Part shown: positions 1 through 64,000 of the stretch, one piece after another
How positions within the stretch are numbered: the stretch's first letter is position 1
Layout of the letters: the number at the start of each line of letters is the position of its first letter
DNA from: an uncultured Candidatus Saccharibacteria bacterium
GTDB lineage: Bacteria > Patescibacteriota > Minisyncoccia > Phycocordibacterales > UBA9973
Assembly: GCA_964473175.1 (NCBI GenBank)
Contig: CAYYNN010000003.1
Location: 7,057-71,056, forward strand
Direction: 5' to 3'
Length of the DNA: 64,000 nucleotides
Notes under the pieces: model-generated
The model's input: only the letters and a program-made list of their open reading frames with translations
Told to the model about the DNA's origin: nothing
Databases searched by the model: none
Made by a program: the position numbers and the translations under genes

Positions 1-684
1 AAGAATATTGGAGGACTGTATGTTATTGGTACAGAACGACATGAGGCACGTCGTATCGATAACCAGCTCCGTGGACGATCTGGTCGACAAGGTGATCCTG
101 GAGAAACACAGTTTTATGTCTCTCTTGATGATGATCTTATGCGTATCTTCGGATCAGAGCGTATCAAAGGAATGATGAGTAAACTTGGTATGGCAGCCGA
201 CCAACCTATTGCTAATGGTATTGTTTCTCGAGCACTCGAAAGTGCACAAAAGAAGATTGAAGGCTTTAACTTTGATGCACGAAAATACACGCTAGAATAT
301 GATACGGTACTTGCATATCAACGAGGGATTATTTATGGACGTCGAAGAGCTATGGTGCTTGGGGATAGGGGGCATATTATTTCTACCTTCTACGCATTAG
401 GAGAGGATACCCTAGAAGAAATCGCAAAAGAAAAGATTGAACTTGTCGGTGAAGATAGCTTCTGGGAAAATGTCCGACGTATCATACTCTACACAACCGA
501 TAACCTATGGGTAGAGCATATTGATACCATGGAACATATGCGTCAGTCAGTCGGACTGCGGTCATATGGACAAAGAGAACCCTTGGTAGAATACAAAAAA
601 GAGTCAACCAGACTCTTCAAGGAGATGGAAACGCGCTTCAAAGATCAAGTTATATCGATGGTTTCGAGTATTTCCAAAGTATAA
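1..684 (+). CDS. secA: Preprotein translocase SecA, C-terminal portion; the CDS starts upstream of the window
   Basis: Translation in frame from position 1 gives GRSGRQGDPGETQFYVSLDDDLMRIFGSERI, the conserved SecA motif, continuing into the 139..684 ORF. Confidence 0.85.
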   Translation, partial: KNIGGLYVIGTERHEARRIDNQLRGRSGRQGDPGETQFYVSLDDDLMRIFGSERIKGMMSKLGMAADQPIANGIVSRALESAQKKIEGFNFDARKYTLEYDTVLAYQRGIIYGRRRAMVLGDRGHIISTFYALGEDTLEEIAKEKIELVGEDSFWENVRRIILYTTDNLWVEHIDTMEHMRQSVGLRSYGQREPLVEYKKESTRLFKEMETRFKDQVISMVSSISKV

Positions 685-773
685 GACCTTAAAAGAGGAG
701 ATCCTCCAGAAAACCGTTACAGGTATACAAAATAGCACATATTTCTTGCCAAGTTGTCAAAGAGTATGGTCGA

Positions 774-803
774 AAAAACCCTTATTATATAAGGGTTTTT
801 TCT
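774..803 (+). terminator. Rho-independent terminator after secA
   Basis: GC stem aacccttattatataagggtt followed by a T-tract. Confidence 0.6.
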
Positions 804-835
804 ATTTGACACCACTTATTTTTGTTGTATAACTA

Positions 836-864
836 TTGACAATATGATTGCTATATGCTACTAT
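836..864 (+). promoter_or_regulatory. Candidate sigma70-type promoter; a second TTGACA lies at 866
   Basis: TTGACA, a 17-nt spacer, then TACTAT, upstream of the 980 CDS. Confidence 0.3.
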
Positions 865-979
865 ATTGACAGTCCTTACAGGCTTCGCCTATAAGGGATT
901 TTTTATTCTTGTTCACTACTATGAACAGCAATAAATATTCAACCGACATTGGAGTTCCTCCGGAGCTAAACCGGAACTT

Positions 980-1531
980 ATGAAAACTACAACAAAAAAT
1001 ATCATTCAGTCGTTTATTATCGTTCCGCTTCTCGCAACAACTATATCGATGAATACCTTTACGGTAGCCATCAATGCAGCTGTCGCCAAAGCAACAGCCA
1101 CTGACACACCTTCTGCCGAAGAGATTGCTCTTCAGGAAGATCGTGAATCAAAGGCAGCAAAGATTGATGCGTACTATGCCAAATACGACCTCCCGCTTGC
1201 GGGGCACGGTATGCAGATGGTTATGTCCGCTGAAAAGAATAATCTTGACTGGAGACTTCTCCCTGCTATCGCAATGCGCGAAAGTACAGGATGTAAGTTT
1301 ATCATCCAAAGTAACAAGAACTGTTTCGGATTCGGGACTGCAAAGTATGAAAGCTTTGACCAAGGTATCGAGATAGTCGGTGACCACCTCGGTGGTGCTA
1401 TGCCGACAACGGCAAAGTATTATGCCAACAAAGATATTAAGGGTAAGTTGAAAGCATACAACTCTGTTATCCCGGCCTATACTACTGAAATTTTCAGTAT
1501 TATGACCAAGATTGAAAAAACTGAAGCATAA
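980..1531 (+). CDS. Secreted hypothetical protein with a signal peptide; weak SLT/lysozyme-like ES motif
   Basis: N-terminal hydrophobic signal; AIAMRESTG segment; terminator follows. Confidence 0.5.
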   Translation: MKTTTKNIIQSFIIVPLLATTISMNTFTVAINAAVAKATATDTPSAEEIALQEDRESKAAKIDAYYAKYDLPLAGHGMQMVMSAEKNNLDWRLLPAIAMRESTGCKFIIQSNKNCFGFGTAKYESFDQGIEIVGDHLGGAMPTTAKYYANKDIKGKLKAYNSVIPAYTTEIFSIMTKIEKTEA

Positions 1532-1546
1532 TTTAGCACTAACCCA

Positions 1547-1580
1547 AAACCCCCACAGTACTGTGGGGGTTTTGGTATAT
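1547..1580 (+). terminator. Rho-independent terminator
   Basis: Hairpin cccccacagtactgtggggg followed by TTTT. Confidence 0.7.
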
Positions 1581-1921
1581 AAACTAAAAGCGACCCTATT
1601 GGGCCGCTTCAAAAGAAGGAAGATTTAATAGCTCATTGCTTGATATTAATAAGTATTTTCCTGTTTTAATAAATTCTTTACTGAAAGATTTTATTAAAAT
1701 CGTCGCTTCTTTTCGCTGTGGTCTTATTGATTTGAAGCTAAGATATAAAATATTACATTTCCACCAAGCATCAATAGAGTCTCTTTCAACATCCTTTTCG
1801 TGTTCTATTTGGTTTATTCTGAGTATCGTAATCTTTTTTTCAGATGCAATCTCAGGGGATCTTACTTCTTGCATTATGGTAAGGTTTAGTTTGAAAAAGT
1901 TTACCATGGACAATTAATATG

Positions 1922-4900
1922 TCAACTCAACACCTTTGCTTTATCTACAATGATAGATTTTCGGTCATTTTTCTCTGAAACACTACATTGAATAGCGACT
2001 ACTGAACCCTCCATAATCATGCTACCAAACTCCTTATATGCCTCAGGGAATATGACCGCTTCAGCTGTGCCGGATTTGTCACGGAGTGTTACAAATGCCA
2101 TACGAGTATTACTTTTGGTCATGAGCGGTTTGATGGTCTCAACCATGCAGACGAGGATTTTCTCTTTTGCCTTCTTTTCCTCCATCAGGGAATGTATTGT
2201 ATTTCCTGATTTTTCTATGCGTTCTATAAACCGATCAAGTGGATGTCCAGAAATATACAGTCCCAGTAGTTCTTTCTCCCATAGCAGCTTTTGTTCCATG
2301 GTAGCGGGGTCAGCGGGAATGAGTACAAGGGTACTTTTTGGTTCTTCTGCCATCCCAAAGAATAAAGAAACTTGCGCACTATCACCGACAGCTATTCCTT
2401 TGTGAAAGGCGAGAAGCGCTTCAGTGTTTGCAAAGAGCGCACCTCGTTCACCAAAGGCATCCATTGCTCCGCACATAACTAATGCCTCCAAGGATTTCTT
2501 GTTGAGGTTTCGATGCTGGACTCGTTCCAGAAAATCTGCGATAGAACGATACTTTCCATTTTTTCTACGTTCTTCAATAATGGCTTTACCAATCTCATCT
2601 CCAAAGTTTTTGATATTACCAAGCCCAAAACGAATATTCATGGTTGTTTTTCCTTCGTCATCAACAACAACCGTAAAGTCAGAGAATGACTCGTTGACAT
2701 CAGGGGGTAGAATAAAGAATCCCATGCGGCGTGCCTCGGCAATATACTCACTACATGTTTCGATATCTCCGCTTTCTGCTGTCATACACGCTGTCAGATA
2801 CTCTGCAGTGTAGTTTGCCTTGAGATATGCTGTCTTGTATGCAACCATCCCATAACTTGCGGCATGAGCCTTGTTAAACCCGTACGCAGCAAATGGTTCA
2901 ATAAGTGCCCAGAGCTCATCTATCTTTTTCTTCTCAAGCCCGCCATGTTCTTTACATCCTTTATAAAACTTTTCTTTTTGTAGTGCCATTTCTGCGGGAA
3001 TTTTCTTGCCCATGGCTTTTCGGAACTTATCAGCTTCGCCCCAGTCGTATCCGGCAAGTCGGATGGCAGTGATCAAAACATCATCTTGATATACGAGTAG
3101 TCCATATGACGCTTCCAGATCATCTTTGAGTCGAGCATCGGGATATTTAACAAGTTTTGGATTTTGTTTGCGTTTAATATACTCAGGAATCACTTCCATT
3201 GGTCCGGGACGATATAGTGCAACCATTGCCATAAGGTCGTCAACTGTTGTGGGTTGCAGGTCTTTAACATACGCTGTCATACCTGAACCTGCCATTTGGA
3301 ATACACCCATAGTTTCACCACGAGAAAGCATGTTGAAAACATTAGCATCATCCAAGGGGATATTGTCGATGTCGATATCAATACCTCGAATCTTTTTTAC
3401 TCTGTCGATAGTACCGGATATAAATTGAAGGTTGCGGATACCCAACATATCAAACTTTGGAAGGTTCACGACACCGTCACGTCCACCGGTGAACATGTCG
3501 TATTGGGTGATAATTTTATTTTCGCCTTTTGTATCGTACTGTATCGGTGTGTATTCAGTAATATCTGGAGTAGGGGAAACAATCACGCCCGCAGCATGGA
3601 CTGAAATATGGCGCACATTTCCTTCAAGTTTTTTGGCTAGGTTGATGATCTCTGTTGTTGCTCGATCATTTTCATACTGTTCTTTGAGTTCAGGAACAAT
3701 AGAAAGTGCATGTTCGATAGTCATAGGAAATCCTTGACTCCCCATCGGGATCATTTTTGAGATTTTGTCCCCAACGCCATATGGATATCCGAGTGCTCGG
3801 GCAACATCTCGCACACTACCTCGTGCAGCCATCGTTCCAAAGGTACAGATCTGTGCGACTGCATGCATGCCGTACTTTTCTTTGACATATGATATTAGGT
3901 CATCGCGTCGATCGTCTGCAATGTCGAGGTCAATATCAGGAATACCTGGCCGAAGAGGGTTGAGGAATCGTTCAAAGGGGAGTTTATATTTAATAGGGTC
4001 GACAGTTGTAATACCGGTCAAGTATGATACGAGTGAGCCCGCAGCAGATCCTCGAGTGTTTGTATAGATACCCATGTGGCGTGCTGCTTTCACTAAATCA
4101 GCTTCAACTAAAAAGTAAGAAGAAAATCCTTTATTTCGAATGATATCTAATTCAAATTCTATACGATCTTGTACGACCTGCGAATCAGGATACGACATTT
4201 GTTGGATGCCGAGGAGTACAGCCTTACGAAGTTCATCATCATAATTACTTCCTTCAGGGATAGGATATGTAGGGAATTTCCATGGAGATGTTTCGATGTC
4301 GATATCGACAGATGCAGCAAGTTTGAGTGTGTTTTCAATTGCTCCAGGAACATCTTTGAATATTTCTGCTGCTTCCTCTGGGCTGATGAATGAATAGTTA
4401 CCCGCTTTCATTGAGATTTTACTAGAACCCACCTCGGTACCGGTATTAATAGCAACGAGTGTATCGTGGGCTTCTGCGTCGTCGACATTGAGGTAATGTG
4501 AATCCCATGTTCCAACCATGGGCAGATCCATTGTCTGTGCAATGGATATGATTGTAGGAATCAGTGGAATATACCATGTAACTTCTTTGTGGTTCATGAC
4601 TTCGACATACACCTGTTCTTTGCCAAACGTATCGATATAGAACTGCAACAACTTTTTTGCTTCTTCAATATTGCCATCCCGTAGGTACTTGATAAATCGA
4701 CTTCCAGGACATCCGGACAAGCAAATAATACCTTCGCTATGTAATTGCATAAGTTCAGTATCGATTCTCGGTTTGTAGTAATACCCTTCGATGTTTGCCT
4801 TGGAGACAAGTTTCATCAAGTTTTTGTAGCCAGCATTGTTTTTTGCCAGAAGTGTGAGGTGGTAACGTTTGCTATCAATACCAGACTCTTTATCAAAACG

Positions 4901-5119
4901 AGTGCGCTCAGCAACATATGCCTCTACACCAATAATGGGTTTAATATCATGTTTTTTGCATTCATTGTAGAACTCGATTGCACCATACATGGATCCGTGA
5001 TCGGTCAGTGCGAGTGCTGGCATGCCGAACTCTTTGGCACGCTTGACAAGCTCTGGTATTTTGGAAAGGCCATCGAGGAGGGAATAGTGACTATGTGTAT
5101 GGAGGTGGACGTATGACAT
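1922..5119 (-). CDS. dnaE: DNA polymerase III alpha subunit
   Basis: PHP domain HLHTHSHYSLLDG at the N-terminus; 1065 aa; polymerase core motifs. Confidence 0.9.
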   Translation of the reverse strand: MSYVHLHTHSHYSLLDGLSKIPELVKRAKEFGMPALALTDHGSMYGAIEFYNECKKHDIKPIIGVEAYVAERTRFDKESGIDSKRYHLTLLAKNNAGYKNLMKLVSKANIEGYYYKPRIDTELMQLHSEGIICLSGCPGSRFIKYLRDGNIEEAKKLLQFYIDTFGKEQVYVEVMNHKEVTWYIPLIPTIISIAQTMDLPMVGTWDSHYLNVDDAEAHDTLVAINTGTEVGSSKISMKAGNYSFISPEEAAEIFKDVPGAIENTLKLAASVDIDIETSPWKFPTYPIPEGSNYDDELRKAVLLGIQQMSYPDSQVVQDRIEFELDIIRNKGFSSYFLVEADLVKAARHMGIYTNTRGSAAGSLVSYLTGITTVDPIKYKLPFERFLNPLRPGIPDIDLDIADDRRDDLISYVKEKYGMHAVAQICTFGTMAARGSVRDVARALGYPYGVGDKISKMIPMGSQGFPMTIEHALSIVPELKEQYENDRATTEIINLAKKLEGNVRHISVHAAGVIVSPTPDITEYTPIQYDTKGENKIITQYDMFTGGRDGVVNLPKFDMLGIRNLQFISGTIDRVKKIRGIDIDIDNIPLDDANVFNMLSRGETMGVFQMAGSGMTAYVKDLQPTTVDDLMAMVALYRPGPMEVIPEYIKRKQNPKLVKYPDARLKDDLEASYGLLVYQDDVLITAIRLAGYDWGEADKFRKAMGKKIPAEMALQKEKFYKGCKEHGGLEKKKIDELWALIEPFAAYGFNKAHAASYGMVAYKTAYLKANYTAEYLTACMTAESGDIETCSEYIAEARRMGFFILPPDVNESFSDFTVVVDDEGKTTMNIRFGLGNIKNFGDEIGKAIIEERRKNGKYRSIADFLERVQHRNLNKKSLEALVMCGAMDAFGERGALFANTEALLAFHKGIAVGDSAQVSLFFGMAEEPKSTLVLIPADPATMEQKLLWEKELLGLYISGHPLDRFIERIEKSGNTIHSLMEEKKAKEKILVCMVETIKPLMTKSNTRMAFVTLRDKSGTAEAVIFPEAYKEFGSMIMEGSVVAIQCSVSEKNDRKSIIVDKAKVLS

Positions 5120-5166
5120 GTGCGGCTATTATAGCAGTCAGCTCGGGTCTCTGTTATATTGACAAT

Positions 5167-5775
5167 ATGGTCAAAAGCTCCAAAAAATGGATCATCGGTA
5201 TCGACGAAGTCGGCAGAGGTCCAATAGCAGGACCGGTCTATGTCTGCGGGGTTGCTATTAAGATACATGACTACAAGAAAGCACGATGGATAGGACTCAC
5301 TGACTCCAAGAAACTTACTCAAAAGGCGAGAGAGAAATGGTATACGCATGCGGCAGAGCTTGAGCAAAAGGGTGTTGTGCGTATTGGTGTTGCATCACAA
5401 ACTGCAAGTCGTATAGACAAAAGCGGAATTTCGAAATGTATCAAGGATTGCATCGGAGAAATACTGGAAACTCTCGATATCGATCCCAAAGATGTGTCGG
5501 TGGTATTGGACGGGGGACTAAAGGCACCAAGTGAGTATCTCTATCAAGAAACAATCATCAAGGGAGACCTGAAAGAAAAGATCATTTCACTCGCGTCTGT
5601 TGTTGCAAAGGTGAGCCGAGATGCCTATATGGTCAAAATAGCGGCAAAATACCCGGGCTATAAATGGGAGAAAAATAAAGGATATGGTACCACAGAGCAC
5701 TACACATTGCTTAAAAAGCTAGGTTTTACAAGGCTGCATAGGAAAACCTTCCTAAAGAGGATACTTGACAATTAG
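5167..5775 (+). CDS. rnhB: Ribonuclease HII
   Basis: GIDEVGRGPIAGPV motif. Start trimmed to the internal ATG (MVKSSKKWIIGIDEVGRG) because the track ORF start overlaps the dnaE start. Confidence 0.85.
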   Translation: MVKSSKKWIIGIDEVGRGPIAGPVYVCGVAIKIHDYKKARWIGLTDSKKLTQKAREKWYTHAAELEQKGVVRIGVASQTASRIDKSGISKCIKDCIGEILETLDIDPKDVSVVLDGGLKAPSEYLYQETIIKGDLKEKIISLASVVAKVSRDAYMVKIAAKYPGYKWEKNKGYGTTEHYTLLKKLGFTRLHRKTFLKRILDN

Positions 5776-5837
5776 TATTATATATGCTATCATATATACA
5801 AAGAAACTAAATCAATCACTCTTTAAAAAATAGAAAA

Positions 5838-6422
5838 ATGAAAAAGAAAATAATCTTTTTAGGTTTATGTATGACAATCTTTACGATCACATTTGCTCAG
5901 ATAAAAGACAGAGCATTTACCGTTCAAACGAACATTACTCTTATTCCAGACTCACTCGTTATCATCTCTAAAAATGACACATCGTATCTCATTGTTACTC
6001 ATGGGAACGGATTCTTAACAAAAAATCCCAACTTGTTCAGGAAGATTATGAACCATATGAATGCCGATACGTCTGTATTTGATGGCATTGATAATATTGT
6101 AACCATAGAAGGAACTTCAATGGGCGCATTATCAAAGTTTTACCGGAAACAGTTCAAAGGATCAGTGAATAAAGAAAGAGCTAATGAATTGAATGGCTAT
6201 TTATATCGCATAACAGGGTATAAATTGGACTATCAATTAGCGGGAGCTGTTCCTGTGGTTGAGACTACTCCACAAATTGAAACAGCGATAAAAACTGAAC
6301 CACCTACAGAAACTAAACCAGCATCTACGCCGGAACCAGTAAAAGTTAGTGCGCCAGCACGTCCAACTATTCAGCAATTGAGGGAGCGTGAAGCATACAG
6401 AAAAGCTCATCCGCGAGGATAA
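5838..6422 (+). CDS. Secreted hypothetical protein with a Pro/Thr/Glu-rich C-terminus
   Basis: Signal peptide MKKKIIFLGLCMTIFTITFA; low-complexity tail. Confidence 0.45.
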   Translation: MKKKIIFLGLCMTIFTITFAQIKDRAFTVQTNITLIPDSLVIISKNDTSYLIVTHGNGFLTKNPNLFRKIMNHMNADTSVFDGIDNIVTIEGTSMGALSKFYRKQFKGSVNKERANELNGYLYRITGYKLDYQLAGAVPVVETTPQIETAIKTEPPTETKPASTPEPVKVSAPARPTIQQLREREAYRKAHPRG

Positions 6423-6479
6423 AAAGCTAACCAAAAAAACACCGAGTCCCGCATATACTATGCGGGACTTTTTATTTTC

Positions 6480-7226
6480 TTATTTTATAAATAATAATAC
6501 AACCAAACCAATAGCAATACGATACCACCCAAACCAACTGAGTGGTTTTTTTGTTAGAAGGTTAATAAAGAATTTAATCGTAAAGAGTGCAGTGACAAAT
6601 GCAACGATAGTACCAAATGCGATAAGTGTCCATTGTCCGCCACTGATACCGGTGACATGACGTATCTCAACAACGCTCGCACCAAGGATGGTCGGAATGG
6701 CGAGTAAGAATGAAAATGTCACAATCGTTGCGCGAGGAATACGAAGTAATGTCCCACCGATCAATGTTGCTCCTGCGCGCGAAATGCCAGGGATGAACGC
6801 AAATATTTGCATGAGCCCGATCCAAAATGCCTGCTTGTAGGTGACATCTGTCGGAGCGGTTGGTTCGTCTACGGGTTTGATCAAGAGTAGTCCAATACCT
6901 CCTATGATGAGTGCGACGCCAATGATGGCAGTACTACCCAGTAATGATTTGATAACAGGATAGAGCAAAAGACCTGCAATACCTGTGGGAATAAATCCAA
7001 CAATGACTTTGCCAAAGAGTGACTTGTTTTTAAATACGAGTTTCCAGAAATAAAATACGGCTGCAAGGATGGCGCCACTTTGAATACAAATAGAAAGGGC
7101 TTCCAAGAACTGATCTGTAGGCATACCTAGGATATGTCCAGTTATCAGTAGGTGTGCGGTTGAAGAAACAGGGATGAACTCAGTGAGGCCTTCGATAATA
7201 CCAAGAATAAATGTATGAATAATCAT
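6480..7226 (-). CDS. uppP: Undecaprenyl-diphosphatase
   Basis: GLTEFIPVSSTAHL motif; polytopic membrane protein. Confidence 0.85.
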   Translation of the reverse strand: MIIHTFILGIIEGLTEFIPVSSTAHLLITGHILGMPTDQFLEALSICIQSGAILAAVFYFWKLVFKNKSLFGKVIVGFIPTGIAGLLLYPVIKSLLGSTAIIGVALIIGGIGLLLIKPVDEPTAPTDVTYKQAFWIGLMQIFAFIPGISRAGATLIGGTLLRIPRATIVTFSFLLAIPTILGASVVEIRHVTGISGGQWTLIAFGTIVAFVTALFTIKFFINLLTKKPLSWFGWYRIAIGLVVLLFIK

Positions 7227-7912
7227 GTGTTCAGTATAGTATATGCGCCAACTATTGCCGCTGTTTCAGTTCTCAGGATAGTTGGAGCAAGTTTTCTAAA
7301 GGTCACTGCGTGCTGTTTGAATACTGCTTCGTCTTCCTCACTCCAGCCACCCTCGGGTCCAATATAGAAGACGAGAGTGTCTGATTTTATATAGTCTGAT
7401 TCATTTTCTCGAGGGTCAAATACAATAGAAGGAAAGGGGAATTGCTCTAAGCATTGAGAAAGTGTTAACGGTTCATGGATAGCAACGAGGCTATTTCTTC
7501 CTGACTGTTCGACTGCTTCTCTACTAATATCTTGGAGTCTCTCTATGCGTATGGATTGCTTTACGGTTCTCGTTGAAAGGAGTGGGACTATTTCGGATAT
7601 ACCTAATTCAGTAAGTTTTTGTACGACAAGTTCAAAGAGGTCCCGTTTAATAATACTCACTATAGCAATGGTTCGTACAGGTGAAGCTTTTTGTGCCGGG
7701 AGTAGTGCTTCTACGGAAACAACGATACTCTTTTTGGTAATCTCTTTTATATGGAGGACTGTGTCATCTGTTCCTTCAGAAAAAACGATGAACGATTCTC
7801 CTACAGCATAACGCAACACAGTGGAGAGTTGATGTACTAATTTGTTATCAGATATCTCAAAAATCTCTGAACGAGGGGGATTTGGGAGGAAAAATCTATG
7901 GAGTTTTTTCAT
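7223..7912 (-). CDS. rsmE: 16S rRNA (uracil1498-N3)-methyltransferase RsmE
   Basis: MKKLHRFF start typical of RsmE; GPEGGWSEEE motif. Start trimmed from the longer TTG-initiated track ORF. Confidence 0.8.
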   Translation of the reverse strand: MKKLHRFFLPNPPRSEIFEISDNKLVHQLSTVLRYAVGESFIVFSEGTDDTVLHIKEITKKSIVVSVEALLPAQKASPVRTIAIVSIIKRDLFELVVQKLTELGISEIVPLLSTRTVKQSIRIERLQDISREAVEQSGRNSLVAIHEPLTLSQCLEQFPFPSIVFDPRENESDYIKSDTLVFYIGPEGGWSEEDEAVFKQHAVTFRKLAPTILRTETAAIVGAYTILNT

Positions 7913-7953
7913 AGGCCTAGTATATACGTTTCCTGGTATACTGTCTGCAGTAT

Positions 7954-8538
7954 ATGGATATCCAATCATTTTCAGGAGTACTTCTCTATATTGTTGCATT
8001 TCTGATTGTTTTCGCAGAATCAGGTGTTTTTTTCCTCTTCTTTTTACCAGGAGACAGTCTTTTATTTGCATTAGGACTTCTCGCCAACAAAGGTTCAGTG
8101 AGTCTGTGGCACATGATACCGCTACTGATAGTTGCTGCAATACTAGGGAACATATTGGGATACTTCCTTGGTACTATTACACGAGGTGGATTAGAAAAAG
8201 GGAAATATATTCCAAAGGTTAGAACAGAACATTTGAAAAAAGCAGAGATTTTTTATACACGATATGGAGTATTTGCAGTGTTGTTTGCGCGGTTTGTCCC
8301 CGTCATTCGAACAGTGGTACCGTTTTTTGCAGGGGTGGTTAGTATGAATCGAAAAACGTATACCGCATGGAGTATTATCGGAGGCATAGTGTGGATTACC
8401 ATTGTGACGCTTGTTGGGTATTTCTTTGGTAAGGGATTTGCATTACAAAATGTAGCATTCCTGGGTGTAGGCGCAGTTGTTGCTGCAGTTGTTGCTACGC
8501 CGGTATTTCTCGTAGTAATTAAACGTTTTGTTAAATAA
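7954..8538 (+). CDS. DedA/VTT-family membrane protein
   Basis: FLPGDSLLFALG motif; multiple TM segments. Confidence 0.8.
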   Translation: MDIQSFSGVLLYIVAFLIVFAESGVFFLFFLPGDSLLFALGLLANKGSVSLWHMIPLLIVAAILGNILGYFLGTITRGGLEKGKYIPKVRTEHLKKAEIFYTRYGVFAVLFARFVPVIRTVVPFFAGVVSMNRKTYTAWSIIGGIVWITIVTLVGYFFGKGFALQNVAFLGVGAVVAAVVATPVFLVVIKRFVK

Positions 8539-9408
8539 TTAATCAAAGATATGGAGGAGGTACGTATCAATATCTCGTTGCTCTAATGCATACATATAAG
8601 TATTTTCTTCGTGGAGTGTTGCCGCCAAGGCTTTCCCTACAAATCTCCAGTGCCACGGTTCATAGACGTAGTAGTTGTTATTTTTTGGGTAGGATAGGAT
8701 AAAGCCATATTCGTATGCATGTGCACTCAACCATTTGAACTCAGGTGTCGTATCAAACGCAGTAGTGAGGCTACCTGTTTTTGCAGTAGTGAGATCGGCG
8801 GTAGTACCGAGCTGATGTTCTGAATATCCTTGTTCTGCTGAGAATTTATTTGCTGCTGTTGTTCCATACGTTACTTTGTAGGCTGCTTTGAGTGTTGTTT
8901 GTGTACCGTACGATCGATATGCACTTGCTATACGGAGATTTAATCCTTCTGCGTTTGAATCATCAAGCATTGCTTTCATATCTGACCATGCACTTCCATG
9001 GAATTGGAGTTTGCGATCTGTTCCACGAGCATACTCGGCTGGAATATCGATAAGAGAACTTGGAACATAATGTTCATTCAAGAAATATACCTTTGAATAC
9101 TTTTTCAGAAGTTCAGGATCTAATGTCGTCAGTTTGGTTAATGTATCAACCGTATCACTAAGGGTATTCGTTTGAGCTGCTAGTGCTCCGGCACGTTCTT
9201 GGCTAGTCGTTAGCACTGTCGTCAATCGATCACGTTCATATTGTGAAAGAGATAAGTTACCTTGAAGTTCTTGTATCGACGACTGCAGATTTGCAATGGT
9301 TACTTGTTTAGCATTCAGTGTAGTTACTATTTTGTGGTATCGGTACGCTCCATAAGCAGATAAGATTAATAAAAGGAAGCTTATAGTAGAAATGATACCG
9401 ATACGCAT
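8539..9408 (-). CDS. VanY-family (M15B) D-alanyl-D-alanine carboxypeptidase with an N-terminal TM anchor and coiled coil
   Basis: SAYRSY, SEHQLGTTADL and EPWHWRFVG motifs. Start trimmed to MRIGIIS. Confidence 0.75.
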   Translation of the reverse strand: MRIGIISTISFLLLILSAYGAYRYHKIVTTLNAKQVTIANLQSSIQELQGNLSLSQYERDRLTTVLTTSQERAGALAAQTNTLSDTVDTLTKLTTLDPELLKKYSKVYFLNEHYVPSSLIDIPAEYARGTDRKLQFHGSAWSDMKAMLDDSNAEGLNLRIASAYRSYGTQTTLKAAYKVTYGTTAANKFSAEQGYSEHQLGTTADLTTAKTGSLTTAFDTTPEFKWLSAHAYEYGFILSYPKNNNYYVYEPWHWRFVGKALAATLHEENTYMYALEQRDIDTYLLHIFD

Positions 9409-9755
9409 TTTATAAGTACGGAGAAGCATGTAGGGATTGTACCACGGCCCTCTGGTGCTATCAGAGAGTAGTTTGTTCAATTGCTGAAAAAATATAAAAC
9501 AAATACAAAACACCTCCTTTCGGGGGTGTTGCTGTAGAAGGTCGTTCCTAAAAACTTGCATAGAGGGTTAGTACTCAGATCATAGAAACCGTTACTACAT
9601 TGCTGCAGAAACAATGAATACTCCATGAGCCTTCCAAACAAGCGAGAAATAAAGGTAAAACCTTATATATACTGTACTCCGATTTAGTCACAATAGATAC
9701 TATCGGTATCTATAAGTATGTGTCATAAGCGATGTAAGAACAGTAATCTTTTCGG

Positions 9756-10412
9756 TTAAGCTGAAGGATCGTGTTTTGGTGGGTGCCATTTATGGAGTGG
9801 CTTGAAATCTCCTCCAAAGATGCCAGCATCAAGGGTTGCTGTGAGTACTGCGCGCATACATTGATAGTCTGCATTGAAGTCATGTGTCCCTGCCATCCAA
9901 GAAACACTCTCTGTACTGATCTCCACACCTTCTTCATCTAGCGATTGAAGAATTTCCTTTGCGGTGCGCCATGCTATTTCCATGATTTCACTTTCTTGGA
10001 GTTTCATTTTTGAAATATCACCTTCAAACACCGTAATGAAATCTCGAACCCAAATACGAGAACCGGTCTTCTTGCTTGTACGCCAAGGGATCAGTTGGTA
10101 TGGATTTATCTTGAGTCCGACTTCTTCTTCGAGTTCTTTGAGTGCTCCCATTTTGAATGATTCTCCCTCAACAATGTGTCCACCAAAATGTGTTGACCAT
10201 GCACCAGGAAAATTTTCTTTATCCATGGGGCGGCGATGACAGAGTATGTCTCCCTCTGTGTTTAATATAAAAATATTGGTAGTTCGACACCATAGCTTGT
10301 CTTGATACAGCTTAGCGCGCGAAACATGCTCTCCTGTTGGTTCTCCTGTGTCCGGATCTACTATTTGTAATAATTCATGTTGTGCCATAGGGTCGAGAGT
10401 ATAGCACATCAT
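9756..10412 (-). CDS. NUDIX hydrolase
   Basis: Nudix box GGHIVEGESFKMGALKELEEEVGL. Start trimmed to MMCYTLD. Confidence 0.75.
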   Translation of the reverse strand: MMCYTLDPMAQHELLQIVDPDTGEPTGEHVSRAKLYQDKLWCRTTNIFILNTEGDILCHRRPMDKENFPGAWSTHFGGHIVEGESFKMGALKELEEEVGLKINPYQLIPWRTSKKTGSRIWVRDFITVFEGDISKMKLQESEIMEIAWRTAKEILQSLDEEGVEISTESVSWMAGTHDFNADYQCMRAVLTATLDAGIFGGDFKPLHKWHPPKHDPSA

Positions 10413-10493
10413 TTTTTCTTGAGTATTTTCCAGACAAACATACAGACAGATCACAGATGTGAAAACATATAAAGAGATGTATACTGTACATCT

Positions 10494-10907
10494 ATGAAAA
10501 AAATAGCAATCGCAGTCAGTATTGTTCTCGTGGCGCTTGTGGGGTGGTTTATTTTAAAACCACACACTTCAGAGGTTGTTCCTGTTGAGACTACGACACC
10601 TAGTGAGGTAGTTATTCCGGTACAAGAAAGCACCCCGTTGGCTTCAGAAGGTTCGAGTTCTACAGGTACAGCAACATACTACACAGCGGCTCAGGTACGT
10701 GGACATGCAAATACAGATAGCTGTTGGTCAATCGTTAACGGTAAGGTATACGATCTGACACCATGGATTCAGCAACATCCTGGAGGGCAAAATGCTATTA
10801 CACAACTCTGTGGGATAGATGGCTCAAAAAATTTTAATGGGCAGCATGGTGGACAATCACGACCAGAGCAGGAGCTCGCCGGTTTCTTGGTTGGAATACT
10901 GAAATAA
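10494..10907 (+). CDS. Membrane-anchored cytochrome b5-like heme-binding domain protein
   Basis: N-terminal TM segment; HPGG motif in DLTPWIQQHPGGQNAI. Confidence 0.65.
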   Translation: MKKIAIAVSIVLVALVGWFILKPHTSEVVPVETTTPSEVVIPVQESTPLASEGSSSTGTATYYTAAQVRGHANTDSCWSIVNGKVYDLTPWIQQHPGGQNAITQLCGIDGSKNFNGQHGGQSRPEQELAGFLVGILK

Positions 10908-10913
10908 TACTCT

Positions 10914-11429
10914 ATGACATATAACCTTCATCCAATTTTTGTCCATTTTCCTATTGCACTCCTTGTTCTTTATTCCATTATTAAAGTGGTGCCACTCCGT
11001 AGATGGTTTCCAGCGGTGTCTTGGAAGGATATTGAGCGGATACTGCTCGTTATCGGTATTACAGGGGGATTTGCAGCACTTTCATCTGGTGAGACAGCGG
11101 AACATCTCACTCGTCCAAATCACGGTCTCGTTGATGCACATTCATTGTTTGCAACCGCAGCGGTATGGATGTATTCGGCATTACTAGTGGGGGAACTATT
11201 GTCGATACTAACGCCGCGGATTGTCACAACATTAACATCCTCAAAAATAATAAAAATAGTGGTATTTTTTAGAGACCTGCTTACACACTCTATTCTCTCG
11301 ACTGTGCTAGCTATTTTAGGACTCATTGCTATCTCAGTTACAGGAGTATTGGGAGGAGTTATGGTGTACGGAACAAGTGCTGACCCTATTGCGCCAATAG
11401 TTTTGAAAATACTTGGTATTTCGCTATAA
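10914..11429 (+). CDS. DUF2231-like membrane protein
   Basis: HPIFVHFPIAL N-terminal motif; 4 TM segments. Confidence 0.55.
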   Translation: MTYNLHPIFVHFPIALLVLYSIIKVVPLRRWFPAVSWKDIERILLVIGITGGFAALSSGETAEHLTRPNHGLVDAHSLFATAAVWMYSALLVGELLSILTPRIVTTLTSSKIIKIVVFFRDLLTHSILSTVLAILGLIAISVTGVLGGVMVYGTSADPIAPIVLKILGISL

Positions 11430-11487
11430 GATTTTTTGTTGTAGATGACCTTTGTTCAAATAAGGTTGATTACTATATACTAGCTCT

Positions 11488-11889
11488 ATGCAAAACAATA
11501 ATAAAATATTTATGACAATCGGCATGCTTATCCTTGGAATAGGCATTGGCTGGTTTGTGTGGGGTACCACAAAGCCAGAGCAACAATTACAGACTAACAA
11601 TGGCCACATGATGCCAGACGGTACGATGATGGGCGGCAGCGACTCAGCTATGAGCGCTATGATGGATGATATGAACGCTGCGCTTCGAGGCAAGACTGGA
11701 GATACGTTTGACAAAGAATTTCTCGCAGAAATGATTGTTCATCACCAAGGCGCAATTGATATGGCACAGCTTGCACTCACCAATGCAAAACATCAAGAGA
11801 TCAAAGACCTTGCAAACACTATTATAAAAGCTCAGACGTCTGAGATTGCACAGATGAAAATGTGGCAGAAAAATTGGTATAGCCAATAA
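11488..11889 (+). CDS. DUF305-family protein
   Basis: EFLAEMIVHHQGAIDMAQ motif; N-terminal TM segment. Confidence 0.65.
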   Translation: MQNNNKIFMTIGMLILGIGIGWFVWGTTKPEQQLQTNNGHMMPDGTMMGGSDSAMSAMMDDMNAALRGKTGDTFDKEFLAEMIVHHQGAIDMAQLALTNAKHQEIKDLANTIIKAQTSEIAQMKMWQKNWYSQ

Positions 11890-11898
11890 GGTAAAATA

Positions 11899-11929
11899 AA
11901 AAACACCTGAAAAGGTGTTTTTTATTTTG
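11899..11929 (+). terminator. Rho-independent terminator
   Basis: Hairpin aaacacctgaaaaggtgttt followed by a T-tract. Confidence 0.7.
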
Positions 11930-12057
11930 GTTATTTGTAGGATGTGGATCAAGAAAATCTACTAGCAGCTATGGCGGGTGCCCCCCAGTCGACACGTTCA
12001 GAACTCATAAAAGAAAAAATCCACTGAGGTAGTAGATTTTTTCTACCACTAAGTGGA

Positions 12058-12258
12058 TTATTGGTTCATCCAGTAGGAAAATTTCCCCCACCAGGTTAAC
12101 TCTGAACGATGATTTTTCCAAAGAAAATCCATTAGGCCCAGAATCGAATTAATTGTTGCTTTAATTGCTACTTTTTCACCGTTTGACAATGTGAGGCTAT
12201 GTAGATTACCTTCTTTTGTCCAAACAGCTTTTGATGTGTAATTCGCAAATATATTCAT
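12058..12258 (-). CDS. Small hypothetical protein (66 aa)
   Basis: ORF with a bidirectional hairpin at about 12017..12062 just downstream on the minus strand; no similarity recognised. Confidence 0.25.
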   Translation of the reverse strand: MNIFANYTSKAVWTKEGNLHSLTLSNGEKVAIKATINSILGLMDFLWKNHRSELTWWGKFSYWMNQ

Positions 12259-12548
12259 TTTTTTTGTTTATTTAATTGTTATAAATTATTAGGTTGTCTC
12301 TGGTCCCAAACAGGGAACACAGAAAACCCAACAAAATCAACAGTAAATAACCAAATATCTTAAAGAACTACTATAGTTATATAATAACATGAAATACTAT
12401 AAAAGTCAAGTAATAGCTCGACATGGTGCGAGATATTGGAACCTTCTGGAAGACGAATAAGGAGCTCATTTGGCTACCGAATATTAAGCAGGGGTTCTTT
12501 GGGATTAAGCAGCCTACCGCTAAAGAAATGGCGAATTATCGCTAATCT

Positions 12549-12806
12549 CTAGGGTACAAAGTTAGCAGCCTTATCGATAGCCTCCTCTTTTGCTGGTTGT
12601 ACCTGTTCATGCCAGCATGCCTTGATATCCCATCTGATCGGCCATTCAAATATACAATTGCTAGCGAAGAAATAGATAAAGGCTCCTATAAACACCACAA
12701 CGAAAACAATGGCCGTGAGAACCCATTGGAATTTCTCCTGCTCAGACATTTTGCGGTCCTTATACTTTCTTGGTTTATAGTATTTATATCTACCCATATT
12801 GGGCAA
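12549..12806 (-). CDS. Small single-TM hypothetical protein (85 aa)
   Basis: Basic N-terminus then a hydrophobic helix; sits in the island flank. Confidence 0.3.
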   Translation of the reverse strand: MPNMGRYKYYKPRKYKDRKMSEQEKFQWVLTAIVFVVVFIGAFIYFFASNCIFEWPIRWDIKACWHEQVQPAKEEAIDKAANFVP

Positions 12807-12859
12807 TATATTACCACTTTATTGACTTGTAATGCTATTCGATCAATGATCGTCGGTGT

Positions 12860-13063
12860 ATGAAAAATGAAACAGAAACATTCCCCAGACACACCTGCCA
12901 GTTTTGCGGCTGTGATCGTAAATTGGTCCAAACCCTGATTGATGACGAGTTTATCTGGGATGAAAAATCTCAAACATACGTACCTAATGGATTTACAGAT
13001 ACTTTTGAGCATACCGGTTATGCATACTGTCCCGAATGCAAAGAACAATGGACCGGAGCGTAA
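12860..13063 (+). CDS. Small zinc-ribbon protein (67 aa)
   Basis: CQFCGC ... CPEC cysteine pairs. Confidence 0.3.
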   Translation: MKNETETFPRHTCQFCGCDRKLVQTLIDDEFIWDEKSQTYVPNGFTDTFEHTGYAYCPECKEQWTGA

Positions 13064-13271
13064 CTTTTAATTTGAGATCCTCATATTAAAGGTTAAGGAT
13101 CCAAACTTTAATATGACTATGTAAGCAAAACTGCACCCGATCGTCTATAAAAGTGGTTATCCACATTGAATGGGAACTAATTGAAATAATTGTCAATCTA
13201 GGTTATACTATATTTAGTCTCATCTACCATGCGTAGAAGGAGCATCAGAAACCGTCCCGCAAGGGGCGGTT

Positions 13272-13772
13272 TCAGCTTTTAGGGGTATTCTTTCTGTAGT
13301 TATCCCTCTCTCTTTTAAATGATTCAATGCGGTGAGTGCTTGTCACATGATAGGCACTCAATAAGACAAATTTAGTACTTCGCTTTGATAGCACTACCGC
13401 AAACTGTCCTTCCTCGTACCAAATTACAAAGTTTTTAGAAGACTTTCTCTTACTTTCCCAATATGAAATATTCGGATGTGTTTCGTGGTTTTTAATGACC
13501 CAAGCGATCCAAGAAATACGCTCGCACCGTCTCATGTCTGGCGTTCTTTCAGACTCTTTTTCTCCCTCAGATATGATATGCCAGAAAGTAAAATGTTTTC
13601 CTTTTGTGGGCTCGAAATATCTAGTTTTAATCGGTAGGCCGAGAAAAGTTAGACTGCCATTTACAATGGTATCCTGGAATATCTTAAAAAGAGCATCCTC
13701 GTATGGTTGCCAATCTCCAGGAAATTCAAAGATTTCTGGTGGCTGCTGATTATCTATTGCTTCGGTCGCCAT
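13272..13772 (-). CDS. Uncharacterised 166-aa protein, downstream partner of the DUF3800 gene
   Basis: Start overlaps the DUF3800 stop by 19 nt, indicating translational coupling; hairpin at 13248..13273 follows; no family recognised. Confidence 0.5.
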   Translation of the reverse strand: MATEAIDNQQPPEIFEFPGDWQPYEDALFKIFQDTIVNGSLTFLGLPIKTRYFEPTKGKHFTFWHIISEGEKESERTPDMRRCERISWIAWVIKNHETHPNISYWESKRKSSKNFVIWYEEGQFAVVLSKRSTKFVLLSAYHVTSTHRIESFKRERDNYRKNTPKS

Positions 13773-14470
13773 ACAAGAACGTTAAATTTATCCTCATCCT
13801 TTGCAGAAGACGTAAGCATTTCAGTCTCTCCGATACTGCTCTTTATGACTTCTATTACTTTCTTTTTACCCTCATTTGAGCTTAATGCTCGGTGGGTATA
13901 AGAAAGTGCACCAATAAGAATATCTACTAATTGCATGAGCTCGACTTCATGGGACCTAATCTGTTGTGCCTTCGAGACAGCAAACACATCCTCAACACTC
14001 GCAATGTTGAGTATTCGCTGTAATTCCTGAACTTTTACGTTGCTCTTGGTATCCTTGATATCGAGATAAAGATTGTATTCTGATGTTTCAGCCTCTCTTC
14101 CCACTATCTGGTTAAGCAGAACATAGAACATTTTGTAATACCAAGTGTTGTGGTCCTGTCCAAAAGCTGAGTGGTCCAAAATACTTTTGTCAGGTACTAC
14201 CACCCCCCTAAAGTGTAGGTTTTCATTGCTGAAGAAATACTTTGCTAGGTCACAGTAATAGTCAGCTTTTGCCGGTGATACTTTTGTCCATTTTGCCTCA
14301 AAGTTTTCAGCCAGCTTGTGTTTGATTTTAATATCTCTCAAATCTTGGAATATCTCAGCTGTCTTGTCCTTAGAAACCCATACAGCTCCAAGCACAAAAG
14401 TCTTGTTTTTATCATTCAACAAGTGGCAACTTTCATCGCAATAAATATTATAGGTTTTTTTGGCTTCCAT
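13754..14470 (-). CDS. DUF3800-family protein
   Basis: N-terminal YNIYCDES motif typical of DUF3800 (YxDESG) and the DILIGALSY region; divergent from the restriction-modification operon. Confidence 0.55.
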   Translation of the reverse strand: MEAKKTYNIYCDESCHLLNDKNKTFVLGAVWVSKDKTAEIFQDLRDIKIKHKLAENFEAKWTKVSPAKADYYCDLAKYFFSNENLHFRGVVVPDKSILDHSAFGQDHNTWYYKMFYVLLNQIVGREAETSEYNLYLDIKDTKSNVKVQELQRILNIASVEDVFAVSKAQQIRSHEVELMQLVDILIGALSYTHRALSSNEGKKKVIEVIKSSIGETEMLTSSAKDEDKFNVLVWRPKQ

Positions 14471-14545
14471 GCGGAAAATATTTTACCACATTTAGCCTAT
14501 TTTATATAGGAGAAAACCTTTATTTTTAGGTGAAAAAATGGTAAA

Positions 14546-14746
14546 GTGTTGTGTAATATGACTCCGGTTGCAAGTCCAAACAAAATAGAAACCTACATCA
14601 AGTGCAAGAAGTGTGGCACCGAGGTTTTTACTATTACAAACGGTGGATTAACTGCATGTAAGTGTGGGGCTATTTCGGTTGATGGGTCAAAGGATCTTGT
14701 AAGGGTTCTCGGGAATTCTGAGGACTACGAGGAAATACAAAAATAA
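14546..14746 (+). CDS. Small zinc-ribbon protein (66 aa) immediately upstream of hsdR
   Basis: CKKCGTEV ... CKCG cysteine pairs; ends 5 nt before the hsdR start. Confidence 0.35.
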   Translation: MLCNMTPVASPNKIETYIKCKKCGTEVFTITNGGLTACKCGAISVDGSKDLVRVLGNSEDYEEIQK

Positions 14747-14750
14747 ATTT

Positions 14751-17309
14751 ATGAACAAAAAAGAAGCATCAGCAAGAATAAAAATAAACAAACTCCTCGA
14801 GGAAGCAGGATGGCGTTTTGAGGCGGATAAAAATGGTCCGGCAAATATTCAACTTGAGCCAGGAGTTAAATATTCTGAACTTGGTGATGATTTTGAACAT
14901 GAGGTTCATGGTTTTATAGACTTTCTGCTTTTAGATAAAGACAATCGACCGCTACTCGTTGTTGAAGCGAAGAAAGAATCCATTGATCCACTTTCTGCAA
15001 AAGAACAGGCTAGAAACTATGCTCGAAATGTCGGTGCTCGCTTTGTCATTCTTTCAAACGGAAATATTCATTACTTCTGGGATACAAAGCATGGTAATCC
15101 AGATACCATCTCACGATTCCCAACACAAGAATCAATTACTCAGTATGAGAAATACACACCTAATCCTGCTGAGCTTGCGAACACACCAGTCGATGAAAAC
15201 TATGTCGTGGAGACTCAGATGCCCACCTTTGCAAAAGACCCTGCTTTCCAAGATGAATCTACTCGCTCTGAGTTTTTGAGAACCAATAACCTTAAGCAAC
15301 TTCGTCCTTATCAGGTCCAGGCTATTAAAGCACTTCAGGAATCAGCAAAAGAAGGTAAACAGAGATTTTTGTTTGAAATGGCAACAGGTACAGGAAAGAC
15401 TCTTATCTCGGCAGCAGTTATTAAACTATTCTTGAAATCTGGTAACGCACGCAGGGTCCTATTCCTCGTGGATAGAATCGAACTTGAAGATCAGGCTTTT
15501 AAGGCGTTTAGAAATTATCTTGGTAAAGACTTTGGTTGTGTGATTTACAAAGACAGTCGTGACTCATGGCAGAAAGCTCAAGTAGTAGTTTCAACAATTC
15601 AATCATTCCTCGCTGGTGATAAATATCGCAAAGAGTTTTCACCTACGGATTTCGAGCTGGTTATCTCAGATGAATCACATCGATCAATTGGCGGTAATAG
15701 TCGTGCGGTATTTGAATATTTTGTGGGCTATAAACTTGGCCTTACTGCTACTCCTAAAGATTACCTTAAGGGGTTTGATAACGACGGTGCCGACACTCAA
15801 AGAGAATTTGAGAGACGACAACTACTAGATACCTATAAAACGTTTGGATGTGAGGCAGGACAGCCAACATTCCGCTATGACCTTATAAAAGGTGTTCAAG
15901 ATAAATTCCTTATCAATCCTGTAGTGGTAGACGCTCGTACAGAAATTACAACTGAGCTTTTGTCAGACAAAGGCTATGCGGTCCACACCACAACCGATGA
16001 TGGTGAGTTGATTGATAAGGTTTTTAACGAACGACACTACGAAAGAAAGTTCTTCAATGAAGAGACCAATATTGCCATGAGCAAGGCATTTATCGATAAC
16101 GGCTTATTCGATCCTGTAGCGAAAGAGCTTGGTGTGAACTTGTTTGGTAAATCTATCGTGTTCTGCGTCTCTCAAAAACATGCGGCAAGAGTTACAAATA
16201 TCCTCAATAGGCTAGCATTTGAAAAGTGGCCAGACCTGTACAGTGAGTCTAACTTTGCAATGCAAATAACATCTCAAGTGTCCGATGCGCAGCAGATGAC
16301 GATTAACTTTGCCAACAACATGCTCGGTGGTAAAACAAACAAGCCAGAGGGATACGATTCAAGTAAAACTCGTGTTTGCGTGACTGTAGGAATGATGACA
16401 ACTGGATATGATTGTCAGGATATTTTGAACATTGCCCTTATGCGACCAGTGTTCAGTCCCTCAGACTTTGTCCAGATCAAGGGTCGTGGTACTCGAAAGC
16501 ATTTATTTGAATATCAAGATTATTCGACAAATGATAGAACTGCTTTTCCTAAAGACAAATTCAAGTTCTTCGACTTCTTTGCTACATGTGAATATTTTGA
16601 AAAAGAGTTCTCATACGATGAAAAGATAAAGCTACCTACTATTAAACAGCTTACCGGTCCCGAGACCTCGATTGATACCAATGCTACTCAAGGTGAGTTT
16701 GTAGATGAGAATGGTCAGAAGATATTCAAAGGACCTGTAGATATTGATACAGATGACAAAGTCGTATCAGTAGCTGAGACTCATGTCGGTGACCAAGGTA
16801 TGCGCATTGATCGTGAAGGTTTCAAGCGTGCCATAGAAGAAGACGTGCTTGGAAACCAGACTCTCAAGAATATGTGGGATAACGGCGACACTGAGGAAGC
16901 TGAGGATTACGTAAAGAAAAATATCCTTGATAAACCTAAGCATTTCCTCAATCTTGCTAATATTCGTAAATTGTTTAATGTTGATCGTCGCATCACCGTT
17001 AAGGAGTTTTTACAGGTAGCATTTGGACAAAAAACAGGCTTTGAAACAAAAGACGACTTACTAGAATCCGAATGGACCAAGTTTACAGAAGTGAATCCTG
17101 TGGACCAAGAACACTTTGATGCAGTTAAGAGTTTTTTCAAAGCTTACATTGTCGACAGTGAAGTGAGAGAGATTATTAAAAAGAATACTCCTGCTCAGTT
17201 TAACTTCTGTGCCACCTTCGGCTTTGATGAATATCAGAAACTAAATGGTTTCAAAACGGTCGTACCTCAATACATTAATGATTACGCTTATCAGCTAACC
17301 AACCTATAA
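14751..17309 (+). CDS. hsdR: Type I restriction enzyme R subunit-like protein (N-terminal PD-ExK nuclease plus SF2 helicase)
   Basis: HsdR_N-like D...VVEAKK motif; helicase motifs ATGTGKT, DESHRS, LTATP and QIKGRGTR. Confidence 0.8.
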   Translation: MNKKEASARIKINKLLEEAGWRFEADKNGPANIQLEPGVKYSELGDDFEHEVHGFIDFLLLDKDNRPLLVVEAKKESIDPLSAKEQARNYARNVGARFVILSNGNIHYFWDTKHGNPDTISRFPTQESITQYEKYTPNPAELANTPVDENYVVETQMPTFAKDPAFQDESTRSEFLRTNNLKQLRPYQVQAIKALQESAKEGKQRFLFEMATGTGKTLISAAVIKLFLKSGNARRVLFLVDRIELEDQAFKAFRNYLGKDFGCVIYKDSRDSWQKAQVVVSTIQSFLAGDKYRKEFSPTDFELVISDESHRSIGGNSRAVFEYFVGYKLGLTATPKDYLKGFDNDGADTQREFERRQLLDTYKTFGCEAGQPTFRYDLIKGVQDKFLINPVVVDARTEITTELLSDKGYAVHTTTDDGELIDKVFNERHYERKFFNEETNIAMSKAFIDNGLFDPVAKELGVNLFGKSIVFCVSQKHAARVTNILNRLAFEKWPDLYSESNFAMQITSQVSDAQQMTINFANNMLGGKTNKPEGYDSSKTRVCVTVGMMTTGYDCQDILNIALMRPVFSPSDFVQIKGRGTRKHLFEYQDYSTNDRTAFPKDKFKFFDFFATCEYFEKEFSYDEKIKLPTIKQLTGPETSIDTNATQGEFVDENGQKIFKGPVDIDTDDKVVSVAETHVGDQGMRIDREGFKRAIEEDVLGNQTLKNMWDNGDTEEAEDYVKKNILDKPKHFLNLANIRKLFNVDRRITVKEFLQVAFGQKTGFETKDDLLESEWTKFTEVNPVDQEHFDAVKSFFKAYIVDSEVREIIKKNTPAQFNFCATFGFDEYQKLNGFKTVVPQYINDYAYQLTNL

Positions 17310-17313
17310 AACT

Positions 17314-19815
17314 ATGAATGCAGAAACCAAAAGACATATAGATGCAGCCAGGCAGGTCCTCGTAGGCGTGGTCCCTAACCCAACTTCTCAAATAGATCAG
17401 ATCACCAATGCACTCATCTATAAATTTATGGATGATATGGACCAATCTGCAATCAAGTCTGGTGGCGAAGCATCATTTTTTACAGGTGACCTCGAGAGAT
17501 ATGCTTGGACCAGACTCATGGATACTCGTGTTGGAAACCAAGAGCGAATGAATCTCTATTCAGAGGCATTGGTAAAGTTTTCAGAATCAAAACAACTTCC
17601 GGAACTATTTAGAAATATTTTCAAATCAGCATATTTGCCATATCGGTCCCCAGATGTACTCGGGCTATTTCTAAAAGAGATAGATTATTTTAATTACTCA
17701 CATCCCGAAGAATTGGGAAATGCATATGAGTATTTACTTTCAATCATGTCATCACAAGGTGATGCTGGGCAGTTCCGCACACCGCGTCACATTATCGATT
17801 TTATAGTTGAGGCAGTAAATCCAACCAAAGATGACAAGGTCCTAGATCCTGCATGTGGTACTGGAGGCTTCTTGATTAGTGCCTACAAAAATATTCTCAA
17901 GCAACACGATGGTAAAGATGATCCAAAGAAAAAGGAAAAGCCTCTTACTCCCGACCAGCGCCGAACTTTAATGCAAAACTTTGAAGGGTATGACATCGAT
18001 CCTGGAATGGTCCGTATCGCACAGGTAAACATGTACCTACACCAATTCAAGAATCCAAAGATTGTACAGTATGACTCGCTTTCAATGGATGAAAGGTGGA
18101 ATGATAAATTTGATGTGATATTAGCAAATCCACCATTCATGTCTCCGAAGGGTGGTGTAAGTACTCATAATAAGTTTGGTATTCAATCGACTCGGTCCGA
18201 AGTGTTGTTTGTGGACTACATAATGAATCATCTTAGACCAAAAGGTCGCGCCGGCATCATTGTGCCAGAGGGAATAATCTTCCAGTCGGGCGCGGCTTAC
18301 CAGCAACTTCGGAAAAATCTTGTAAACGATGGTCTGTATGCTGTAGTAAGTTTGCCATCCGGAGTATTTCAACCTTACAGTAGTGTGAAAACTAGTATTT
18401 TATTTTTTGATAATGAAATCTCCAAGAAAGCTAGTGATGTTTTGTTTGTAAAAATTAATAATGATGGTTTTGAGCTTGGTGCTCAACGGAGACCATTAAA
18501 AACAAGTCATATCCCAGCTGCGATTGAGATATTGCGCCTTTATAAACAACGTGTTCTTGAAGGTGGAAAAATCACATTTCAAAGTGATGATGAGTTTGCG
18601 GTGCTAGTTCCGAAGGAAAAGATAGCAAAAGACAATGATTACAATCTTTCAGGTGATCGTTATCGCGCTACGTCTGATTTTACTAGTACTAAATATCCAA
18701 TGGTTAGGATAGATGAGGTTTGTGAGATATTAAGCGGTGGCGGTTTTCCAGTAGACGAACAAGGCGCTACAAATGGAGATATTCCATTCTTAAAGGTTAG
18801 TGACATGAACTTACCTGGTAATGAAATATGGATTAATCATGCAAATAACTTTGTTAATAAGGAAACACTGAAAAAACTTAAGGTTAAAACTGCGCCAAAA
18901 GGAACAATAATTTTTCCTAAGATTGGTGCAGCCATCGCTACAAATAAAAAGAGAATTTTATCTCGGGAATCTGCTTATGACAACAATGTTATGGGGTTAA
19001 TACCTAATGAAAAAATAAATCCATCCTTTCTTTTTTACTTGTTGAAACAACTTAATCTATCTGATTGGGCATCTGCATCAGCTTTACCATCAATAAGAAA
19101 ATCAGATGTTGAAAAATATTTGATTACTCTTCCGCCACTTGAAGTTCAAAAAGAAATTGTAGAGCAAATTGAGGTTAGACAAAAGGCTATCCAGGGCGCT
19201 CGGGAAGTTATCAAAAATCTAGAGAGAGAGAGACGATATTTTGGCCAGTCACTTAAAAAGTTAAATTATCAAATGACAGACATGGCTAATATATTTAATA
19301 AAGTAAGTGATCAGATTAATCCGCAACAATATGATTATGAGGTAGTTTATATTGGGCTTGAAAATATTGAATCTAACTCTGGTGTTCTAGTTGGGGATAT
19401 AAAATCTAATACAAAATCAATTAAAAGCATAAAGGGGGCTTTTAAAAAAGGAGATATCCTTTATGGAAAACTAAGACCGAATTTAAATAAGGTATGGTTT
19501 GCTAACTGTGACGGAATTTGCTCAACAGATATTTTAATTCTGCGTCCCACATCAAAAGAAATATCATCAAAAGTTTATTCTCTTATTTTGCAGAGCGATG
19601 AATTTAATCGAGAAGTATTGAATGGTATCAAAGGTGCTCAATTGCCCAGAGTAAGTTTTGATTATATATCTAAAATAAAGATCCCCGTTATTCCATATGA
19701 AGATCAGAACAAATTTATTTCAGAAATGGAAACAGAAGAAAAAGTAATCGAGTTAAACAAGAAAATTATTGAAATCCTGGAGAATAAGATTTCTGTAACC
19801 TTGAGTGAAATATAA
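17314..19815 (+). CDS. N6-adenine DNA methyltransferase (HsdM-like) fused to a single HsdS-type target recognition domain
   Basis: DPACGTGGFL motif I and NPPF motif IV; C-terminal roughly 380 aa resembles an HsdS recognition domain with a conserved helical spacer. Confidence 0.8.
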   Translation: MNAETKRHIDAARQVLVGVVPNPTSQIDQITNALIYKFMDDMDQSAIKSGGEASFFTGDLERYAWTRLMDTRVGNQERMNLYSEALVKFSESKQLPELFRNIFKSAYLPYRSPDVLGLFLKEIDYFNYSHPEELGNAYEYLLSIMSSQGDAGQFRTPRHIIDFIVEAVNPTKDDKVLDPACGTGGFLISAYKNILKQHDGKDDPKKKEKPLTPDQRRTLMQNFEGYDIDPGMVRIAQVNMYLHQFKNPKIVQYDSLSMDERWNDKFDVILANPPFMSPKGGVSTHNKFGIQSTRSEVLFVDYIMNHLRPKGRAGIIVPEGIIFQSGAAYQQLRKNLVNDGLYAVVSLPSGVFQPYSSVKTSILFFDNEISKKASDVLFVKINNDGFELGAQRRPLKTSHIPAAIEILRLYKQRVLEGGKITFQSDDEFAVLVPKEKIAKDNDYNLSGDRYRATSDFTSTKYPMVRIDEVCEILSGGGFPVDEQGATNGDIPFLKVSDMNLPGNEIWINHANNFVNKETLKKLKVKTAPKGTIIFPKIGAAIATNKKRILSRESAYDNNVMGLIPNEKINPSFLFYLLKQLNLSDWASASALPSIRKSDVEKYLITLPPLEVQKEIVEQIEVRQKAIQGAREVIKNLERERRYFGQSLKKLNYQMTDMANIFNKVSDQINPQQYDYEVVYIGLENIESNSGVLVGDIKSNTKSIKSIKGAFKKGDILYGKLRPNLNKVWFANCDGICSTDILILRPTSKEISSKVYSLILQSDEFNREVLNGIKGAQLPRVSFDYISKIKIPVIPYEDQNKFISEMETEEKVIELNKKIIEILENKISVTLSEI

Positions 19816-20491
19816 ATCTATGAAGAAGGCAGCTAAAAATCAGTTAGTAAATTATGACAAGCAACTTGAACAACAACAAGAAAAGTTTTTAATCTTGCTT
19901 GGTAATAATGGCCTACCAACTGAGGGTATATTTGTCCCAATCAAAGAAAGAATAGCTGTTTTCTCTAACGCTAACTCTCTGCTCGATAATATAGATAATG
20001 GTCAAAGGTCCGAGGCAATATATGTTTCAAAATTCTTCGCAGCTGTTGGTGCCGGTCTATTTGATGCTGCTTTAAATTATATCTGGGACGAAACTATTCT
20101 TCATTTAAGAAAACGTGTAGAGGTCTATGATCTTGAATATTTCTATGAAATAGCTGCCTCTCCAGATAAAAGAAAAGACCTAAAAACCATTGACGATATT
20201 TCAAAGCTTACAGACGACGAATTGCTTAGAGGTGCTCTCAAAATTGACCTAATTTCAGAAACTGGCTACAGAAATATGGATCTTGTTAGGTACATGCGTA
20301 ACAACGCTAGCGCGGCACATCCTAATCAGCTAGATATTACAGGGCTGAAACTTACGTCAATGGCTGAAGATTGTTTGAGAGAGGTAATCTCTACACCGAT
20401 TCCTCCTGCTGCAATCGCAGTTCAAAAACTTCTCGAGAACATTAAGACAACAGCGATGACAGCTAGTGACGCTAAAGAATCCTTATTTTAA
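19805..20491 (+). CDS. Uncharacterised 228-aa protein translationally coupled to the methyltransferase
   Basis: Start overlaps the methyltransferase stop by 11 nt; no family recognised. Confidence 0.5.
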   Translation: MKYKSMKKAAKNQLVNYDKQLEQQQEKFLILLGNNGLPTEGIFVPIKERIAVFSNANSLLDNIDNGQRSEAIYVSKFFAAVGAGLFDAALNYIWDETILHLRKRVEVYDLEYFYEIAASPDKRKDLKTIDDISKLTDDELLRGALKIDLISETGYRNMDLVRYMRNNASAAHPNQLDITGLKLTSMAEDCLREVISTPIPPAAIAVQKLLENIKTTAMTASDAKESLF

Positions 20492-20496
20492 GCGGT

Positions 20497-20641
20497 AAAA
20501 GTAATGCACCATTTTTTGCACTTTTTACACATTACGATAAGGACAGTCCTAAGAAAGTAATTCCTACAGTTAGGAAAATTTACAGCCTTAGGATTACAAC
20601 GTTGGTCCCGAAAAGTAATGCAACACGTTTTTCACTTTTTG
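20497..20641 (+). repeat. Two copies of a roughly 31-bp direct repeat (aaaagtaatgcaNcaNNtttttNcacttttt), 114 bp apart
   Basis: Copies at 20497..20527 and 20611..20641; short inverted repeats tcctaa/ttagga lie between them. Confidence 0.35.
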
Positions 20642-20673
20642 AGATCGACAATATAAACATTCCAGTTGCGCGG

Positions 20674-20719
20674 AAAGAGCTGAGTCACTCGCAACTGGGA
20701 CTCAGCTCTTTCTGTTTTC
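20674..20719 (+). terminator. Perfect 11-bp-stem hairpin with a T-rich tail; terminator or operator
   Basis: agagctgagtc, a 12-nt loop, gactcagctct, then ttctgtttt. Confidence 0.4.
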
Positions 20720-20909
20720 AGGAAGAACTCCGCAAAGGTCGAACCCCTCATTATGCTTACCAAACAGGCACTAGAAGAATACAAACAACTCCACCGAGAA
20801 GAAACCGGTACGGTCCTTCCCGATGATGTTCTTGCTAATGAGGCAATTAACTTGCTCACGCTTTTTAACTTCGTCTACAGGCCGATAAAGAAAGTGTGGC
20901 TCGAAGAAT

Positions 20910-21899
20910 ATGGACGACAAAATAAATCTAAACGAGGAATGGCAGAGAGCTCTCAGTCAGAAGTACAAATCGCCGAAACGAGTGGCGAAGTTCGAAGAAT
21001 TCAAAAAGACCCACCTCGAACAAACCAGGAGTGAAATAAATCCGGACACACTTCGCAGTAAGAAAAAGCCCAATAGGTTTGTTGTCGATAACGAGTATGT
21101 CAAAGGTTATTACCTAGCGAAATTTCCACCAGTCTGTTCTCAGGTTCTTTTCACGTTACTTGTCCATTGTAACCTCAACAGGCAGGATGCCTTTCCGAGC
21201 ATTGTCACCATTCAAGAACTCTCCGGATGTACCAACACTCGAAGTGTCATTAGTGCTCTGAGGATTCTTGAGGCCTACGGGATACTCAACATTCGTCGGT
21301 CCAAGAGAGGGATAAAAGCAGTGAATGTCTATTTCTTTCAGTCGGTCCGACATTGGAGACCACTCTCAAAGAGCATGAAAAAGATTAAGCTCACTGATCC
21401 ATTACCGCAATGGCAAAATTCCGTCCAGAGCACTGGCAGAAAACAGACCTATCGTACTGGCCCTACTGCCAATCTAACTAACCTAAGAGAAAACTATAAT
21501 AATAAAATACAAAATATTGGAGATATTTTAAGGGAAAGATTCAAAATGCCAGAAGACCCGTCTAAGGTTGCTATTCCCACACCTTCTAGCAATACTGTCG
21601 TCGATGACAAAAAGGCAGAAGACATGGGACCTGATACGCTTGTTAGAACAGGTGAAAAACAAGAGTATCGTACTGGCACTAATGCCACTACGATTGATAC
21701 CCGTAATAACGGGAAATTAACGGGAACCGAAAGTCAGAGACATGGCATGTCATCAGCCGTTTATAAACGGGAAATAACGGTCGAAAAACCTCCCGAGGAT
21801 CCATTTATAAATGGAGAAAAATGGACTAAGGAAGATGGAGGTATCGGCCTGATGAATATCAACAATGAAGACATCGGACCAGGAAGCGCAACATTATAA
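20910..21899 (+). CDS. Winged-helix DNA-binding protein, plasmid/phage replication-initiator-like, with C-terminal KQxYRTG repeats
   Basis: wHTH-like segment FPSIVTIQELSGCTNTRSVISALRILEAYGIL; repeats KQTYRTGPTA and KQEYRTGTNA. Confidence 0.45.
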   Translation: MDDKINLNEEWQRALSQKYKSPKRVAKFEEFKKTHLEQTRSEINPDTLRSKKKPNRFVVDNEYVKGYYLAKFPPVCSQVLFTLLVHCNLNRQDAFPSIVTIQELSGCTNTRSVISALRILEAYGILNIRRSKRGIKAVNVYFFQSVRHWRPLSKSMKKIKLTDPLPQWQNSVQSTGRKQTYRTGPTANLTNLRENYNNKIQNIGDILRERFKMPEDPSKVAIPTPSSNTVVDDKKAEDMGPDTLVRTGEKQEYRTGTNATTIDTRNNGKLTGTESQRHGMSSAVYKREITVEKPPEDPFINGEKWTKEDGGIGLMNINNEDIGPGSATL

Positions 21900-21904
21900 A
21901 AACT

Positions 21905-23569
21905 ATGAACAACACAAAACCAACAATTAAATACTTCCTCTACGCACGTAAATCAAGCGAGGCAGAAGACCGTCAGGCAGCGTCCATCGATGCCCAGAAA
22001 GACGAGCTTATGAAGATTGCAAAGGATCAAGGCTTACACATCCTAGATATCCTTGAAGAATCACAATCAGCCAAAAAGCCAGGCAGGAAAGTATTCAACT
22101 CAATGCTTGAGAGAATCTATAAAGGAGAAGCCAATGGCATCCTGTGTTGGAAACTAGACCGCCTAGCACGTAATCCTGTCGATGGTGGCCAGATAAGTTG
22201 GATGTTGCAGCAGAGTGCCGTATCTCAAATTGTTACCTTCGGCCGAACTTACTATCCCACTGACAACGTTCTCATGATGCAGGTCGAACTTGGTATGGCC
22301 AATCAGTTTATCCGAGACCTATCAGTGAACGTAAAGCGAGGTCTACAAAAGAAGGTAAGAGATGGATGGATGCCAAGTGGCGCACCGATCGGATACCTCA
22401 ATACTCCAAATAAACAAAAGGGTTATAAGACTTTGGAAAAAGATCCTGAAAGATTTCCACTGGTCCGAAGACTCTTTGACCTTGCACTTACCGGCAATTA
22501 TTCAATGGCCCAGATTTGGAATATCTCAAGAAAGCAGTTGAATCTCCGAACGGTCCCACGTAGGAACATTGGCGGCGAACATCTTTCACGGTCAGCAATT
22601 TATGCAGTCCTTGGTAATCCATTTTATTACGGCTGGTTTGAGTTTCCGCTCCACAGTGGCAATTGGAATAAGGGAGCGCATGAGCCAATGGTAACCAAAG
22701 AGGAATTTGATCAAGTACAAAAGGTTATGGGTAGAACCAACCAGCCACGTCCACGACATGAGGAGAGAATGTTCGCTTTTACCGGCCTTATGAAATGTGC
22801 CACTTGTGGTTGCAGTATTACAGCTCAAGCCAAAGTAAAGCGTTGCAAGAATGGTAATGTTCACCATTATGTTTATTACAACTGCACCAAAAAGAGATAT
22901 GACGCTGGCTGCACTGAAAAGCATGTCGAAGTAAAATTGCTACACCTCCAGATCGGGGCAATACTTAAGGATATAAAAATTTCAGAAGAATATCGTGACT
23001 GGGCGGTCCGCCATGTCCATGAGGTTCGCAAGAATGAAGCCGAGAGTGACTCAATTGCAATAAGGACCAAACACAAGGAATGTGAAGAAGTGACGCAGCA
23101 GCTGCAGTCTTTGACTTTGAACTTCACTGCACCCTCCAACAAGGCTCGAAACGTTATTGGCGAACAGGAATACCAGTCTCTTAAGTCTGAGCTACTCAGA
23201 AAGAAGGGTCTTCTTGAAGACGAATTAAAGATCAAGAATAAGGCGGTCGAACAATGGGCAGAACTTTCAGAACAAACCTTTGACTTTGCTTGCTATGCAC
23301 ACCTTTGGTACGAGAATGGCGATGAAAAGACCAAAAGAGCGATACTCGCATGCCTTGGCTCGAACCTCACCATTTCAGACAAAAAGATCCAGCTTTCTTA
23401 CAGTTCTTTCTTTTTGAGCCTCATAAAAGCACGAGAAGCTATTCAACAGGAAATAGAGCACGCTCGAACCTACAAAAAGCCAGGCCACATACGACAAAAG
23501 TGGCATCATGTGCCACTTTTGTCAGTCAGGCTCCCCCGGCTGGATTCGAACCAACGACCCATCGCTTAA
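21905..23569 (+). CDS. Large serine recombinase (resolvase domain, recombinase domain and zinc ribbon)
   Basis: YARKSSE catalytic serine motif; CATCGC ... CTKK zinc ribbon; coiled-coil C-terminus. The last 13 codons are antisense to tRNA-Asn. Confidence 0.85.
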   Translation: MNNTKPTIKYFLYARKSSEAEDRQAASIDAQKDELMKIAKDQGLHILDILEESQSAKKPGRKVFNSMLERIYKGEANGILCWKLDRLARNPVDGGQISWMLQQSAVSQIVTFGRTYYPTDNVLMMQVELGMANQFIRDLSVNVKRGLQKKVRDGWMPSGAPIGYLNTPNKQKGYKTLEKDPERFPLVRRLFDLALTGNYSMAQIWNISRKQLNLRTVPRRNIGGEHLSRSAIYAVLGNPFYYGWFEFPLHSGNWNKGAHEPMVTKEEFDQVQKVMGRTNQPRPRHEERMFAFTGLMKCATCGCSITAQAKVKRCKNGNVHHYVYYNCTKKRYDAGCTEKHVEVKLLHLQIGAILKDIKISEEYRDWAVRHVHEVRKNEAESDSIAIRTKHKECEEVTQQLQSLTLNFTAPSNKARNVIGEQEYQSLKSELLRKKGLLEDELKIKNKAVEQWAELSEQTFDFACYAHLWYENGDEKTKRAILACLGSNLTISDKKIQLSYSSFFLSLIKAREAIQQEIEHARTYKKPGHIRQKWHHVPLLSVRLPRLDSNQRPIA

Positions 23570-23602
23570 CAGGCGATTGCTCTACCGCTGAGCTACAAGG
23601 GA
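23531..23602 (-). tRNA. tRNA-Asn (GUU)
   Basis: Minus-strand cloverleaf: acceptor TCCCTTG/CGGGGGA, anticodon loop CTGTTAA, T-loop GGTTCGAATCC. Confidence 0.8.
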
Positions 23603-23653
23603 ATGCGGTGTTCAAAATTGAACTTGAAGACTATACCATTTTTTTCAATGGCT

Positions 23654-23893
23654 TCAAAGCCTGAAATCGCTTTTATACACGGTTCGTAGCGGTGCATTTG
23701 GATGGTTGTTCCATACATCAAACCGTCCCCATCCATAGCCTATTTGGGGCTCTGAGAGATATCGAGGCGCCTGTGCCGCAAGCCATGTACCTGGTGGTAT
23801 AGCTGTTGGTGCGATCCATTCACCGCGCACAAGGTGCGGGTACATGACCCAAACGAGCAGGAGCGCGCCAATAGTTGCCAATACTTTACCCAT
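23654..23893 (-). CDS. Small hydrophobic hypothetical protein (79 aa)
   Basis: ORF with an N-terminal TM segment; no similarity recognised. Confidence 0.3.
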   Translation of the reverse strand: MGKVLATIGALLLVWVMYPHLVRGEWIAPTAIPPGTWLAAQAPRYLSEPQIGYGWGRFDVWNNHPNAPLRTVYKSDFRL

Positions 23894-23940
23894 AAGGCTA
23901 TACTACCTATCAATTTTAATTTTTCAACCCCATCGATACT

Positions 23941-25356
23941 ATGCATCACTTCACCAAAAAGACTAAAATCGTCGCAACTATCGGACCAGCTACTGAGAAG
24001 AAAGATGCTTTTGCCAAGATATTGCGAGCGGGAGTAAACGTTGCACGTATCAACATGAGTCATGGTTCGTATGAAGAACAGGCATCAAAGATACAAAACA
24101 TCAAAACAGTATCAAAAAAGGAAGGAATTCCTGTGGCGATACTCTTGGATCTCTGTGGTCCCAAAATCCGTATTGGAGACTTCAAAGAGGGACCAGTAGA
24201 GCTTGTTGTGGGGCAGGAATTTATCCTAACAGGAGAACAATGCGAGGGAGATGTCCATCGTGTGCATTTTAACTACCCACATATTGTTACTGATATCAAG
24301 GCGGGTATGGTACTGATGGTAGATGATGGGAAAAAGAAGTTGGAAGTGATGAAGGTAAAAGGAGTTGAAATATATACCAAGGTCATTATTGGGGGAACAA
24401 TAAAATCTCGTCGGGGAGTTAACATTCCTGGAGCATACCTCTCTATTGACGCACTCACGGCAAAAGATAAAAAGGATCTTGTTTTTGGATTAGGGCTGGG
24501 TGTGGATTTTGTTGCACTTTCATTTGTGCGTACAGCACATGATATAGAAGTACTTCGCAAGCTTTTGAAAAAACATGATTCTTCTGCGCAAATAGTAGCC
24601 AAGATAGAAACTACAGAAGCAATTGAAAATATTGACGCTATTATTGAAGCGACTGATGTCGTCATGGTTGCGCGCGGAGATCTGGCCACAGAAGCAGGTC
24701 CAGAAAAAGTTCCGTTGTATCAAAAACAAATCGTACGTAAATGTAATAATGTCGGAAAACCAGTGATTATTGCGACACAAATGTTAGAAAGTATGATCAC
24801 AACACCAGTACCGACTCGAGCAGAGGTTTCTGATGTTGCCAATGCTATTTTTGACGGAGCTGATGCGGTCATGCTTTCTGAAGAAACAACGTTGGGTAAA
24901 TATCCTGTTGAAGCGGTTTCTATGATGACACATATTGCAGAGATAACTGAAGCAGAGATAGGGACACACCGTCGTTTGAAAGTGCATTCAGGTGATGTTG
25001 TAGACTCTATTTCTTCTTCGGTGGTACACAACGCAGAAGATGTGAAAGCAACTGCGATTGTTGCATTGACCGAAACAGGATCAACAGCTCGTATGATTGC
25101 TCGCTACAAACCGCAACAACCGCTTATCGCATTTACTTCTGATGAGCGAGTGGTCAGACACCTCCTCTTGGTGTATGGGTGTTATCCAGTGAAAATAAAA
25201 CCATTTCAATTTATTGCGCAGATTATTCCCACAGTGAATGCAACACTCAAAAAAGAAGGTGTTGCGGTGAAGGGAGACCATATTGTTGTTTCTGCGGGAG
25301 TGCCGTTTCGAGTAACAGGAAGTACAAATATGCTGATGATTTTGACTGTGGAGTAG
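23941..25356 (+). CDS. pyk: Pyruvate kinase
   Basis: KTKIVATIGPA and RINMSHGS motifs. Confidence 0.9.
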   Translation: MHHFTKKTKIVATIGPATEKKDAFAKILRAGVNVARINMSHGSYEEQASKIQNIKTVSKKEGIPVAILLDLCGPKIRIGDFKEGPVELVVGQEFILTGEQCEGDVHRVHFNYPHIVTDIKAGMVLMVDDGKKKLEVMKVKGVEIYTKVIIGGTIKSRRGVNIPGAYLSIDALTAKDKKDLVFGLGLGVDFVALSFVRTAHDIEVLRKLLKKHDSSAQIVAKIETTEAIENIDAIIEATDVVMVARGDLATEAGPEKVPLYQKQIVRKCNNVGKPVIIATQMLESMITTPVPTRAEVSDVANAIFDGADAVMLSEETTLGKYPVEAVSMMTHIAEITEAEIGTHRRLKVHSGDVVDSISSSVVHNAEDVKATAIVALTETGSTARMIARYKPQQPLIAFTSDERVVRHLLLVYGCYPVKIKPFQFIAQIIPTVNATLKKEGVAVKGDHIVVSAGVPFRVTGSTNMLMILTVE

Positions 25357-25392
25357 AACTTGTCTCGATAGAGAAAGTGGTATACTAGATAT

Positions 25393-25752
25393 ATGAATAT
25401 ATCAATTAACGCACACAGTATAGAACTTACCGGACCGTTAAAAGAGTATGTAGAGAAGCGCTTTAGTGGCCTCTCCAAATACACTGGAGGGGAACCGATG
25501 GTCGTTGTCGACCTGGATAAAACAACAGGACACCACCACAAGGGTGACATATTTGAAGCAAAGGCAAGTGTAACCACTCCGTTGGGTAAGATACACTATG
25601 CTGTATCTCAAAAGTCAGATATGTATGAAGCAGTGGATGATGTACGCAAAGAAATCATTCGAGAACTAACATCTGCGAAGGGCAAGAAAAATACACTGTT
25701 TCGCCGAGGTGCAACAAAAATAAAACGAATCCTTAAAGGGTTGCGCTCTTAG
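25393..25752 (+). CDS. hpf: Ribosome hibernation promoting factor (RaiA/HPF family)
   Basis: MNISINAHSIELTGPLKEYVEKRF N-terminus typical of the family. Confidence 0.8.
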   Translation: MNISINAHSIELTGPLKEYVEKRFSGLSKYTGGEPMVVVDLDKTTGHHHKGDIFEAKASVTTPLGKIHYAVSQKSDMYEAVDDVRKEIIRELTSAKGKKNTLFRRGATKIKRILKGLRS

Positions 25753-26569
25753 TTTGGTATACAGAAAATGGCATTCGTTTTCCGTTTTCTGGGATCACTT
25801 CATCGATGACAAATATCTCACCATCAAGGTGAGCTTTTGTTATTTTGATACGGCGACCACCATCAAAAAAGTATATTCCTGGCCACGGAGTATATGCACG
25901 AAACTTTCGATCACTAAGTACTCCGGTATCTGAAAGATGTATCTCACCGTCTTCTTTAGAAATTTTGGTACAGGTTGTGACGAGAGATTCGTCTTGAGCT
26001 CTTGGATTTGTTTTTCCTTCAAAGATATCTTGGATGAGTATAGGAAGTATTTCTAATGCTGCGGTGTTAAGTTTTGCTCGTAAAGATAGTGTTGTATCGA
26101 TGAGTTCAACAGAGACATCCTGTGTGGCTAGAATGTCTCCAGAGTCGAGTGTATATTTCATTTGTTGAATAGTTACACCAGTAACAGTATCCCCGTTAAG
26201 TATTGCTGACTCGGTTGGAGTTGCTCCTCGATACTGAGGGAGAAGGGAATAGTGTACATTGATCGTGCCAAGCTTCGGGAGAGATATCACTCGCTCAGGC
26301 ATGATCTTGCCATAGGCAACGACAACGAATAAATCCCATGGTTTTTTCGAAAGCTCTAAAAAGAATGCATCATCAAGTTTGTCTGGCTGTATACATGTAA
26401 TACTGTGTCCATCTGCCCACACCTTTGGTTCAGGTGACGTCATCACCATACCGCGACCCACAGGGCGATCTGGGCCGGTAATGACCAGAGAAGGGGAAAG
26501 ACCACTGCTCACCAGTGTATCGAGAAAGTCAGTCGTAAATGGTGGAGTGCCGAAAAAAGCTATGTTCAT
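25733..26569 (-). CDS. fmt: Methionyl-tRNA formyltransferase
   Basis: MNIAFFGTPPF start; formyltransferase core; lies immediately downstream of def. Confidence 0.85.
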   Translation of the reverse strand: MNIAFFGTPPFTTDFLDTLVSSGLSPSLVITGPDRPVGRGMVMTSPEPKVWADGHSITCIQPDKLDDAFFLELSKKPWDLFVVVAYGKIMPERVISLPKLGTINVHYSLLPQYRGATPTESAILNGDTVTGVTIQQMKYTLDSGDILATQDVSVELIDTTLSLRAKLNTAALEILPILIQDIFEGKTNPRAQDESLVTTCTKISKEDGEIHLSDTGVLSDRKFRAYTPWPGIYFFDGGRRIKITKAHLDGEIFVIDEVIPENGKRMPFSVYQTKSATL

Positions 26570-26570
26570 A

Positions 26571-27059
26571 TTATTTTTCTGGAGGAATATCCTGCACTGC
26601 AGTTGTTTTGTCGATAAAAAGAATACCATTGAGATGATCAATCTCATGTTGAAATATTTGGGCCAAGAGTCCGCGACCGCTCATGACGAATTCATTGCCA
26701 TCGGCGTTGAGCGCGCGAACAGTTGCAGATGTTGCTCGCTTCACGAGGCCGTACTTCCAACGCACTGACAAACATCCTTCGGAGAGTTCCTCCTTTTTCT
26801 TGCCGAGTTTGATAATCTCTGGATTGATGAACACAGTATCTTCGGTAAGGAGTTTGGATGCACGCTGTGCCACAACGAAAATACGCAGGCTATGTCCAAT
26901 CTGAGGAGCAGCAATAGCAACACCATCTGGCTCTCCGTTAAGTGCTATTTTCATATCACTAATAATATCTTCTATATATGGTGTGCGAATATCGCCTACA
27001 GATACTGCTGGTGCAGTACGCCGTAACACCTGATCGGGTTCTTGAACAATAGCTTTCAT
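26571..27059 (-). CDS. def: Peptide deformylase
   Basis: EGCLS and HEIDHLNG motifs. Start trimmed to MKAIVQEP. Confidence 0.85.
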   Translation of the reverse strand: MKAIVQEPDQVLRRTAPAVSVGDIRTPYIEDIISDMKIALNGEPDGVAIAAPQIGHSLRIFVVAQRASKLLTEDTVFINPEIIKLGKKKEELSEGCLSVRWKYGLVKRATSATVRALNADGNEFVMSGRGLLAQIFQHEIDHLNGILFIDKTTAVQDIPPEK

Positions 27060-27066
27060 GTCGTAT

Positions 27067-28371
27067 TTATTTGAGATGCTTAATATAGGTACAAAGCTCT
27101 GAAATAGCAACCGTGTCTTGTGAGTGGTTTTCCATATTGCGAACAATGACCGTGTTGTGAACTGCTTCCATTTGCCCAAAAATAATTACATACGGAGCAC
27201 CTGATTTTTCTGCGACTGCGAGCTGTGCACCCAAGCTATCTTTGGAAAGTGCTTGAATCATCGGTACATGTGCCTTGCGCAAGATTTCAATAACATTGAG
27301 ACTCTTGAGTTTTGCTTCCATACCAACTTGGATGAAATATACTTTGGGTTTCTTCATGATACGCGGCGTCAGATCACGGAACCATGGTTGCTCAATAATA
27401 CGATCCATACCAATAGATCCACCCATTGCAGGAATATCTTTTTTACTCCCGAGCTGCTTGCCAAGATAGTCGTACCGTCCGCCACCGGCAATAGTCATTT
27501 TGCTTCCATCTTCTGCGACTTCGATAATTTCGAACACTGTATGTGTGTAGTATGAAAGACCACGAACAAGCATTTTGTCGATTTGGTAGGGAATATTCAT
27601 TTGATCCAATGCCTCAAGAACTTCCTTGAAGTGCTTTTTGCCTGCAGTGGTGAGGTAGCTGACAGAATCCGGTGCATCTGCGTTGATCGCAATAGTTGCG
27701 GGTTCTTTAGAATCCAATATTCGAAGCGGGTTCGTTTTGAGACGCTCTCGGTCTATTTCTGCAAGGTCATCAATATGCTTTTTGTAATAGTTGGTGAGCT
27801 CTTTGATGTAGTTTGGACGAGATTCTTTGTCGCCAATGGAGTTGATCGTGACGCAGCAATTTTTCGCCCCAGCTTCTTCGAGGATGGTATAAATCGTTTT
27901 GATAACTAATGCGTCAACAATACTTTTCTCACTGCCGATAGAGTCAACATCAAACTGATAAAACTGTCGGTATCGTCCACGTTGTGGTTTGTCATGACGA
28001 AATACTGGACCTGAGTGATACAGGAGTACTGGTTGTGGTTGGTTTTGCATGCCGTGTTCGATGTATGCACGCATGAGTCCCGCTGTTTGTTCAGGACGCA
28101 TCGCAAGATGGTCACCACCTTTTGTTTTAAGCGTATACATTTCTTTGTCGACGATATCGGTACCTACACCAACCGCAGTGGTGAATGTTTCTTCGTGTTC
28201 GAGTATTGGAGTTTCAATAGGTTTAAATCCGTAATAGACAGCGACTTCTTGAGCCTTTTCAAAGAAGCCTTGGAACTTATAGTATTCATCTCCAATAATG
28301 TCGCGCATACCTTTTGGACTACTAAGTTCCTGGGGTTTCTTTGGAGTTTCACTTTTCATGTCTTTACTCAT
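27067..28371 (-). CDS. hisS: Histidyl-tRNA synthetase
   Basis: Class II aaRS with GMRD motif. Start trimmed to MSKDMKSE. Confidence 0.85.
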   Translation of the reverse strand: MSKDMKSETPKKPQELSSPKGMRDIIGDEYYKFQGFFEKAQEVAVYYGFKPIETPILEHEETFTTAVGVGTDIVDKEMYTLKTKGGDHLAMRPEQTAGLMRAYIEHGMQNQPQPVLLYHSGPVFRHDKPQRGRYRQFYQFDVDSIGSEKSIVDALVIKTIYTILEEAGAKNCCVTINSIGDKESRPNYIKELTNYYKKHIDDLAEIDRERLKTNPLRILDSKEPATIAINADAPDSVSYLTTAGKKHFKEVLEALDQMNIPYQIDKMLVRGLSYYTHTVFEIIEVAEDGSKMTIAGGGRYDYLGKQLGSKKDIPAMGGSIGMDRIIEQPWFRDLTPRIMKKPKVYFIQVGMEAKLKSLNVIEILRKAHVPMIQALSKDSLGAQLAVAEKSGAPYVIIFGQMEAVHNTVIVRNMENHSQDTVAISELCTYIKHLK

Positions 28372-28981
28372 AATGTACTTTTGCTGGTAAGGAGTTGATC
28401 GCTGAAATAGGGAGGAGTCGCAATAGTGCGCGTCCGCGAATATTTTTGATGGGGAGCATACCCCATGATCGAGAGTCGTAGCTCCCACTCCGGTTATCAC
28501 CCATAACGAAATAGTTGTCTACGGGTACTTTGACCGTCATCATATCCTTGCTTGTATGTTCAATAAATGGTTCTTGTAACACTAAGCCGTTCGGATGCTG
28601 TGTGTTCGTAATCGTAACGGTACTTCCATCAATGGTCACCGTATCTCCTGGAAGACCAATAATACGCTTAATATAATATTTGGAGGGTTCAGGTGGTGCC
28701 TTGAACACAATCACGTCACCTCGGTTGGGTGCATGAAGTTTGTACGATACTTCATCAATGATGAGATATTGCCCATTCTTGATATTAGGATCCATTGAAT
28801 TTCCAGAGACAATAAATGGACGTATAACGAATGCTTGAATCAAAAGCGCCAAACCGATTGCTGCGCCAATATACAGAACATTTTCTATAAATATCCAAAA
28901 CCTTGAGCGTGCGGTTGTCGGTACTGCCATATCTGGTTCCATAAGTACGGGAATTATAGTTGATTTCCAGATATAGTACAA
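28364..28981 (-). CDS. lepB: Signal peptidase I
   Basis: SGNSMDP, RGDVIVF and GDNRSGSYDSR motifs. Confidence 0.8.
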   Translation of the reverse strand: MYYIWKSTIIPVLMEPDMAVPTTARSRFWIFIENVLYIGAAIGLALLIQAFVIRPFIVSGNSMDPNIKNGQYLIIDEVSYKLHAPNRGDVIVFKAPPEPSKYYIKRIIGLPGDTVTIDGSTVTITNTQHPNGLVLQEPFIEHTSKDMMTVKVPVDNYFVMGDNRSGSYDSRSWGMLPIKNIRGRALLRLLPISAINSLPAKVHYE

Positions 28982-29013
28982 ACATTGAAATATAATCTTT
29001 TTTCAATTACAGT

Positions 29014-29586
29014 GTGCATATGAATATACTCATTGGTCTCGGTAACCCCGGCCACAAGTTTGCTGGACATCGACATAACGTAGGCTTCATGACGCTTGAT
29101 GCGCTTGCTGCTCGAGAAGGGTTACACTTCACTGAGCGAGCACTTTTCAATGCGCAGATAGTGGGGTATGGAAAAGAATTCCTTTTGGTAAAGCCTGATA
29201 CGTTCATGAATGATTCTGGAAAGGCTGCGCGCATGCTTGCAAAGCAATACGATGCACAGATCGTTGTTGTGTATGATGATATCGATATTGATATCGGCAC
29301 GGTGAAGTGCTCATTTGCCCGTGGTGCAGGCGGGCACAATGGTGTGCAGTCCGTCATCGACCATCTGGGTACGAATGAATTTGCGCGCATCAGAGTTGGT
29401 GTGCGACCAGTTCATGAAGAACTACTGCCCAAGATTGCACCACCTGATGGATTTGAAAAATATCTCCTTTCAAACTTTGCACCAATGGAAGAAGACATGA
29501 AGCAGCAAGGGATCAACAAAGCGATAGAAATTATCAACACACTAAAGACCCACAGTTTTGATGAAGTAATGAATAAGTTTAATTAA
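29014..29586 (+). CDS. pth: Peptidyl-tRNA hydrolase
   Basis: LIGLGNPG and HNVGF motifs. Confidence 0.85.
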   Translation: MHMNILIGLGNPGHKFAGHRHNVGFMTLDALAAREGLHFTERALFNAQIVGYGKEFLLVKPDTFMNDSGKAARMLAKQYDAQIVVVYDDIDIDIGTVKCSFARGAGGHNGVQSVIDHLGTNEFARIRVGVRPVHEELLPKIAPPDGFEKYLLSNFAPMEEDMKQQGINKAIEIINTLKTHSFDEVMNKFN

Positions 29587-29588
29587 TT

Positions 29589-29626
29589 AAAAACCGCCAG
29601 TCATTCCTGACTGGCGGTTTTTAATT
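29589..29626. terminator. Bidirectional rho-independent terminator between pth (+) and rpsA (-)
   Basis: Hairpin aaaccgccagtcattcctgactggcggttt flanked by A-tracts and T-tracts. Confidence 0.7.
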
Positions 29627-29627
29627 C

Positions 29628-30797
29628 TTATTTAGTTTCTTCTGTTTTTTCAACTTCTTCAATCTTTTGTTCTCCGAATACGAGTGTCATACGCTGTTCT
29701 TTGGGTTCAAAGAGTGTGACCGTAAATGGGTAGGTGCGTCCGAGTTGGAGCTCTACACGAAGCTTGTCTTCACCACCAAATGTGGAGTGATGCACAAGTC
29801 CAGCCACTCCTTCTTTGATCGATACGAGTGCACCGTGCTTGTTATATTTGATCACGACACCTTTCACGATATCGCCTTTTTTGAGACTTCCTTCAAATGC
29901 TTTCCAAGGGTTATTCTTGAGCGCTTTGATGGAGAGTGAGATCTTACCATCCTTGATGTCGATGATTTTTGCCTTCACTTTGTCTTTCAACTTGAACATT
30001 GCACGTGGGTCTTCAACGAGTCCCCAGTCGAGTTCAGAGATGTGCACGAGTCCTTCGAGGCCATCCTCGATCTTGAGGAACACTCCGAAGTCGACGATAC
30101 CAGTCACTTCACAGTCGAGTTCATCGCCAATGGTGTATTTAGAAACGACTTCTTGACGTTCGCCTGGATTGTTATCTTTTTCAGAGAAGATAAGTTTGCC
30201 ATCCTTTGGGTTGGCGCTAATCATGGTCACTGCAAGTTTTGTACCAGTAAGTTTCTTGAGTTCTCTGAGAATCTTGTCTTTGTCGCTATCTTCTACTCGT
30301 GGGTAGTGTTCAGTCTTGAGTTGAGATGCTGGAAGGAATCCAGATACACCTTGCCAGTCAATAATGAGACCACCTTTGTTCGCATCTTTGATCGTGAGTT
30401 CGAATACTGTTTTGTCTTTGATTGCGTTTTCAGCATCACTCCACAGCATTGCAGCCTTTGCTTCTTTTAATGAAAGTTCTACATAGCCGTTTTCGTTTTC
30501 AATATCAACGACTTTCGCCTTGATGATGTCGCCGATATTTGTTTTCTTGATCAAGTCTCGTGCCGCAATGTATTCACGACCGTAGATGATACCAGTACCA
30601 AATGGTGCAAGGTCAATATAGATTGCAGCCTTTTCAACACCAATAACAGGACCTTCTACAAGCTCATCCATTTGCGGTCGGTGAGGACCAGTATCTTCTC
30701 CTTCTACTATTGTTTTTTCTACAACTTCAGCTTGAGGTTGCATTTGCTCCAATTCGTCTTTTTTGTATGGTTTTGGCATATACATAAAATGCGCCAC
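29628..30797 (-). CDS. rpsA: 30S ribosomal protein S1 (short four-S1-domain form)
   Basis: Repeated S1 domains (GDIIKAKV, GIVDFGVFLKI, GDIVKGVV); GTG start. Confidence 0.75.
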   Translation of the reverse strand: MAHFMYMPKPYKKDELEQMQPQAEVVEKTIVEGEDTGPHRPQMDELVEGPVIGVEKAAIYIDLAPFGTGIIYGREYIAARDLIKKTNIGDIIKAKVVDIENENGYVELSLKEAKAAMLWSDAENAIKDKTVFELTIKDANKGGLIIDWQGVSGFLPASQLKTEHYPRVEDSDKDKILRELKKLTGTKLAVTMISANPKDGKLIFSEKDNNPGERQEVVSKYTIGDELDCEVTGIVDFGVFLKIEDGLEGLVHISELDWGLVEDPRAMFKLKDKVKAKIIDIKDGKISLSIKALKNNPWKAFEGSLKKGDIVKGVVIKYNKHGALVSIKEGVAGLVHHSTFGGEDKLRVELQLGRTYPFTVTLFEPKEQRMTLVFGEQKIEEVEKTEETK

Positions 30798-31087
30798 AGA
30801 TGTGGCGATCCGGATACAGCCTGTTTGTGCTGTCCGAACTGCCTATATAAGATTTCAGATACCGTTACTTGCGTATATGAGGTTATTCCTATTAGGTTAG
30901 TTGTTAACTCTTTCGAGTAGGAGAATACTAGCATTTGAGAGGGGAAATGGATACATTGACTATATAGTATAAGTATTTTATAATATGTGATATCAAAATG
31001 AGATATTTCACATGAGATATTTTTTTATACTAAAAAGTTCTTTTAAAAAGGCTTTTTTTATTACCCAATTTTTGCTAGTATGATTTC

Positions 31088-31699
31088 ATGGTTATCACAC
31101 ACTACGGACGGCAGTACTTCAAGCTCACCCTCGGCGATCTCACGATAGCTATCAACCCACCTTCAAAGGGACTCAAACCAGCTCGGTTTGGAGCCGATAT
31201 TGCACTGATCACTGCAAATACTGCAGACTATAATGACGCAGAAACCGTAACACTCGGAGACAAAGAACCTTTTGTTATTGATTCAGCTGGGTCATATGAA
31301 GTCCGCGAACTTTTCTTTGCAGGTGCGCCTTCTACAGCGACGATAGATGCAAAGGAGTATATCAACACAGTATTTGGGTTTGACCTCGATGGTATCAAGA
31401 TAGCGTTTCTAGGTTCTGCCTATGATGACAAGAAGATGTCTACTGAGGCCAAAGAAATCGCCGCGGGAGCGGATATGATTTTCATGAGTATTGGAGAAGA
31501 CCCAAGTCTTGCATACAAAACCGCTACAGGGTTTGATCCGAGTGTGATCATACCAATGGAATACACCGACGAAACATTGAAGCGATTCCTCAAAGATGCA
31601 GGACAAGAAAAGACAGAAGTTGTTGAAAAACTCACACTCAAACGCCGTGACCTCGATGGTAAAGACGGTTTTGTGATGGTTTTAGCACCGCAAGGATAA
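31088..31699 (+). CDS. Hypothetical protein, possibly a beta-lactamase-fold (PF13483-like) domain
   Basis: MVITHYGRQYFKLTLGDLTIAINP N-terminus; no HxHxDH motif seen. Confidence 0.4.
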   Translation: MVITHYGRQYFKLTLGDLTIAINPPSKGLKPARFGADIALITANTADYNDAETVTLGDKEPFVIDSAGSYEVRELFFAGAPSTATIDAKEYINTVFGFDLDGIKIAFLGSAYDDKKMSTEAKEIAAGADMIFMSIGEDPSLAYKTATGFDPSVIIPMEYTDETLKRFLKDAGQEKTEVVEKLTLKRRDLDGKDGFVMVLAPQG

Positions 31700-31711
31700 C
31701 AGATAAACCCT

Positions 31712-31918
31712 ATGGCACCGTTTGAAAAGCATCCCCACCGTACTCGTCAAATGATCGCGCTCGGTATCACTATTGGAGTGGCACTTATATTGTTCGTAGT
31801 GCTTGTTATTATCTATACGAAAGCGAAGCCTAAAAAAGAGAATGATTCCGGGTCAAAAATAAAGAATTTTTACACCACAATATTGGAAAGCGGACAATCA
31901 TACTTCGGAGGGAAATAG
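31712..31918 (+). CDS. Small single-TM hypothetical protein (68 aa)
   Basis: ORF with a hydrophobic helix, between the MBL-like gene and gyrA. Confidence 0.3.
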   Translation: MAPFEKHPHRTRQMIALGITIGVALILFVVLVIIYTKAKPKKENDSGSKIKNFYTTILESGQSYFGGK

Positions 31919-31938
31919 TGCTATAATACTCATAATAT

Positions 31939-34404
31939 ATGGCCAAAAAACCTGCTGAAAAAGCCCCGACAGATATCCCCGCAACTCCTCGATTGAGTAT
32001 TTTGCCCGTCAATATCGCAACAGAAATGCGCGTGTCATTTATTGACTATGCAATGTCAGTTATTACTGATCGTGCACTTCCTGATGTCCGGGATGGACTC
32101 AAGCCAGTACACCGACGCATTTTGTATTCGATGCATGAAAACGGGCTTACATCGACAGCCAAATTTCGTAAAAGTGCGACTGTAGTCGGAGATGTGCTTG
32201 GTAAATACCACCCACATGGAGATCAGTCTGTGTATGATGCCATGGTCAAAATGGGACAAGATTTTGCATACCGATATCCGCTCATCAAGGGTCAAGGAAA
32301 CTTCGGTTCAGTGGACGGTGATCCACCAGCGGCGATGCGTTACACCGAAGCACGAATGAGTAAAATCACGACAGAAATTTTGCGTGATATTGAAAAAGAC
32401 ACGGTAGACTTTCGTCCGAACTATGATGCAACTCGTAAGGAGCCATCAGTGATGCCGACAGCTGTTCCAAGCTTGCTGCTCAACGGAACACTGGGTATTG
32501 CGGTTGGTATGGCGACGAATATTCCGCCGCACAATCTGCGCGAAATCATGGACGCATGCTTGTATATGATCGAGAACGATGATGCATCAGGTGAAGACCT
32601 TGCAAATATCATTACGGGACCGGATTTCCCAACAGGTGGATTAGTTTTCAACAAAGCAGATATCGCACACGCATATGCTACCGGGCGTGGAGGTGTGGTA
32701 TGTCGTGGAGAGGCAGATATTGTAGAGGCAAAGAGTGGGAGTTTTGTCATTAATGTGACGTCCCTACCGTACCAAGTGAACAAAGCAACATTTGTTGAAT
32801 CTATCGCCAGTCTTGTACAAGAAAAGAAACTTGAAGGGATCAAGGGATTGGAGGATCACTCCACTGCAGATATGCATGTCCAGGTGACACTTAAAGCTGG
32901 AGTCAATCCACAAAAGGTACTTAACTATTTATATAAACACACACAGCTTGAACTCACATACCACTTCAACATGGTCGCACTTGTTGATGGAACACCAGAA
33001 ACACTATCGATCAAATCTATTCTTTCTGCATTTATTGCGCATCGAGAAGTCGTTGTTCGACGACGTACTGCGTTTGATCTCAAACGTGCAAAAGATCGGG
33101 AACATATTTTACTTGGTCTCAAAAAAGCACTCGATCACTTGGATCGTGTGATAACACTCATTCGCGAATCCAAAGACAGTGCGGCCGCAAAACTAAACTT
33201 GATGAAAGAGTTTAAGTTCTCCGACCTCCAAGCTGATGCTATTTTGGAAATGCGCTTGCAGAAACTTGCTGGTCTCGAACGTAAAGCAGTGGAAACTGAA
33301 CTTAAAGAAAAACAAGAACTTATTGCAGGTCTAGAAGCGTTGCTTGCAAGTACTAAAAAGATTTTCAAAGTTATTGCAGACGAACTTCAAGAAATTAAAG
33401 ACAAATACGGCGATGATCGCAAAACAAAAGTAGTCGCTGGGGGAACCAAGAACATTTCTGACGAAGACCTTATTCCTGAAAAAGAATCAGTGTTGGTATT
33501 AACCGCAGGTGGATATGTAAAACGCACAGATCCTGACGAATACAAAATTCAGAAACGAGGAGGGGTTGGAGTTATTGATCTTGAAACAAAAGAAGAGGAC
33601 TTTGTGACCATGCTGCTGACAACAGACACGCATTCTGACTTACTTTTCTTTACCAATAAAGGAAAGGCGTACCAGATCAAAATGTATGATATCCCTGAAG
33701 GTAAGCGTGCAACAAAAGGTAAATCTATTATGAACTTCTTGTCGTTGACAGGAGATGAACAAGTCACGTCTATTCTTGCCGTACCAAAGAAAGTAAAAGA
33801 AGAAAAAGCATCACTGTTTTTGATTACAAAAATGGGAACTGCAAAGAAAGTAACATACGAATCTTTTAGAGATGTTCGACGCAGCGGTATTATTGCTATC
33901 AGACTCGACGCAGGTGATGAGCTTGAAGCAGTGCTCCGGGTACAGAAAGGACAAAGTATTATTTTGGGATCAAGTCAAGGACAATCTATTCGTTTTGAAG
34001 AAAGTGACGTTCGTGAAATGGGGCGCACTGCTGGAGGTATTCGAGCAATGAAACTCGGAAAAGGTGATGCAATCATCGGAGCAAATGTTGTTGCGACTGA
34101 GGAAAAGACATACATGCTCACGCTCGGTGCAAATGGTATTGGAAAGAAAACACAGATAGCAGAATACAAAATTCAGAAACGAGGAGGGTCAGGTATCAAA
34201 ACAACCAAAATTACTACCAAGACTGGAGCATTGATGGTGGCAGTTGTTGTACAAGATGGTACAGAACTTGTTGCAATGTCCAAGAAAGGACAAGTGATCC
34301 GTGTTGACCTCGCAACTATTCCTTCGTCTGGACGACAAACACAAGGTGTGACTATTATGAAGCTTCGCGCTGGTGATACGTTATCATCGGTTACGTGCTT
34401 ATAG
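31939..34404 (+). CDS. gyrA: DNA gyrase subunit A
   Basis: [16 protein letters not shown] and the QRDR region [17 protein letters not shown]. Confidence 0.9.
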
Positions 34405-34466
34405 AAAAACCTTTTTAATACATTTTATGTATTTTAAAACACACTCTCTGCTATACTGAGAGTGTT

Positions 34467-35003
34467 ATGTTCATGGAACCTACGACGATGCTTGCTGTAT
34501 GCCACCTCCAGTCAACCGATAGCGTTGCTGATTTTGGTGCAGGGTCAGGATTTATGGCTCGAGCAGCTTCGGCATTAGTCCCAAACGGTAATGTTTTTGC
34601 TATCGAAATTCACAGAGATATCATTGCACGTCTTACGAGAGAAGTTGAAGAAATGCATATTAAAAATATGCACCCGTTATGGGGGGATATAGAAATAAAA
34701 GGAGGTTCACAGTTGGGGGATGCTTCAGTAAATTTTATTATTCTTTCAAATATTTTATTTCAACTCGAGGATAAAGAAGGATGTATTAATGAAGTTATTC
34801 GTGTGTTGAAGCCAGGAGGAAGAATATTGATAGTGGATTGGTCAGAAGCATTTGATGGCATGGGGCCTCGCCCACAATCAGTTTTTACCAAAGAAATGGC
34901 ACTCCAGCTCTGTAAGCGTCATGGATTTAGTGTACTCACGGAAGCGCTTCCAGCAGGAGATCATCACTATGCTATACTTTTGAATAAGACATCGTCACTC
35001 TAA
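34467..35003 (+). CDS. Class I SAM-dependent methyltransferase
   Basis: DFGAGSGF motif I; LKPGGRILIVDW. Confidence 0.7.
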   Translation: MFMEPTTMLAVCHLQSTDSVADFGAGSGFMARAASALVPNGNVFAIEIHRDIIARLTREVEEMHIKNMHPLWGDIEIKGGSQLGDASVNFIILSNILFQLEDKEGCINEVIRVLKPGGRILIVDWSEAFDGMGPRPQSVFTKEMALQLCKRHGFSVLTEALPAGDHHYAILLNKTSSL

Positions 35004-35020
35004 CCATATTTAACCAACGA

Positions 35021-36334
35021 ATGAAATCACCATTTCAAACAATTCTCGTTATCGTCTTTGCAGTTGTTTTTGCTGGCGCAATATTGGTGTTCTCTGGGCT
35101 TATATCTTTTGGTTCTAAAAAGGCAGATACAGCACCACAAGGGACTGTTGTTGTGTGGGGTATCGCACCCAATACGTTAATGCAGACATATTTCGGGATT
35201 ATTAATAATAATGGTAGCAGTGGGTACACTATTTCATACCAAGAACACGACCCTTCAGTCATCCAACAAGATCTTATTGTAGCGCTTGGAAATGGTAATC
35301 CTCCTGATATGGTGCTTTATTCTTCAGAACTCCTCGCGCAATTCAAAGATAAGCTATATCCGGTTCCCTATGCAGCATATCCTGAGCGAACATTTCGTGA
35401 TACCACTATTGATGGAGCACAAATATTCCTTGGAACTGACGGTATTGTTGGTATGCCGCTTGTTGTCGACCCACTTGTCGTTTATTACAACAAAGATATT
35501 TTGGCAAAAGAAAACTTTGTTGTTTCTCCTCAAACGTGGAGTAATCTCCAGCAGACAGTTCCACTTCTCACAAAGCGTGATGAGCGAGGAGTGATACAGC
35601 AATCAACTATTGCGCTCGGGTCAGCACAAAACGTCGATCATATGCGTGACATTCTATCTGCGCTTTTTTTACAAACAGGCAACAGTATTGTTGTTGGTGG
35701 AGGTGCAAGTACGGGAAAAGGAACTGTTGTCCTGGCCTCGACACCCGCGGGAAGTCTTTCTGCTCCAACAGCGCAAGCCTTGGACTTTTATACGAGTTTT
35801 GCGAACCCTACAAATACAAACTATTCATGGAACAGTTCACTGCCATCGAGCCTCTCGCAGTTTATTGCTGGAAAGAGTGCTTTTTATATCGGCAGAGCAA
35901 GTGAACTGTTTACTATTCAATCACAAAACCCCAACCTCAATTTTGATGTATCGCAACTTTTCCAGACAGGCTCCAATACAAGACCTGCAACATTCGGATC
36001 ATTTCTTGCTATCGGTATTATGAAAAACGCACCAAACTTCACTGCTGCATATGCAGCAGCGGGGTTGATGAGTGGAGCAAATGGTATTGATGCGCTTTCA
36101 AAAACACTTTCTCTCCCTCCGGCTCGTCGAGATTTGTTGCTTGTGCAACAAGCTAACCCATACGTATCAGTATTTTTTAATGCAGCACTTACTGCATTTG
36201 CATGGCCTGATCCAAACCCACTTGGAACTGAAAATGTATTTAAAACGATGGTGACTGCGGTGACAAGTGGCAAAAGCGATGCACAAACAGCAGTCTTTGA
36301 TGCGAGTCGAGATTTACAATCTTTGTTAAAATAA
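35021..36334 (+). CDS. Membrane-anchored extracellular solute-binding-protein-like protein
   Basis: N-terminal TM segment; overall resemblance to family-1 SBPs; no ABC permease nearby. Confidence 0.4.
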   Translation: MKSPFQTILVIVFAVVFAGAILVFSGLISFGSKKADTAPQGTVVVWGIAPNTLMQTYFGIINNNGSSGYTISYQEHDPSVIQQDLIVALGNGNPPDMVLYSSELLAQFKDKLYPVPYAAYPERTFRDTTIDGAQIFLGTDGIVGMPLVVDPLVVYYNKDILAKENFVVSPQTWSNLQQTVPLLTKRDERGVIQQSTIALGSAQNVDHMRDILSALFLQTGNSIVVGGGASTGKGTVVLASTPAGSLSAPTAQALDFYTSFANPTNTNYSWNSSLPSSLSQFIAGKSAFYIGRASELFTIQSQNPNLNFDVSQLFQTGSNTRPATFGSFLAIGIMKNAPNFTAAYAAAGLMSGANGIDALSKTLSLPPARRDLLLVQQANPYVSVFFNAALTAFAWPDPNPLGTENVFKTMVTAVTSGKSDAQTAVFDASRDLQSLLK

Positions 36335-36335
36335 T

Positions 36336-37400
36336 ATGAAAAAATTCCTCCAAGTAGTTCTGGTTGTTGTATCGATACTAGTACCTCCAAAGATAACTAG
36401 TGCTGCTGCGAATATAACACTTACTGCCAAAATAACTGACGCACACTCTATTACTGTCACCGTTAAAAATAATGGTCTAGCGGGGCAGGATACTAATGGA
36501 GGATATTATAGTGTTTTTAACGGAGTAGCATATGCGGTAAATCCGACAACTCATGCACCAGAAAATTCAATAACATTTGGCCCTATTACTGGTGGCCAAA
36601 GTAAGGATGTAAAGATTTCTAACCTTAATCCAAATGTAGTCTATAGTTTTGAAGTGCAAGAAGGTGGAGGGTTTTATGCTAGTGGACAAGTACTCAAAAA
36701 GATAAACATGACAACTCTCGGAGGGGTCTCTACCTGTCCTGCACCAAAAATAATAGTTAATGGACAATGTGTCACCGCACCTCCGGTAACAGCAACACCA
36801 GGAACGCCTGTGACAAATAACTCTACGGTCACCACCAACAACAATGGCGTAACGACAACTGTTACCACTGTGATAACTGGTACTGATCAATGTACCGACA
36901 AAATCGACAACCAAATAGGGGACGGCAAAGATTATGGACACGGTGCAGGGATGGGAGACCTCAAGGCAGATCGGTATGGAGTCGATAACCCTGATGGTAC
37001 ACTGAAATATGAACCCGATCCAAGCTGTTTCACTTCCTCTGCAATTGTTGAAGAAGCAGACGATCTTGCTGTTGATGCAAACGGGAAGCCGTTGAGTATT
37101 ATTCCTTGCACGAACAAATGTACCTTTGCAGATGCATTTCGATTGATCAACAACTTCATGACCTTTTTCATCAAAATAATTTTGATCCCGATTTTCATTA
37201 TTATTATTATGTACGCTGGGTACAAATACTTGATGGCCGGAGCAAATGCTGGAGCAAAAGCAGATATCAAGAAAATGCTCGGTAACATAGTCAAAGGAAT
37301 TATTATTATTCTATGCGCATGGCTTATTGTGCATACTATTATGACCACACTGCTTAATGATGATTTTAAGAGTAGTGCAGTAGAATTCCTTGGTAACTAA
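36336..37400 (+). CDS. Secreted protein P1: signal peptide, FN3/Ig-like domain, C-terminal two-helix TrbC/VirB2-like module
   Basis: MKKFLQVV signal; C-terminus FIIIIMYAGYKYLMAGANAGAKADIKKMLGNIVKGIIIILCAWLIVHTI. Confidence 0.55.
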   Translation: MKKFLQVVLVVVSILVPPKITSAAANITLTAKITDAHSITVTVKNNGLAGQDTNGGYYSVFNGVAYAVNPTTHAPENSITFGPITGGQSKDVKISNLNPNVVYSFEVQEGGGFYASGQVLKKINMTTLGGVSTCPAPKIIVNGQCVTAPPVTATPGTPVTNNSTVTTNNNGVTTTVTTVITGTDQCTDKIDNQIGDGKDYGHGAGMGDLKADRYGVDNPDGTLKYEPDPSCFTSSAIVEEADDLAVDANGKPLSIIPCTNKCTFADAFRLINNFMTFFIKIILIPIFIIIIMYAGYKYLMAGANAGAKADIKKMLGNIVKGIIIILCAWLIVHTIMTTLLNDDFKSSAVEFLGN

Positions 37401-37416
37401 GCTATACTATATACAC

Positions 37417-38556
37417 ATGAATAAAATCCTTGTTTCTCTCGCGCTCATAGTCCTCGGTATTCCTCATAGTTCATTTGCTGCTACTACAACGTTTGTTTGT
37501 ACATCGATCACACCACAAAGTACGAGCGTCACGATGAAGTTGGTAGGAAGTAACACCTTACACTGGGCTAAAATCCAAGAACAAGGCAATATATCCAACT
37601 CAACACAGGCACCTCAGACGACCACCTATCAGCAAAATCCAACAGGAGTGACCAACACGTACGACTTTTTAACTCCTGGTGCGTCCTATAAAACATTTGA
37701 ATATGACCAGGCGGGAATATATATTGGTGAAATTCCTAAATGTTCATTTACGACACTCAATGCCAACGGTACAACACCTCCTCCGAATCCTGGATCTACT
37801 ACTCCTACACAGACAACAAATGCATACCGAGTAGTAACTTCACTGCAAGGAGCTTCACAAGCAACGATAAAGGTTCAGTCGCTCTTAGCCTTTGATACGG
37901 CGGGTAAAATAGAGGTCAAGAAATCATCTGATATAAACATCATTGCTTCGTGTGGTAGTACTGCAACGCCAGTACAGTTCCCGAGTGGGCAACAAGCAAA
38001 TCCATGCATTGTTCCTAACTTGGTACCAGGGAATTATCTCGCAAGGGTAACAGGTACCAGTGCAAGCGGCACCTCGTATGGCGGTATAACAGAATTTACT
38101 GTTCCGCCTCCGACGACGACTAGCACAAGCCCAACAACACCAACTGGTCCCATTTCAGGGACACCTCAGACGGGGACTGTTACGACCGGTACACCTCAAA
38201 CAGGAACAGGAGGAACATTTACGCCTCAAACAAGTACAAGTACAGCCTCAGGATCAGCATCTGGTGCTGGAGGGGGCATACTCCTGGATGTGAAGTTACA
38301 AAACCCGTTGAAGGTCAACGATATTCAGAGTGCGATAAAGTTTTTCGTCGATACATTGATCAAAATAGCAATACCGTTCATTGTCGTGTTCTTTATCTGG
38401 GCAGGACTTAAGTTTATCTTGGCCCAAGGCAAGCCAGACAAAATTACCGAAGCGAAGAAAATGTTTTGGTACACGATCATAGGTACGCTTCTAATACTTG
38501 GAGCTTGGACTATTACAAATGCGATTATTGGTACGGTTAACTCTATAACAAATTAA
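37417..38556 (+). CDS. Secreted protein P2: signal peptide, Thr/Pro-rich linkers, C-terminal TrbC/VirB2-like module
   Basis: Start trimmed to MNKILVSLALIVLG; C-terminus FIWAGLKFILAQGKPDKITEAKKMFWYTIIGTLLILGAWTI. Confidence 0.55.
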   Translation: MNKILVSLALIVLGIPHSSFAATTTFVCTSITPQSTSVTMKLVGSNTLHWAKIQEQGNISNSTQAPQTTTYQQNPTGVTNTYDFLTPGASYKTFEYDQAGIYIGEIPKCSFTTLNANGTTPPPNPGSTTPTQTTNAYRVVTSLQGASQATIKVQSLLAFDTAGKIEVKKSSDINIIASCGSTATPVQFPSGQQANPCIVPNLVPGNYLARVTGTSASGTSYGGITEFTVPPPTTTSTSPTTPTGPISGTPQTGTVTTGTPQTGTGGTFTPQTSTSTASGSASGAGGGILLDVKLQNPLKVNDIQSAIKFFVDTLIKIAIPFIVVFFIWAGLKFILAQGKPDKITEAKKMFWYTIIGTLLILGAWTITNAIIGTVNSITN

Positions 38557-38557
38557 T

Positions 38558-39457
38558 ATGAAAAAATTCCTTGTTGCAGTATTACTCATTATTTTTACAC
38601 TCACTACAGGCAGTGTGGTATTTGCGATAGGAGATACGATAGATAGTGATACAACAGTAGATACTGGCACGACGGCACCTACCACGCAACCGCAACCAAC
38701 GAGAAATAGCTTTTCTTGTTCTGCAAAAAACGCAGCGATGAATACAGCATCTATCACGGTACAGCCAAGTAACGGCGATATGCAGTCATATAGTGTTAGT
38801 TTGTATACCGCTCAAGGGACACAGTATGCCTCTGCCACAACCAACCAGCTACCACCGAACCCTCCGGTAACTGCAGCAGGTGCTACGTATACGTACAGCG
38901 GGCTGTCTTCTGGCACGACATATTATGCGGTTATCGTTGGTACCAACCTTCCTCCACAACAAATCCCGGGATGTTCACTGACGACAACAACAGGTGCCAA
39001 TAGCGCTCCAGGTACGTTGCCAGCCGCAACAACAGGAACATATACATTCGGGACACTTGGCAGTGTTCCGACAACTCCTATCAATGCAACAATCCCAGTA
39101 GCTTCGACGATAGTTGCAACACCACAGACCGGCTCAACGCAACTAGCGCAATGTAGTGCAATCAAGTTTATTTCACTACTTGATATTTTGATATGGCTCA
39201 AATGTATTATCGTCATTGCTATCATTCCACTCATATTTGCGGCGGCATTTATGTTCTTCTTGTGGGGTGTTATGAAGTTCATCATGGCAAATGATTCAGC
39301 TAAAAAAGAAGAAGGGAAGAAGTTTATTATTGCAGGGATGATCGGACTTTTTGTGATGACGAGTATTTGGGGGATAGTCAGTATCGTGAGCCGCACCTTG
39401 GGTACAGGTTCAGTTGTCCCTATATTGCAAACGAGTTCTCTACAACGCACCCCATAG
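38558..39457 (+). CDS. Secreted protein P3: signal peptide, Thr-rich region, C-terminal TrbC/VirB2-like module
   Basis: MKKFLVAVLLI signal; C-terminus FLWGVMKFIMANDSAKKEEGKKFIIAGMIGLFVMTSIWGI. Confidence 0.55.
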   Translation: MKKFLVAVLLIIFTLTTGSVVFAIGDTIDSDTTVDTGTTAPTTQPQPTRNSFSCSAKNAAMNTASITVQPSNGDMQSYSVSLYTAQGTQYASATTNQLPPNPPVTAAGATYTYSGLSSGTTYYAVIVGTNLPPQQIPGCSLTTTTGANSAPGTLPAATTGTYTFGTLGSVPTTPINATIPVASTIVATPQTGSTQLAQCSAIKFISLLDILIWLKCIIVIAIIPLIFAAAFMFFLWGVMKFIMANDSAKKEEGKKFIIAGMIGLFVMTSIWGIVSIVSRTLGTGSVVPILQTSSLQRTP

Positions 39458-39548
39458 GGGTCGATTGTAGATGTGATATACTAAACCCATATCTGGCGTA
39501 GCAATTACGTAAAGATTAATAGAGTAATTAATAAGAATTTTATACATT

Positions 39549-39986
39549 ATGAAAAAAATAGCTCTCAAGTCTACGATTGCTTCTATTGGAATGGCATTTG
39601 CTGTACCAGCACTCGCACTCGCACAAGTAACATGGCCGACCTCAACAACTGGTACGTCTGATACTAGTTATGTAGATAACTGGATTTCAAAAGCGACAGG
39701 ATGGCTTTCACAGTCCATCACAATCATCATGATATTGATGACATTGTGGTTCCTTATCAATGTATTTCGATACATTGCAGAAAAGGATCCAGGTAAGCTC
39801 GCAGAAAAGCGTAAAGTGATGCTCAACGGCCTTATCGGACTTTTCATCGCAGTATCAGTATGGGGTATCATCAAGATCGCTGGAAATGTGTTTGGAACAA
39901 ATAATTCACAGGCTCCAGCTCTCGTTTGTCCTCCTGGAACTGAGTACAATAACGTAACCAAGCTCTGCGCAATCCCGCAGCCGTAG
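39549..39986 (+). CDS. Secreted protein P4 (145 aa) with a TrbC/VirB2-like two-helix module
   Basis: Signal peptide; LWFLINVFRYIAEKDPGKLAEKRKVMLNGLIGLFIAVSVWGI. Confidence 0.5.
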   Translation: MKKIALKSTIASIGMAFAVPALALAQVTWPTSTTGTSDTSYVDNWISKATGWLSQSITIIMILMTLWFLINVFRYIAEKDPGKLAEKRKVMLNGLIGLFIAVSVWGIIKIAGNVFGTNNSQAPALVCPPGTEYNNVTKLCAIPQP

Positions 39987-39989
39987 TCT

Positions 39990-40328
39990 ATGCTCTGGAT
40001 CGCCTATGCTGACTCTGTTGACACCTTGCTCAACAAGCTGAACAAGAATATCATCAACCCTGCTATTGAATTTGCATTCATTATCGCGCTGGTGGTGTTC
40101 TTGTGGGGTATCATGGAGTACATTCGTGGTGCCAACAGTGAAGAGAAACGCAAGGACGGCAAACAACATATGCTATGGGGGACGATAGGGTTTGTGATTA
40201 TGTTGGGAGTATTTGGTATCATCAACCTCCTCATTGGAACGTTTGGTATCAAAGGTGCAACGATCAACAACGATCAACAAACCTTCCAAGCTCCGCCCAT
40301 ACAGGAATTGAAATTCCCACAACAATAA
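39990..40328 (+). CDS. Minimal 112-aa two-helix protein P5, a VirB2/TrbC-like pilin candidate
   Basis: FLWGIMEYIRGANSEEKRKDGKQHMLWGTIGFVIMLGVFGI is the same module without extra domains. Confidence 0.5.
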   Translation: MLWIAYADSVDTLLNKLNKNIINPAIEFAFIIALVVFLWGIMEYIRGANSEEKRKDGKQHMLWGTIGFVIMLGVFGIINLLIGTFGIKGATINNDQQTFQAPPIQELKFPQQ

Positions 40329-40378
40329 ACAAAAAAAGCCGCTCCTTATGGAGCGGCTTTGTGTTTTCTTCGAAAGAA

Positions 40379-41248
40379 CTATTCTTTTTTGTTAGTAAAT
40401 GTAATCATGTTGCCTGCATCGTCATTGAGTAAGGTTGCCGTATACATTTCTTTGCGCAGTTTGTTGTCAGGAGAGACTAATGAATCATAGCTCTCGCGCA
40501 CTGCACCGGTTTTGGTTCGCTGGAATATACCTATCCAATGGATGCTTTCGTCAAAATTTTTGAAATAAAACCTTGCCGTTCCGCATTTCTTGGGTATGAA
40601 GTACTTTGGCTCTCCATCGTTAAACCAGACATAGCCTACTCCAGATTGGAATGCATAGGTACTATCGACCATCAAGCCTTCTCCTGGTGTAGTTACTTGC
40701 GACATCACGGGTTGTGTAGTCGTCGTGGTAACCACTGTCGTTTGTTGGGGCAGTATTCGTTGAATTCTTATTTCTGTGTATGCATCATCTATTTTCTGTA
40801 ACTGATCCCGGTTGTGAAGCCAGGGTTTTACGAATTCGACTGATACAAACCAAAAGATAAGTACAACAACCATCCATCTCAACCAAACAGGGAACCAGTC
40901 CATGGTACCAATAGCTAAAGTTTTAACTTTTGGTATCTTTGTTTTTTTGAGATACCTAAAGAGTATCGCCAGTAAAATAATTACAATCAACCACCCCATG
41001 ACTGAACTATATTCTCCACCTAATGAGGTGAAAAAATAGTTAAGTATAAATGTGATAATAACCATTCCACCAATAATAAAGAATAAAAGATTATCCAGTA
41101 TTTTTGATGAAAAAGTATTCGGTACATTTGGAGTGTTTGTGTTGTTCTTTTTTAAGAAAGCATCTATTTCAGCTTTCATTATCTTTATTTCCGTTTTGAT
41201 AACTTTCCAGTATTTGGAAAGTGCCGCCATCACTTTGCTTGTTGCCAT
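40379..41248 (-). CDS. Polytopic membrane hypothetical protein
   Basis: Three hydrophobic helices; convergent with the P1-P5 operon. Confidence 0.45.
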   Translation of the reverse strand: MATSKVMAALSKYWKVIKTEIKIMKAEIDAFLKKNNTNTPNVPNTFSSKILDNLLFFIIGGMVIITFILNYFFTSLGGEYSSVMGWLIVIILLAILFRYLKKTKIPKVKTLAIGTMDWFPVWLRWMVVVLIFWFVSVEFVKPWLHNRDQLQKIDDAYTEIRIQRILPQQTTVVTTTTTQPVMSQVTTPGEGLMVDSTYAFQSGVGYVWFNDGEPKYFIPKKCGTARFYFKNFDESIHWIGIFQRTKTGAVRESYDSLVSPDNKLRKEMYTATLLNDDAGNMITFTNKKE

Positions 41249-41250
41249 TA

Positions 41251-42519
41251 TTACTTCGTTTTTGGATGAACAATTTGTTTTGCAATGATGTTCGCTTCAA
41301 GTATTTCATCAAGCTTATCGCTACCTCCAACATTTTCATCTCCGTGAAGAATTAACGTCGAAAGGTTTGTAATTTTCGCCAATGAATCATATTTTGCCTG
41401 AAGTGTCGCATCGGGAACTTTCTTTAGTTCCATTGCTTTATCGAGTATTTGTTTGTTTGCATCAAGAGTAATTTCCGTTTTGGAACTAAATTCCTTAACG
41501 TCATTCTCTCTCTCGATTTCTTTTTTTGATTTAAACTGGTCAACCTCATTTGTCTTTAAACTTTTATCCAATGCAGTTTGAATTAGATTAGTTGCTGTAC
41601 CAGTTTTATCAATAGCATAGGCTTCGCCGTCAGCGATTTTCATCTTCTTGCGACGCTCGCCATCACCCTGTTTTTCTGTAGTATCTGCCAAGATTTTAGC
41701 TTCTTCAAACGCGATCGTCGCCTTTTTGATTTTTTCCTGTGCCTCAAGAAGATCTTGAGATTCAGGATCAAGAACGAACTCAGTAAATTCTATGTCTTCC
41801 AGAATAACGCCAGTGAGGTAGTTATCTTTGTTGACAGTTCGATAGAAATTGCCCGCATCAGGTAGTTCTTCAAAACTTACTCCATATACTGCTGTTAAAT
41901 AATCAGCAGTACGAGTCCATTTTTGGAATTTGTCTAACACAGACTTTTCAGGATCGCTTTTTGCTTGGTACGTTGTTGAAATCGCGGCTGAATAATTGTA
42001 TACGATATACTTTAAGTAACCGAAAGCAGTTCCACGATATCCATCTCTTGTTAAAAAAGGGATAGCGATGTCCTCACGTTCGCGAGCGAACAATGAAGAT
42101 TTTTTTATTTCTTTCCATTCGCCTAATGCAATAGTATCAGGATCATTTGTAGTTTTTGTAGCAATACCTGTTTTATCTTTTGGGATAAGTGGTTGCCACC
42201 TGACCTCACCATTTGTTGTGCGTATTTCCTTAAGTGTTCTAAACTTTTTGTATCTATAGTCGAATAACCCTATACTGTAAGGCCAAATTAAAAAGTAGAA
42301 AGATTTTGAACTATCTATTTTTATCTTTGGATCTACTCCAGGTACATCAAATATTTCTTTAGGAATAGGTATATCGGGGATGCCTACCCCGACAATGGTA
42401 ATGTGTGTTTTGAAACGTTTGATTACTGAGAGTTGACCTTCTTCTGGTTGATAGAAATGAATAGTAGAAAGCCATAAGGCTATTACTATCGCAATAAGGA
42501 AGATAATGAATATACTCAT
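41251..42519 (-). CDS. Membrane-anchored SPFH/band-7-like protein
   Basis: N-terminal TM segment; SPFH-like core followed by a long E/K/A-rich coiled coil. Confidence 0.4.
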   Translation of the reverse strand: MSIFIIFLIAIVIALWLSTIHFYQPEEGQLSVIKRFKTHITIVGVGIPDIPIPKEIFDVPGVDPKIKIDSSKSFYFLIWPYSIGLFDYRYKKFRTLKEIRTTNGEVRWQPLIPKDKTGIATKTTNDPDTIALGEWKEIKKSSLFAREREDIAIPFLTRDGYRGTAFGYLKYIVYNYSAAISTTYQAKSDPEKSVLDKFQKWTRTADYLTAVYGVSFEELPDAGNFYRTVNKDNYLTGVILEDIEFTEFVLDPESQDLLEAQEKIKKATIAFEEAKILADTTEKQGDGERRKKMKIADGEAYAIDKTGTATNLIQTALDKSLKTNEVDQFKSKKEIERENDVKEFSSKTEITLDANKQILDKAMELKKVPDATLQAKYDSLAKITNLSTLILHGDENVGGSDKLDEILEANIIAKQIVHPKTK

Positions 42520-42601
42520 TTTTTATCGTTTTATTTTGTTAAAGAATTAGTTTCTAAATCTGTTCTTATTATAACAGATTATATACATTTTGTCAATAAA
42601 A

Positions 42602-42634
42602 AAACCCTCTCATAAAGAAAGGGTTTAAAGGTTT
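42602..42634 (-). terminator. Rho-independent terminator for the 42645..43244 gene
   Basis: Minus-strand hairpin aaaccctttctttatgagagggttt followed by TTTTTTTT. Confidence 0.6.
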
Positions 42635-42644
42635 TAATCGCAGC

Positions 42645-43244
42645 TTAGAACGTCGTTGTAAACGTAATCGTTGTTGGATTGTTTGGGTTGTAAGCATATC
42701 CACCACTTCTACACAGGTTCCATCCTGAGTACCATGGCGTCAATTGCCATGCTGCTTCATTTGGATCACTTGTCCACTCTGCGTGAACAGAAATCAATCT
42801 ACATGAAATGGGTGTGCCGTACTCATCGGTTCTTGTTTCCAAGATCCATACACTCCCACCATATGCATTGTGATCATAGTTGTACACCATGGACGTTGAT
42901 ACGCTACCGTCAGGGGAAACGCTTCCTGGTCTGCAAAGCGTAACAGTACTGATAGCGGTTCCAGGATTTCCTGTTGTCCAGACATGATATGTACCAGAAA
43001 TGTTGTCTCTGGTGATATACGGCCGAACGACTGCAGTGACATACTTTGTCTCCATAACCACACCTCTATCATTTCTGAAATCAATGTAGCCCCCTCGCAT
43101 GTCCGCATCGATCTGGGCTATTACCGGGGTAATGACCGTTGGGCTTTGCGTTGGAGGAATGATTTGTCCCTGCACGTCTTTTGCACAACTTGTTGTACTG
43201 AAAACGATTGCTGCTGCGATGATGGTAAAGAACATATTTTTCAT
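42645..43244 (-). CDS. Putative lipoprotein or secreted hypothetical protein
   Basis: Signal peptide ending STTSC (lipobox-like). Confidence 0.5.
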   Translation of the reverse strand: MKNMFFTIIAAAIVFSTTSCAKDVQGQIIPPTQSPTVITPVIAQIDADMRGGYIDFRNDRGVVMETKYVTAVVRPYITRDNISGTYHVWTTGNPGTAISTVTLCRPGSVSPDGSVSTSMVYNYDHNAYGGSVWILETRTDEYGTPISCRLISVHAEWTSDPNEAAWQLTPWYSGWNLCRSGGYAYNPNNPTTITFTTTF

Positions 43245-43427
43245 GATGTATTTTTTTAAAGTTTAAATTGATTGGTTGAGGCGTCCAGCAGGGCAGTACG
43301 GGATATCTCAACCAATCAACGACAACTTCATGAATCTGAGTATATTATAGCAGGTATACATACTTTTGTCAAGCACTAGTGTATACAGCAAAAAAGCCCT
43401 AGAAATAGGACTTTTTTGTGTACGATG

Positions 43428-43500
43428 TGCCCCCAGAGGGATTCGAACCCACGACCGTCTCCTTAAGAGGGAGCTGCTCTACCAACTGAGCTATAGAGGC
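43428..43500 (-). tRNA. tRNA-Lys (CUU)
   Basis: Acceptor GCCTCTA/TGGGGGC, anticodon loop CTCTTAA, T-loop GGTTCGAATCC; one mismatch each in the anticodon and T stems. Confidence 0.7.
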
Positions 43501-43520
43501 ATACCTATGTACTTGTACTG

Positions 43521-43602
43521 TGCTGGAGAAGGGACTTGAACCCTTAAGCCTTGCGGCACTAGTTCCTAAGACTAGCGCGTATACCAATTCCGCCACTCCA
43601 GC
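43521..43602 (-). tRNA. tRNA-Leu (UAG)
   Basis: Long variable arm; anticodon stem CTAGT/ACTAG; loop CTTAGGA. Confidence 0.8.
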
Positions 43603-43653
43603 GTAAGCGCCTGGTGCCCCCAATAATACCGTATTTCGCACACTCTTTCAAGG

Positions 43654-43736
43654 TGCCCAGGGTGGGACTCGAACCCACACGGTATTACTACCAGAGGATT
43701 TTAAGTCCTCGCTGTCTACCATTCCATCACCTGGGC
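43654..43736 (-). tRNA. tRNA-Leu (UAA)
   Basis: Long variable arm; anticodon stem GAGGA/TCCTC; loop CTTAAAA; acceptor GCCCAGG/CCTGGGC. Confidence 0.8.
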
Positions 43737-43741
43737 AGGGA

Positions 43742-43812
43742 GACCCGGGCGAGAATCGAACTCGCGTATAGTTCTTTTGCAGAGAACCGCCTTACCACTT
43801 GGCCACCAGGTC
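43742..43812 (-). tRNA. tRNA-Cys (GCA)
   Basis: Acceptor GACCTGG/CCGGGTC; loop CTGCAAA; discriminator U. Confidence 0.8.
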
Positions 43813-43827
43813 ATATATAGTGTGGTG

Positions 43828-44160
43828 TTACATTTCTCCTTTTTTCAAAAGATCCTCTATAGTGTGGAGTGCTTTCTGTCCAGTGTCAATCTGGACATCG
43901 AGAAATGGAATCGTACGGATGTTCATCTGCTTCTTGATAGCTTCACGCATCTCAGGGCGCTTTCGTTTGAGGAAGTTGATGGCACTGTCTTCACCACTCT
44001 CTGGCATAACAGAGAGGTAGATCATCGCAGTACGACCTCGGTCTGCTACTTCGACATGGGTAATGGTAAGTAATGCTGTTTTGTTGCTTTCACGCTCGAC
44101 GAAGCCGGCGACTATTTCTTGTATCTGTTCTTCAATTTTGTGGTTACGAGAGCTGATCAT
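43828..44160 (-). CDS. rbfA: Ribosome-binding factor A
   Basis: RbfA-like 110-aa KH-fold protein immediately downstream of infB. Confidence 0.8.
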   Translation of the reverse strand: MISSRNHKIEEQIQEIVAGFVERESNKTALLTITHVEVADRGRTAMIYLSVMPESGEDSAINFLKRKRPEMREAIKKQMNIRTIPFLDVQIDTGQKALHTIEDLLKKGEM

Positions 44161-44173
44161 AAGTTGTGTATGG

Positions 44174-45649
44174 TTAGACGGTTTTCATGATAAATGCTTC
44201 GAGGATATCTCCTCCAGCAATGTCGTTCTTGCATTCAACGAGCATACCGCATTCACCCTCAGATATTTCTTTGACCTTTTGCTTGGCATGTTGAATTTCA
44301 ATAATAGAACCTTGGGCAAGTGCAAAATCACGACGGATAATAGATACTTTGGCGCCGTTGGTGATAGTACCGCTGTCGATACGACAGCCGATCACTTGCT
44401 TGTCTTTAGTTTTGGAAAATACCTTGAGTACCTTTGCCGTACCAATCACTTCTCGTGTTTCAACTCGTGGTCGCCGTTTCTCGAGCTCAATGGCCAACCA
44501 CTCGGTGAGTTTGTAAATAATAGAAAATGTTTCTACTGTAGCGCCGACGGTCTGATTGGTTTCTTTGGCACGACTATCAAGACCAACATTGAAACCGATG
44601 ATAATAGTCTCTTTGTCAGATTGAGCCATACGAATATCTCCTTCACCAATCGCTCCGACACCTTTTTGAATTATTTTGAGATGGAGCCCTTCAACTGATA
44701 TTTTCTGTATCTCTTGTTCGATAGCTTCAGCTGTTCCATATACGTCAGTTTTAATGATGAGTGGCACCACTTTGTGGTTTGCCTTGATAACGATCGCATT
44801 AGCTGCACCAACAGCATCAAGATTTTCTACATGGACTTCTGCATCCCGTTTCTTATCAAAAACCATAATAGTAGAACCTACTGCTGGAGGAGTATCAAAA
44901 CCAATGAGTTTTACTGGAGTACCAGGTCCCGCTTCTGAAATTGCTTTGCCCAAGAAATTTTCAATCATTCGAGTCGTGGTGATGGCGTATCCCGCAACAA
45001 CGAACACACCACGTTTGAGCGTGCCGTTTTTGATAACGATAGTTGCCGCAATGCCGCGTTTGGGATCCATAGCACTTTCGATCACGATCCCTGTAACTAC
45101 TGCATCAGGATCACTGTGCATTTCTTCGAGGTCTGCCACAAGCAAGATAGTGTCGAGGAGTTCAGTAATACCGGTTCCTTTTGTTGCAGAAACTGCGACC
45201 CATGGAATGGTTCCGCCGTACCCCTCTACGAGAACTTCTTGTTCTGCGAGCATTTGTTTGGTGCGTTCGATATTTGCTTCTGGACGATCAACTTTATTAA
45301 TAGCGACAATGTAGGGGATACCTGCAGCTTTGATGGTCTTGAGTGCTTCAATGGTTTGCGTTTTGACACCGTCTTCTGCTGAAACAACGAGAATAGCAAT
45401 GTCTGCCGCACTCGCACCTCGTTCGCGCATACCAGAAAATGCAGCGTGACCTGGTGTATCGATGAAGGTGATATTTCTATCGGTATTTTGATACGGAATC
45501 GTTATTTCATACGCTGACAAATGTTGTGTAATGCCACCTGCTTCTCCTTCAGCCACATTTGATTTGCGGATATAGTCGAGTAATGTTGATTTGCCGTGGT
45601 CGATGTGACCCATGACTGCAACTATTGGAGATGGAAGTGTGTGTTTCAT
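44174..45649 (-). CDS. infB: Translation initiation factor IF-2 (short form)
   Basis: G domain VMGHIDHGKSTLLDYIR, DTPGH and NKVD motifs. Confidence 0.85.
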   Translation of the reverse strand: MKHTLPSPIVAVMGHIDHGKSTLLDYIRKSNVAEGEAGGITQHLSAYEITIPYQNTDRNITFIDTPGHAAFSGMRERGASAADIAILVVSAEDGVKTQTIEALKTIKAAGIPYIVAINKVDRPEANIERTKQMLAEQEVLVEGYGGTIPWVAVSATKGTGITELLDTILLVADLEEMHSDPDAVVTGIVIESAMDPKRGIAATIVIKNGTLKRGVFVVAGYAITTTRMIENFLGKAISEAGPGTPVKLIGFDTPPAVGSTIMVFDKKRDAEVHVENLDAVGAANAIVIKANHKVVPLIIKTDVYGTAEAIEQEIQKISVEGLHLKIIQKGVGAIGEGDIRMAQSDKETIIIGFNVGLDSRAKETNQTVGATVETFSIIYKLTEWLAIELEKRRPRVETREVIGTAKVLKVFSKTKDKQVIGCRIDSGTITNGAKVSIIRRDFALAQGSIIEIQHAKQKVKEISEGECGMLVECKNDIAGGDILEAFIMKTV

Positions 45650-45664
45650 AATAGGAATGTGTAA

Positions 45665-46138
45665 TTATTTGAGAGACTTCTTTGCTGCATTGAGTGCGTC
45701 AGTTTCTTGTTCGGTGAGCGATACATCTGCAATGCCGCGGTTTACCTTCTTGGCGTATACGCCAACATGGTTTCGGTTGGTAATAACAGAAAGGATATAC
45801 CCATCTTCATGCTCGTCGATGAGACCAGAAGCAAAGCTTTGTTCTCCACCAACGTTTTCGTATGCATTATATCTGACGAGTGAGTAGCCTCTGAGAGAAC
45901 GCTTCACGCGACGGTCGATCATTTCCAGGCCTTCTTTGTGTGCGTGTAATGTATCGTCTGTTGCAGCAGCTTTTTGTGTCAACCACGCAAGTGTTGCTTC
46001 AAGGGACGCACCATCTTTGCCGGCCATAAATGCTCGGAGCTTTTTATTGATACGGTACAGTGCTACAGAAAGTATGATAATACCTATGAAAAAGGCACCC
46101 GCGATGAACATAAGAATGGGTGGTATACTTCCTTGCAT
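45665..46138 (-). CDS. DUF4446-like membrane-anchored protein
   Basis: N-terminal TM segment; VRYNAYENVGGEQSF motif. Confidence 0.5.
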   Translation of the reverse strand: MQGSIPPILMFIAGAFFIGIIILSVALYRINKKLRAFMAGKDGASLEATLAWLTQKAAATDDTLHAHKEGLEMIDRRVKRSLRGYSLVRYNAYENVGGEQSFASGLIDEHEDGYILSVITNRNHVGVYAKKVNRGIADVSLTEQETDALNAAKKSLK

Positions 46139-46163
46139 AGAACGCTATTATACTGATTTTGCC

Positions 46164-47366
46164 ATGTTTTTCAAGTTTTTCACCAAATCAACCCTATCTA
46201 CAAAACGTATATATCTCGACTACGCATCAAGCACCCCGCTTGATCTATCGGTAATAAAAAAAACACCATACATACCTATGAGTGTTATTGGTGCCAATCC
46301 GCACGCACTACACGCAGAAGGAGTGCTGGCAAGAAGCGTACTGGATGATGCACGAGCATTAGTTGCTGCTACTGTGCACGCGCATAGCGATGAAATCGTT
46401 TTTACGAGCGGTGCAACAGAAAGCGATAATCTTGCGCTTAAGGGACTCATAGAAGCATCTTTGAAAAAAGGGATAGCGCCACATGAAATCGCAATTGTGG
46501 TGAGCGACATAGAACACGCCGCAATTCTTGAAACGGTAAATGTATATATCGATACAGGAATGCTGGACATCACGCTGCCAACCCACGATGGTGTAGTAGA
46601 TCCAAAACACGTAGTCGTTCCAGAGGGATGCAAAGTAGTCTTGGTTTCAATACTGTACGTCAATAATGAAATAGGAACAGTACAACCCATAAAAGATATT
46701 GCAAAACGAGTTCGTTATATGCGAAAGCATCATCCTGATGTTGAGATATATTTTCATACCGATGCAACTCAAGCGCCTGCACACTTTTCATTGAATATCG
46801 CAAGGCTCGGTGTCGACATGATGACGCTGGGTGCAACAAAACTCTACGCACACAAAGGTGTTGGAGTGTTGTATAAAAAAAGAAATATTACACTCAGCCC
46901 CATCATGCACGGTGGTGGTCAGGAGTTTGGTCTTCGTCCTGGAACAGAACCTATTGCACTCGCTCATTCATTTGCTCATGCATTGAAATATGCGATAGAT
47001 ATTCAAGAGCAAGAAACAGAGCGAGTCAAAGAATTACAGACATACTTTGAACAACAGCTTGCAGAAAAAATTCCAGAAGTATTGATCACTGCACACGATC
47101 AAGATCGTACGCCACATATCACTCATGTGGGTATCAAAAACTTCGATAGTGAACTGCTTGTTATTGAACTCGACGCTCGAGGCATTGCTGTGTCCGCAAA
47201 GAGTGCATGTAAAAATGAAGAAGATAGTGAGTCATCGATCGTAGAAAAACTCTATGGCAAAGGCTGGGGAGCGGTACGGTTCTCATTTGGGAGAATGACC
47301 AAGAAAGGGGACTTGGATAGAGCTATACAAGCGTTGAAGAGAGTGGTGGAGAAGTATAGGAAATAA
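46164..47366 (+). CDS. Cysteine desulfurase (class V aminotransferase, NifS/IscS-like)
   Basis: IYLDYASSTP and TSGATESDN motifs. Start trimmed to MFFKFF to avoid overlap with the convergent gene. Confidence 0.8.
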   Translation: MFFKFFTKSTLSTKRIYLDYASSTPLDLSVIKKTPYIPMSVIGANPHALHAEGVLARSVLDDARALVAATVHAHSDEIVFTSGATESDNLALKGLIEASLKKGIAPHEIAIVVSDIEHAAILETVNVYIDTGMLDITLPTHDGVVDPKHVVVPEGCKVVLVSILYVNNEIGTVQPIKDIAKRVRYMRKHHPDVEIYFHTDATQAPAHFSLNIARLGVDMMTLGATKLYAHKGVGVLYKKRNITLSPIMHGGGQEFGLRPGTEPIALAHSFAHALKYAIDIQEQETERVKELQTYFEQQLAEKIPEVLITAHDQDRTPHITHVGIKNFDSELLVIELDARGIAVSAKSACKNEEDSESSIVEKLYGKGWGAVRFSFGRMTKKGDLDRAIQALKRVVEKYRK

Positions 47367-47371
47367 ATTGG

Positions 47372-48064
47372 CTACTCTTTCATAAGAGAGGCAACTTCTG
47401 TTGATACTTTGGATTCTAATGCGTCAAACTCTTCTATTGATTTTTCATGAGTGAGAGAATATTCAATATTTTTTACTACTGTATTTTTTGTACTCATATC
47501 TATGCGTCGGAGAGTTATCATTACCGCTGTGTCTGATGTGCGTTTTGTTCCGATTGTGATATATGAATTAATAGGGATATATGTCTTGAGTACGTCATTT
47601 TTAGCATCGGGACTGTAGGTGTCCCCGATAGTGCGTTCGGAAAGTAGCGTATTGAGTGTAGATACATCACGGCTCATGATTTTGTAATCAGTACCACTTT
47701 GGTTTGCCATATCAACAGTTATTTCTGCTGTAAGTAATGATTCAAGAGTGTTAGGTACGAGAGAGCCTTGTCGGAGCGCGCTCGATTCACTAATGATTGC
47801 AAAAGCAGGAACTGATTCTTTTGAGGTTTCTTTGGTAAGTTTTTTGAAAGACTTTTCGAGTTGTTCAAGATTAGAAAGAATTTTTGTATTTTCTCCTACT
47901 TGTTCATTGCTGGTTTGTACATGGATTGATTCTTGTTGCGTAGAGTTATGAGGTACGCTTTGCTGTGCCTCAACACCTTGACTCATCAAAAGAGTCGTCG
48001 TTCCAATAATAATTTTCTTAACTAAAGAGTTTCCATCTTCTGTTGAGTTCGGGAATTTTTCCAT
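47372..48064 (-). CDS. Secreted hypothetical protein
   Basis: N-terminal hydrophobic segment; Ser/Thr-rich; no family recognised. Confidence 0.4.
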   Translation of the reverse strand: MEKFPNSTEDGNSLVKKIIIGTTTLLMSQGVEAQQSVPHNSTQQESIHVQTSNEQVGENTKILSNLEQLEKSFKKLTKETSKESVPAFAIISESSALRQGSLVPNTLESLLTAEITVDMANQSGTDYKIMSRDVSTLNTLLSERTIGDTYSPDAKNDVLKTYIPINSYITIGTKRTSDTAVMITLRRIDMSTKNTVVKNIEYSLTHEKSIEEFDALESKVSTEVASLMKE

Positions 48065-48205
48065 ATAAGTTAAGTATACACTTTTTGTACTAGAAAACCC
48101 TTGACATTTGTGCTATAGTAGTATCATTCAGAGCTTCCCGAATGCCTTCATTTCTGTACCGCAGCTTTCCTTTTATAGAATCATAATTTATCCATTTTAT
48201 TACCC

Positions 48206-50908
48206 ATGTCCACCATCCCACCACTAAACCAATTCACCACAAAAGCTAAGGAGACGATCAAGCGAGCACATGAGCTCGCTATTGAGCGTGGCCAGAACAG
48301 TGTGAACACCTTACATCTCTTGACTGCTCTTTTGGTGCAGGAAGAGTCAAATATACTCACCCTTCTTGAGAAGCTTGATGTTGATACTATTTTGATGACT
48401 GACTCAGTACTTGAGGCGATTGAAACCGCAGATGGTACAAGTACGGTCGCGCCATCGTATCAAATGTTCCTCACTGCAGATCTCGCACAAGTGATCGAAA
48501 CATCATTGAAAGTTGCCGCAGAAATGAAAGATAATTTTGTTTCAACCGAACATTTATTTATCGCACTGTTTGATGTGTCCAATCAAGCAAGCGATTTGCT
48601 TAGTCAGTTTAAAATTGAACGCACAGCTATCATTACAGCCGTCTCAGAATATCGGACAAATAAAAACTCTGATACTGGATCAAATAAGAAAATGCGAATG
48701 CTTGCAAAGTTCACGCGTAACCTTACCGCTCTTGCTCGTGAAGACAAACTTGATCCGGTTATCGGACGGGATACTGAGATTATGCGTATTATGCAAATCC
48801 TTTCACGTCGGACCAAGAATAATCCAATATTGCTCGGAGAACCAGGTACTGGTAAGACTGCTGTAGTTGAAGGACTCGCAAACCGTATTGCAAAGGGAGA
48901 TGTATCAGAGAGTTTGAAAGATAAAGAAATTGTTTCTCTGGACATGGGATCACTCCTTGCCGGTACAAAATATCGAGGAGAATTTGAAGAGAGAGTAAAA
49001 AATATTCTTAAGGAGGTGGAGCGTGCAGAAGGAAAGATTATTCTTTTTATTGATGAAATTCATAACATTGTTGGAGCAGGATCAGTCGAAGGAATGGGAG
49101 ATATGGCACAACTACTCAAGCCGGCACTTGCTCGGGGAGAGCTTCGCGCTATCGGTGCTACGACACTCAAGGAGTATCAGAAGTATATTGAAAAGGATGC
49201 AGCGCTTGCACGCCGGTTTCAACCAGTCATTGTGGAAGAGCCATCACCAGAAGACACTGTTGCCATCCTCCGAGGTCTCAAAGAAAAATATGAGTTGTAT
49301 CATGGAGTACATATCACTGACGATGCTCTTGTTGCAGCAGTAACGCTTTCTACTCGGTATATCACCAATAGATTTTTGCCGGATAAGGCAATCGATCTCC
49401 TTGATGAAGCATCTTCGGCGCTTCGAATGACATTAGAAAATAAGCCGGTAGCTCTCGAAGAAGCACATCGTAAAATAATGCGTTTGGAAATAGAGCGCGA
49501 AGCATTGCGAAAAGATATTGAAGCAGAAAGTGGTGTAAAGATTGCGAAAGCACGTATCAATGATATTGAAGCTGAGATTGCGAACGTACATGAAAAAACC
49601 AAAGAGCTTGATATGAAATGGAGAGGTGAAAAAACCACTCTTCAAGATATTGGGAAGATCAAAAAAGATCTTGAAACACTGCGTCTCGAAGCTGAAGGTG
49701 CAGAGTCGCGTGCTGATCTGGGACGAGCTGCAGAGATTAGATATGGACATATTCCAACGTTACAAAAAGAACTTGTTGTTAAAACTGCAAAATTGAAGAA
49801 ACTGCAAAAGACTCGTCGAATACTCAAGGAGGAAATTACTGAAGAAGATATTGCAGACGTTGTTGCTCGTTGGACAGGTGTACCGGTTATGAAAATGTTG
49901 GAAGAAGAACGAGAACGCCTCGTACAAATGGAAGCACACCTCAACAGCCGTGTTGTTGGTCAACATGAAGCCATAGAAAAAATCGCAAATGTTATCAGAC
50001 GTAACCGCGCAGGTATTGGAGACCCAAACCGTCCTATAGGATCATTTCTCTTTCTGGGTCCCACAGGTGTTGGGAAGACAGAGCTCACAAAAACATTAGC
50101 AGAGTTTATGTTCAATGATGAGAAAGCATTGATTAGAGTCGATATGAGTGAATACATGGAGCGACACAGTGTGTCAAAACTCATTGGTTCACCTCCAGGA
50201 TATGTCGGTCATGACGAAAGTGGGCAACTGACAGAAAGCGTGCGCCATCGACCATACAGCGTTGTGCTCTTTGATGAAGTTGAAAAAGCACATCCGGAAG
50301 TATTTAACGTGTTACTCCAAGTGCTTGATGAAGGACATCTGCGTGATTCAAAGGGGCGATTTGTGAACTTTAAAAACACAGTTATTATTATGACTTCGAA
50401 TATCGGCTCACAGTTCATTGAGAAAATGGAAACAATCGGTTTCCATACAAACAATGAGATAGCTGAATATGGTCAGATGAAAGAAAAAGTTGAAGGTGCA
50501 CTCAAAGACTACTTTAGACCTGAGTTCCTTAACCGTATTGACGAAATCGTGGTGTTTGATATCCTGTCCCAGGCAGCGATCAAGGATATTGTTCGATTGC
50601 GTACCGATACTGTACTCGCTCGTCTTCTAGATAAGGGTATTACCGTAACAATCAACGATGATACGCTTTCATATCTGGCGCGTGTCGGATATAATCCACA
50701 CTACGGGGCTCGGCCCCTCAATCGCTTGATTCAGAACAAAATTCTCAATCCGATTGCGACACAGATCATCAACCGAACTATCGGAGATGGTGACCGTGTC
50801 AACGTTTCTATGGATGGGGATGACGTTGTTATCTCTACATCACTTAAACATAAAAAACGTCCAAGTTCTTTTAGTAATCAAAAGAAAGAAGTTTCGACTT
50901 CTCGATAA
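48206..50908 (+). CDS. clpB: ATP-dependent chaperone ClpB
   Basis: Two AAA+ modules (GEPGTGKTA, GPTGVGKTE) separated by a long coiled-coil M-domain; N-terminal Clp_N repeats. Confidence 0.85.
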   Translation: MSTIPPLNQFTTKAKETIKRAHELAIERGQNSVNTLHLLTALLVQEESNILTLLEKLDVDTILMTDSVLEAIETADGTSTVAPSYQMFLTADLAQVIETSLKVAAEMKDNFVSTEHLFIALFDVSNQASDLLSQFKIERTAIITAVSEYRTNKNSDTGSNKKMRMLAKFTRNLTALAREDKLDPVIGRDTEIMRIMQILSRRTKNNPILLGEPGTGKTAVVEGLANRIAKGDVSESLKDKEIVSLDMGSLLAGTKYRGEFEERVKNILKEVERAEGKIILFIDEIHNIVGAGSVEGMGDMAQLLKPALARGELRAIGATTLKEYQKYIEKDAALARRFQPVIVEEPSPEDTVAILRGLKEKYELYHGVHITDDALVAAVTLSTRYITNRFLPDKAIDLLDEASSALRMTLENKPVALEEAHRKIMRLEIEREALRKDIEAESGVKIAKARINDIEAEIANVHEKTKELDMKWRGEKTTLQDIGKIKKDLETLRLEAEGAESRADLGRAAEIRYGHIPTLQKELVVKTAKLKKLQKTRRILKEEITEEDIADVVARWTGVPVMKMLEEERERLVQMEAHLNSRVVGQHEAIEKIANVIRRNRAGIGDPNRPIGSFLFLGPTGVGKTELTKTLAEFMFNDEKALIRVDMSEYMERHSVSKLIGSPPGYVGHDESGQLTESVRHRPYSVVLFDEVEKAHPEVFNVLLQVLDEGHLRDSKGRFVNFKNTVIIMTSNIGSQFIEKMETIGFHTNNEIAEYGQMKEKVEGALKDYFRPEFLNRIDEIVVFDILSQAAIKDIVRLRTDTVLARLLDKGITVTINDDTLSYLARVGYNPHYGARPLNRLIQNKILNPIATQIINRTIGDGDRVNVSMDGDDVVISTSLKHKKRPSSFSNQKKEVSTSR

Positions 50909-50947
50909 TGATTACGTGCCGTCAGCGTAATAATGCAGACGGCGTAC

Positions 50948-51033
50948 GCGTCGGTGGTAGAGTGGTCAATTACAACAGACTGTAAATCTGTCGCCTTCGG
51001 GCTACGAAGGTTCAAATCCTTCCCGGCGCACCA
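50948..51033 (+). tRNA. tRNA-Tyr (GUA), CCA encoded
   Basis: Acceptor GCGTCGG/CCGGCGC; anticodon stem ACAGA/TCTGT; loop CTGTAAA; long variable arm; T-loop GGTTCAAATCC. Confidence 0.8.
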
Positions 51034-51034
51034 C

Positions 51035-51775
51035 ATGAAAGAAGAAAAAATATATTTATATGGCAAGCACGCACTTCGCGAAGCGCTGATGGCGCGCCCA
51101 AATGCTATCTCAAAAGTCTTCCTCGATGGAAATGCCGCTGCTGATAGTGAAATCACTGACTTACTCAAGAAAAATAATATTGGCATCAGCACAATGAAAA
51201 CTGCTGAAGCGGGTAAGAAAATCGGAGATACTGCGGTACATCAAGGTGTCATTGCCGTCATCAATCCTGAGAAAATCTACACCTCATTCGAAGAGGCTAT
51301 TAAGCTTCTTGATACTGATACCAATCCATGTTTTGTGTTGCTCGACGAACTCCAAGATCCCCACAATGTCGGGGCTATCATACGGAGCGCTGCAGCATTG
51401 GGTGCCTCTGTAATACTTTTACCTGAACACAACCAATCACCAATCACAGGCACGGTCATCAAGACTTCTGCTGGTATGGCATTCCGCATACCTATTGTAA
51501 AAATAGGAAATGTAAATCAAACCATTCGATTGCTCAAAGAAAAGCGTCTGTGGGTCTATGGACTAGTGATGAATGGTACGACGGCACTTCGTGATGCTAC
51601 GTTTGACACACCGACACTGTTTGTTGTCGGTAATGAATCTACGGGCATTCGAGAGAAAACATTAGAACTTTGTGATGTTACACTCACAATACCTATGCAG
51701 CCAAACTGTGAGTCTCTCAACGCATCGGTCGCTGCGAGCGTGGTGATGTATGAATGGAGTAGGGGAAAAATATAA
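51035..51775 (+). CDS. TrmH/SpoU-family rRNA 2'-O-methyltransferase (RlmB-like)
   Basis: SpoU_sub_bind N-terminus; NVGAIIRSAAALG and NESTGI motifs. Start trimmed to the ATG that directly follows the tRNA-Tyr CCA. Confidence 0.75.
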   Translation: MKEEKIYLYGKHALREALMARPNAISKVFLDGNAAADSEITDLLKKNNIGISTMKTAEAGKKIGDTAVHQGVIAVINPEKIYTSFEEAIKLLDTDTNPCFVLLDELQDPHNVGAIIRSAAALGASVILLPEHNQSPITGTVIKTSAGMAFRIPIVKIGNVNQTIRLLKEKRLWVYGLVMNGTTALRDATFDTPTLFVVGNESTGIREKTLELCDVTLTIPMQPNCESLNASVAASVVMYEWSRGKI

Positions 51776-51782
51776 AAAAATA

Positions 51783-51821
51783 AAACACGATCATTTTCTT
51801 GAATAATCGTGTTATTTTTTT
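51783..51821. terminator. Rho-independent terminator (bidirectional)
   Basis: Hairpin aacacgatcattttcttgaataatcgtgtt followed by TTTTTTT. Confidence 0.6.
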
Positions 51822-52159
51822 CGTTTCATTTTGCTGTAGTCTGTTATCAACTCTTTCTTCTTATCAGGTAGGTTGTGGTGATATTTAATCCCGTACATCA
51901 ACAACACTACCGTTGCGGGAATTGCTAGAGAAAGATCTATCCAGTCAGGCTGTATGTTCTCGATGAGTGTACTGCTAAACACTGAAGTTACGAGCGTACC
52001 CATATATACACGTAATTTGTGCAGTGGTAATTGTTTTGTCTGGTAGGGAGCAGATGGTTCTGAATACCAGCCTCCATATTGTGCGATCCTTCCAATGTAA
52101 TGCAGTGTCCAGAAGAGATATACAACTGATAACGAACTTAGTGCGATAATAAGTGCCAT
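51812..52159 (-). CDS. Small membrane hypothetical protein (115 aa)
   Basis: Two or three hydrophobic helices. Confidence 0.35.
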   Translation of the reverse strand: MALIIALSSLSVVYLFWTLHYIGRIAQYGGWYSEPSAPYQTKQLPLHKLRVYMGTLVTSVFSSTLIENIQPDWIDLSLAIPATVVLLMYGIKYHHNLPDKKKELITDYSKMKRKK

Positions 52160-52214
52160 AGTCTTGTTTTGAGCATACTATAACAAATAGGCACTTTGTC
52201 AAATAAAAGCCGCA

Positions 52215-52511
52215 TCATTGTTGATGCGGCGATTTCTTTTTGGGGAAGTTTTTTGCAATAAGAAAGGTAGAAAATAATACCGCCAGTGGCAGGAAGTATT
52301 CAATACAGATCTGTATACGGCTGTTGGTAATCGATAACACAGAGAATAACTGAGAAAATGTATGTTTATAAGAGAAGAACATACCAATACCTACACCAAA
52401 TCCTAACGACTCCATTTTCCCACTTTGTAATCCGCCGTTTCGAGTACTGATCCACACAAGCCACATAGCAAAAAATAAAACACCAATAGAGAAAAGCAGT
52501 TTGAGTACCAT
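52215..52511 (-). CDS. Small membrane hypothetical protein (98 aa)
   Basis: Hydrophobic helices; terminator hairpin gccgcatcaacaatgatgcggc plus a T-tract at its 3' end. Confidence 0.35.
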   Translation of the reverse strand: MVLKLLFSIGVLFFAMWLVWISTRNGGLQSGKMESLGFGVGIGMFFSYKHTFSQLFSVLSITNSRIQICIEYFLPLAVLFSTFLIAKNFPKKKSPHQQ

Positions 52512-52581
52512 ATTATTTTTTCTAGATAGTATCAGTAAAATGGGACTTTGTGAAATAAGTCTTTTTTGCTAGTATCAATCC

Positions 52582-53910
52582 ATGGAATCATCTCAAAAAG
52601 TAGTGACTCGCTTTGCACCAAGTCCGACAGGGCACTTACATGCAGGGGGCTATCGAACAGCATTTTTTTCGTATTTATTTGCAAAAAAACATGGAGGGAA
52701 ATTTATATTGAGAATAGAAGATACTGATAAAGAGCGATCAGAACAGCAGTATACTGATGAAATCCTTCGAGTCTTTGAAAAGATTGGCATTTCATATGAT
52801 GAAAAATATGTCCAATCTGAGCATGTTGGTCGCCACAAGGAATTGCTCCAAAAGATGATTGGTGAGGGAAGTGCATATATTTCTCGTGAAGAAGCAAAGG
52901 ATGGGTCAGGTGTTATTAAAGATATCGTTCGGTTCAAGAATCCAAATAAAGTTGTGACATTTATTGATTTGATTCGAGGTGCTATTGCAACTGATACTAC
53001 TGATCTAGGAGATTTTGTGATTGCAAAAAATCTTGAAGAGCCGCTATTCCACCTTGCTGTTGTTGTTGATGATCATGACGAAGGTGTCACGCATGTTATT
53101 CGCGCAGAAGAACACATTGCAAATACACCGCGTCAGATATTGATTCATGAGGCGCTTGGTTTTCCGATACCACACTACGCGCATTTACCACTTGTCCTTG
53201 CGCCTGACAAAACAAAGATGAGTAAGCGAAAAGGAGCGATACCGGTTGTTGAGTATTTGGAACAAGGATACCTACCACAAGCGCTTCTCAATGCCATTTG
53301 TCTGTGCGGTTGGAATCCTGGGACAGAACAAGAGCTATTTTCACGACAAGAGCTTGAAGAAGTATTTGATCTCGATAAAGTGCAAAAAGCTGGAGCAGTC
53401 TTTAATGAAGAAAAACTACATTGGTTCAATCGTGAATATATCAAAAAGCTGGATCAAAGTGCATTTTGGACACATGGTGAGAAGTGGATACCGGCGTGGG
53501 TGTACGCGATCGATACTGAGTACACCATGCTCGCGAAGATTGAATATTTGATTCGCGACCGCATCGCGAAGTTTGCTGATATCAAAGATCTCTTTGATGC
53601 AGGAGAGTTTGATTATTTCTTCAAAGAGTCAGTAGTCGAACAAAAGATGTTGGTTTGGAAAACTGACACACTCGAGAACGCAAAGATACACCTCGCAAAG
53701 GCGAAAGAAATTCTTGAAGGAGTGAGTGATTGGAATTTGGAAACTATCAAGTCCGCACTGATGCCATACGCCGAAGAAGTTGGAAAGGGAAATGTGCTTT
53801 GGCCACTGCGCGTCGCGCTCTCAGGGCGAGAGAAATCACCAGACCCCTTTGAGCTCGCATCAATACTTGGTAAAGACGTAACAGTTGAACGCATCACCAA
53901 AGTACTATAA
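52582..53910 (+). CDS. gltX: Glutamyl-tRNA synthetase
   Basis: HIGH motif as PSPTGHLHAGG; KMSKRKG. Confidence 0.9.
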   Translation: MESSQKVVTRFAPSPTGHLHAGGYRTAFFSYLFAKKHGGKFILRIEDTDKERSEQQYTDEILRVFEKIGISYDEKYVQSEHVGRHKELLQKMIGEGSAYISREEAKDGSGVIKDIVRFKNPNKVVTFIDLIRGAIATDTTDLGDFVIAKNLEEPLFHLAVVVDDHDEGVTHVIRAEEHIANTPRQILIHEALGFPIPHYAHLPLVLAPDKTKMSKRKGAIPVVEYLEQGYLPQALLNAICLCGWNPGTEQELFSRQELEEVFDLDKVQKAGAVFNEEKLHWFNREYIKKLDQSAFWTHGEKWIPAWVYAIDTEYTMLAKIEYLIRDRIAKFADIKDLFDAGEFDYFFKESVVEQKMLVWKTDTLENAKIHLAKAKEILEGVSDWNLETIKSALMPYAEEVGKGNVLWPLRVALSGREKSPDPFELASILGKDVTVERITKVL

Positions 53911-53923
53911 AAAAATAGAAATA

Positions 53924-53957
53924 AAAATACTCCATTTCAATGGAGTATTTTTATCGT
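53924..53957. terminator. Bidirectional rho-independent terminator
   Basis: Hairpin aatactccatttcaatggagtatt flanked by A-tracts and T-tracts. Confidence 0.7.
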
Positions 53958-53974
53958 TGGCCTTGTCTTCGTAC

Positions 53975-54106
53975 TTACATTGTGTCTTTCTCAGAATCGT
54001 GAGGCATTTCGTCTGTAGGCATCATAGGTCCACAGTCGGGGCATGTCATAACACCATCCTTCTCTTCCATGACGGCGCCACATTTCTCGCATTTCATTTC
54101 TTCCAT
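53975..54106 (-). CDS. 43-aa zinc-ribbon micro-protein, absent from the ORF track (below 60 aa)
   Basis: Minus-strand translation MEEMKCEKCGAVMEEKDGVMTCPDCGPMMPTDEMPHDSEKDTM with two CxxC pairs; terminator downstream. Confidence 0.4.
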   Translation of the reverse strand: MEEMKCEKCGAVMEEKDGVMTCPDCGPMMPTDEMPHDSEKDTM

Positions 54107-54199
54107 ACGATTAACTCAAAAATTATTCTGATAGAATTATATTGTATCAATACCAGCGCAATAGGTAAAGGGGAAAACCTCTGATACAATCGCGAATAC

Positions 54200-55441
54200 A
54201 TGAACAACTTCGATGTAATCGTTATTGGGGGAGGATCAAGCGGTATGATGGCTGCTGGTACTGCTGCAGCACGAGGAAAAAAGGTATTACTTCTTGAAAA
54301 AAATAAAGAACTCGGAATGAAGCTCGCAATAAGTGGTGGAGGAAGATGTAATATTACAAATGCAGAAGAAGATGTCCGAATACTGTTGTCGCATTATGGA
54401 AAAGCTGAACAGTTTTTATATTCTTCATTTGCACAGTTTGGTATGCTCGATACGTTTAGCTTTTTTGAGTCACAGAACTTGCCTCTGGTGGTACAAGCGC
54501 GAAAAAGAGCTTTTCCTCACACAGAGCGATCAGTTGATGTTGTCGCTGTTATGAAAAAGTTTCTCGAAAAATCAAATGTAACAATCAAAACAAATGCTCC
54601 GGTAAAGAACATAGAAACCAATGATTTGGGCATCAGCGGAGTAGTGGTAGGCAAAGAAATCTTTACGGCGAAAACCTATATCGTTGCGACAGGAGGTTTG
54701 TCTCATCCGGAAACAGGGTCAACAGGGGACGGGTTTAATTGGCTGAGTAAACTGGGACACAGTGTTAAGTCTAGTACACCCACGATTGTACCGCTTGCGA
54801 CAAAAGAAGATTGGTCCAAAGTTCTTTCGGGTACATCGTTAACATTTATGAAGATCAGTTTTTTTGCAGATGGTAAAAAGGTATTTACTAAAACAGGAAA
54901 ACTCCTCTTCACGCATTTTGGGGTATCGGGACCGTTGATACTAAATAGTGCAGGGAAAATTGGTGCATTGTTTGAATCTGGATCAAAAGTTACTGCTCTG
55001 ATAGACGCATATCCCGATACTGACCTAGGATCACTTGAAGATAAGATCATCAAAATACTCGATCAAAGTAAAAATAAAATGTTTAAAAATGTAGTATCAG
55101 AAATAGTTCCACCAGGTATGGCACCAGGGATCATGATATTGCTTGCAAAAGAAATAAACTTTGAAACAAAAGTACATAGTATCAGTCGTGAAGATCGCAA
55201 GAAAATTGTTCATATACTCAAAGCGCTACCACTCACGATCACTAACTTGATGGGGTTTGATCGAGCAGTTGTTGCTGATGGTGGAGTATCTCTCGCAGAG
55301 ATCGATACAAAAACAATGCAGAGTAAAAAAATACACAACCTCTTTGTCACTGGAGACCTTCTCGACATCACTCGTCCATCAGGAGGATATTCACTGCAAC
55401 TCTGTTGGACGACGGGATATGTTGCGGGGATGAATGCGTGA
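54200..55441 (+). CDS. HI0933-family FAD/NAD(P)-binding flavoprotein
   Basis: DVIVIGGGSSGMMAAGTAA Rossmann motif; GGGRCN. Confidence 0.75.
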   Translation: MNNFDVIVIGGGSSGMMAAGTAAARGKKVLLLEKNKELGMKLAISGGGRCNITNAEEDVRILLSHYGKAEQFLYSSFAQFGMLDTFSFFESQNLPLVVQARKRAFPHTERSVDVVAVMKKFLEKSNVTIKTNAPVKNIETNDLGISGVVVGKEIFTAKTYIVATGGLSHPETGSTGDGFNWLSKLGHSVKSSTPTIVPLATKEDWSKVLSGTSLTFMKISFFADGKKVFTKTGKLLFTHFGVSGPLILNSAGKIGALFESGSKVTALIDAYPDTDLGSLEDKIIKILDQSKNKMFKNVVSEIVPPGMAPGIMILLAKEINFETKVHSISREDRKKIVHILKALPLTITNLMGFDRAVVADGGVSLAEIDTKTMQSKKIHNLFVTGDLLDITRPSGGYSLQLCWTTGYVAGMNA

Positions 55442-55453
55442 TCAGTGTATACG

Positions 55454-56023
55454 TTAGACTGCAATCGAATCGAGTAACAATCCAACACCTATTTTCTTTT
55501 CTGCAGAAAAAGGAATGATGAGATGCGGCCCTGTTATTGATTGAATTTTTGCGATGGATTTCTTGATATCGTTTGCGCCGAGCTTGTCTATTTTATTTGC
55601 AACAATAATCACTTTCTTCTTTTGTTCTAAAAGAAATGTAAGCATATCTTCATCATCAGCAGTCATTCCAACCTTGGCGTCAATAATAAGAACAACTGTC
55701 TGTTGCTGGATGTGCTTATTTCCGAAGTACCATAATATTCGATTGCGAAGGAGGTCTCGGTGAGCAAATGATCCTTTCGCGTACCCATATCCTGGGAGAT
55801 CAACAAAGTAATAGGTATTGTTTATTAAGAAGAAATTAATCTCTTTGGTATGCCCTGGGGTATTACTAGATCGTGCCAACCCTTTGGTTTCAGTCAATGC
55901 GTTGATAAGACTTGATTTACCGACATTAGAGCGTCCAATAAAAGCAACCTGAGGTAAGTTGTCGGGCACCATAGACGCGTCGTCAACGACAGAGCGGCTA
56001 AATATAGCGGAGGTTATTTTCAT
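55454..56023 (-). CDS. engB: Ribosome biogenesis GTPase EngB/YsxC
   Basis: VAFIGRSNVGKSSLINAL G1 motif and DLPGYGY. Start trimmed to MKITSAIFS. Confidence 0.8.
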   Translation of the reverse strand: MKITSAIFSRSVVDDASMVPDNLPQVAFIGRSNVGKSSLINALTETKGLARSSNTPGHTKEINFFLINNTYYFVDLPGYGYAKGSFAHRDLLRNRILWYFGNKHIQQQTVVLIIDAKVGMTADDEDMLTFLLEQKKKVIIVANKIDKLGANDIKKSIAKIQSITGPHLIIPFSAEKKIGVGLLLDSIAV

Positions 56024-56051
56024 GTGCAGAGCATAGCATTTGGTATGATAG

Positions 56052-56474
56052 ATGGCTATGCACCCACTACAAGAACTATTGCACTTTTTAGGGCTTGTCC
56101 CTGCAAAACCAAAGCGTCGAAGACGACGAGTTCTTCGTCCTAAGAGACTCGCCCCTATCCCGAAAGGCAAAAGAGAGTCCGCGAGAAAGCTCGTGCATAT
56201 GAAGCTTGAGTATTTTAATCAATTTTATAATTTCTCGTATAAAAAAGTTTTTATTAAAAATCAAAAAACGCGATGGGGAAGTTGTTCAAGTAATAATAAT
56301 CTTAATTTCAATTATCGCATCGTTGATCTTGCGCCAGAATTGCAGGATTATTTGATTGTTCATGAACTGTGTCATCTACAAGAATTCAACCACGGTAAAG
56401 CATTTTGGGATTTGGTTGCAACTCAAATTCCCAATTATGAAACATTGCGTAAAAAACTACACCACATTGATTAA
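56052..56474 (+). CDS. YgjP/SprT-like (DUF45) zinc metallopeptidase
   Basis: WGSCS segment and HELCHLQEFNH (HExxH). Confidence 0.7.
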   Translation: MAMHPLQELLHFLGLVPAKPKRRRRRVLRPKRLAPIPKGKRESARKLVHMKLEYFNQFYNFSYKKVFIKNQKTRWGSCSSNNNLNFNYRIVDLAPELQDYLIVHELCHLQEFNHGKAFWDLVATQIPNYETLRKKLHHID

Positions 56475-56501
56475 GTATTAGGAGGAAGTTTAAATGGTAT
56501 A

Positions 56502-57242
56502 ATGTATCGTATGACTACAAAAAATATTGTGATTGTATTTGCACTATTGGTACTTGCGGCATGTATTGTTGGTATTGTAAAAGAGAGTAATCAAACGGTC
56601 AGTATCCCTGTTGTGCCTTCAACGGTAACTACTATGCCAACTGAGTATTGTTATTATCAATCCACTAAAACTGCGAGTGGTTTGTATGACAAAGCATACC
56701 TGAGATTGGATATCGATACTGGTACGGTGACCGGTGAATTTAATAACTACCCCGCAGAGAAAGATAGTAAAACTGGAACTTTTAACGGAACAACTCAAAC
56801 CATTGACGGAGGAACTCAAATCGCCAATGTGATATGGAATACGCTTGGTGAAGGTATACAGGCTAAAGAAGAGTTGGCTGTCGTCTTTGATGACAAACAA
56901 GCGGCTGCTGCATTTGGTGAAATGGTACAAGGTGCAAACGGAGTCTATGTCTACAAAGACAAGGCAAGTGCAGTGTATCAAGACCCTATCCCTGCGATCG
57001 ATTGTGCACAGTATGACGAGCTACGTACTGTCGAGAAATATATAAAAACCAATATCAAAACTATCATCTCAGACAAAGCAGAACTTGGAGGTACGTGGTA
57101 CACAACAGCGCTAGTGGTGGATACCGGTACACATACAGCTGCTGTGTCGTATGAAGACGGACATAATACTGGAAAAGGGACAATCACGTATACTTATGAG
57201 GCAAGTAAGGTCACGGGTGTGTCTTTTGTAAAAGCAAAATAA
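56502..57242 (+). CDS. Membrane-anchored extracytoplasmic hypothetical protein
   Basis: N-terminal TM segment; Thr/Gly-rich. Confidence 0.45.
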   Translation: MYRMTTKNIVIVFALLVLAACIVGIVKESNQTVSIPVVPSTVTTMPTEYCYYQSTKTASGLYDKAYLRLDIDTGTVTGEFNNYPAEKDSKTGTFNGTTQTIDGGTQIANVIWNTLGEGIQAKEELAVVFDDKQAAAAFGEMVQGANGVYVYKDKASAVYQDPIPAIDCAQYDELRTVEKYIKTNIKTIISDKAELGGTWYTTALVVDTGTHTAAVSYEDGHNTGKGTITYTYEASKVTGVSFVKAK

Positions 57243-57293
57243 GGGTGTATAATTGGGAGTATTAAGAGATATTATTGAGTAACCATTTTCTGT

Positions 57294-57656
57294 ATGCAAG
57301 CATTATTTTTAATCGGACGAATTCTTCTTGGAGGGTACTTTATCTATAGTGCGTATAATCATTTCAAGGACATAGGAGGCATGAGTGGGTATGCGAAAAT
57401 GAAAGGTGTTCCAGCTGCAAAAGCGGGCGTTATTCTCAGTGGTGTCATGTTTGGAATCGGGGGACTTGCGATCGTTTTTAATAGGTATGCCATACTTGGT
57501 ATGATTGTTACTGCGCTTGCATTGATACCTATCACCATTATGATGCACCCATTCTGGAAAGAAAAAGAACCAAGCGCGAGAATGATGGAACGAATTCAGT
57601 TCACCAAAAATATCGCAATTATTGGGTCGCTCATACTATTGATATCAATAGGCTAA
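57294..57656 (+). CDS. DoxX-family membrane protein
   Basis: IGRILLGGYFIYSAYNHF DoxX signature; four TM segments. Confidence 0.7.
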   Translation: MQALFLIGRILLGGYFIYSAYNHFKDIGGMSGYAKMKGVPAAKAGVILSGVMFGIGGLAIVFNRYAILGMIVTALALIPITIMMHPFWKEKEPSARMMERIQFTKNIAIIGSLILLISIG

Positions 57657-57659
57657 GAA

Positions 57660-57690
57660 AAAAACTTCCTGGAAACAGGAAGTTTTTCTT
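57660..57690 (+). terminator. Rho-independent terminator
   Basis: Hairpin aaacttcctggaaacaggaagttt followed by TTTCTTT. Confidence 0.7.
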
Positions 57691-57729
57691 TATCAAATTT
57701 TTAGGTTCGATGTAGTACACTACATCAAC

Positions 57730-59412
57730 ATGACTCAAGCTCAAGCGCTCACTATTCTCAAGACCGGTGCCAATGTGTTTCTCACCGGTGAGCCGGGGGC
57801 GGGTAAAACACACACTATTAATCAGTATGTAGCGTATTTGCGAGAACATGGTATAGAACCCGCGATTACGGCGTCTACGGGGATTGCAGCGACGCATATC
57901 CATGGTCAAACCATTCACTCATGGAGCGGTATCGGTATTAAGCGTTCTTTGACTCCTTATGACCTTGATCATATTGCTACGACAGAGTACCTTGTTCGAA
58001 GAATACGACATACAAAAGTCTTGATACTAGATGAGGTATCAATGATTGACGCACTCACGCTTGATATGGTTGATATGGTATGTCGTGAAATCAAAAATAG
58101 CGAGGAAGTGTTCGGAGGATTACAAGTAATACTTGTTGGAGATTTTTTTCAGTTACCGCCAATTGCTAAATTTGGACAAGAGACACATTTTGCATTTGAA
58201 TCTAATGCATGGAAACAGATGCGACCAGTTGTATGTTATTTGACAGAACAGCACCGTCAGAGCGACTCAGATTTTCTCAGCATACTTTCTGCGATACGTA
58301 AGAATGAATACGATCAGCTACATCATGATTTTTTGGAAAAAAGACAAATAACTCCAGACAAGGCACTTTCTCATGAAAGTACTGTCACAAGACTTTTTGC
58401 GCACAATGTAGATGTTGATGAAATCAATACCCGTGAATTAGAAAAACTCCAGGCACTTCCAGCTATTTTTTCAATGCAAACAAAAGGGAAGGATACGCTC
58501 ATCGCGAGTTTACAAAAAGGATGTCTATCTCCAGAAAAACTTGTTTTGAAAGTGGGATCGATTGTTATGTGTACCAAAAATAATTCTCAAAAAGGGTATG
58601 TAAATGGGACACTGGGGACAGTGACTGGTTTTGAGCAAGGAACAAAATACCCAATTATTAAAACGCATACCGGAGAACGTATCGTTGTTGAACCCACTGA
58701 GTGGGTCGTCGAAGAAAATGGAAAACAAAAAGCTATGATCTCACAAATCCCTCTTCGGCTTGCATGGGCAATAACAATACACAAAAGTCAGGGTATGAGT
58801 ATGGATGCTGCGGTGATGGATCTTCGAGAAGTATTTGAATATGGACAAGGCTATGTTGCACTCTCTCGTGTGCGCACGCTCGATGGACTCCATTTGCTCG
58901 GATGGAATCAACGGACGTTTCAGGTACACCCGCGCATTCTCGAAGTTGATAGTACATTTGTTCAACGATCAGAATCAGCAGCCGTAACATTTGCTGATAT
59001 GCGCAAAGAAGATCTCGAACTCATGCACAACAACTTTGTGCTCGCATCAGGAGGAACACTGACGACGAAAACAAAAAAGGAGAAGAAGGAAAAAGGGGAT
59101 ACAGTCGACACGACGATGATGTTTGTACTGCAAGGCAAACCCATCAGTGCAATAGCCAAGGAACGTGGACTGACTGCTATGACTATTTATGGGCATATAG
59201 AGAAGCTCGTCGCAAACAAACGACTGTCGTATGAGGACATTGCATATCTGGTAGATGACAAGACACGTCGCGGATTTGCAGATATCAAGGCTGTTTTCAC
59301 GAGCTATGACACTACAAAACTTGCACCGATTCATCAACACTACAAAGGGCGCTATACTTACGACCAGATTCGTATCGCACGAATGATGATCGTATTAGGA
59401 TATCCACAATAA
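57730..59412 (+). CDS. PIF1/RecD-like SF1 helicase with a C-terminal HTH
   Basis: Walker A GEPGAGKTH; LILDEVSM; AITIHKSQG; C-terminal HTH-like segment. Confidence 0.75.
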   Translation: MTQAQALTILKTGANVFLTGEPGAGKTHTINQYVAYLREHGIEPAITASTGIAATHIHGQTIHSWSGIGIKRSLTPYDLDHIATTEYLVRRIRHTKVLILDEVSMIDALTLDMVDMVCREIKNSEEVFGGLQVILVGDFFQLPPIAKFGQETHFAFESNAWKQMRPVVCYLTEQHRQSDSDFLSILSAIRKNEYDQLHHDFLEKRQITPDKALSHESTVTRLFAHNVDVDEINTRELEKLQALPAIFSMQTKGKDTLIASLQKGCLSPEKLVLKVGSIVMCTKNNSQKGYVNGTLGTVTGFEQGTKYPIIKTHTGERIVVEPTEWVVEENGKQKAMISQIPLRLAWAITIHKSQGMSMDAAVMDLREVFEYGQGYVALSRVRTLDGLHLLGWNQRTFQVHPRILEVDSTFVQRSESAAVTFADMRKEDLELMHNNFVLASGGTLTTKTKKEKKEKGDTVDTTMMFVLQGKPISAIAKERGLTAMTIYGHIEKLVANKRLSYEDIAYLVDDKTRRGFADIKAVFTSYDTTKLAPIHQHYKGRYTYDQIRIARMMIVLGYPQ

Positions 59413-59474
59413 GATTGATAAAAAAGTGAAAGCCGTATTATACTACCTATATTAAAAACCAAGATAACCCACAC

Positions 59475-59537
59475 ATGGCCAAAGGCAACAACAGTCAGCA
59501 AAAAGACAAAAAGAAACCAAAGAAGGAAAAGAAATAA
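59475..59537 (+). CDS. Candidate 20-aa Lys-rich micro-peptide MAKGNNSQQKDKKKPKKEKK
   Basis: ATG ORF immediately followed by a strong terminator; could equally be a non-coding leader. Confidence 0.2.
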   Translation: MAKGNNSQQKDKKKPKKEKK

Positions 59538-59543
59538 CCAAAA

Positions 59544-59575
59544 GAAAGACCCCAGAAATGTGGTCTTTCTTTTTG
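59544..59575 (+). terminator. Rho-independent terminator
   Basis: Hairpin aaagaccccagaaatgtggtcttt followed by CTTTTT. Confidence 0.6.
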
Positions 59576-59631
59576 TAAAATATGTGGTATTATGGTTTCG
59601 AAATATATTTTGAACCTTTAAATAAAAAACA

Positions 59632-60297
59632 ATGGAATTTAGTAAAACACGAGCACGCTATTTATTCAATAAAATGTATGCGGCTAGTCAACGTCTTGGC
59701 TTTGATGAAGTTACTGATAAAGAAAAGAATAAAATAAAAGACATGTTATCTTATGAAGACCCTAAGATACCTCGTATTGAAGAAACAAAACATCAGGTTT
59801 CTATTAAGAAGCAGATTGAAGAGCTCACTATCTGGGCGCATTTATCGTATGATCGAAGTATAAAAAATTTCACAAAAGCAGGGCGTATCTGGATACACAT
59901 TACTGCACCAAAGCGTGAAAAAGGTGATCAGAAATTGTATACTAGTTTTTTTTCTAGAACTGAAAGTGGTAACTTTGTACGCGCTTTTATTGAAGAATTA
60001 ACTTTCTTGGTGTATGCGTTACAACAAAGACCAATTGACTCAAAGAAAAGATTTATGGAAATTCAAGAAAAGCCTACTGGTATTTTCAACTGGGTTTCTG
60101 TATCAGATCCAAAAGAAAAAATTACCTTCTTTCACAAGATTCCTTCTGGTATTCAAGATAGTATTTTAAAAACTAGAAGGATTAAGCTTTATTATCTTAA
60201 GGTTTTGAGAAAAAAATTAGGTATTAAAAAACGCGCAAGGAAAATGAGGAAAGTACGTAAATTGAAAACACCTAATAATAGAGTGCCTATACAATAG
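59632..60297 (+). CDS. Hypothetical protein with a strongly basic C-terminus
   Basis: 221 aa; tail RKKLGIKKRARKMRKVRKLK; no family recognised. Confidence 0.4.
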   Translation: MEFSKTRARYLFNKMYAASQRLGFDEVTDKEKNKIKDMLSYEDPKIPRIEETKHQVSIKKQIEELTIWAHLSYDRSIKNFTKAGRIWIHITAPKREKGDQKLYTSFFSRTESGNFVRAFIEELTFLVYALQQRPIDSKKRFMEIQEKPTGIFNWVSVSDPKEKITFFHKIPSGIQDSILKTRRIKLYYLKVLRKKLGIKKRARKMRKVRKLKTPNNRVPIQ

Positions 60298-60318
60298 TAG
60301 TTTTGTTGACCTTTTTCT

Positions 60319-60347
60319 AAGCTCGCCACTGTGGCGAGCTTTTTTAT
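60319..60347 (+). terminator. Rho-independent terminator
   Basis: Hairpin gctcgccactgtggcgagc followed by TTTTTT. Confidence 0.6.
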
Positions 60348-60367
60348 TTGCTATACTACATACACCT

Positions 60368-62356
60368 ATGACCGTTCCATATGATCCCGATCACATTACC
60401 TATTTTGCAGAGACTGACTCGCGTAACCAGCGCATTAAGTTCGGTATCAAGAGTCGCGACCGCACCCGACATATGTATGTGATTGGTAAATCTGGTGTTG
60501 GTAAATCAACGCTTTTGGAAAACATGGCAATCCAAGACATCAATCATGGTGAAGGGGTAGCCGTACTTGATCCTCACGGAAGCTTTGCGGAGAAAATGCT
60601 TGAATATATTCCAGAGCATCGCATCAAAGATGTTGTGTACTTCGCACCGTTTGATACTGATAACCCGATATCATTTAACGTACTCGAAGACGTGGGGGCT
60701 GATCGTCGACACCTTGTCGTCTCTGGACTGATGTCGACGTTCAAAAAGATTTGGGTGGATGCATGGAGTGCGCGTATGGAATATATCTTGACCAACACGC
60801 TCCTTGCACTTCTGGAGTATCCCGGCGCAACACTCCTGGGGGTAAACCGTATGCTTTCTGAAAAAGGATTTCGTAAGAAAGTTGTTGATAACATCACTGA
60901 CTCTGCAGTCAAAGCATTTTGGACAGAAGAGTTTGCCAACTATACAGAGCGTATGGCGGCTGAGGCGGTTCCTGCAATTCAAAATAAGATTGGACAGTTT
61001 ACGGCTAACCCACTTGTTCGAAATATTATTGGTCAAGCTACTTCAACGTTTGATTTACGAAAGATCATGGATGAACAAAAAATCCTGATCATCAACTTGT
61101 CTAAGGGGCGAATTGGGGATACTAATACGTCACTCCTCGGTTCTATGATTATTACCAAGATTTATCTTGCCGCCATGAGTAGGGCGGAGCTTTCATCGAG
61201 TCGTATGGGCGGACTTCCAAACTTTTATTTTTACGTCGATGAATTCCAGTCATTTGCTAATGAAACATTTGCAGATATTCTCGCAGAGGCACGAAAGTAT
61301 AAACTCGCGCTGATTATTGCCCATCAATACGTTGCGCAAATGGAAGAAAAAGTACGCGATGCAGTATTTGGAAACGTTGGAACGACGGTATCGTTTCGCG
61401 TGGGTCCACTTGATGGAGAGTTACTTGAGAAAGTGTTTACCCCACAATTCGCTCAGGCAGATCTGATAAATCTCGGCATGGCAGAAATCTATTTAACCTT
61501 GATGATTAACGATATCGGTTCTCAACCGTTCTCTGCACGCACGTTACCGCCATTACTTCGTCCTGCTATTACATTTAGAAATGATGCCATTGAAGCATCT
61601 CGCGCAGCATATGCCAACCCAAAAGAGATAGTAGAACAAAATATTGCTGATTGGTTTGGCCCCGCAGAAGCTCCAGAAGAAAAGGTGAAAAAGAAATGGG
61701 AAGATCCCAACCGTGCGTATCAAAGTACTCCTGCACCGCGTCCTTCTGGTTCAGCTCCATATACTCCAAAACCGCAAACGGTGAGTGCTGCGCCAGTATT
61801 TATTCCTCGTACATTCAGCAAACCCACCGGTCAAGATCCAACGCATAAACCGTTTGCAAAAGTGCTCATAAAGCCAATGGCTCCAGTCGCACAACCCATT
61901 ATTCAAAAAACAGAAATTCTCCCAGTACAAAAAGTAGTTGTTGAAACGAAACAAGAAGTAACAGTCTCTGCTTCGCCAGAACTCAAAAACCTACTCGAGG
62001 CTATTGACGGTACAACTGACACATCAATCAAAGTCGAAGAAAAAAGAAAGCCAGACGCACCATTTGTTGGCGAGAAACCACTTCGCGAAACAGTATTGCC
62101 AGTCAAACATGCAGAGCGTGGTCCAACTGAGAAAAATAGAGACTTACTCAAGGCGGCCCTCCAAAGCGCAATGAAAGACGCAACACCTACTCCAAAGCCA
62201 TCAGTACCTCCGCCACCACGAGAAATTCCTGCAACAGCTCCACCGCAGATACACACGCACGAGCCTGTTATAGAGGAAAAAATTATTAACACCATAGTAT
62301 CTTCGAATACAGCCGTAGAGATTCCTACTGAGGAACTACAAAAAGTATTGGAGTAA
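60368..62356 (+). CDS. P-loop NTPase resembling T4SS coupling proteins (VirD4/TraG/TraD-like, HerA/DUF87-like core) with a Pro-rich C-terminal extension
   Basis: Walker A IGKSGVGKST; Walker B FYFYVDEFQSF; LALIIAHQY; roughly 220-aa low-complexity P/T/K-rich tail. Confidence 0.45.
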   Translation: MTVPYDPDHITYFAETDSRNQRIKFGIKSRDRTRHMYVIGKSGVGKSTLLENMAIQDINHGEGVAVLDPHGSFAEKMLEYIPEHRIKDVVYFAPFDTDNPISFNVLEDVGADRRHLVVSGLMSTFKKIWVDAWSARMEYILTNTLLALLEYPGATLLGVNRMLSEKGFRKKVVDNITDSAVKAFWTEEFANYTERMAAEAVPAIQNKIGQFTANPLVRNIIGQATSTFDLRKIMDEQKILIINLSKGRIGDTNTSLLGSMIITKIYLAAMSRAELSSSRMGGLPNFYFYVDEFQSFANETFADILAEARKYKLALIIAHQYVAQMEEKVRDAVFGNVGTTVSFRVGPLDGELLEKVFTPQFAQADLINLGMAEIYLTLMINDIGSQPFSARTLPPLLRPAITFRNDAIEASRAAYANPKEIVEQNIADWFGPAEAPEEKVKKKWEDPNRAYQSTPAPRPSGSAPYTPKPQTVSAAPVFIPRTFSKPTGQDPTHKPFAKVLIKPMAPVAQPIIQKTEILPVQKVVVETKQEVTVSASPELKNLLEAIDGTTDTSIKVEEKRKPDAPFVGEKPLRETVLPVKHAERGPTEKNRDLLKAALQSAMKDATPTPKPSVPPPPREIPATAPPQIHTHEPVIEEKIINTIVSSNTAVEIPTEELQKVLE

Positions 62357-62357
62357 T

Positions 62358-63692
62358 ATGAAGTATACAATTTTAATTTTCGCAGCATTTATTCTTTGTA
62401 CAAGAACTGCTTTTGCAGATATACACATCACCGAAGTTGCCTGGATGGGTACTGCTTCAAGTCAATATTCAGAATGGCTTGAACTATACAATGACGGTGA
62501 TGTAGTAATAAATCTTGCAGGATGGAAGTTCCTAGAAGGAGATGGGTCGGTACTCTTCACACTCACCAAAACCATTGCAGCGAATGGGTATCTATTGATT
62601 GAAAGAACAACAGCAAGTGCGCCTGATGCTGTATCTGGTATTACTGATGAATCTGGACCTTTTGGTTCAAGTGGGCTTGCAAACACGGGAGAAGATCTAT
62701 CGCTAGTGGATATGTCGGGAACGGTGATTGAATCACTTGATTTTGCATCTGGATGGCCAGCAGGTGATGCAACAACGAAACATACTATGCAGTGGAGTGG
62801 TACAAAATGGATAACCGCAGTAGCAACGCCCAAGACTGGAGTATCAGGGGAGTCTGATACAGCAAATACCGCTAACAGCGATGAGGAGGTACTTATAGAG
62901 GAAAAAGATCCTTATCCAATTCCTGCTGTTTCTCCAAATCAACCACATATCGAATTTACTGTTCCATCAAATGTATATGTAGGAGTGCCGTATATGTACA
63001 CTGCTCGACCAGTATTTGAATATCATTATGGGATAGAAATAGGAGAGTATTATTGGAATATGGGCGATGGTACAATGCGTAGACAGACTGTTGTTGCGCC
63101 CATATCTCATATATATGAATACCCAGGAACATATACTCTTTCATTCAAATATACTGACCCCCTACACCGTGACCACTTTTTAACAGGATCCAAAAAAGTT
63201 GTGGCTACTGTTCCTGCGATAACAACAACAATTATCAATAAGAACGCATTACAAATAAAAAATACATCATCGGCACCTATCGATCTATCTGGATGGAAGA
63301 TTGCGTTACCCGATAGTATTGTGTTCATCCCTGACTTAACCATAGTAGCTGAACGAGCTACTGTTACACTCCCTTTTTCAATTCTTTCTATTACGCCAGG
63401 ATCTTTTGTCTCGTTAATGGATCCTTCCGGAAAAATAATCCCATCTACTGATTTGGTAAAATCTACTCCAGTAGCCTTGAGTAATGATCCTGTGTACATA
63501 CCACAAGATGATGCTCCATATGAATCGCCAATACTTACTAACCTCTCAGTAAGTACTGATCGAGATGCACGGCCTACCCCAATACGAAACCGCACCAAAA
63601 GTATTATTTTCGGTGCGGTCACGCTTTTCGTTATCGGCTTGTCGATACTCCTCGAGCGTTTTATGGCTCGACAGGAGTACTTGTCACAGTAG
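62358..63692 (+). CDS. Lamin-tail-domain (LTD) protein, secreted and C-terminally membrane-anchored
   Basis: Signal peptide; ITEVAWMGTASSQYSEWLELYN LTD signature; second LTD-like segment LSGWKIALPDS; C-terminal TM segment. Confidence 0.65.
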   Translation: MKYTILIFAAFILCTRTAFADIHITEVAWMGTASSQYSEWLELYNDGDVVINLAGWKFLEGDGSVLFTLTKTIAANGYLLIERTTASAPDAVSGITDESGPFGSSGLANTGEDLSLVDMSGTVIESLDFASGWPAGDATTKHTMQWSGTKWITAVATPKTGVSGESDTANTANSDEEVLIEEKDPYPIPAVSPNQPHIEFTVPSNVYVGVPYMYTARPVFEYHYGIEIGEYYWNMGDGTMRRQTVVAPISHIYEYPGTYTLSFKYTDPLHRDHFLTGSKKVVATVPAITTTIINKNALQIKNTSSAPIDLSGWKIALPDSIVFIPDLTIVAERATVTLPFSILSITPGSFVSLMDPSGKIIPSTDLVKSTPVALSNDPVYIPQDDAPYESPILTNLSVSTDRDARPTPIRNRTKSIIFGAVTLFVIGLSILLERFMARQEYLSQ

Positions 63693-64000
63693 GGAGGTAT
63701 GTATTTAAATCGAGATCTTTTGTTCCAGTAAGAGTAGTGTCGGTAGTATTTGTAGCCGCAACATCTAGACTGATAGAATCAATTTCTTTTGATAGGATTT
63801 TAACTTCTTGATCAGAAACTTTTTTAAGGGTGTTATCAACCGTTTCAAGGGCGACGACGGACGCAGGACTAGTGGTGCTATTTTCAAGTAATACTTTATT
63901 TGCTTTTAATGCATCTTCGAGATTTGCTGTTGCGGTCAGTGCGGCAGTTGGTGCAACAGTGCTAAGCGTGTTGAGATTAACCGAAAGGTCTTTGATGTGT
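63661..64000 (-). CDS. Partial Thr/Ala-rich hypothetical CDS running off the window end (C-terminus only)
   Basis: Minus-strand frame open from 64000 to the TAA at 63661..63663 (112 codons); not in the ORF track because there is no start in the window. Confidence 0.3.
   Translation of the reverse strand, partial: HIKDLSVNLNTLSTVAPTAALTATANLEDALKANKVLLENSTTSPASVVALETVDNTLKKVSDQEVKILSKEIDSISLDVAATNTTDTTLTGTKDLDLNTYLPTVTSTPVEP

Follow-up and report, generated by a model that had tools for sequence, protein, structure and literature searches.

Gene content of the locus

We analyzed a stretch of DNA of 64 kb (here called the window) from a Patescibacteria-type genome. Positions 12420 to 23529 (11,110 bp) constitute an integrative element inserted by its own large serine recombinase (LSR) at the extreme 3' end of a tRNA-Asn gene (Table 1). 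The element carries anti-phage defense as cargo, namely, a type I restriction-modification system and the PDC-M04 pair, together with a rep-like gene and small ORFs. This agrees with the preliminary description of the locus, which had listed a rep-like gene, restriction-modification, a DUF3800 pair, and three small ORFs; the rep-like protein is of the HTH_36 type, and the restriction-modification genes encode a type I R subunit and a fused M-S protein. In PADLOC, the fused protein was recognized both as MTase_I (E = 3.8e-99) and as Specificity_I. The two small ORFs closest to the left end gave no Pfam, PADLOC, or PHROG match; genes are called at the equivalent positions in L005. The DUF7695-like ORF is approximately 82% identical in nucleotides to the equivalent gene of L003, and its L005 counterpart is annotated PF24749. 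The 228-aa protein had no Pfam or PADLOC match.

The rep-like protein matched PHROG replication initiation proteins (E ~3e-5), and its gene always lies directly upstream of the integrase gene, with the same order in L003, L004, and L148. Since a rep-like gene and an integrase are present and recognizable virion genes are absent, the element is plasmid-like rather than phage-like. The intergenic region upstream of rep contains two 30-nt direct repeats (20497-20526 and 20611-20640) and interleaved inverted repeats (20664-20712), and it shares 76 to 81% nucleotide identity with the corresponding position of L004 and L008, despite the different cargo of these loci. From these sequence features, we infer that it may represent an origin or control region.

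Table 1. Coordinates of the element, its junctions, and the adjoining tRNA gene in the window
Feature	Position	Strand	Basis or remark
Host B arm, original tRNA-Asn 3' flank, now at left junction	12380..12415		Left of attL GCTC core
attL core GCTC, crossover region	12416..12419		Directly before displaced tail exon
Displaced integrase 3' end, 41 codons (DMVRDIGTFWKTNKELIWLPNIKQGFFGIKQPTAKEMANYR) + stop	12420..12545	+	phmmer match to P0001 C terminus
T-loop-like motif ATTGGAACC, P' positions 16-24	12435..12443	+	Comparison with tRNA T-loop
Hydrophobic small ORF, 85 aa, TTG start	12549..12806	-	ORF list
Small ORF, 67 aa, two CxxC pairs	12860..13063	+	ORF list, sequence
PDC-M04B, DUF3800 partner, candidate defense pair	13272..13772	-	PADLOC E = 1.6e-50
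PDC-M04A, DUF3800 protein	13754..14470	-	Pfam DUF3800 E = 7e-13; PADLOC E = 3.6e-80
DUF7695-like small ORF upstream of R subunit	14546..14746	+	phrog_7042, E = 1.4e-4
Type I restriction R subunit, 852 aa	14751..17309	+	Pfam ResIII, HSDR_N_2; PADLOC REase_I E = 7.6e-54
Fused type I methyltransferase + specificity subunit, 833 aa	17314..19815	+	Pfam N6_Mtase, Methylase_S
228-aa protein	19805..20491	+	phrog_27609 (function unknown), E = 2.5e-35
Conserved intergenic region upstream of rep, candidate origin/control region	20497..20743		Repeats, conservation
Rep-like protein, 329 aa, winged HTH	20910..21899	+	Pfam HTH_36, 23.1 bits, under 25-bit cutoff
Integrated-state LSR ORF, 554 aa	21905..23569	+	Pfam Resolvase, Recombinase, Zn_ribbon_recom
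12-bp hairpin (ACAAAAGTGGCA / TGCCACTTTTGT, 5-nt loop) in integrase ORF	23494..23522	-	8 nt from tRNA 3' end
attR core GCTC	23530..23533		tRNA strand: G71, A72, G73 (discriminator) + next base
tRNA-Asn(GTT), intact, probable B' arm of attB	23531..23602	-	Rfam RF00005, 66.1 bits
Promoter-like site upstream of tRNA	23630..23657	-	TTGAAG-16-TATAGT with upstream TG, consensus match only

The integrase gene ends inside tRNA-Asn

The integrase has invariant Y13, R15, S17, and Q24 residues as well as four cysteines, and its AF2 model (pLDDT 83) found its best Foldseek matches in the SPbeta, Bxb1, phiC31, and LI integrases. Residues 1 to 543 are encoded by the element, while residues 543 to 554 and the stop are read from the antisense strand of tRNA-Asn, which ARAGORN called at 23529..23602 on the minus strand. 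Codon 543 starts at 23531 and opens a run of 12 sense codons (LPRLDSNQRPIA), after which comes a TAA stop that overlaps the anticodon. ARAGORN, Rfam, and Pfam thus bear out the earlier report that the recombinase reads antisense into the tRNA. That report gave no cause for the overlap; the cause is the location of attP within the integrase gene.

Junctions and attP-form contigs

The exchange occurred inside a 4-bp identity, GCTC, corresponding to tRNA nt 71 to 74, and tRNA-Asn was therefore left intact. GCTC is the sole sequence common to both junctions (12416-19 and 23530-33), and it is conserved at the junction in 21/21 close relatives shown. Three further contigs from the same population have an identical host B arm, and the attL of L021 has a similar ATTACTTGAC. 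The left boundary had been placed at 12259 and has to be moved to 12420, some 160 bp inward. Furthermore, a direct repeat of the tRNA-Asn 3' segment had been suggested as attL/attR, but in the 64-kb window this segment had a single match, the tRNA itself. A lack of long tRNA repeats, with GCTC alone being shared, is what is expected for a serine integrase.

Two independent contigs, L003 and L148, carry an unsplit gene of 584 aa with an attP junction. In L003, this junction reads ...GTCAGTCAGGCTC followed by GACATGGTGCGGGATATCGG, that is, the left arm of attR of the window joined to the right arm of attL. Window positions 20855..23533 and L003 1..2679 share 99.85% identity, which breaks off at the core, exactly at 23533; on the other side, the blastn match begins exactly at 12416. 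Up to the core, the integrase body shows 0/1626 nt mismatches, whereas the tail exon is only 88% identical. Because the cargo of L003 differs, L003 represents a sister element and not an excised copy of the element described here; its source sample also contains the integrated copy. The second attP-form contig, L148, comes from another, unrelated assembly.

The element also differs in composition. Its GC content (39.95% versus 41.65%) is below that of all 154 windows of the same size, and its tetranucleotide distance is raised (0.199 versus 0.095 ± 0.007). Together with the attP-form contigs and the two junctions, this supports an element of about 11 kb at tRNA-Asn. We found no empty attB site: attL was present in each of three contigs from the same population, and two metagenome scans returned nothing.

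Integration displaces a conserved C-terminal tail

The attP site is located in the integrase ORF, with 41 codons between it and the stop. The free element thus encodes a 584-aa enzyme, and integration replaces the last 41 residues by tRNA-antisense residues. In the integrated state, these 543 preceding residues are unchanged, and the antisense strand of the tRNA determines the remainder, here 11 residues. The displaced 3' end lies in the left flank, which had been called unusually non-coding, and it matches the C terminus of the 584-aa form P0001 (phmmer E = 5.9e-22). This exon is open to the same stop position as P0001, with two stop codons just upstream; the P' arm of attP corresponds to the initial ~25 nt of the exon. 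Similarly, L014, L011, L036, and L021 have tail exons immediately preceded by GCTC, 5.5 to 7.5 kb upstream of the integrase, and all displaced exons found were intact (5/5).

The tail showed a dN/dS of ~0.10 (dS 0.9 to 1.2), and for codons 11 to 41, beyond the att site, pN/pS was ~0.2, with synonymous sites near saturation. In addition, the motif [LI]PN..G..Y...PT..E is kept across integrases that are only 67 to 70% identical. Judging from these substitution patterns, the native 41-codon tail, intact at the far junction, is evolving under purifying selection. Excision would rejoin this parked tail to the integrase gene. The folded domains finish near residue 523 in the AF2 model, with pLDDT <50 for residues 524 to 574. 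The tail is thus predicted to be disordered, in a model fed by only ~13 native-tail sequences, and the predicted structure is therefore silent on its role.

A T-loop-like motif in the P' half-site

The counterpart of the T-loop-like motif in tRNA-Asn (ATTCGAACC, 23544..23552) occupies B' positions 11 to 19, so that the motif lies 5 bp further outward in P' (16 to 24). GAAC[CT] was found at P' 20 to 24 in most related arms shown (window, L003, L019, L030, L018, and L148), while L021 has GTACC in its place. These positions are the same as in the ZD-motif model of the A118 att sites, with a motif at 16 to 24 in attP and 11 to 19 in attB (PMC3783163). The tRNA acceptor/T-arm would then serve as the B' half-site, and the P' half-site, where the coding sequence of the tail begins, would copy the T-loop 5 bp outward, an offset that would correspond to the arrangement proposed for LSR zinc-ribbon domains telling attP from attB. 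Between the P and B arms, the half-sites on the left, no 5-bp shift is seen, and the B arms vary between hosts.

A hairpin next to the tRNA

An equivalent hairpin with other stem sequences is visible in most of 36 integrated loci. In 22/31 unique loci, the tRNA-sense strand forms the more stable hairpin of the two strands (P = 0.0008, an optimistic value since the loci are related). The encoded peptide is variable (KWHHVPLL, NRHDVPVL, NPTNCEVS), and a simple terminator scan did not call the hairpin. Insertion would push the tRNA terminator 11 kb away, and the hairpin of the ORF, brought to just 3' of the tRNA, probably replaces it. It is unlikely, in our view, that the hairpin instead attenuates integrase expression or is a protein-binding inverted repeat of the attP P arm. 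Its distance to the crossover, 8 to 36 nt, is within reach of an attP half-site, and the sense strand of the integrase gene likewise forms a hairpin, followed by a T-run (TTTT). However, the stem sequence varies freely among relatives while pairing is kept, which speaks for a structural element and against a protein site with sequence specificity, and G-U pairs stabilize the hairpin more on the tRNA-sense strand.

The layout recurs in a family of Patescibacterial integrases

A convergent tRNA or T-arm antisense was found at the end of 57/73 complete homologues in genome contigs, with tRNAs for Asn, Lys, Ser, Gln, His, Leu, and Ile. All T-loops read in the homologue C termini listed are in one frame (DSN/GSN/ESN). 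Together, these two observations indicate that the overlap of integrase and tRNA is not due to chance. Native tails were present in ~16/120 database homologues, one 90% identity cluster holds at least 6 different C termini, and near-identical integrases occur at several different tRNA variants. The tRNA-derived tails range from 2 to ~30 residues with no sign of selection. This layout is common to a large integrase family in Patescibacteria that has apparently not been described before.

Interpretation and alternatives

Overall, we consider it very probable that the element was inserted by an LSR whose attP lies in its own gene and whose tail is swapped at tRNA-Asn. A classical tRNA island, inserted by a tyrosine integrase or through duplicated-tRNA homology and carrying the serine recombinase as a passenger resolvase or invertase, would fit with tRNA islands being mostly of that kind (PMC4383910; PMC7192596). 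This explanation is contradicted by our data and is hardly tenable: the tRNA 3' repeat is absent from the whole 64-kb window, Pfam, PADLOC, and PHROG searches found no tyrosine recombinase among the proteins of the element, and the junction is internal to the ORF of the serine recombinase, with which it travels throughout the family. It is also very unlikely that the element is a fixed, immobile remnant, with the overlap as a fossil and the attP-form contigs as assembly artifacts over a shared repeat. Neither an empty site nor an excised copy of this exact element was recovered, and the sample of L003 has the integrated copy, with which L003 shares an identical 2.7 kb; both points would be compatible with this view. 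Nevertheless, the P' arm at the L003 attP junction is diverged and specific to L003, and the assembly used k = 141; a junction of this kind could not have arisen from a 4-bp overlap, and L148 comes from an unrelated assembly. Moreover, neither the integrase ORF nor the tail exon is disrupted, and near-identical integrases occur at several tRNA variants.

Since no folded domain extends past about residue 523 in the model, the integrated-state integrase is probably still active; we identified no recombination directionality factor for it. We tentatively suggest that the tail, a conserved disordered peptide that only the free form produces, could tune the enzyme by state. It might favor or license attP x attB recombination in the free form, and the integrated form could stay excision competent or be more stable. 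A possible, if rather doubtful, alternative with the same anatomy is that the swap has no function, attP having reached the 3' end of the ORF by mere drift during compaction of the element, with a dispensable tail and isoforms that behave alike. The predicted disorder of the tail and the preceding 20 residues, the unselected tRNA-derived tails of so many lengths, and the lack of the native tail in most database copies would all be compatible with this. In contrast, the purifying selection far past the att half-site, the motif kept among distant integrases, and the integrity of every displaced exon argue against it.

Comparison with known systems

Like A118/LI, SPbeta SprA, Bxb1, and phiC31, the integrase combines a catalytic domain, an alpha-E helix, a recombinase domain, and a zinc ribbon with a coiled-coil insert. 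As for phage large serine integrases, the att sites are short, attP/attB identity is almost nil, and the distal half-site motif lies 5 bp further out in attP. Unlike in those systems, attP lies in the integrase ORF so that the gene is cut on integration, insertion is directed to tRNA gene 3' ends, and the protein is extended at its C terminus by ~110 extra residues, including a disordered, exchangeable tail. Serine integrases at tRNA genes were described as previously unreported in a 2020 survey of integrative elements, which saw them in 14/297 cases (PMC7192596). tRNA-targeting islands with tyrosine integrases (Islander/TIGER type) and tycheposons share with this family an integrase adjoining a functional tRNA, defense or adaptive cargo, and tandem accretion at one tRNA. 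However, they restore the tRNA via a long identical segment that leaves a tRNA-fragment direct repeat, whereas none is present here and the crossover takes place at the last nucleotides of the tRNA.

The "suicidal" integrases of SSV1, pTN3, and pT26-2 are archaeal tyrosine recombinases, while the present one is a bacterial serine recombinase. The compact int-att module of the SSV type is thought to promote exchange between elements (PMC8371274), and the gene fragmentation to bar excision by the integrated copy. Here, by contrast, only the disordered tail of 41 residues is predicted to be lost, with all folded domains remaining. In the mycobacteriophages BPs, Brujita, and relatives, attP is located in the 3' part of a gene, the free and integrated C termini differ, and the DNA state of the split gene thereby sets protein behavior (PMC4557955). 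As in this integration-dependent immunity, the DNA state sets the C terminus of a protein in our element. The split gene of these phages is, however, the repressor, next to a tyrosine-type integrase, while here the integrase itself is split. Moreover, the tail removed in those phages is an ssrA-like degradation tag, whereas the tails of the present family end in ...EYR or ...KYK, with no evident tag.

The integrase gene is split by integration

The preliminary description had the recombinase open reading frame ending antisense within the tRNA-Asn gene, and this was borne out by ARAGORN, Rfam, Pfam and the sequence itself (see the table). Codon 543 of the integrase starts at 23531, so that the antisense strand of the tRNA (positions 73 to 35) supplies the 12 C-terminal residues (LPRLDSNQRPIA) and the TAA stop, which overlaps the anticodon. 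A homology search returned thousands of relatives, whose integrase bodies align up to a nearly invariant L543 and whose C-termini diverge beyond it. In most relatives, the residues past L543 are of the kind RRQDSNL, RDQGSNLGHPP, GSWDSNPGPIG or LDSNQRPTP; all these ends are the translated antisense of a tRNA T-arm, in one common frame. About 16 of 120 homologues carry instead a "native" tail of 25-45 residues.

One unsplit form, P0001 (584 aa), has a body 100% identical to that of the window integrase and ends in DMVRDIGTFWKTNKEHIWLPNIKQGFFGIVQPTEAEMAEYR. Across the island, at its other end, positions 12420..12545 encode nearly the same peptide; two stop codons lie immediately upstream of this tail exon, and the tail stop is at the homologous position. 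Because the P0001-like tail was found at the far island end, the integrase gene spans attP, and integration detached its last 41 codons. The att site thus lies within the integrase gene, which was partitioned on integration into a body (21905..23533) and the last 41 codons (12420..12545). The unsplit gene is present in two attP-form contigs, L003 and L148, the latter from an unrelated assembly and with the same junction.

Features of the element and of a related locus
Feature	Location	Strand	Remarks
Integrated element	12420..23529		11,110 bp; circular form 11,114 bp
Large serine recombinase ORF	21905..23569	+	554 aa; Pfam Resolvase, Recombinase, Zn_ribbon_recom
tRNA-Asn(GTT), ARAGORN	23529..23602	-	
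tRNA-Asn(GTT), Rfam	23531..23602	-	66.1 bits
Intergenic region upstream of rep-like gene	20497-20743		76-81% conserved in the related loci L004 and L008 despite different cargo
Two 30-nt direct repeats	20497-20526, 20611-20640		within 20497-20743
Two interleaved perfect inverted repeats	20664-20712		within 20497-20743
Group I intron	L004 11705-12031	-	5' exon near L004 12270-12307

The crossover maps to a GCTC core at the end of the tRNA gene

We compared the two junctions of the element with the unsplit site of L003. The right junction, attR, reads ...GTCAGTCAG-GCTC-CCCCGGCTGGATTCGAACC..., the left junction, attL, ...AAGTCAAGTAATA-GCTC-GACATGGTGCGAGATATTGG..., and the L003 junction ...GTCAGTCAG-GCTC-GACATGGTGCGGGATATCGG..., and the identity common to attL, attR and attP is limited to GCTC. 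By BLASTN, window 20855..23533 matches L003 1..2679 at 99.85% identity (no mismatch in the 1626 nt of the integrase body) and stops at the last base of GCTC, and window 12416..12514 matches L003 2676..2774 at 88% identity, starting at its first base. As both matches are bounded by GCTC, the exchange took place within it. We reconstructed attP of the window element as …GTCAGTCAGGCTC|GACATGGTGCGAGATATTGG… and its attB as …AAGTCAAGTAATAGCTC|CCCCGGCTGGATTCG…. On the tRNA strand, the core corresponds to G71, A72, the discriminator G73 and the next base; from 23534 onward the tRNA gene is host sequence, and the tRNA remains intact. The same layout was found in four other integrated loci (L014, L011, L036 and L021): in each, an intact tail exon comes right after GCTC, and the integrase lies 5.5-7.5 kb downstream.

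A direct repeat of the tRNA-Asn 3' segment, proposed earlier as the check on the att sites, does not exist in the 64-kb window: even with up to 3 mismatches allowed, a 22-nt probe from the T-arm matched only the tRNA itself. The lack of such a repeat is in keeping with a serine integrase and does not speak against integration. No empty site was found: looking up the exact proteins encoded by the flanking genes brought up only contigs that were integrated or uninformative, and neither the reconstructed attB nor a 47-mer of the tRNA 3' end had an exact match in scans of metagenome contigs. None of the three loci compared with the window by BLASTN (L003, L004 and L008) has the host flanks of the window element. 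Rather than an excised copy of the window element, L003 is a sister with other cargo (Fic, an EcoRI-type methylase and GmrSD). The divergence between the two breaks sharply at the core, with the rep-integrase module at 99.85% identity, the tail exon at 88% and the cargo different; the rep-integrase and tail-cargo modules appear to have been reshuffled at the att site.

The tRNA-Asn gene (23531-23602, minus strand) has two adjacent G-U pairs in its acceptor stem (U5-G68 and U6-G67) and one more in the T stem, and it does not encode CCA. Integration turns its trailer from GAGC-TATT into GAGC-CTGA. We rejected the two acceptor-stem G-U pairs as a mark of a tRNA 3' half donated by the element, since a crossover at nucleotides 71-74 makes the acceptor stem host sequence. 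A short-read Logan contig, L001 (SRR12712864), begins at 23576, a position within the tRNA where the anticodon stem starts, 43 nt from the att core. This break was also rejected as an excised or empty allele, for which the branch would be expected near 23530; a different tRNA-Asn allele present in the sample is its probable source.

The enzyme is a large serine recombinase that appears to read mainly the tRNA half-site

The enzyme belongs to the large serine recombinases. Its N-terminus is a resolvase-type catalytic domain (Pfam Resolvase, E = 2.1e-20), the Pfam Recombinase and Zn_ribbon_recom families were matched as well, and the catalytic-domain residues Y13, R15, S17, Q24, R61, R86 and R89, together with the zinc-ribbon cysteines C298, C301, C327 and C336, do not vary in sets of 40 and 80 homologues. 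An AlphaFold (AF2) model built from the 80 homologues (mean pLDDT 83, vs 34 for a single-sequence run) shows a catalytic domain, an alpha-E helix, a recombinase domain, a zinc ribbon and a long coiled coil with helices 364-408 and 420-471. The closest structures found by Foldseek are the SPbeta (E = 1e-20), Bxb1, phiC31 and Listeria LI integrases; the closest sequences are SPbeta and A118. Serine integrases make a 2-bp staggered cut followed by subunit rotation, and they require a directionality factor for excision. Among the small ORFs of the element, no candidate recombination directionality factor was recognised with Pfam, PADLOC or PHROG.

In the right arm of attB (B'), contributed by the tRNA, the T-loop ATTCGAACC occupies positions 11-19 from the core, and in the right arm of attP (P'), ATTGGAACC occupies positions 16-24. 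This is in agreement with the zinc-ribbon motif described at bp 16-24 in attP and 11-19 in attB (Rutherford et al., PMC3783163). The GAACC motif occupies B' positions 15-19 and P' positions 20-24. GAAC[CT] stands at P' positions 20-24 in most of the related P' arms shown (GTACC in L021), and this DNA motif encodes the conserved residues [FI]-[RG]-T at the start of the tail. The right half-sites thus agree with the 5-bp shift between attP and attB motifs, whereas the left half-sites do not show it. Together with the variation of the left arm of attB between hosts, this suggests that most of the att recognition falls to the tRNA half.

The detached tail is under selection

We then considered what the detached tail might do. 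Its dN/dS is about 0.10 (dS 0.9-1.2; window, L003 and L014). Furthermore, codons 11-41, too distant to belong to any plausible att half-site and not overlapped by any gene of the window, have a pN/pS of about 0.2, and the motif [LI]PN..G..[YF]...PT..E recurs in the tails of integrases that are only 67-70% identical. Taken together, these data indicate that the tail is selected as a peptide. In the AlphaFold model, residues 524-574 are predicted to be disordered with a short terminal helix; the predicted folded domains end near residue 523, so that the cut at residue 543 removes none of them. Judging from this model, integration probably leaves the enzyme active, and the tail resembles a linear regulatory motif that is present only in the product of the free element.

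Our preferred reading, held with low confidence, is that the tail exerts state-dependent control of directionality or stability. A neutral swap of tails without function, to be weighed against the constraint on the tail peptide, is about equally probable. As to stability, the tails end in ...AEMAEYR, ...EMANYR or ...AEMAKYK, with no obvious ssrA-like degradation tag. As to directionality, the free element would make full-length integrase, whose conserved tail would license attP x attB recombination (or block attL x attR), and the integrated element would make a tail-less enzyme capable of excision, the state of the DNA itself replacing the separate directionality factor of other serine integrases. 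We consider it rather doubtful that the split gene is such a built-in switch in a family that would also supply serine integrases naturally targeting the universally conserved T-arm and acceptor end of tRNAs.

Serine integrases rank among the main tools of genome engineering, and that they act in one direction is ascribed to a separate directionality protein. In the present natural family, the C-terminus of the enzyme itself changes with the integration state, which offers a testable alternative to such a protein. The enzyme is of a known class; its arrangement is not standard. As in SSV-type suicidal integration, the att site is inside the integrase gene and integration partitions it. However, the SSV-type enzyme is a tyrosine recombinase of which no complete copy is left, whereas the window enzyme is a serine recombinase and would keep all its predicted folded domains. 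In bacteria, the nearest functional counterpart is BPs-type integration-dependent immunity, where attP falls within the repressor gene, whose product loses a degradation tag on integration (PMC4557955). There, an ssrA-like tag is lost from the free form of the repressor, whereas here it is the integrase gene that is split and the tails carry no obvious tag. Unlike Islander-type islands of tyrosine integrases, the window element has no displaced tRNA 3' fragment as a distal direct repeat. The family overturns two generalisations, namely that serine integrases are not known to use tRNA genes (a 2020 survey found this previously unreported use in 14 of 297 elements; PMC7192596) and that recombinases disrupting their own gene, all of them tyrosine enzymes, are exclusively archaeal (2021 review, PMC8371274). 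A full-text literature search of incomplete coverage turned up no account of a serine integrase with attP inside its gene, which is absence of evidence only.

A hairpin within the integrase gene may replace the tRNA terminator

At 23494..23522, 8 nt from the tRNA 3' end, a 12-bp stem lies between A- and T-runs. An equivalent hairpin is visible in most of 36 integrated loci; as neither the sequence of the stem nor the peptide encoded there is constant, it is the structure that is conserved. In 22 of 31 unique loci, the more stable hairpin is the one on the tRNA-sense strand (mean energy -14.8 vs -11.7 kcal/mol; Wilcoxon p = 0.0008, an optimistic value since the loci are related), because G-U pairs on that strand are C-A mismatches on the other. 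Since the insertion moved the original downstream flank of the tRNA 11 kb away, we infer that the hairpin is a replacement terminator for tRNA-Asn supplied by the element. A simple terminator scan made no call at 23494..23522, and the hairpin may also attenuate transcription of the integrase. If it does serve as a replacement terminator, crossover at the last nucleotides of the tRNA and a terminator hidden in the ORF would together make the insertion harmless, in a tRNA gene and by an enzyme with almost no homology requirement.

The integrase family targets several tRNA genes, mostly in Patescibacteria

A scan of genome contigs for the integrase family gave 80 loci with 73 complete genes, mostly labelled Paceibacterota, Patescibacteria or Saccharibacteria, with a few Verrucomicrobia, Elusimicrobia, Aminicenantes and others. 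In 35 of the 73, the integrase ends in or at a convergent tRNA detected by ARAGORN (Asn 15, Ser 6, Lys 5, Gln 4, His 3, Leu 1, Ile 1), and another 22 end in T-arm-like antisense, several of these being tRNA-Asn genes with a group I intron. Within one cluster at 90% identity, the same integrase body carries at least six C-termini (four tRNA-derived and two native tails), which argues for recent movement between sites and hosts.

The group I intron (Rfam RF00028, 54 bits) sits in the anticodon loop of the target tRNA-Asn(GTT) in several related Patescibacteria, namely in L004 and also in L010, L011, L013, L014 and L015. The 5' exon ends in ...CCTGT and the 3' exon starts with TAAGCGAT; ARAGORN misses these split genes, and their 3' end is still used by the integrase. 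Tandem arrays were seen in L021 (integrase 10001-11701, tRNA-Asn 19895-19968), L018, L036 and L028: the first integrase runs into the apparent tail exon of a second element, whose distant recombinase (25-29% identity) abuts tRNA-Asn 8-10 kb downstream. These arrays suggest that attR, a left attP arm joined to the tRNA, is usable as a target, which would fit recognition mainly through the tRNA half. Six distant members from Verrucomicrobia and others (L064, L065, L066, L075, L083 and L086) are on long contigs and have long native tails (DDVRT...) with no adjacent tRNA; they either have another site layout or are part of plasmids or arrays.

The elements look like small integrative plasmids carrying defence genes

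All of the cargo listed in the preliminary description (a rep-like gene, restriction-modification, the DUF3800 pair and small ORFs) is present, and the compositional shift that it proposed to look for was found. The GC content of the element is 39.95%, vs 41.65% in the rest of the window and below all 154 segments of the same size, and by tetranucleotide distance it stands about twice as far off as any other segment. The DUF3800 pair corresponds to PADLOC PDC-M04A/B, and an additional 228-aa protein is of unknown function. The restriction-modification system is of type I, with an HsdR-type helicase-nuclease as R subunit and an N6-adenine methyltransferase and two target-recognition domains, the M and S subunits being fused in one 833-aa protein.

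No virion genes were recognisable among the proteins of the window element with Pfam, PADLOC or PHROG, a rep-like gene is conserved upstream of the integrase, and IMG/VR holds only seven moderately related copies (at most 44% identity). The elements therefore look like small integrative plasmids, the plasmid- rather than phage-like reading resting on the lack of recognisable virion genes in the window element. The mobile elements of Patescibacteria are poorly known, and this family is a widespread vehicle of defence genes among them. The conserved intergenic region upstream of the rep-like gene, with its direct and inverted repeats (see the table), could serve as an origin, as iterons or as a regulatory RNA. 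The rep-like gene itself contains an imperfect 43-nt direct repeat (74%; 21429-21471 and 21645-21687) encoding a repeated ...QxYRTG... peptide. Elsewhere in the window, 41000-43900 is low in GC (36-37%) and adjoins four tRNA genes (Lys, Leu, Leu and Cys; 43427-43812, minus strand).

Follow-up and report, generated by a model that had tools for sequence, protein, structure and literature searches.

Which function is served by a pair of overlapping genes, one of them encoding a DUF3800 protein, that lies beside a restriction-modification (R-M) operon in what is probably a Saccharibacteria genome? The pair is found within a stretch of 64,000 nucleotides, hereafter termed the window, and was described in a first-pass annotation as a candidate two-gene defence module, consisting of a DUF3800 protein and a partner of no recognisable family, inside an integrated element. 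As defined by the ORF listing and the sequence, gene A (13754..14470, minus strand) encodes a 238-residue RlfA-like DUF3800 protein with the N-terminus MEAKKTYNIYCDESCH, and gene B (13272..13772, minus strand) encodes a 166-residue RlfB-like protein. Both genes share positions 13754-13772 on the minus strand, and this overlap of 19 nt bears out the tight coupling that had been noted.

The assignment of A to DUF3800 was likewise upheld, as Pfam PF12686 matches the protein with 49.9 bits (E 7e-13), the cut-off being 21. B has no match in Pfam, and searches of NCBIfam with A and B gave no match; the description of B as lacking a recognisable family is therefore accurate for these two collections, but not for PADLOC (PDC-M04B) or PHROGs (phrog_16230), in both of which B is present. 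Both proteins match PDC-M04 profiles in PADLOC: A aligns with the PDC-M04A profile PDLC04353 (E 3.6e-80, residues 5-237 on profile positions 3-229 of 232), and B with the PDC-M04B profile PDLC04357 (E 1.6e-50) and with 11 further PDC-M04B profiles. In a search of annotated phage genomes, RlfA of phage P1 is 48.7% identical to A over 100% of the query (E 4e-65), RlfB of the same phage is 41.5% identical to B over 89% (E 3e-33), and Bifidobacterium phage Bbif-1 carries a more distant homologue of the pair. Judged by these sequence matches, the A-B pair belongs to PADLOC PDC-M04, which is the rlfA/rlfB family of phage P1. It is a Saccharibacteria-type member of an already catalogued family, so that the proposal of a candidate defence pair stands with respect to the PDC-M04 matches and the R-M association, but not as a fresh candidate, since both PDC-M04 and P1 rlfA/rlfB were already on record.

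The PDC set was derived from genes lying within BREX, DISARM and type I R-M operons, and numbers 145 candidate systems (Payne et al., bioRxiv 10.1101/2024.01.29.577857). Resemblance to PDC-M04 is seen in the end-to-end profile matches of A and B, in their adjacency on one strand and in their association with type I R-M genes, but unlike the embedded PDC-M04 genes the pair in the window is divergent from the R-M operon. In P1, the genes are named for a "replication-linked function" (rapA/rapB in P7); they follow kilA-repL, possess their own C1 operator, and are annotated as "possibly associated with lytic replication". A genome-wide CRISPRi screen of P1 found rlfA and rlfB to be non-essential, and P1-like plasmids without rlfA and rlfB exist. 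Gene order and start-stop coupling are common to P1 and the window. In contrast to P1, the pair in the window has no neighbouring repL, its neighbours include R-M genes and a serine recombinase, and its genome is probably one of the Saccharibacteria; a repL homologue beside the pair is also missing from most of the genome loci.

A word-indexed search of a large protein database returned 6941 relatives of A and 49 of B, and the B sequences from a full profile search form 1770 clusters at 50% identity, almost all being stand-alone proteins of 150-185 residues. With one genome taken per species, 527 stretches encode a B relative, and the relatives are found in Saccharibacteria, other Patescibacteria, many proteobacterial classes, Nitrospirota, Chloroflexi, Acidobacteria, Verrucomicrobia and one Thermoplasmatales archaeon. 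Conservation of the pair in other genomes had been set as a test, and in 78 of the 80 best genome loci the gene immediately preceding B on its strand is indeed a DUF3800 gene, which either overlaps B or is separated from it by a few tens of nucleotides. The two exceptions are a decayed locus (L048), in which B is fragmented and A is absent, and a locus with a truncated B in which A was not detected (L051). All 17 viral contigs found via B also carry A directly upstream of it, and one relative from the candidate phyla radiation (L009) reproduces the identical 19-nt A/B overlap within an island containing two serine recombinases. The pairing of A and B is thus not due to chance.

Association with defence genes, the other test that had been set, is evident from the surroundings of these loci. 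Among 140 immediate neighbour proteins from 35 loci, the most frequent Pfam families are Methylase_S (13), HSDR_N (12), ResIII (11) and N6_Mtase (10). With gene calls in the related loci made by a simple longest-ORF rule, and with counts that are lower bounds on account of many short contigs, type I R-M genes (hsdR, hsdM or hsdS) flank the pair in 37 of 78 loci, lie no more than 2.5 kb from it in 35 loci, and occur on both sides of it in 18, the typical order being hsdM-hsdS-[A-B]-hsdR. In 36 of the 37 flanked loci, the pair and the R-M genes share one strand. Of 5426 complete E. coli genomes, 121 (approximately 2%) carry the cassette of the P1 type, and 123 of its 128 places are on plasmids.

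In the window, a DUF7695 zinc-ribbon ORF (14546-14746, plus strand) begins on the opposite strand 75 nt from the start codon of A, followed by an HsdR-like helicase-nuclease gene (14751-17309, plus strand) and an HsdM-HsdS fusion gene (17314-19815, plus strand). The R-M operon, on the plus strand, is consequently divergent from the minus-strand pair, as had been described. Beyond the R-M genes lie a 228-residue ORF, an HTH_36/replication-initiator-like ORF located 6 kb from the pair, and a large serine recombinase of 554 residues, the final 41 nt of whose gene overlap the 3' end of tRNA-Asn. The large serine recombinase overlapping tRNA-Asn makes it plausible that the region is an integrated element, and the replication-initiator-like gene adds to this part of the earlier description, but the left border of the element was not found. 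Neither att-type direct repeats nor another copy of the 3' end of tRNA-Asn that might delimit the island came to light in a search for them, as is expected for serine recombinases, and base composition around the island shows no sharp border.

A more closely defined mobile unit is revealed by the closest relative, a Saccharibacteria MAG (L012), in which blastn shows 84% DNA similarity to the window from position 13190, at the promoter of a small RNA described below, to position 14488. The similarity ends 18 nt upstream of A and the flanks are unrelated, which implies that A, B and the RNA together form the unit that moves. Settings of this cassette include type I R-M operons, P1-like phage-plasmids, other phage contigs and, as in the window, islands bearing recombinases. 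In addition, a metagenome contig (L118) encodes a B that is 99% and an A that is 95% identical to those of the window.

The first-pass annotation also asked whether DUF3800 has a nuclease-like fold, and for A the match is of the RNase H2 type. A is predicted to be an RNase H2-type metal-dependent nuclease with D12-E13 (in the motif CDES), D137 and Q180-x-x-D183, and therefore carries both DUF3800 motifs, the N-terminal DE and the C-terminal QxxD. Across 42 homologues D12-E13 and D183 are invariant and Q180 nearly so. In structure comparison A comes closest to RNase H2 enzymes, and its four carboxylates occupy the expected elements; at the level of the predicted structure, A is thereby shown to have an RNase H2-type fold in which the D-E...D...D metal-binding set is intact.

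B is a small basic protein, rich in arginine, whose reading frame overlaps that of A, and its conserved core reads FWHxISEG...ERTPDxRRCERIxW. The B profile run against all PDB sequences gave only a chance match, to MifM (E 0.4), and Foldseek found no significant match for B in the PDB. B is accordingly left unassigned with respect to the RelE/HigB/colicin D (BECR) RNase toxins, and its predicted fold is a weak call. ToxN and AbiQ are absent from the fold matches of A and B.

The description of the locus as a two-gene module was not borne out, as a conserved small RNA gene constitutes a third component. The non-coding stretch 3' of B (approximately 13201-13290) is 81-92% identical by blastn in loci from other phyla whose coding DNA cannot be aligned with that of the window, and with 71 nt of it as the query, nhmmer recovers the element on the 3' side of B in 83 of the 91 loci at E <=0.01, including phage P1, P1-like plasmids and the archaeal locus. 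In the window, the gene (13217..13283, plus strand) specifies a predicted RNA of about 68 nt that is convergent with B and consists of a hairpin P2, a CAUCA linker, a hairpin P1 and a U-tract, and its 3' end overlaps the stop codon of B (13272-13274) and the last codons. Upstream lies a sigma-70-like promoter (13181..13209, plus strand; TTGAAA, a 17-nt spacer and TATACT), which scored 10 of 12 matches in a promoter scan. The 5' hairpin P2 (13219..13242, plus strand) reads CUCAUCUAC / loop CAUGC / GUAGAAGGAG and is near-invariant. Hairpin P1 (13248..13273, plus strand), which reads GAAACCGUCCC-GCAA-GGGGCGGUUUC and is followed by AGCUUUU, is variable in sequence with strong covariation, and is likely to be a terminator. 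The minimum free energy of the RNA from the window is -28 kcal/mol (z -5.4).

An alignment of 69 sequences, read on the strand opposite A-B, displays a consistent order: a promoter-like TTGACA-N17-TATAnT, a conserved G about 7 nt on, P2, a CAUUCGA linker, P1 and a tail. P2 contains the invariant columns C13, C14 and G20, its loop has the consensus CAUGY, and the tail, CAGC(C/U)UUUU, is the reverse complement of the last codons and stop codon of B. Standard pairs occupy 95% of the cells of the alignment, compared with 35-52% in slid-partner controls, and changes on both sides occur in 16 of the 20 pairs, namely 5 of the 8 in the P2 helix, which is 96.9% paired, and 11 of the 12 in the P1 helix. 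The covariation score is 0.41 as against 0.21 in shuffles, none of 500 shuffles reaches any of the observed measures, and RNAalifold independently predicts the same two helices. Furthermore, G-U cells number 143 on the RNA strand but only 4 on the A-B strand (96.0% versus 85.7% paired), an asymmetry which indicates that the folded molecule is the transcript of the strand opposite A-B.

The promoter is similarly recurrent. Scanned for its best match, it reaches 9 or more of 12 positions in 35 of 73 related loci, compared with 3.6% of shuffled sequences. In 43 loci a distance of 6-7 nt separates the end of the -10 box from the conserved 5' G, and spacing differences of 1-2 nt blur a right-aligned logo. 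A covariance model built from the alignment matches the window at 13215-13286 with 75.5 bits (E 9e-18), matches the P1 locus (L011) just downstream of the pair at 4663-4740 on the minus strand with 74.6 bits, and detects the RNA next to B in each of the 17 viral loci, none of which had gone into the model (E 5e-7 to 3e-20); E-values from this model are rough, but the bit scores are high. In these viral loci, the RNA is convergent with B in 14 and co-oriented with it in three (L104, L107 and L108). A second match of the model in the window, at 40322-40378, reached 21 bits (E 0.0045 on the rough calibration) and is taken as chance.

The RNA accordingly accompanies the pair in Saccharibacteria, proteobacteria, an archaeon and phage P1. 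To our knowledge, the definition of PDC-M04 comprises two proteins and does not include an RNA. Two simpler accounts of the element were ruled out: a bidirectional terminator alone does not explain why the best-conserved part is the non-terminator P2 and linker, nor the positioned promoter, and a small ORF beginning at the AUG in the loop would have its later "codons" in the variable, covarying stem. We regard it as very probable that RlfA, RlfB and the RNA form a real three-part unit.

In Rfam 15 the RNA is unmatched at the gathering score, both in the whole window and in 19 related loci, and relaxing the threshold to E of up to 10 for 12800-14800 and 13170-13300 gave nothing relevant to it. 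Structured RNAs next to DUF3800 genes have been described previously as the motifs DUF3800-I to XI, drum and skipping-rope (Weinberg et al. 2017, PMC5737381), of which Rfam contains DUF3800-I (RF02969) and DUF3800-IX (RF02968); neither matches the RNA. Like the motifs of that study, the RNA is structured, has a 3' terminator and adjoins a DUF3800 gene in either orientation (PMC5737381), and thus fits the known kind of DUF3800-associated structured RNA. It differs from the DUF3800 motifs in Rfam, drum and skipping-rope in that no covariance model matches it, a comparison made via the Rfam models only, and it may equal a 2017 motif that never entered Rfam. The detailed annotation of P1 places no feature or RNA gene between rlfB and pmgF, where an RNA of about 70 nt is predicted on the complementary strand (AF234172, about 52,902-52,979) behind the promoter TTGAAA-17-TAGATT, and a literature search did not find the name "PDC-M04". 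By comparison with Rfam, a conserved small RNA of this type with orphan copies in phages appears to be unreported.

These orphan copies emerged from searches that began with the RNA itself. An exact search with the hairpin core gave 30 metagenome and 9 viral loci, most of which have A and B in the expected place. Full-length RNAs (model positions 1-77, 50-85 bits) with no A or B detected in the locus occur on seven contigs, namely the three related phage contigs L140, L141 and L142 together with L139, L143, L147 and L129, this being a small sample in which IMG/VR contigs can include host DNA. The orphan RNA of L143 spans 7504-7577 and immediately precedes a small ORF and the gene for the large terminase, and that of L142 spans 3020-3096. 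The 3' tail of the RNA in L140-L142 and in L143 is not a remnant of the C-terminus of B, which argues that those copies are not simple products of decay. Conversely, the decayed locus L048, with its fragmented B, retains an intact RNA.

Together, the conservation of its sequence, the three co-oriented loci, the orphan copies and the retention in L048 indicate that, as far as comparative sequence data can tell, the RNA is more than a cis-antisense transcript. Binding of the RNA by the A-B proteins is inferred from three features: its sequence is far better conserved than A or B, antisense pairing is not its conserved role, given the co-oriented loci and the orphan copies, and only the terminator stem is free to vary. 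In our assessment the chances are evenly balanced that the locus is a compact three-part RNA-protein conflict cassette of the RlfA/RlfB (PDC-M04) family, resembling toxin-antitoxin (TA) or abortive-infection systems, and they are even at best for a conflict system, whether for defence or addiction, in which the RNA acts as regulator or antidote.

Such a cassette could operate as follows. The A-B proteins would bind the invariant hairpin of a constitutively transcribed RNA, and the bound RNA would either hold their nuclease activity in check or be a cofactor that they require. On phage infection, or when the cassette is lost, the balance of RNA to protein would be upset, and the nucleases would then cut RNA or RNA:DNA hybrids, in the case of A, and possibly tRNA or mRNA, in the case of B, thereby stopping phage replication or killing the cell. 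The orphan RNAs borne by phages may in turn be decoys, analogous to pseudo-ToxI. A more far-reaching version, in which the RNA is an obligatory, sequence-invariant antidote or cofactor in a new class of RNA-protein immune or addiction module of bacteria, archaea and phages, with the orphan copies as off-switch decoys, and which would also explain the ties between DUF3800 and RNA, seems to us doubtful.

Four other explanations of the locus have to be weighed against the conflict cassette. The RNA might only pair with the 3' end of the A-B mRNA and tune B, in the manner of type I toxin-antitoxin pairs such as txpA/RatA and with no role in trans or toward a protein. Its convergence with B over the stop and last codons in the window, its convergent orientation in 14 of 17 viral loci and a terminator hairpin common to both strands are what such a plain antisense would show. 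However, an antisense RNA is complementary by construction and needs no conservation of sequence, yet the hairpin and linker are approximately 85-90% identical between phyla while A and B are only 40-50% identical; moreover, the RNA shares the strand of B in L104, L107 and L108, the orphan RNAs occur without A or B, and B is no small hydrophobic peptide. We accordingly consider this explanation unlikely. Still less probable is a selfish mobile cassette of no benefit to its host, which inserts into R-M operons and mobile elements and whose hairpins are DNA recombination or end sequences. The highly varied contexts and the confinement of the 84% similarity with L012 to 13190-14488, between unrelated flanks, are in keeping with selfish mobility, but the excess of 143 to 4 in G-U pairs and the conserved promoter indicate an RNA as opposed to a double-stranded DNA site, the cassette has no terminal inverted repeats and no recognisable transposase or integrase, and the nearest folds of A are RNase H2 enzymes.

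The historical annotation of P1 suggests a function linked to replication, in which an RNase H-like enzyme, its partner and the RNA would process primers or R-loops. In P1 the genes do lie behind repL/oriL and are furnished with a C1 operator, the fold of A is of the RNase H2 type, PHROGs labels B a "replication protein", and in the window a replication-initiator-like gene is 6 kb away. Yet the gene name is most probably the sole source of the PHROG label, replication genes are missing from the vicinity of most loci, almost half of the loci are in chromosomal type I R-M operons, rlfA and rlfB are non-essential for P1, and P1-like plasmids persist after losing both genes; a role in replication thus has a low probability. 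The RNase H fold of DUF3800 is also common to PIWI and RuvC, and the protein might be a nuclease that uses the RNA as a guide, template or scaffold. This possibility is equally remote from our expectation, as the RNA offers no variable single-stranded segment for a programmable guide, varies only in the terminator stem and there by covariation, and accompanies a protein whose closest folds are RNase H2 and not PIWI.

The conflict cassette is best placed by comparison with known systems that combine a nuclease with an RNA. In type III TA systems (ToxIN, CptIN and TenpIN), an array of tandem RNA repeats lies upstream of a toxin of the ToxN/AbiQ fold, and the toxin processes the RNA. Phage-borne RNA mimics of ToxIN (pseudo-ToxI) are said to have been found by Blower and colleagues in 2012. 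The likeness to these systems is an analogy of function only, that of a nuclease under the control of a small structured RNA from the same locus. In contrast to them, the RNA of the window is single-copy, downstream, usually convergent and equipped with its own promoter, and the two proteins have other folds. Similarly, type I TA systems with a 3'-overlapping antisense RNA differ from the cassette in that the latter encodes no small membrane-active peptide toxin, A and B being soluble, probably nuclease-like proteins of 238 and 166 residues.

Retrons of type VII unite a reverse transcriptase with DUF3800 (Mestre et al. 2020, PMC7736814), and share with the cassette the combination of an RNase H2-like DUF3800 protein and a dedicated non-coding nucleic acid (PMC7736814). 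The type VII proteins possess DEED but not the Q of QxxD (PMC7736814), whereas A has D-E, D and QxxD. Furthermore, no reverse transcriptase domain was found by Pfam among the neighbours in the window, no retron or group II RNA was found by the Rfam scan, and there is no msr/msd. The TPR-DUF3800 accessory proteins of Cas12a2/Cas12a3 loci also have a DUF3800 RNase H-like domain, but they carry TPR repeats and adjoin CRISPR-Cas (PMC10910872, PMC13594972), neither of which is present in the window.

Few unexplained domains are commoner than DUF3800 in defence islands, retrons and CRISPR-associated loci, and the ties of this domain to diverse structured RNAs have been a puzzle since 2017. The equation of PDC-M04 with P1 rlfA/rlfB, together with a well-defined, nearly invariant RNA and carriage on P1-like plasmids in about 2% of complete E. 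coli genomes, makes this puzzle testable in a standard organism. It also means that homologues of RlfB labelled "oxidoreductase" or "replication protein" are misnamed, and that the records of P1-like elements miss an RNA gene. If the RNA is an antidote or cofactor and the phage orphans are decoys, the family would represent a new RNA-based layer of the arms race between phages and their hosts.

The small RNA, which is usually convergent with the RlfB-like gene (B), departs from this arrangement in three distant viral relatives. In these loci it is co-oriented with B and lies 70-120 nt 3' of it, on the same strand (L104, 6571-6646; L107, 5308-5382; L108, 6558-6632). Because the RNA is not convergent with B in these relatives, antisense pairing with the B mRNA cannot be its conserved role. 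The RNA can also persist as its neighbors are lost: in the decayed locus L048 (7500-8550), B is reduced to a C-terminal fragment and the RlfA-like DUF3800 gene (A) is missing, while the RNA is still intact (81.9 bits). A different copy number is seen in two alphaproteobacterial loci, where a tandem pair of RNA-like elements follows the 3' end of B (L030, 8478-8554 and 8573-8628; L042, 8456-8530 and 8549-8604).

A cassette at 8973-10224 of an 84-kb metagenome contig (L118, JACCDR011610896.1) has a B and an A that are 99.4% and 95.4% identical, respectively, to those of the window; this contig probably comes from the window's own organism or from one very closely related to it. In RefSeq and GenBank, RlfB homologues (P0006 and P0025, and H28-H30 and H33 from E. 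coli) go by the names "oxidoreductase", "replication protein" and "hypothetical protein" in different records or lack annotation altogether; no result of this analysis supports any of these names.

The restriction-modification operon carries two further open reading frames. At its upstream end, a 66-aa zinc-ribbon ORF of the DUF7695 family (E 2e-9; 14546-14746, + strand) directly precedes the HsdR-like gene, and is thereby placed between that gene and the A-B pair. At the other end, a 228-aa ORF (19805-20491, + strand) shares its first 11 nt with the end of the HsdM-HsdS fusion gene and is an accessory gene added onto the operon. It has no match in Pfam or PADLOC, its sole match being phrog_27609, of unknown function, and it could be a further defence-linked unknown.

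Beyond the operon lies a replication-initiator-like gene (20910-21899), with two pairs of direct repeats near and within it. The 30-nt pair upstream of the gene (20497-20526 and 20611-20640, 87% identity) could be iteron-like; the second pair is 43 nt long (21429-21471 and 21645-21687, 74% identity). A large serine recombinase ORF of 554 aa (21905-23602) enters the 3' end of a tRNA-Asn gene (23529-23602, - strand) by 41 nt, which suggests integration at tRNA-Asn; within the window, this tRNA end occurs only once.

A second, weak match to the RNA model in the window (40322-40378, - strand; 21 bits, E 0.0045 by a rough calibration), distant from the A and B genes, is probably due to chance. Full-length copies of the RNA scoring 50-85 bits against the model occur in phage and metagenome contigs at loci without an RlfA or RlfB homologue (L129, 10984-11061; L139, 371-447; L140, 12077-12153; L141, 9217-9290; L142, 3020-3096; L143, 7504-7577; L147, 5672-5747). 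In L143, the orphan copy lies directly upstream of the terminase genes. These orphan RNAs may be phage-borne decoys, or they may be RNAs that work independently.

Follow-up and report, generated by a model that had tools for sequence, protein, structure and literature searches.

The window analysed here, a stretch of DNA of 64 kb, contains five tightly packed plus-strand genes, P1 to P5 (36336–40328), each encoding the same C-terminal two-helix membrane module. These genes probably form a core-genome operon on the chromosome, encoding pilin-like proteins of the VirB2 superfamily that would build a pilus or other surface structure by means of a T4SS. The array is a further example, with some new details, of the already described 'VirB2-like pilin arrays' of Patescibacteria. 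The features of the locus are as follows.

35021–36334, plus strand: orphan solute-binding protein (SBP), SBP_bac_8/SBP_bac_1 (PF13416, PF01547), sugar type, membrane-anchored
36336–37400, plus strand: P1, modular pilin-like protein of 354 aa
36414–36713, plus strand: FN3-like β-sandwich of P1, aa 27–126 (AF2 and Foldseek)
36891–37121, plus strand: conserved Cys/Asp-rich domain of P1, aa 186–262
37125–37352, plus strand: two-helix T4SS_pilin module of P1, aa 264–339 (PF18895)
37417–38556, plus strand: P2, modular pilin-like protein of 379 aa from ATG
38317–38526, plus strand: T4SS_pilin module of P2, aa 301–370 (PF18895)
38558–39457, plus strand: P3, modular pilin-like protein of 299 aa
39209–39388, plus strand: T4SS_pilin module of P3, aa 218–277 (PF18895)
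39549–39986, plus strand: P4, short VirB2-sized pilin-like protein of 145 aa
39675–39875, plus strand: module of P4, aa 43–109 (PF18895)
39990–40328, plus strand: P5, bare module of 112 aa without signal peptide
40011–40244, plus strand: module of P5, aa 8–85 (PF18895)
40335–40360, bidirectional: hairpin terminator, 11-bp stem with 7 GC pairs
60368–62356, plus strand: VirD4/TrwB-like coupling-protein homologue (PF10412, 40.5 bits; PF02534, 34.6; PF12696, 24.2)

The intergenic gaps measure, in order from P1 to P5, 16, 1, 91 and 3 nt. Organization as an operon is supported by the gaps of 1–16 nt, interrupted by a single gap of 91 nt, and by the terminator directly after P5, which has a clear T-run on the minus strand and a T-poorer tail on the plus strand and is predicted to end the array transcript and to be common to the convergent downstream gene. 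One nucleotide separates the SBP stop codon from the P1 ATG, and the SBP gene is probably co-transcribed with the array. Its product matches PF13416 (E 1.6e-18) and PF01547 (E 7.8e-12), and its nearest solved relatives are the sugar SBPs 4r9f (MBP1, E 1.1e-6) and 1eu8; the 64-kb window yielded no ABC permease or ATPase.

The module is a membrane hairpin of two helices connected by a short Lys-rich loop, the net charge of which is positive in 59% of 403 modules and negative in 14%. Hydropathy profiles of P1–P4 contain an N-terminal signal-like segment and two C-terminal TM segments, and that of P5 contains the two TM segments only. Sec-type signal peptides in P1–P4 imply an N-out, loop-in, C-out topology, as in VirB2 propilins; the hydropathy and signal segments support this prediction, and a conserved Cys pair in the P4 C-terminal tail fits an extracellular location. 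Thr/Pro/Gly-rich linkers are visible in the P1–P3 sequences, and direct reading of all five N-termini revealed no type IV prepilin motif (G|F/M-x-x-x-E). The original prediction, which had described five consecutive same-strand paralogues with a common C-terminal module, four Sec signal peptides, an Ig/FN3-like domain in P1, Thr/Pro/Gly-rich stalks in P2 and P3, a bare module as P5 and no prepilin motif, was correct in these respects, and its placement of the array in a reduced-genome CPR bacterium was borne out by the taxonomy of the homologues.

Aligned, the five modules have 4 invariant columns and a mean column identity of 40%. When compared with composition-preserving shuffles, 8 of the 10 module pairs scored above all 300 of them (z 4.9–19.9, with z 18–20 for P3 against P4 and P5), the P1–P4 pair (z 3.7) was reached by 2 of 300, and the P1–P5 pair had a z of only 1.7, so that these two modules are linked only via P2. 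An HMM built from the array matched these five ORFs and no others in the window. It is vanishingly improbable that the modules are unrelated stop-transfer anchors with a common hydrophobic composition. The P1–P5 pair alone is not significant, and hydrophobic segments can draw spurious Pfam matches, such as 7TM_GPCR_Srsx in P1, but most pairs beat every shuffle, all five modules match one Pfam family and the array is found again in 84 related loci of ~80 species; chance resemblance is refuted by the PF18895 matches, the module HMM, the shuffle test and the 28-species survey described below.

Pfam T4SS_pilin (PF18895; curated cut-off 26.6 bits) matches all five modules, three of them above the cut-off (P2, 37.9 bits, E 1.9e-9; P4, 28.2 bits, E 2e-6; P5, 33.9 bits, E 3.4e-8) and two just under it (P1, 24.4 bits, E 3.1e-5; P3, 23.0 bits, E 8.4e-5). 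NF045849, a Mycoplasma ICE pilin-like conjugation family, gave 28.3 bits for P4 and 39.2 bits for P5 against a cut-off of 40. TrbC/VirB2 (PF04956) gave sub-threshold matches to P2 (19.4 bits, E 1.2e-3) and P1 (15 bits), and none of the window's five proteins reached its cut-off. Among 138 array proteins sampled from 28 related species, 137 were matched by PF18895, 120 by NF045849 (best E 3e-12) and 29 by PF04956 (best E 1.9e-9); the IncI1 TraQ and pLS20_p028 conjugation proteins also matched, and natural single polypeptides with 3, 6 or 11 fused modules exist. Profile–profile comparison with Agrobacterium-type VirB2 in hhalign yielded no match (probability 4.8%), and a sequence-profile search of the PDB found no pilin. 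Fold matches were non-specific, as expected for helical hairpins, with chemoreceptor and ESCRT hairpins scoring equal or higher. The VirB2/TrbC likeness originally proposed for the module is thus supported at the level of the family, through HMM similarity to T4SS pilin families, but it did not extend to the TrbC cut-off for the window proteins, to hhalign or to a specific fold.

The five proteins differ in what precedes the module. P1 consists of a signal peptide, the FN3-like β-sandwich, a Thr-rich linker, the Cys/Asp-rich domain and the module; its AF2 model (pLDDT 80 overall) contains helices at residues 264–300 and 305–339 and, at residues 27–126, a β-sandwich with pLDDT above 90 that matches FN3 domains in Foldseek (E 3e-5 to 1e-3), in a position occupied in P1 orthologues by PKD or fn3 domains. 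P1 also draws the spurious 7TM_GPCR_Srsx match through its hydrophobic segments. P2, for which an alternative TTG start at 37390 would give 388 aa, has a signal peptide, two β-rich domains restricted to the closest relatives, a Thr/Pro/Gly-rich stalk and a module 85% identical to that of its orthologue in the related locus L002. In P3, the signal peptide is followed by a weak FN3-like region (Pfam fn3, E 6.2e-3), a Thr/Pro-rich stalk and the module. P4 comprises a signal peptide (ALA|Q), the module and a C-terminal tail with a CPPG...C pair that is kept in the L002, L004 and L006 orthologues. P5, modelled by AF2 as a helical hairpin (2–46/51–85, pLDDT 77), is the most conserved array member, with 104 homologues, mostly 60–80% identical, in Paceibacterota MAGs.

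The 84 related loci examined (80 from species-representative genomes and four further loci) each have a single array of 4–6 genes. A block of gyrA, methyltransferase, orphan sugar-type SBP and 4–6 pilin genes is present in essentially all of the ~80 Paceibacteria species loci: gyrA lies upstream of the array in 63/63 loci, and an SBP homologue immediately precedes it in 73 of 75 species loci and lies 1–1.4 kb upstream in the other 2. Ectodomains are found in the closest relatives only, at differing array positions, and PKD or fn3 domains are present in array orthologues; variation is limited to the ectodomains, and the outer FN3/PKD-like domains of P1–P3 on their Thr/Pro-rich stalks are swappable.

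This variability would fit tandem amplification that serves antigenic or host-range variation, in which the copies are interchangeable variants of one major pilin, an idea put forward to explain the VirB2 paralogues of Bartonella and Anaplasma and suggested for Patescibacteria (PMC12102498). The outer domains of P1–P3 differ strongly among close relatives and shift between positions, and the best identity between paralogues of one array, 28–35%, is near the published average of 25% (PMC12102498). Against it, the nearest relative of 395 of the 403 modules is in another species rather than in the same array, the best cross-species match occupies the same position for 320 of 403, orthology at the last position holds in 84 of 85 loci, and P4 and P5 are 49–76% identical between species with gyrA 80–85% identical. 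The five copies are therefore not interchangeable but long-standing and different from one another, each retained in its own right; they are ancient paralogues in a fixed positional order and did not arise by recent duplication. Amplification of this kind is therefore improbable, and as the origin of the array it is largely refuted.

The virB4, virB6 and virB11 homologues that the original prediction had proposed to look for did not emerge: no virB4, virB3, virB6, virB8 or virB11 homologue was found in the 64-kb window, in ~4.5 kb past its right end, or in the ±10-kb flanks of six related loci with annotated gene lists, so that the link to a T4SS comes from homology and from published work in another class. 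Apart from the array, the window has a single T4SS-related gene, that of the VirD4/TrwB-like homologue, and its link to the array is putative; as its Pfam match starts at residue 28, an N-terminal TM domain would not fit ahead of the match. Patescibacteria often carry such orphan T4CP homologues, which proved dispensable in S. epibionticum (PMC12102498). The module might instead be an oligomerising anchor, with the array proteins and SBP forming a fixed, T4SS-independent cell-surface or uptake complex, never a pilus, which could replace an absent ABC permease or act as an attachment plaque. The near-universal SBP linkage with no ABC permease or ATPase in the window, the lack of T4SS core genes in the regions searched, the non-specific fold evidence and the fixed, stoichiometric-looking sets of 4–6 ordered paralogues, like complex subunits, are consistent with such a complex, as are the 3-, 6- and 11-module chains, which resemble polytopic membrane proteins. 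Against the pilin reading, ectodomains of 200–300 aa and 3–11 fused modules are not features of classical extractable pilins, and P5 is unlike VirB2 in having no signal peptide. We nevertheless consider a membrane complex rather unlikely: the module is homologous to conjugative proteins (TrbC/VirB2, Mycoplasma ICE pilin-like, TraQ and pLS20_p028), homologous Saccharibacteria arrays lie within the T4SS locus and share its essentiality (PMC10633639), and T4SS genes are often dispersed, with a pilin gene near virB4 in only 1135 of 1948 assemblies (PMC12102498).

Tandem VirB2-like pilin arrays of 2–11 genes are known in Patescibacteria, where that of Ca. Southlakia epibionticum, inside its T4SS locus, is essential for epibiotic growth (PMC10633639, PMC12102498, PMC12857230); the essential pilin series belongs to the SEML1_0006-0019 locus (Wang et al. 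2023, PMC10633639), and such arrays have been surveyed by Quinonero-Coronel et al. 2025 (PMC12102498). The TM7x 'Sec secreted array' is grouped with them. The present array resembles them in its tandem same-strand genes detectable with PF18895/PF04956, its copy number within 2–11, the low identity between copies and its position on the chromosome of an ultra-small monoderm, where no relaxase gene lies close by. It differs in lying away from any virB4 locus, in the gyrA–methyltransferase–SBP block conserved across Paceibacteria; the published survey found arrays mainly in Microgenomatia and Saccharimonadia (PMC12102498). The searched text of the array papers does not mention SBP/gyrA linkage, FN3/Ig-type fusions, signal peptides or positional orthology of paralogues; the conserved block, ancient ordered paralogues, swappable P1–P3 outer domains and a 64-kb surrounding window without virB4 or virB6 are details not found there.

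With TrbC/VirB2/TraA proteins (T-pilus, RP4, F, R388 TrwL and pKM101 TraM), the array shares two hydrophobic helices with a short basic loop, the Sec signal peptides of P1–P4, the VirB2-like size of P4, the predicted N-out/C-out topology and family-wide PF04956 matches that range from sub-threshold to significant. The window proteins differ in their PF04956 scores below the cut-off, in the null comparison with Agrobacterium VirB2, in the large N-terminal ectodomains of P1–P3, in the signal-less P5, and in a monoderm host with no virB genes adjacent to the array; nor is there any sign of cyclisation, lipid co-assembly or a pilus. The best NCBIfam match of the module is the Mbov_0395/MMCAP2_0565 family of Mycoplasma ICEs (NF045849), which, with pLS20_p028 and IncI1 TraQ, related small two-TM proteins of monoderm conjugation systems, offers a parallel: on both sides the systems are monoderm or wall-less and of the MPF-FATA type, and it is from this class that the T4SS of Patescibacteria reportedly derives. 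The genes of those proteins are single-copy and lie within mobile ICE or plasmid transfer regions, unlike the present set of five paralogues, which are chromosomal, ordered and equipped with ectodomains and have housekeeping genes as neighbours, and the window proteins fall under the equivalog cut-off. Modular type IV pilins such as PilB of Streptococcus sanguinis likewise combine a polymerisation module with an adhesive domain in a minor subunit beside short major subunits (PMC8179133); this is analogy only, as the filament superfamily is unrelated, P1–P5 have no class III prepilin signal or Glu5, and the extra domain of P1–P3 is N-terminal, not C-terminal.

If the array encodes pilin-like proteins, as we favour, a monoderm-type T4SS (VirB4, VirB3, VirB6) encoded elsewhere would extract the hairpins from the membrane and polymerise them; in Paceibacteria such a system has been reported near dnaA/dnaN. 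To our knowledge, no pilus built from the PF18895 T4SS_pilin-like array family has ever been observed. The polymer would take the form of a short pilus or a conduit at the surface, its shaft formed by the short, conserved P4 and P5, and the co-transcribed SBP may capture a glycan or nutrient from the host at this same structure. P1–P3 would be minor adhesive subunits whose β-sandwich domains, on Thr/Pro-rich stalks, are placed at the outward-facing end. We infer that the array proteins assemble into a filament that may serve in host attachment, with the fast-changing outer domains of P1–P3 setting host specificity.

The array occupies 36336–40328 as five consecutive plus-strand genes, the arrangement set out in the original prediction. 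The ORF listing, with the terminator that follows it, reads:

36336–37400, + strand: P1, 354 aa
37417–38556, + strand: P2, 379 aa from ATG (388 aa if the TTG at 37390 is used)
38558–39457, + strand: P3, 299 aa
39549–39986, + strand: P4, 145 aa
39990–40328, + strand: P5, 112 aa
40335–40360: strong hairpin terminator after the P5 stop codon

The genes are tightly packed, with intergenic gaps of 16, 1, 91 and 3 nt from P1 to P5, and the stop codon of the upstream gene, encoding a solute-binding protein (SBP), lies 1 nt before the P1 ATG. A promoter scan inside the array gave no signal above chance, and tRNA and Rfam scans found no RNA features within it.

By hydropathy, P1–P4 are composed of an N-terminal signal-like segment and two C-terminal transmembrane (TM) segments, and P5 of the two TM segments only, without a signal segment, in agreement with the four Sec signal peptides and the bare 112-aa module originally proposed. 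The P1–P4 N termini, as read from their sequences, are ordinary Sec-type n-h-c regions with AXA-like sites and no Glu5. The shared module, approximately 70 aa long, is made up of two hydrophobic helices and a short polar loop, as the Pfam T4SS_pilin family (PF18895) requires, both in hydropathy profiles and in the hairpins of the AF2 models of P5 and P1; in P5 (pLDDT 77) the helices span residues 2–46 and 51–85. Aligned C-terminal regions of P1–P5 have four invariant columns and a mean column identity of 40%. In Smith–Waterman comparisons, 8 of the 10 module pairs exceed all 300 composition-preserving shuffles (z 4.9–19.9), so the similarity exceeds shared hydrophobicity; the P1–P4 pair has a z of 3.7, and the P1–P5 pair (z 1.7) is the sole one linked only through other members. 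An HMM made from the modules matches exactly P1–P5 among the ORFs of the 64-kb window. The claimed paralogy of the module thus survives alignment and shuffling, and the shuffle tests essentially exclude a chance resemblance of unrelated hydrophobic anchors.

The inter-helix loop is net positive in 59% and net negative in 14% of 403 modules from related arrays. The combination of a signal peptide, a Lys-rich loop and a disulfide-capable C-terminal tail fits an N-out/loop-in/C-out topology, as in VirB2. P4 is VirB2-sized, at 145 aa with a signal peptide and an ALA↓Q site, and fits a mature propilin of about 70–100 aa; P5 lacks a signal peptide, and P1–P3 carry ectodomains of 200–300 aa. In the C-terminal tail of P4 (39900–39986), a conserved CPPG-x(8–11)-C follows the second helix, both in the window and at three related loci (L002, L004 and L006). 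This motif probably forms a disulfide loop exposed at the outer face and is confined to array position four.

Profile searches match all five proteins to PF18895 (gathering cut-off 26.6 bits), with P2 (37.9 bits), P5 (33.9 bits) and P4 (28.2 bits) above the cut-off and P1 (24.4 bits, E 3e-5) and P3 (23.0 bits, E 8e-5) just under it. The TrbC/VirB2 profile PF04956 (cut-off 27.9 bits) gave sub-threshold matches to P2 (19.4 bits, E 1.2e-3) and P1 (15.0 bits, E 0.03) and none to P3–P5, so that none of the five reaches its cut-off. The best NCBIfam match was NF045849, the Mbov_0395 family pilin-like conjugal transfer protein of Mycoplasma ICEs, which scored 39.2 bits in P5, 28.3 in P4 and 17.8 in P2; these values, all under the 40-bit equivalog cut-off, indicate a related family and not the equivalog. 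When 138 array proteins from 28 related species were scanned as one set, PF18895 matched 137 and PF04956 matched 29 at E ≤ 0.01 (best 1.9e-9 for the latter), NF045849 matched 120 (best E 3e-12), and a few proteins matched the IncI1 TraQ and pLS20_p028 conjugation membrane protein profiles. By these matches, the array family is related in sequence to the small two-TM proteins of conjugative type IV secretion systems (T4SSs), monoderm ones included. Membership of P1–P5 in PF18895 is, by profile, secure. Because 29 of the 138 orthologous array proteins match PF04956, the link to the TrbC/VirB2 superfamily is also judged real, although P1–P5 are not members by curated threshold.

More direct comparisons with known pilins gave little. 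In hhalign, the P5-family alignment found no match to an Agrobacterium-type VirB2 alignment (probability 4.8% over 13 columns), a weak negative result since the latter is narrow (29 sequences of 55–85% identity; the VirB2 sequence from which it was built is 98% identical to the database entry). A PDB sequence-profile search with the P5 family returned no pilin, only chance matches with E above 0.1, among them FliL and Sec61-gamma. When the P5 AF2 model was compared with the PDB in Foldseek, nothing reached E ≤ 0.001, as helical hairpins hold too little fold information; the modelled fold is compatible with a pilin and is no proof of one. The VirB2/TrbC-like character originally predicted is thus upheld through PF18895 in all five proteins and PF04956 in their orthologues, and not by the PF04956 cut-off or the hhalign comparison. 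The distinction drawn from type IV pilins was correct: the class III signal peptide with its G↓F/M-x-x-x-E motif, which in type IV pilins goes with one N-terminal hydrophobic helix, is absent from P1–P5, which have no pilin or N_methyl Pfam match and, in P5, a TadE score of 11.7 bits (E 0.29).

The AF2 model of P1 (pLDDT 80, 43 homologues as input) comprises a signal helix, a β-sandwich (residues 27–126, pLDDT above 90), a disordered Thr-rich linker (155–181), a small conserved Cys/Asp-rich domain (186–262) and the helical hairpin (264–300 and 305–339). The sandwich matches FN3 domains, the RsgI4 sensor domain and a carbohydrate-binding module in Foldseek (E 3e-5 to 1e-3), confirming the Ig/FN3-like domain anticipated in P1; P3 has a weak Pfam fn3 match (E 6e-3). 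In P1 orthologues from other species, this position is taken by a K319L-like PKD domain (E 2e-18) or by fn3. Homologues of the P1–P3 ectodomains are found only in a few closest relatives, at times at another array position, and the N-terminal domains are missing in relatives with 80–85% identical gyrA. Given these FN3/PKD swaps and narrow distributions, P1–P3 are ‘modular’ pilin-like proteins whose Ig-like heads, borne on Thr/Pro-rich stalks, are exchangeable.

The membrane-proximal P1 domain at residues 186–262 (window 36891–37121) has near-invariant C186, D188, D191, N192, D208, K210, A211, D212, E226-P-D-P229, C231, C258 and C262, and is kept in 26 related loci, even those without the FN3 head. 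Its pattern, QCxDGxDNQxGDG..., recalls calcium- or metal-binding repeat motifs and has no Pfam match.

The age of the paralogues was assessed with 403 modules from 84 loci, 395 of which are nearer to another species’ module than to any paralogue in their own array. The best cross-species match lies at the same position, counted from the array end, for 320 of the 403, and for the last array gene in 84 of 85 cases. Modules of the window are 28–35% identical to one another and 74–85% identical to their orthologues; the best within-array identity has a median of 40% over 402 modules. This cross-species similarity and positional orthology show five ancient and distinct paralogues, each of which has been kept, as would be expected if the subunits were non-redundant (a shaft plus minor subunits). 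Positional orthology essentially excludes recent tandem duplication or antigenic variation as their origin.

Paceibacterota and Nomurabacteria MAGs encode 104 close homologues of P5, mostly 60–80% identical. The array's neighbourhood recurs on six related contigs for which gene annotations exist, in the order gyrA, a small methyltransferase (MT), an SBP_bac_8 solute-binding protein and five or six T4SS_pilin genes, followed by a few uncharacterised minus-strand genes and then rbfA, infB and ClpB. The survey of CPR genomes suggested with the original prediction, made with one genome per GTDB species and followed by a search of the loci with custom HMMs, found 80 loci in Paceibacterota, Nomurabacteria, Kaiserbacteria and Zambryskibacteria, every one with a single same-strand array, of four genes at 25 loci, five at 34 and six at 14. 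An SBP homologue lies directly upstream of the array in 73 of the 75 loci with enough sequence, and 1–1.4 kb upstream in the other two; gyrA lies upstream in 63 of 63. With one array per locus and this linkage to SBP and gyrA, the array is a core chromosomal operon of Paceibacteria, and the conserved housekeeping synteny rules out a mobile-element origin. The SBP is membrane-anchored and closest to sugar-binding proteins (4r9f, 1eu8), and no ABC permease or ATPase partner for it was found anywhere in the window.

Both the nearest homologues and every syntenic locus belong to MAGs of Paceibacterota, Nomurabacteria, Kaiserbacteria or Zambryskibacteria. Many MAG records with the Paceibacteria-type block (among loci L011–L090) bear the title ‘uncultured Candidatus Saccharibacteria bacterium’, probably a mistaken or generic name given by the submitter; their closest relatives are labelled Paceibacterota, Nomurabacteria or Kaiserbacteria.

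Other features of the window are as follows.

10494–11889, + strand: three small genes in a row, cytochrome b5-like, DUF2231 and DUF305 (metal-related)
14751–17309: type I restriction-modification R subunit
17314–19815: type I restriction-modification fused M+S subunit
20910–21899: HTH protein, after the M+S subunit
21905–23569: large serine recombinase, its 3′ end overlapping tRNA-Asn (23529–23602, − strand)
40379–41248, − strand: D1, membrane or lipoprotein-like, converging on the array
41251–42519, − strand: D2, membrane or lipoprotein-like, converging on the array
42645–43244, − strand: D3, membrane or lipoprotein-like, converging on the array
43427–43812, − strand: tRNA cluster (Lys-CTT, Leu-TAG, Leu-TAA, Cys-GCA), between the variable island and rbfA/infB

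D1–D3 span 40379–43244, with two perfect sigma-70 consensus promoters at 43372–43344 and 42596–42568. Relatives have genes of similar size at this place with barely or patchily conserved sequences: D2 is 55% identical at one related locus (L019) and 25–38% at five others, and D1 and D3 are almost without detectable homologues. The three genes are a fast-evolving island beside the conserved array, and their poor conservation between relatives leaves a part in the pilin system unsupported. The stretch from the restriction-modification genes to tRNA-Asn (14751–23602) is probably an integrated island. The cytochrome b5-like/DUF2231/DUF305 trio is unexpected for a genome of such reduced type.

Pfam scans of the array neighbours and large ORFs found no homologue of VirB4, VirB3, VirB6, VirB8, VirB11 or a relaxase in the window. 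The same T4SS core genes were absent from approximately 4.5 kb past its right end and from the ±10 kb flanks of the six annotated related loci, so the proposed search for virB4, virB6 and virB11 came back empty across these stretches, within which the array lies outside any T4SS gene cluster (virB4, virB3, virB6). In Paceibacteria, virB4 is usually found near dnaA/dnaN, according to the literature. The sole T4SS-related gene in the window encodes a VirD4/TrwB-like ATPase (60368–62356, + strand), and orphan homologues of this coupling protein (T4CP) are ubiquitous in Patescibacteria (PMC12102498). This P-loop ATPase has 662 aa, with no room for an N-terminal TM domain, and is directly followed, with stop and start codons overlapping, by a gene whose product combines lamin-tail (LTD) and PKD domains (pair 60368–63692, + strand). 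DUF5667 and an ECF-type sigma factor lie further downstream of the LTD/PKD gene on Logan contig L092.

The P1–P5 locus type is already published and forms no new category. In 3,035 Patescibacteria genomes, Quinonero-Coronel et al. (2025; PMC12102498) looked for matches to PF04956 and PF18895, counting as an array at least two pilin genes (PF18895/PF04956) in tandem or one non-pilin gene apart, and reported a mean within-array identity of 25% and a maximum of 54%. The present locus resembles these arrays in its five contiguous pilin genes, its CPR host (by homologue taxonomy) and its high copy divergence (28–35% best identity in the window). The texts of the published array papers make no mention of the class-wide gyrA–MT–SBP–array block, the invariable linkage to an orphan SBP or the FN3/PKD modular architecture, and their available portions do not describe fixed positional orthology. 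In the one genetic study to date, a T4SS and its pilin array proved essential for epibiotic growth of Ca. Southlakia epibionticum (Wang et al., PMC10633639). A 2025 review of T4SS nomenclature lists six essential VirB2-like pilins in that organism and counts a possible monoderm T4SS pilus among the most exciting open points (PMC12857230). Co-option from other T4SS classes is left open in PMC12102498; a monoderm origin of these pilins is plausible, given how strongly they resemble the Mycoplasma ICE pilin-like family.

The likeliest reading, a somewhat probable one, is that P1–P5 are Sec-inserted VirB2-type hairpin subunits, which a T4SS encoded elsewhere would build into a short pilus or a conduit at the surface. 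Its shaft would consist of P4 and P5, P1–P3 would act as adhesive minor subunits defining host specificity, and the SBP would work at the same surface structure. We infer both filament formation and host attachment. The main rival, in which the proteins stay in the membrane as a complex with the SBP and no filament ever arises, seems rather unlikely; the lack of T4SS genes nearby speaks for it, as do natural polypeptides with 3–11 fused modules. In a representative library outside the window, the module profile matches 36,867 protein clusters at E ≤ 1e-3. Among these are P0105, with a signal peptide and 3 modules, P0126, with 6 modules, and P0201 (1147 aa), with 11 modules, a Cys...Cys linker before each and a C-terminal β-rich domain. 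They appear to be true in-frame fusions, which is unusual in an extractable pilin, and imply that the ‘array’ can exist as a single chain.

Beyond assembly of the hairpin subunits into a pilus or conduit, a broader and distinctly doubtful proposal is that the operon SBP-P1-P2-P3-P4-P5 encodes one heteromeric surface organelle, a VirB2-type filament or conduit core to Paceibacteria. It would have five ordered subunits (two short shaft proteins and three with swappable FN3/PKD adhesin heads), would be coupled to a sugar-type SBP, would serve these obligate symbionts in host attachment and nutrient capture, and would be genetically uncoupled from the virB4 locus. If this were true, the sequence relationship with the Mycoplasma ICE and pLS20 families would imply that VirB2-like pilins are native to monoderm MPF-FATA-type systems and not borrowed from diderm ones.

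A large part of bacterial diversity belongs to Patescibacteria (CPR), most of which apparently live attached to other cells; Paceibacteria are their largest class. In Paceibacteria such an array is a deeply conserved core operon, its subunits in fixed order, its adhesin-type heads exchangeable and a sugar-binding protein always linked to it, and it offers testable handles in the shaft-forming subunit, the host-binding heads and the ligand of the SBP.
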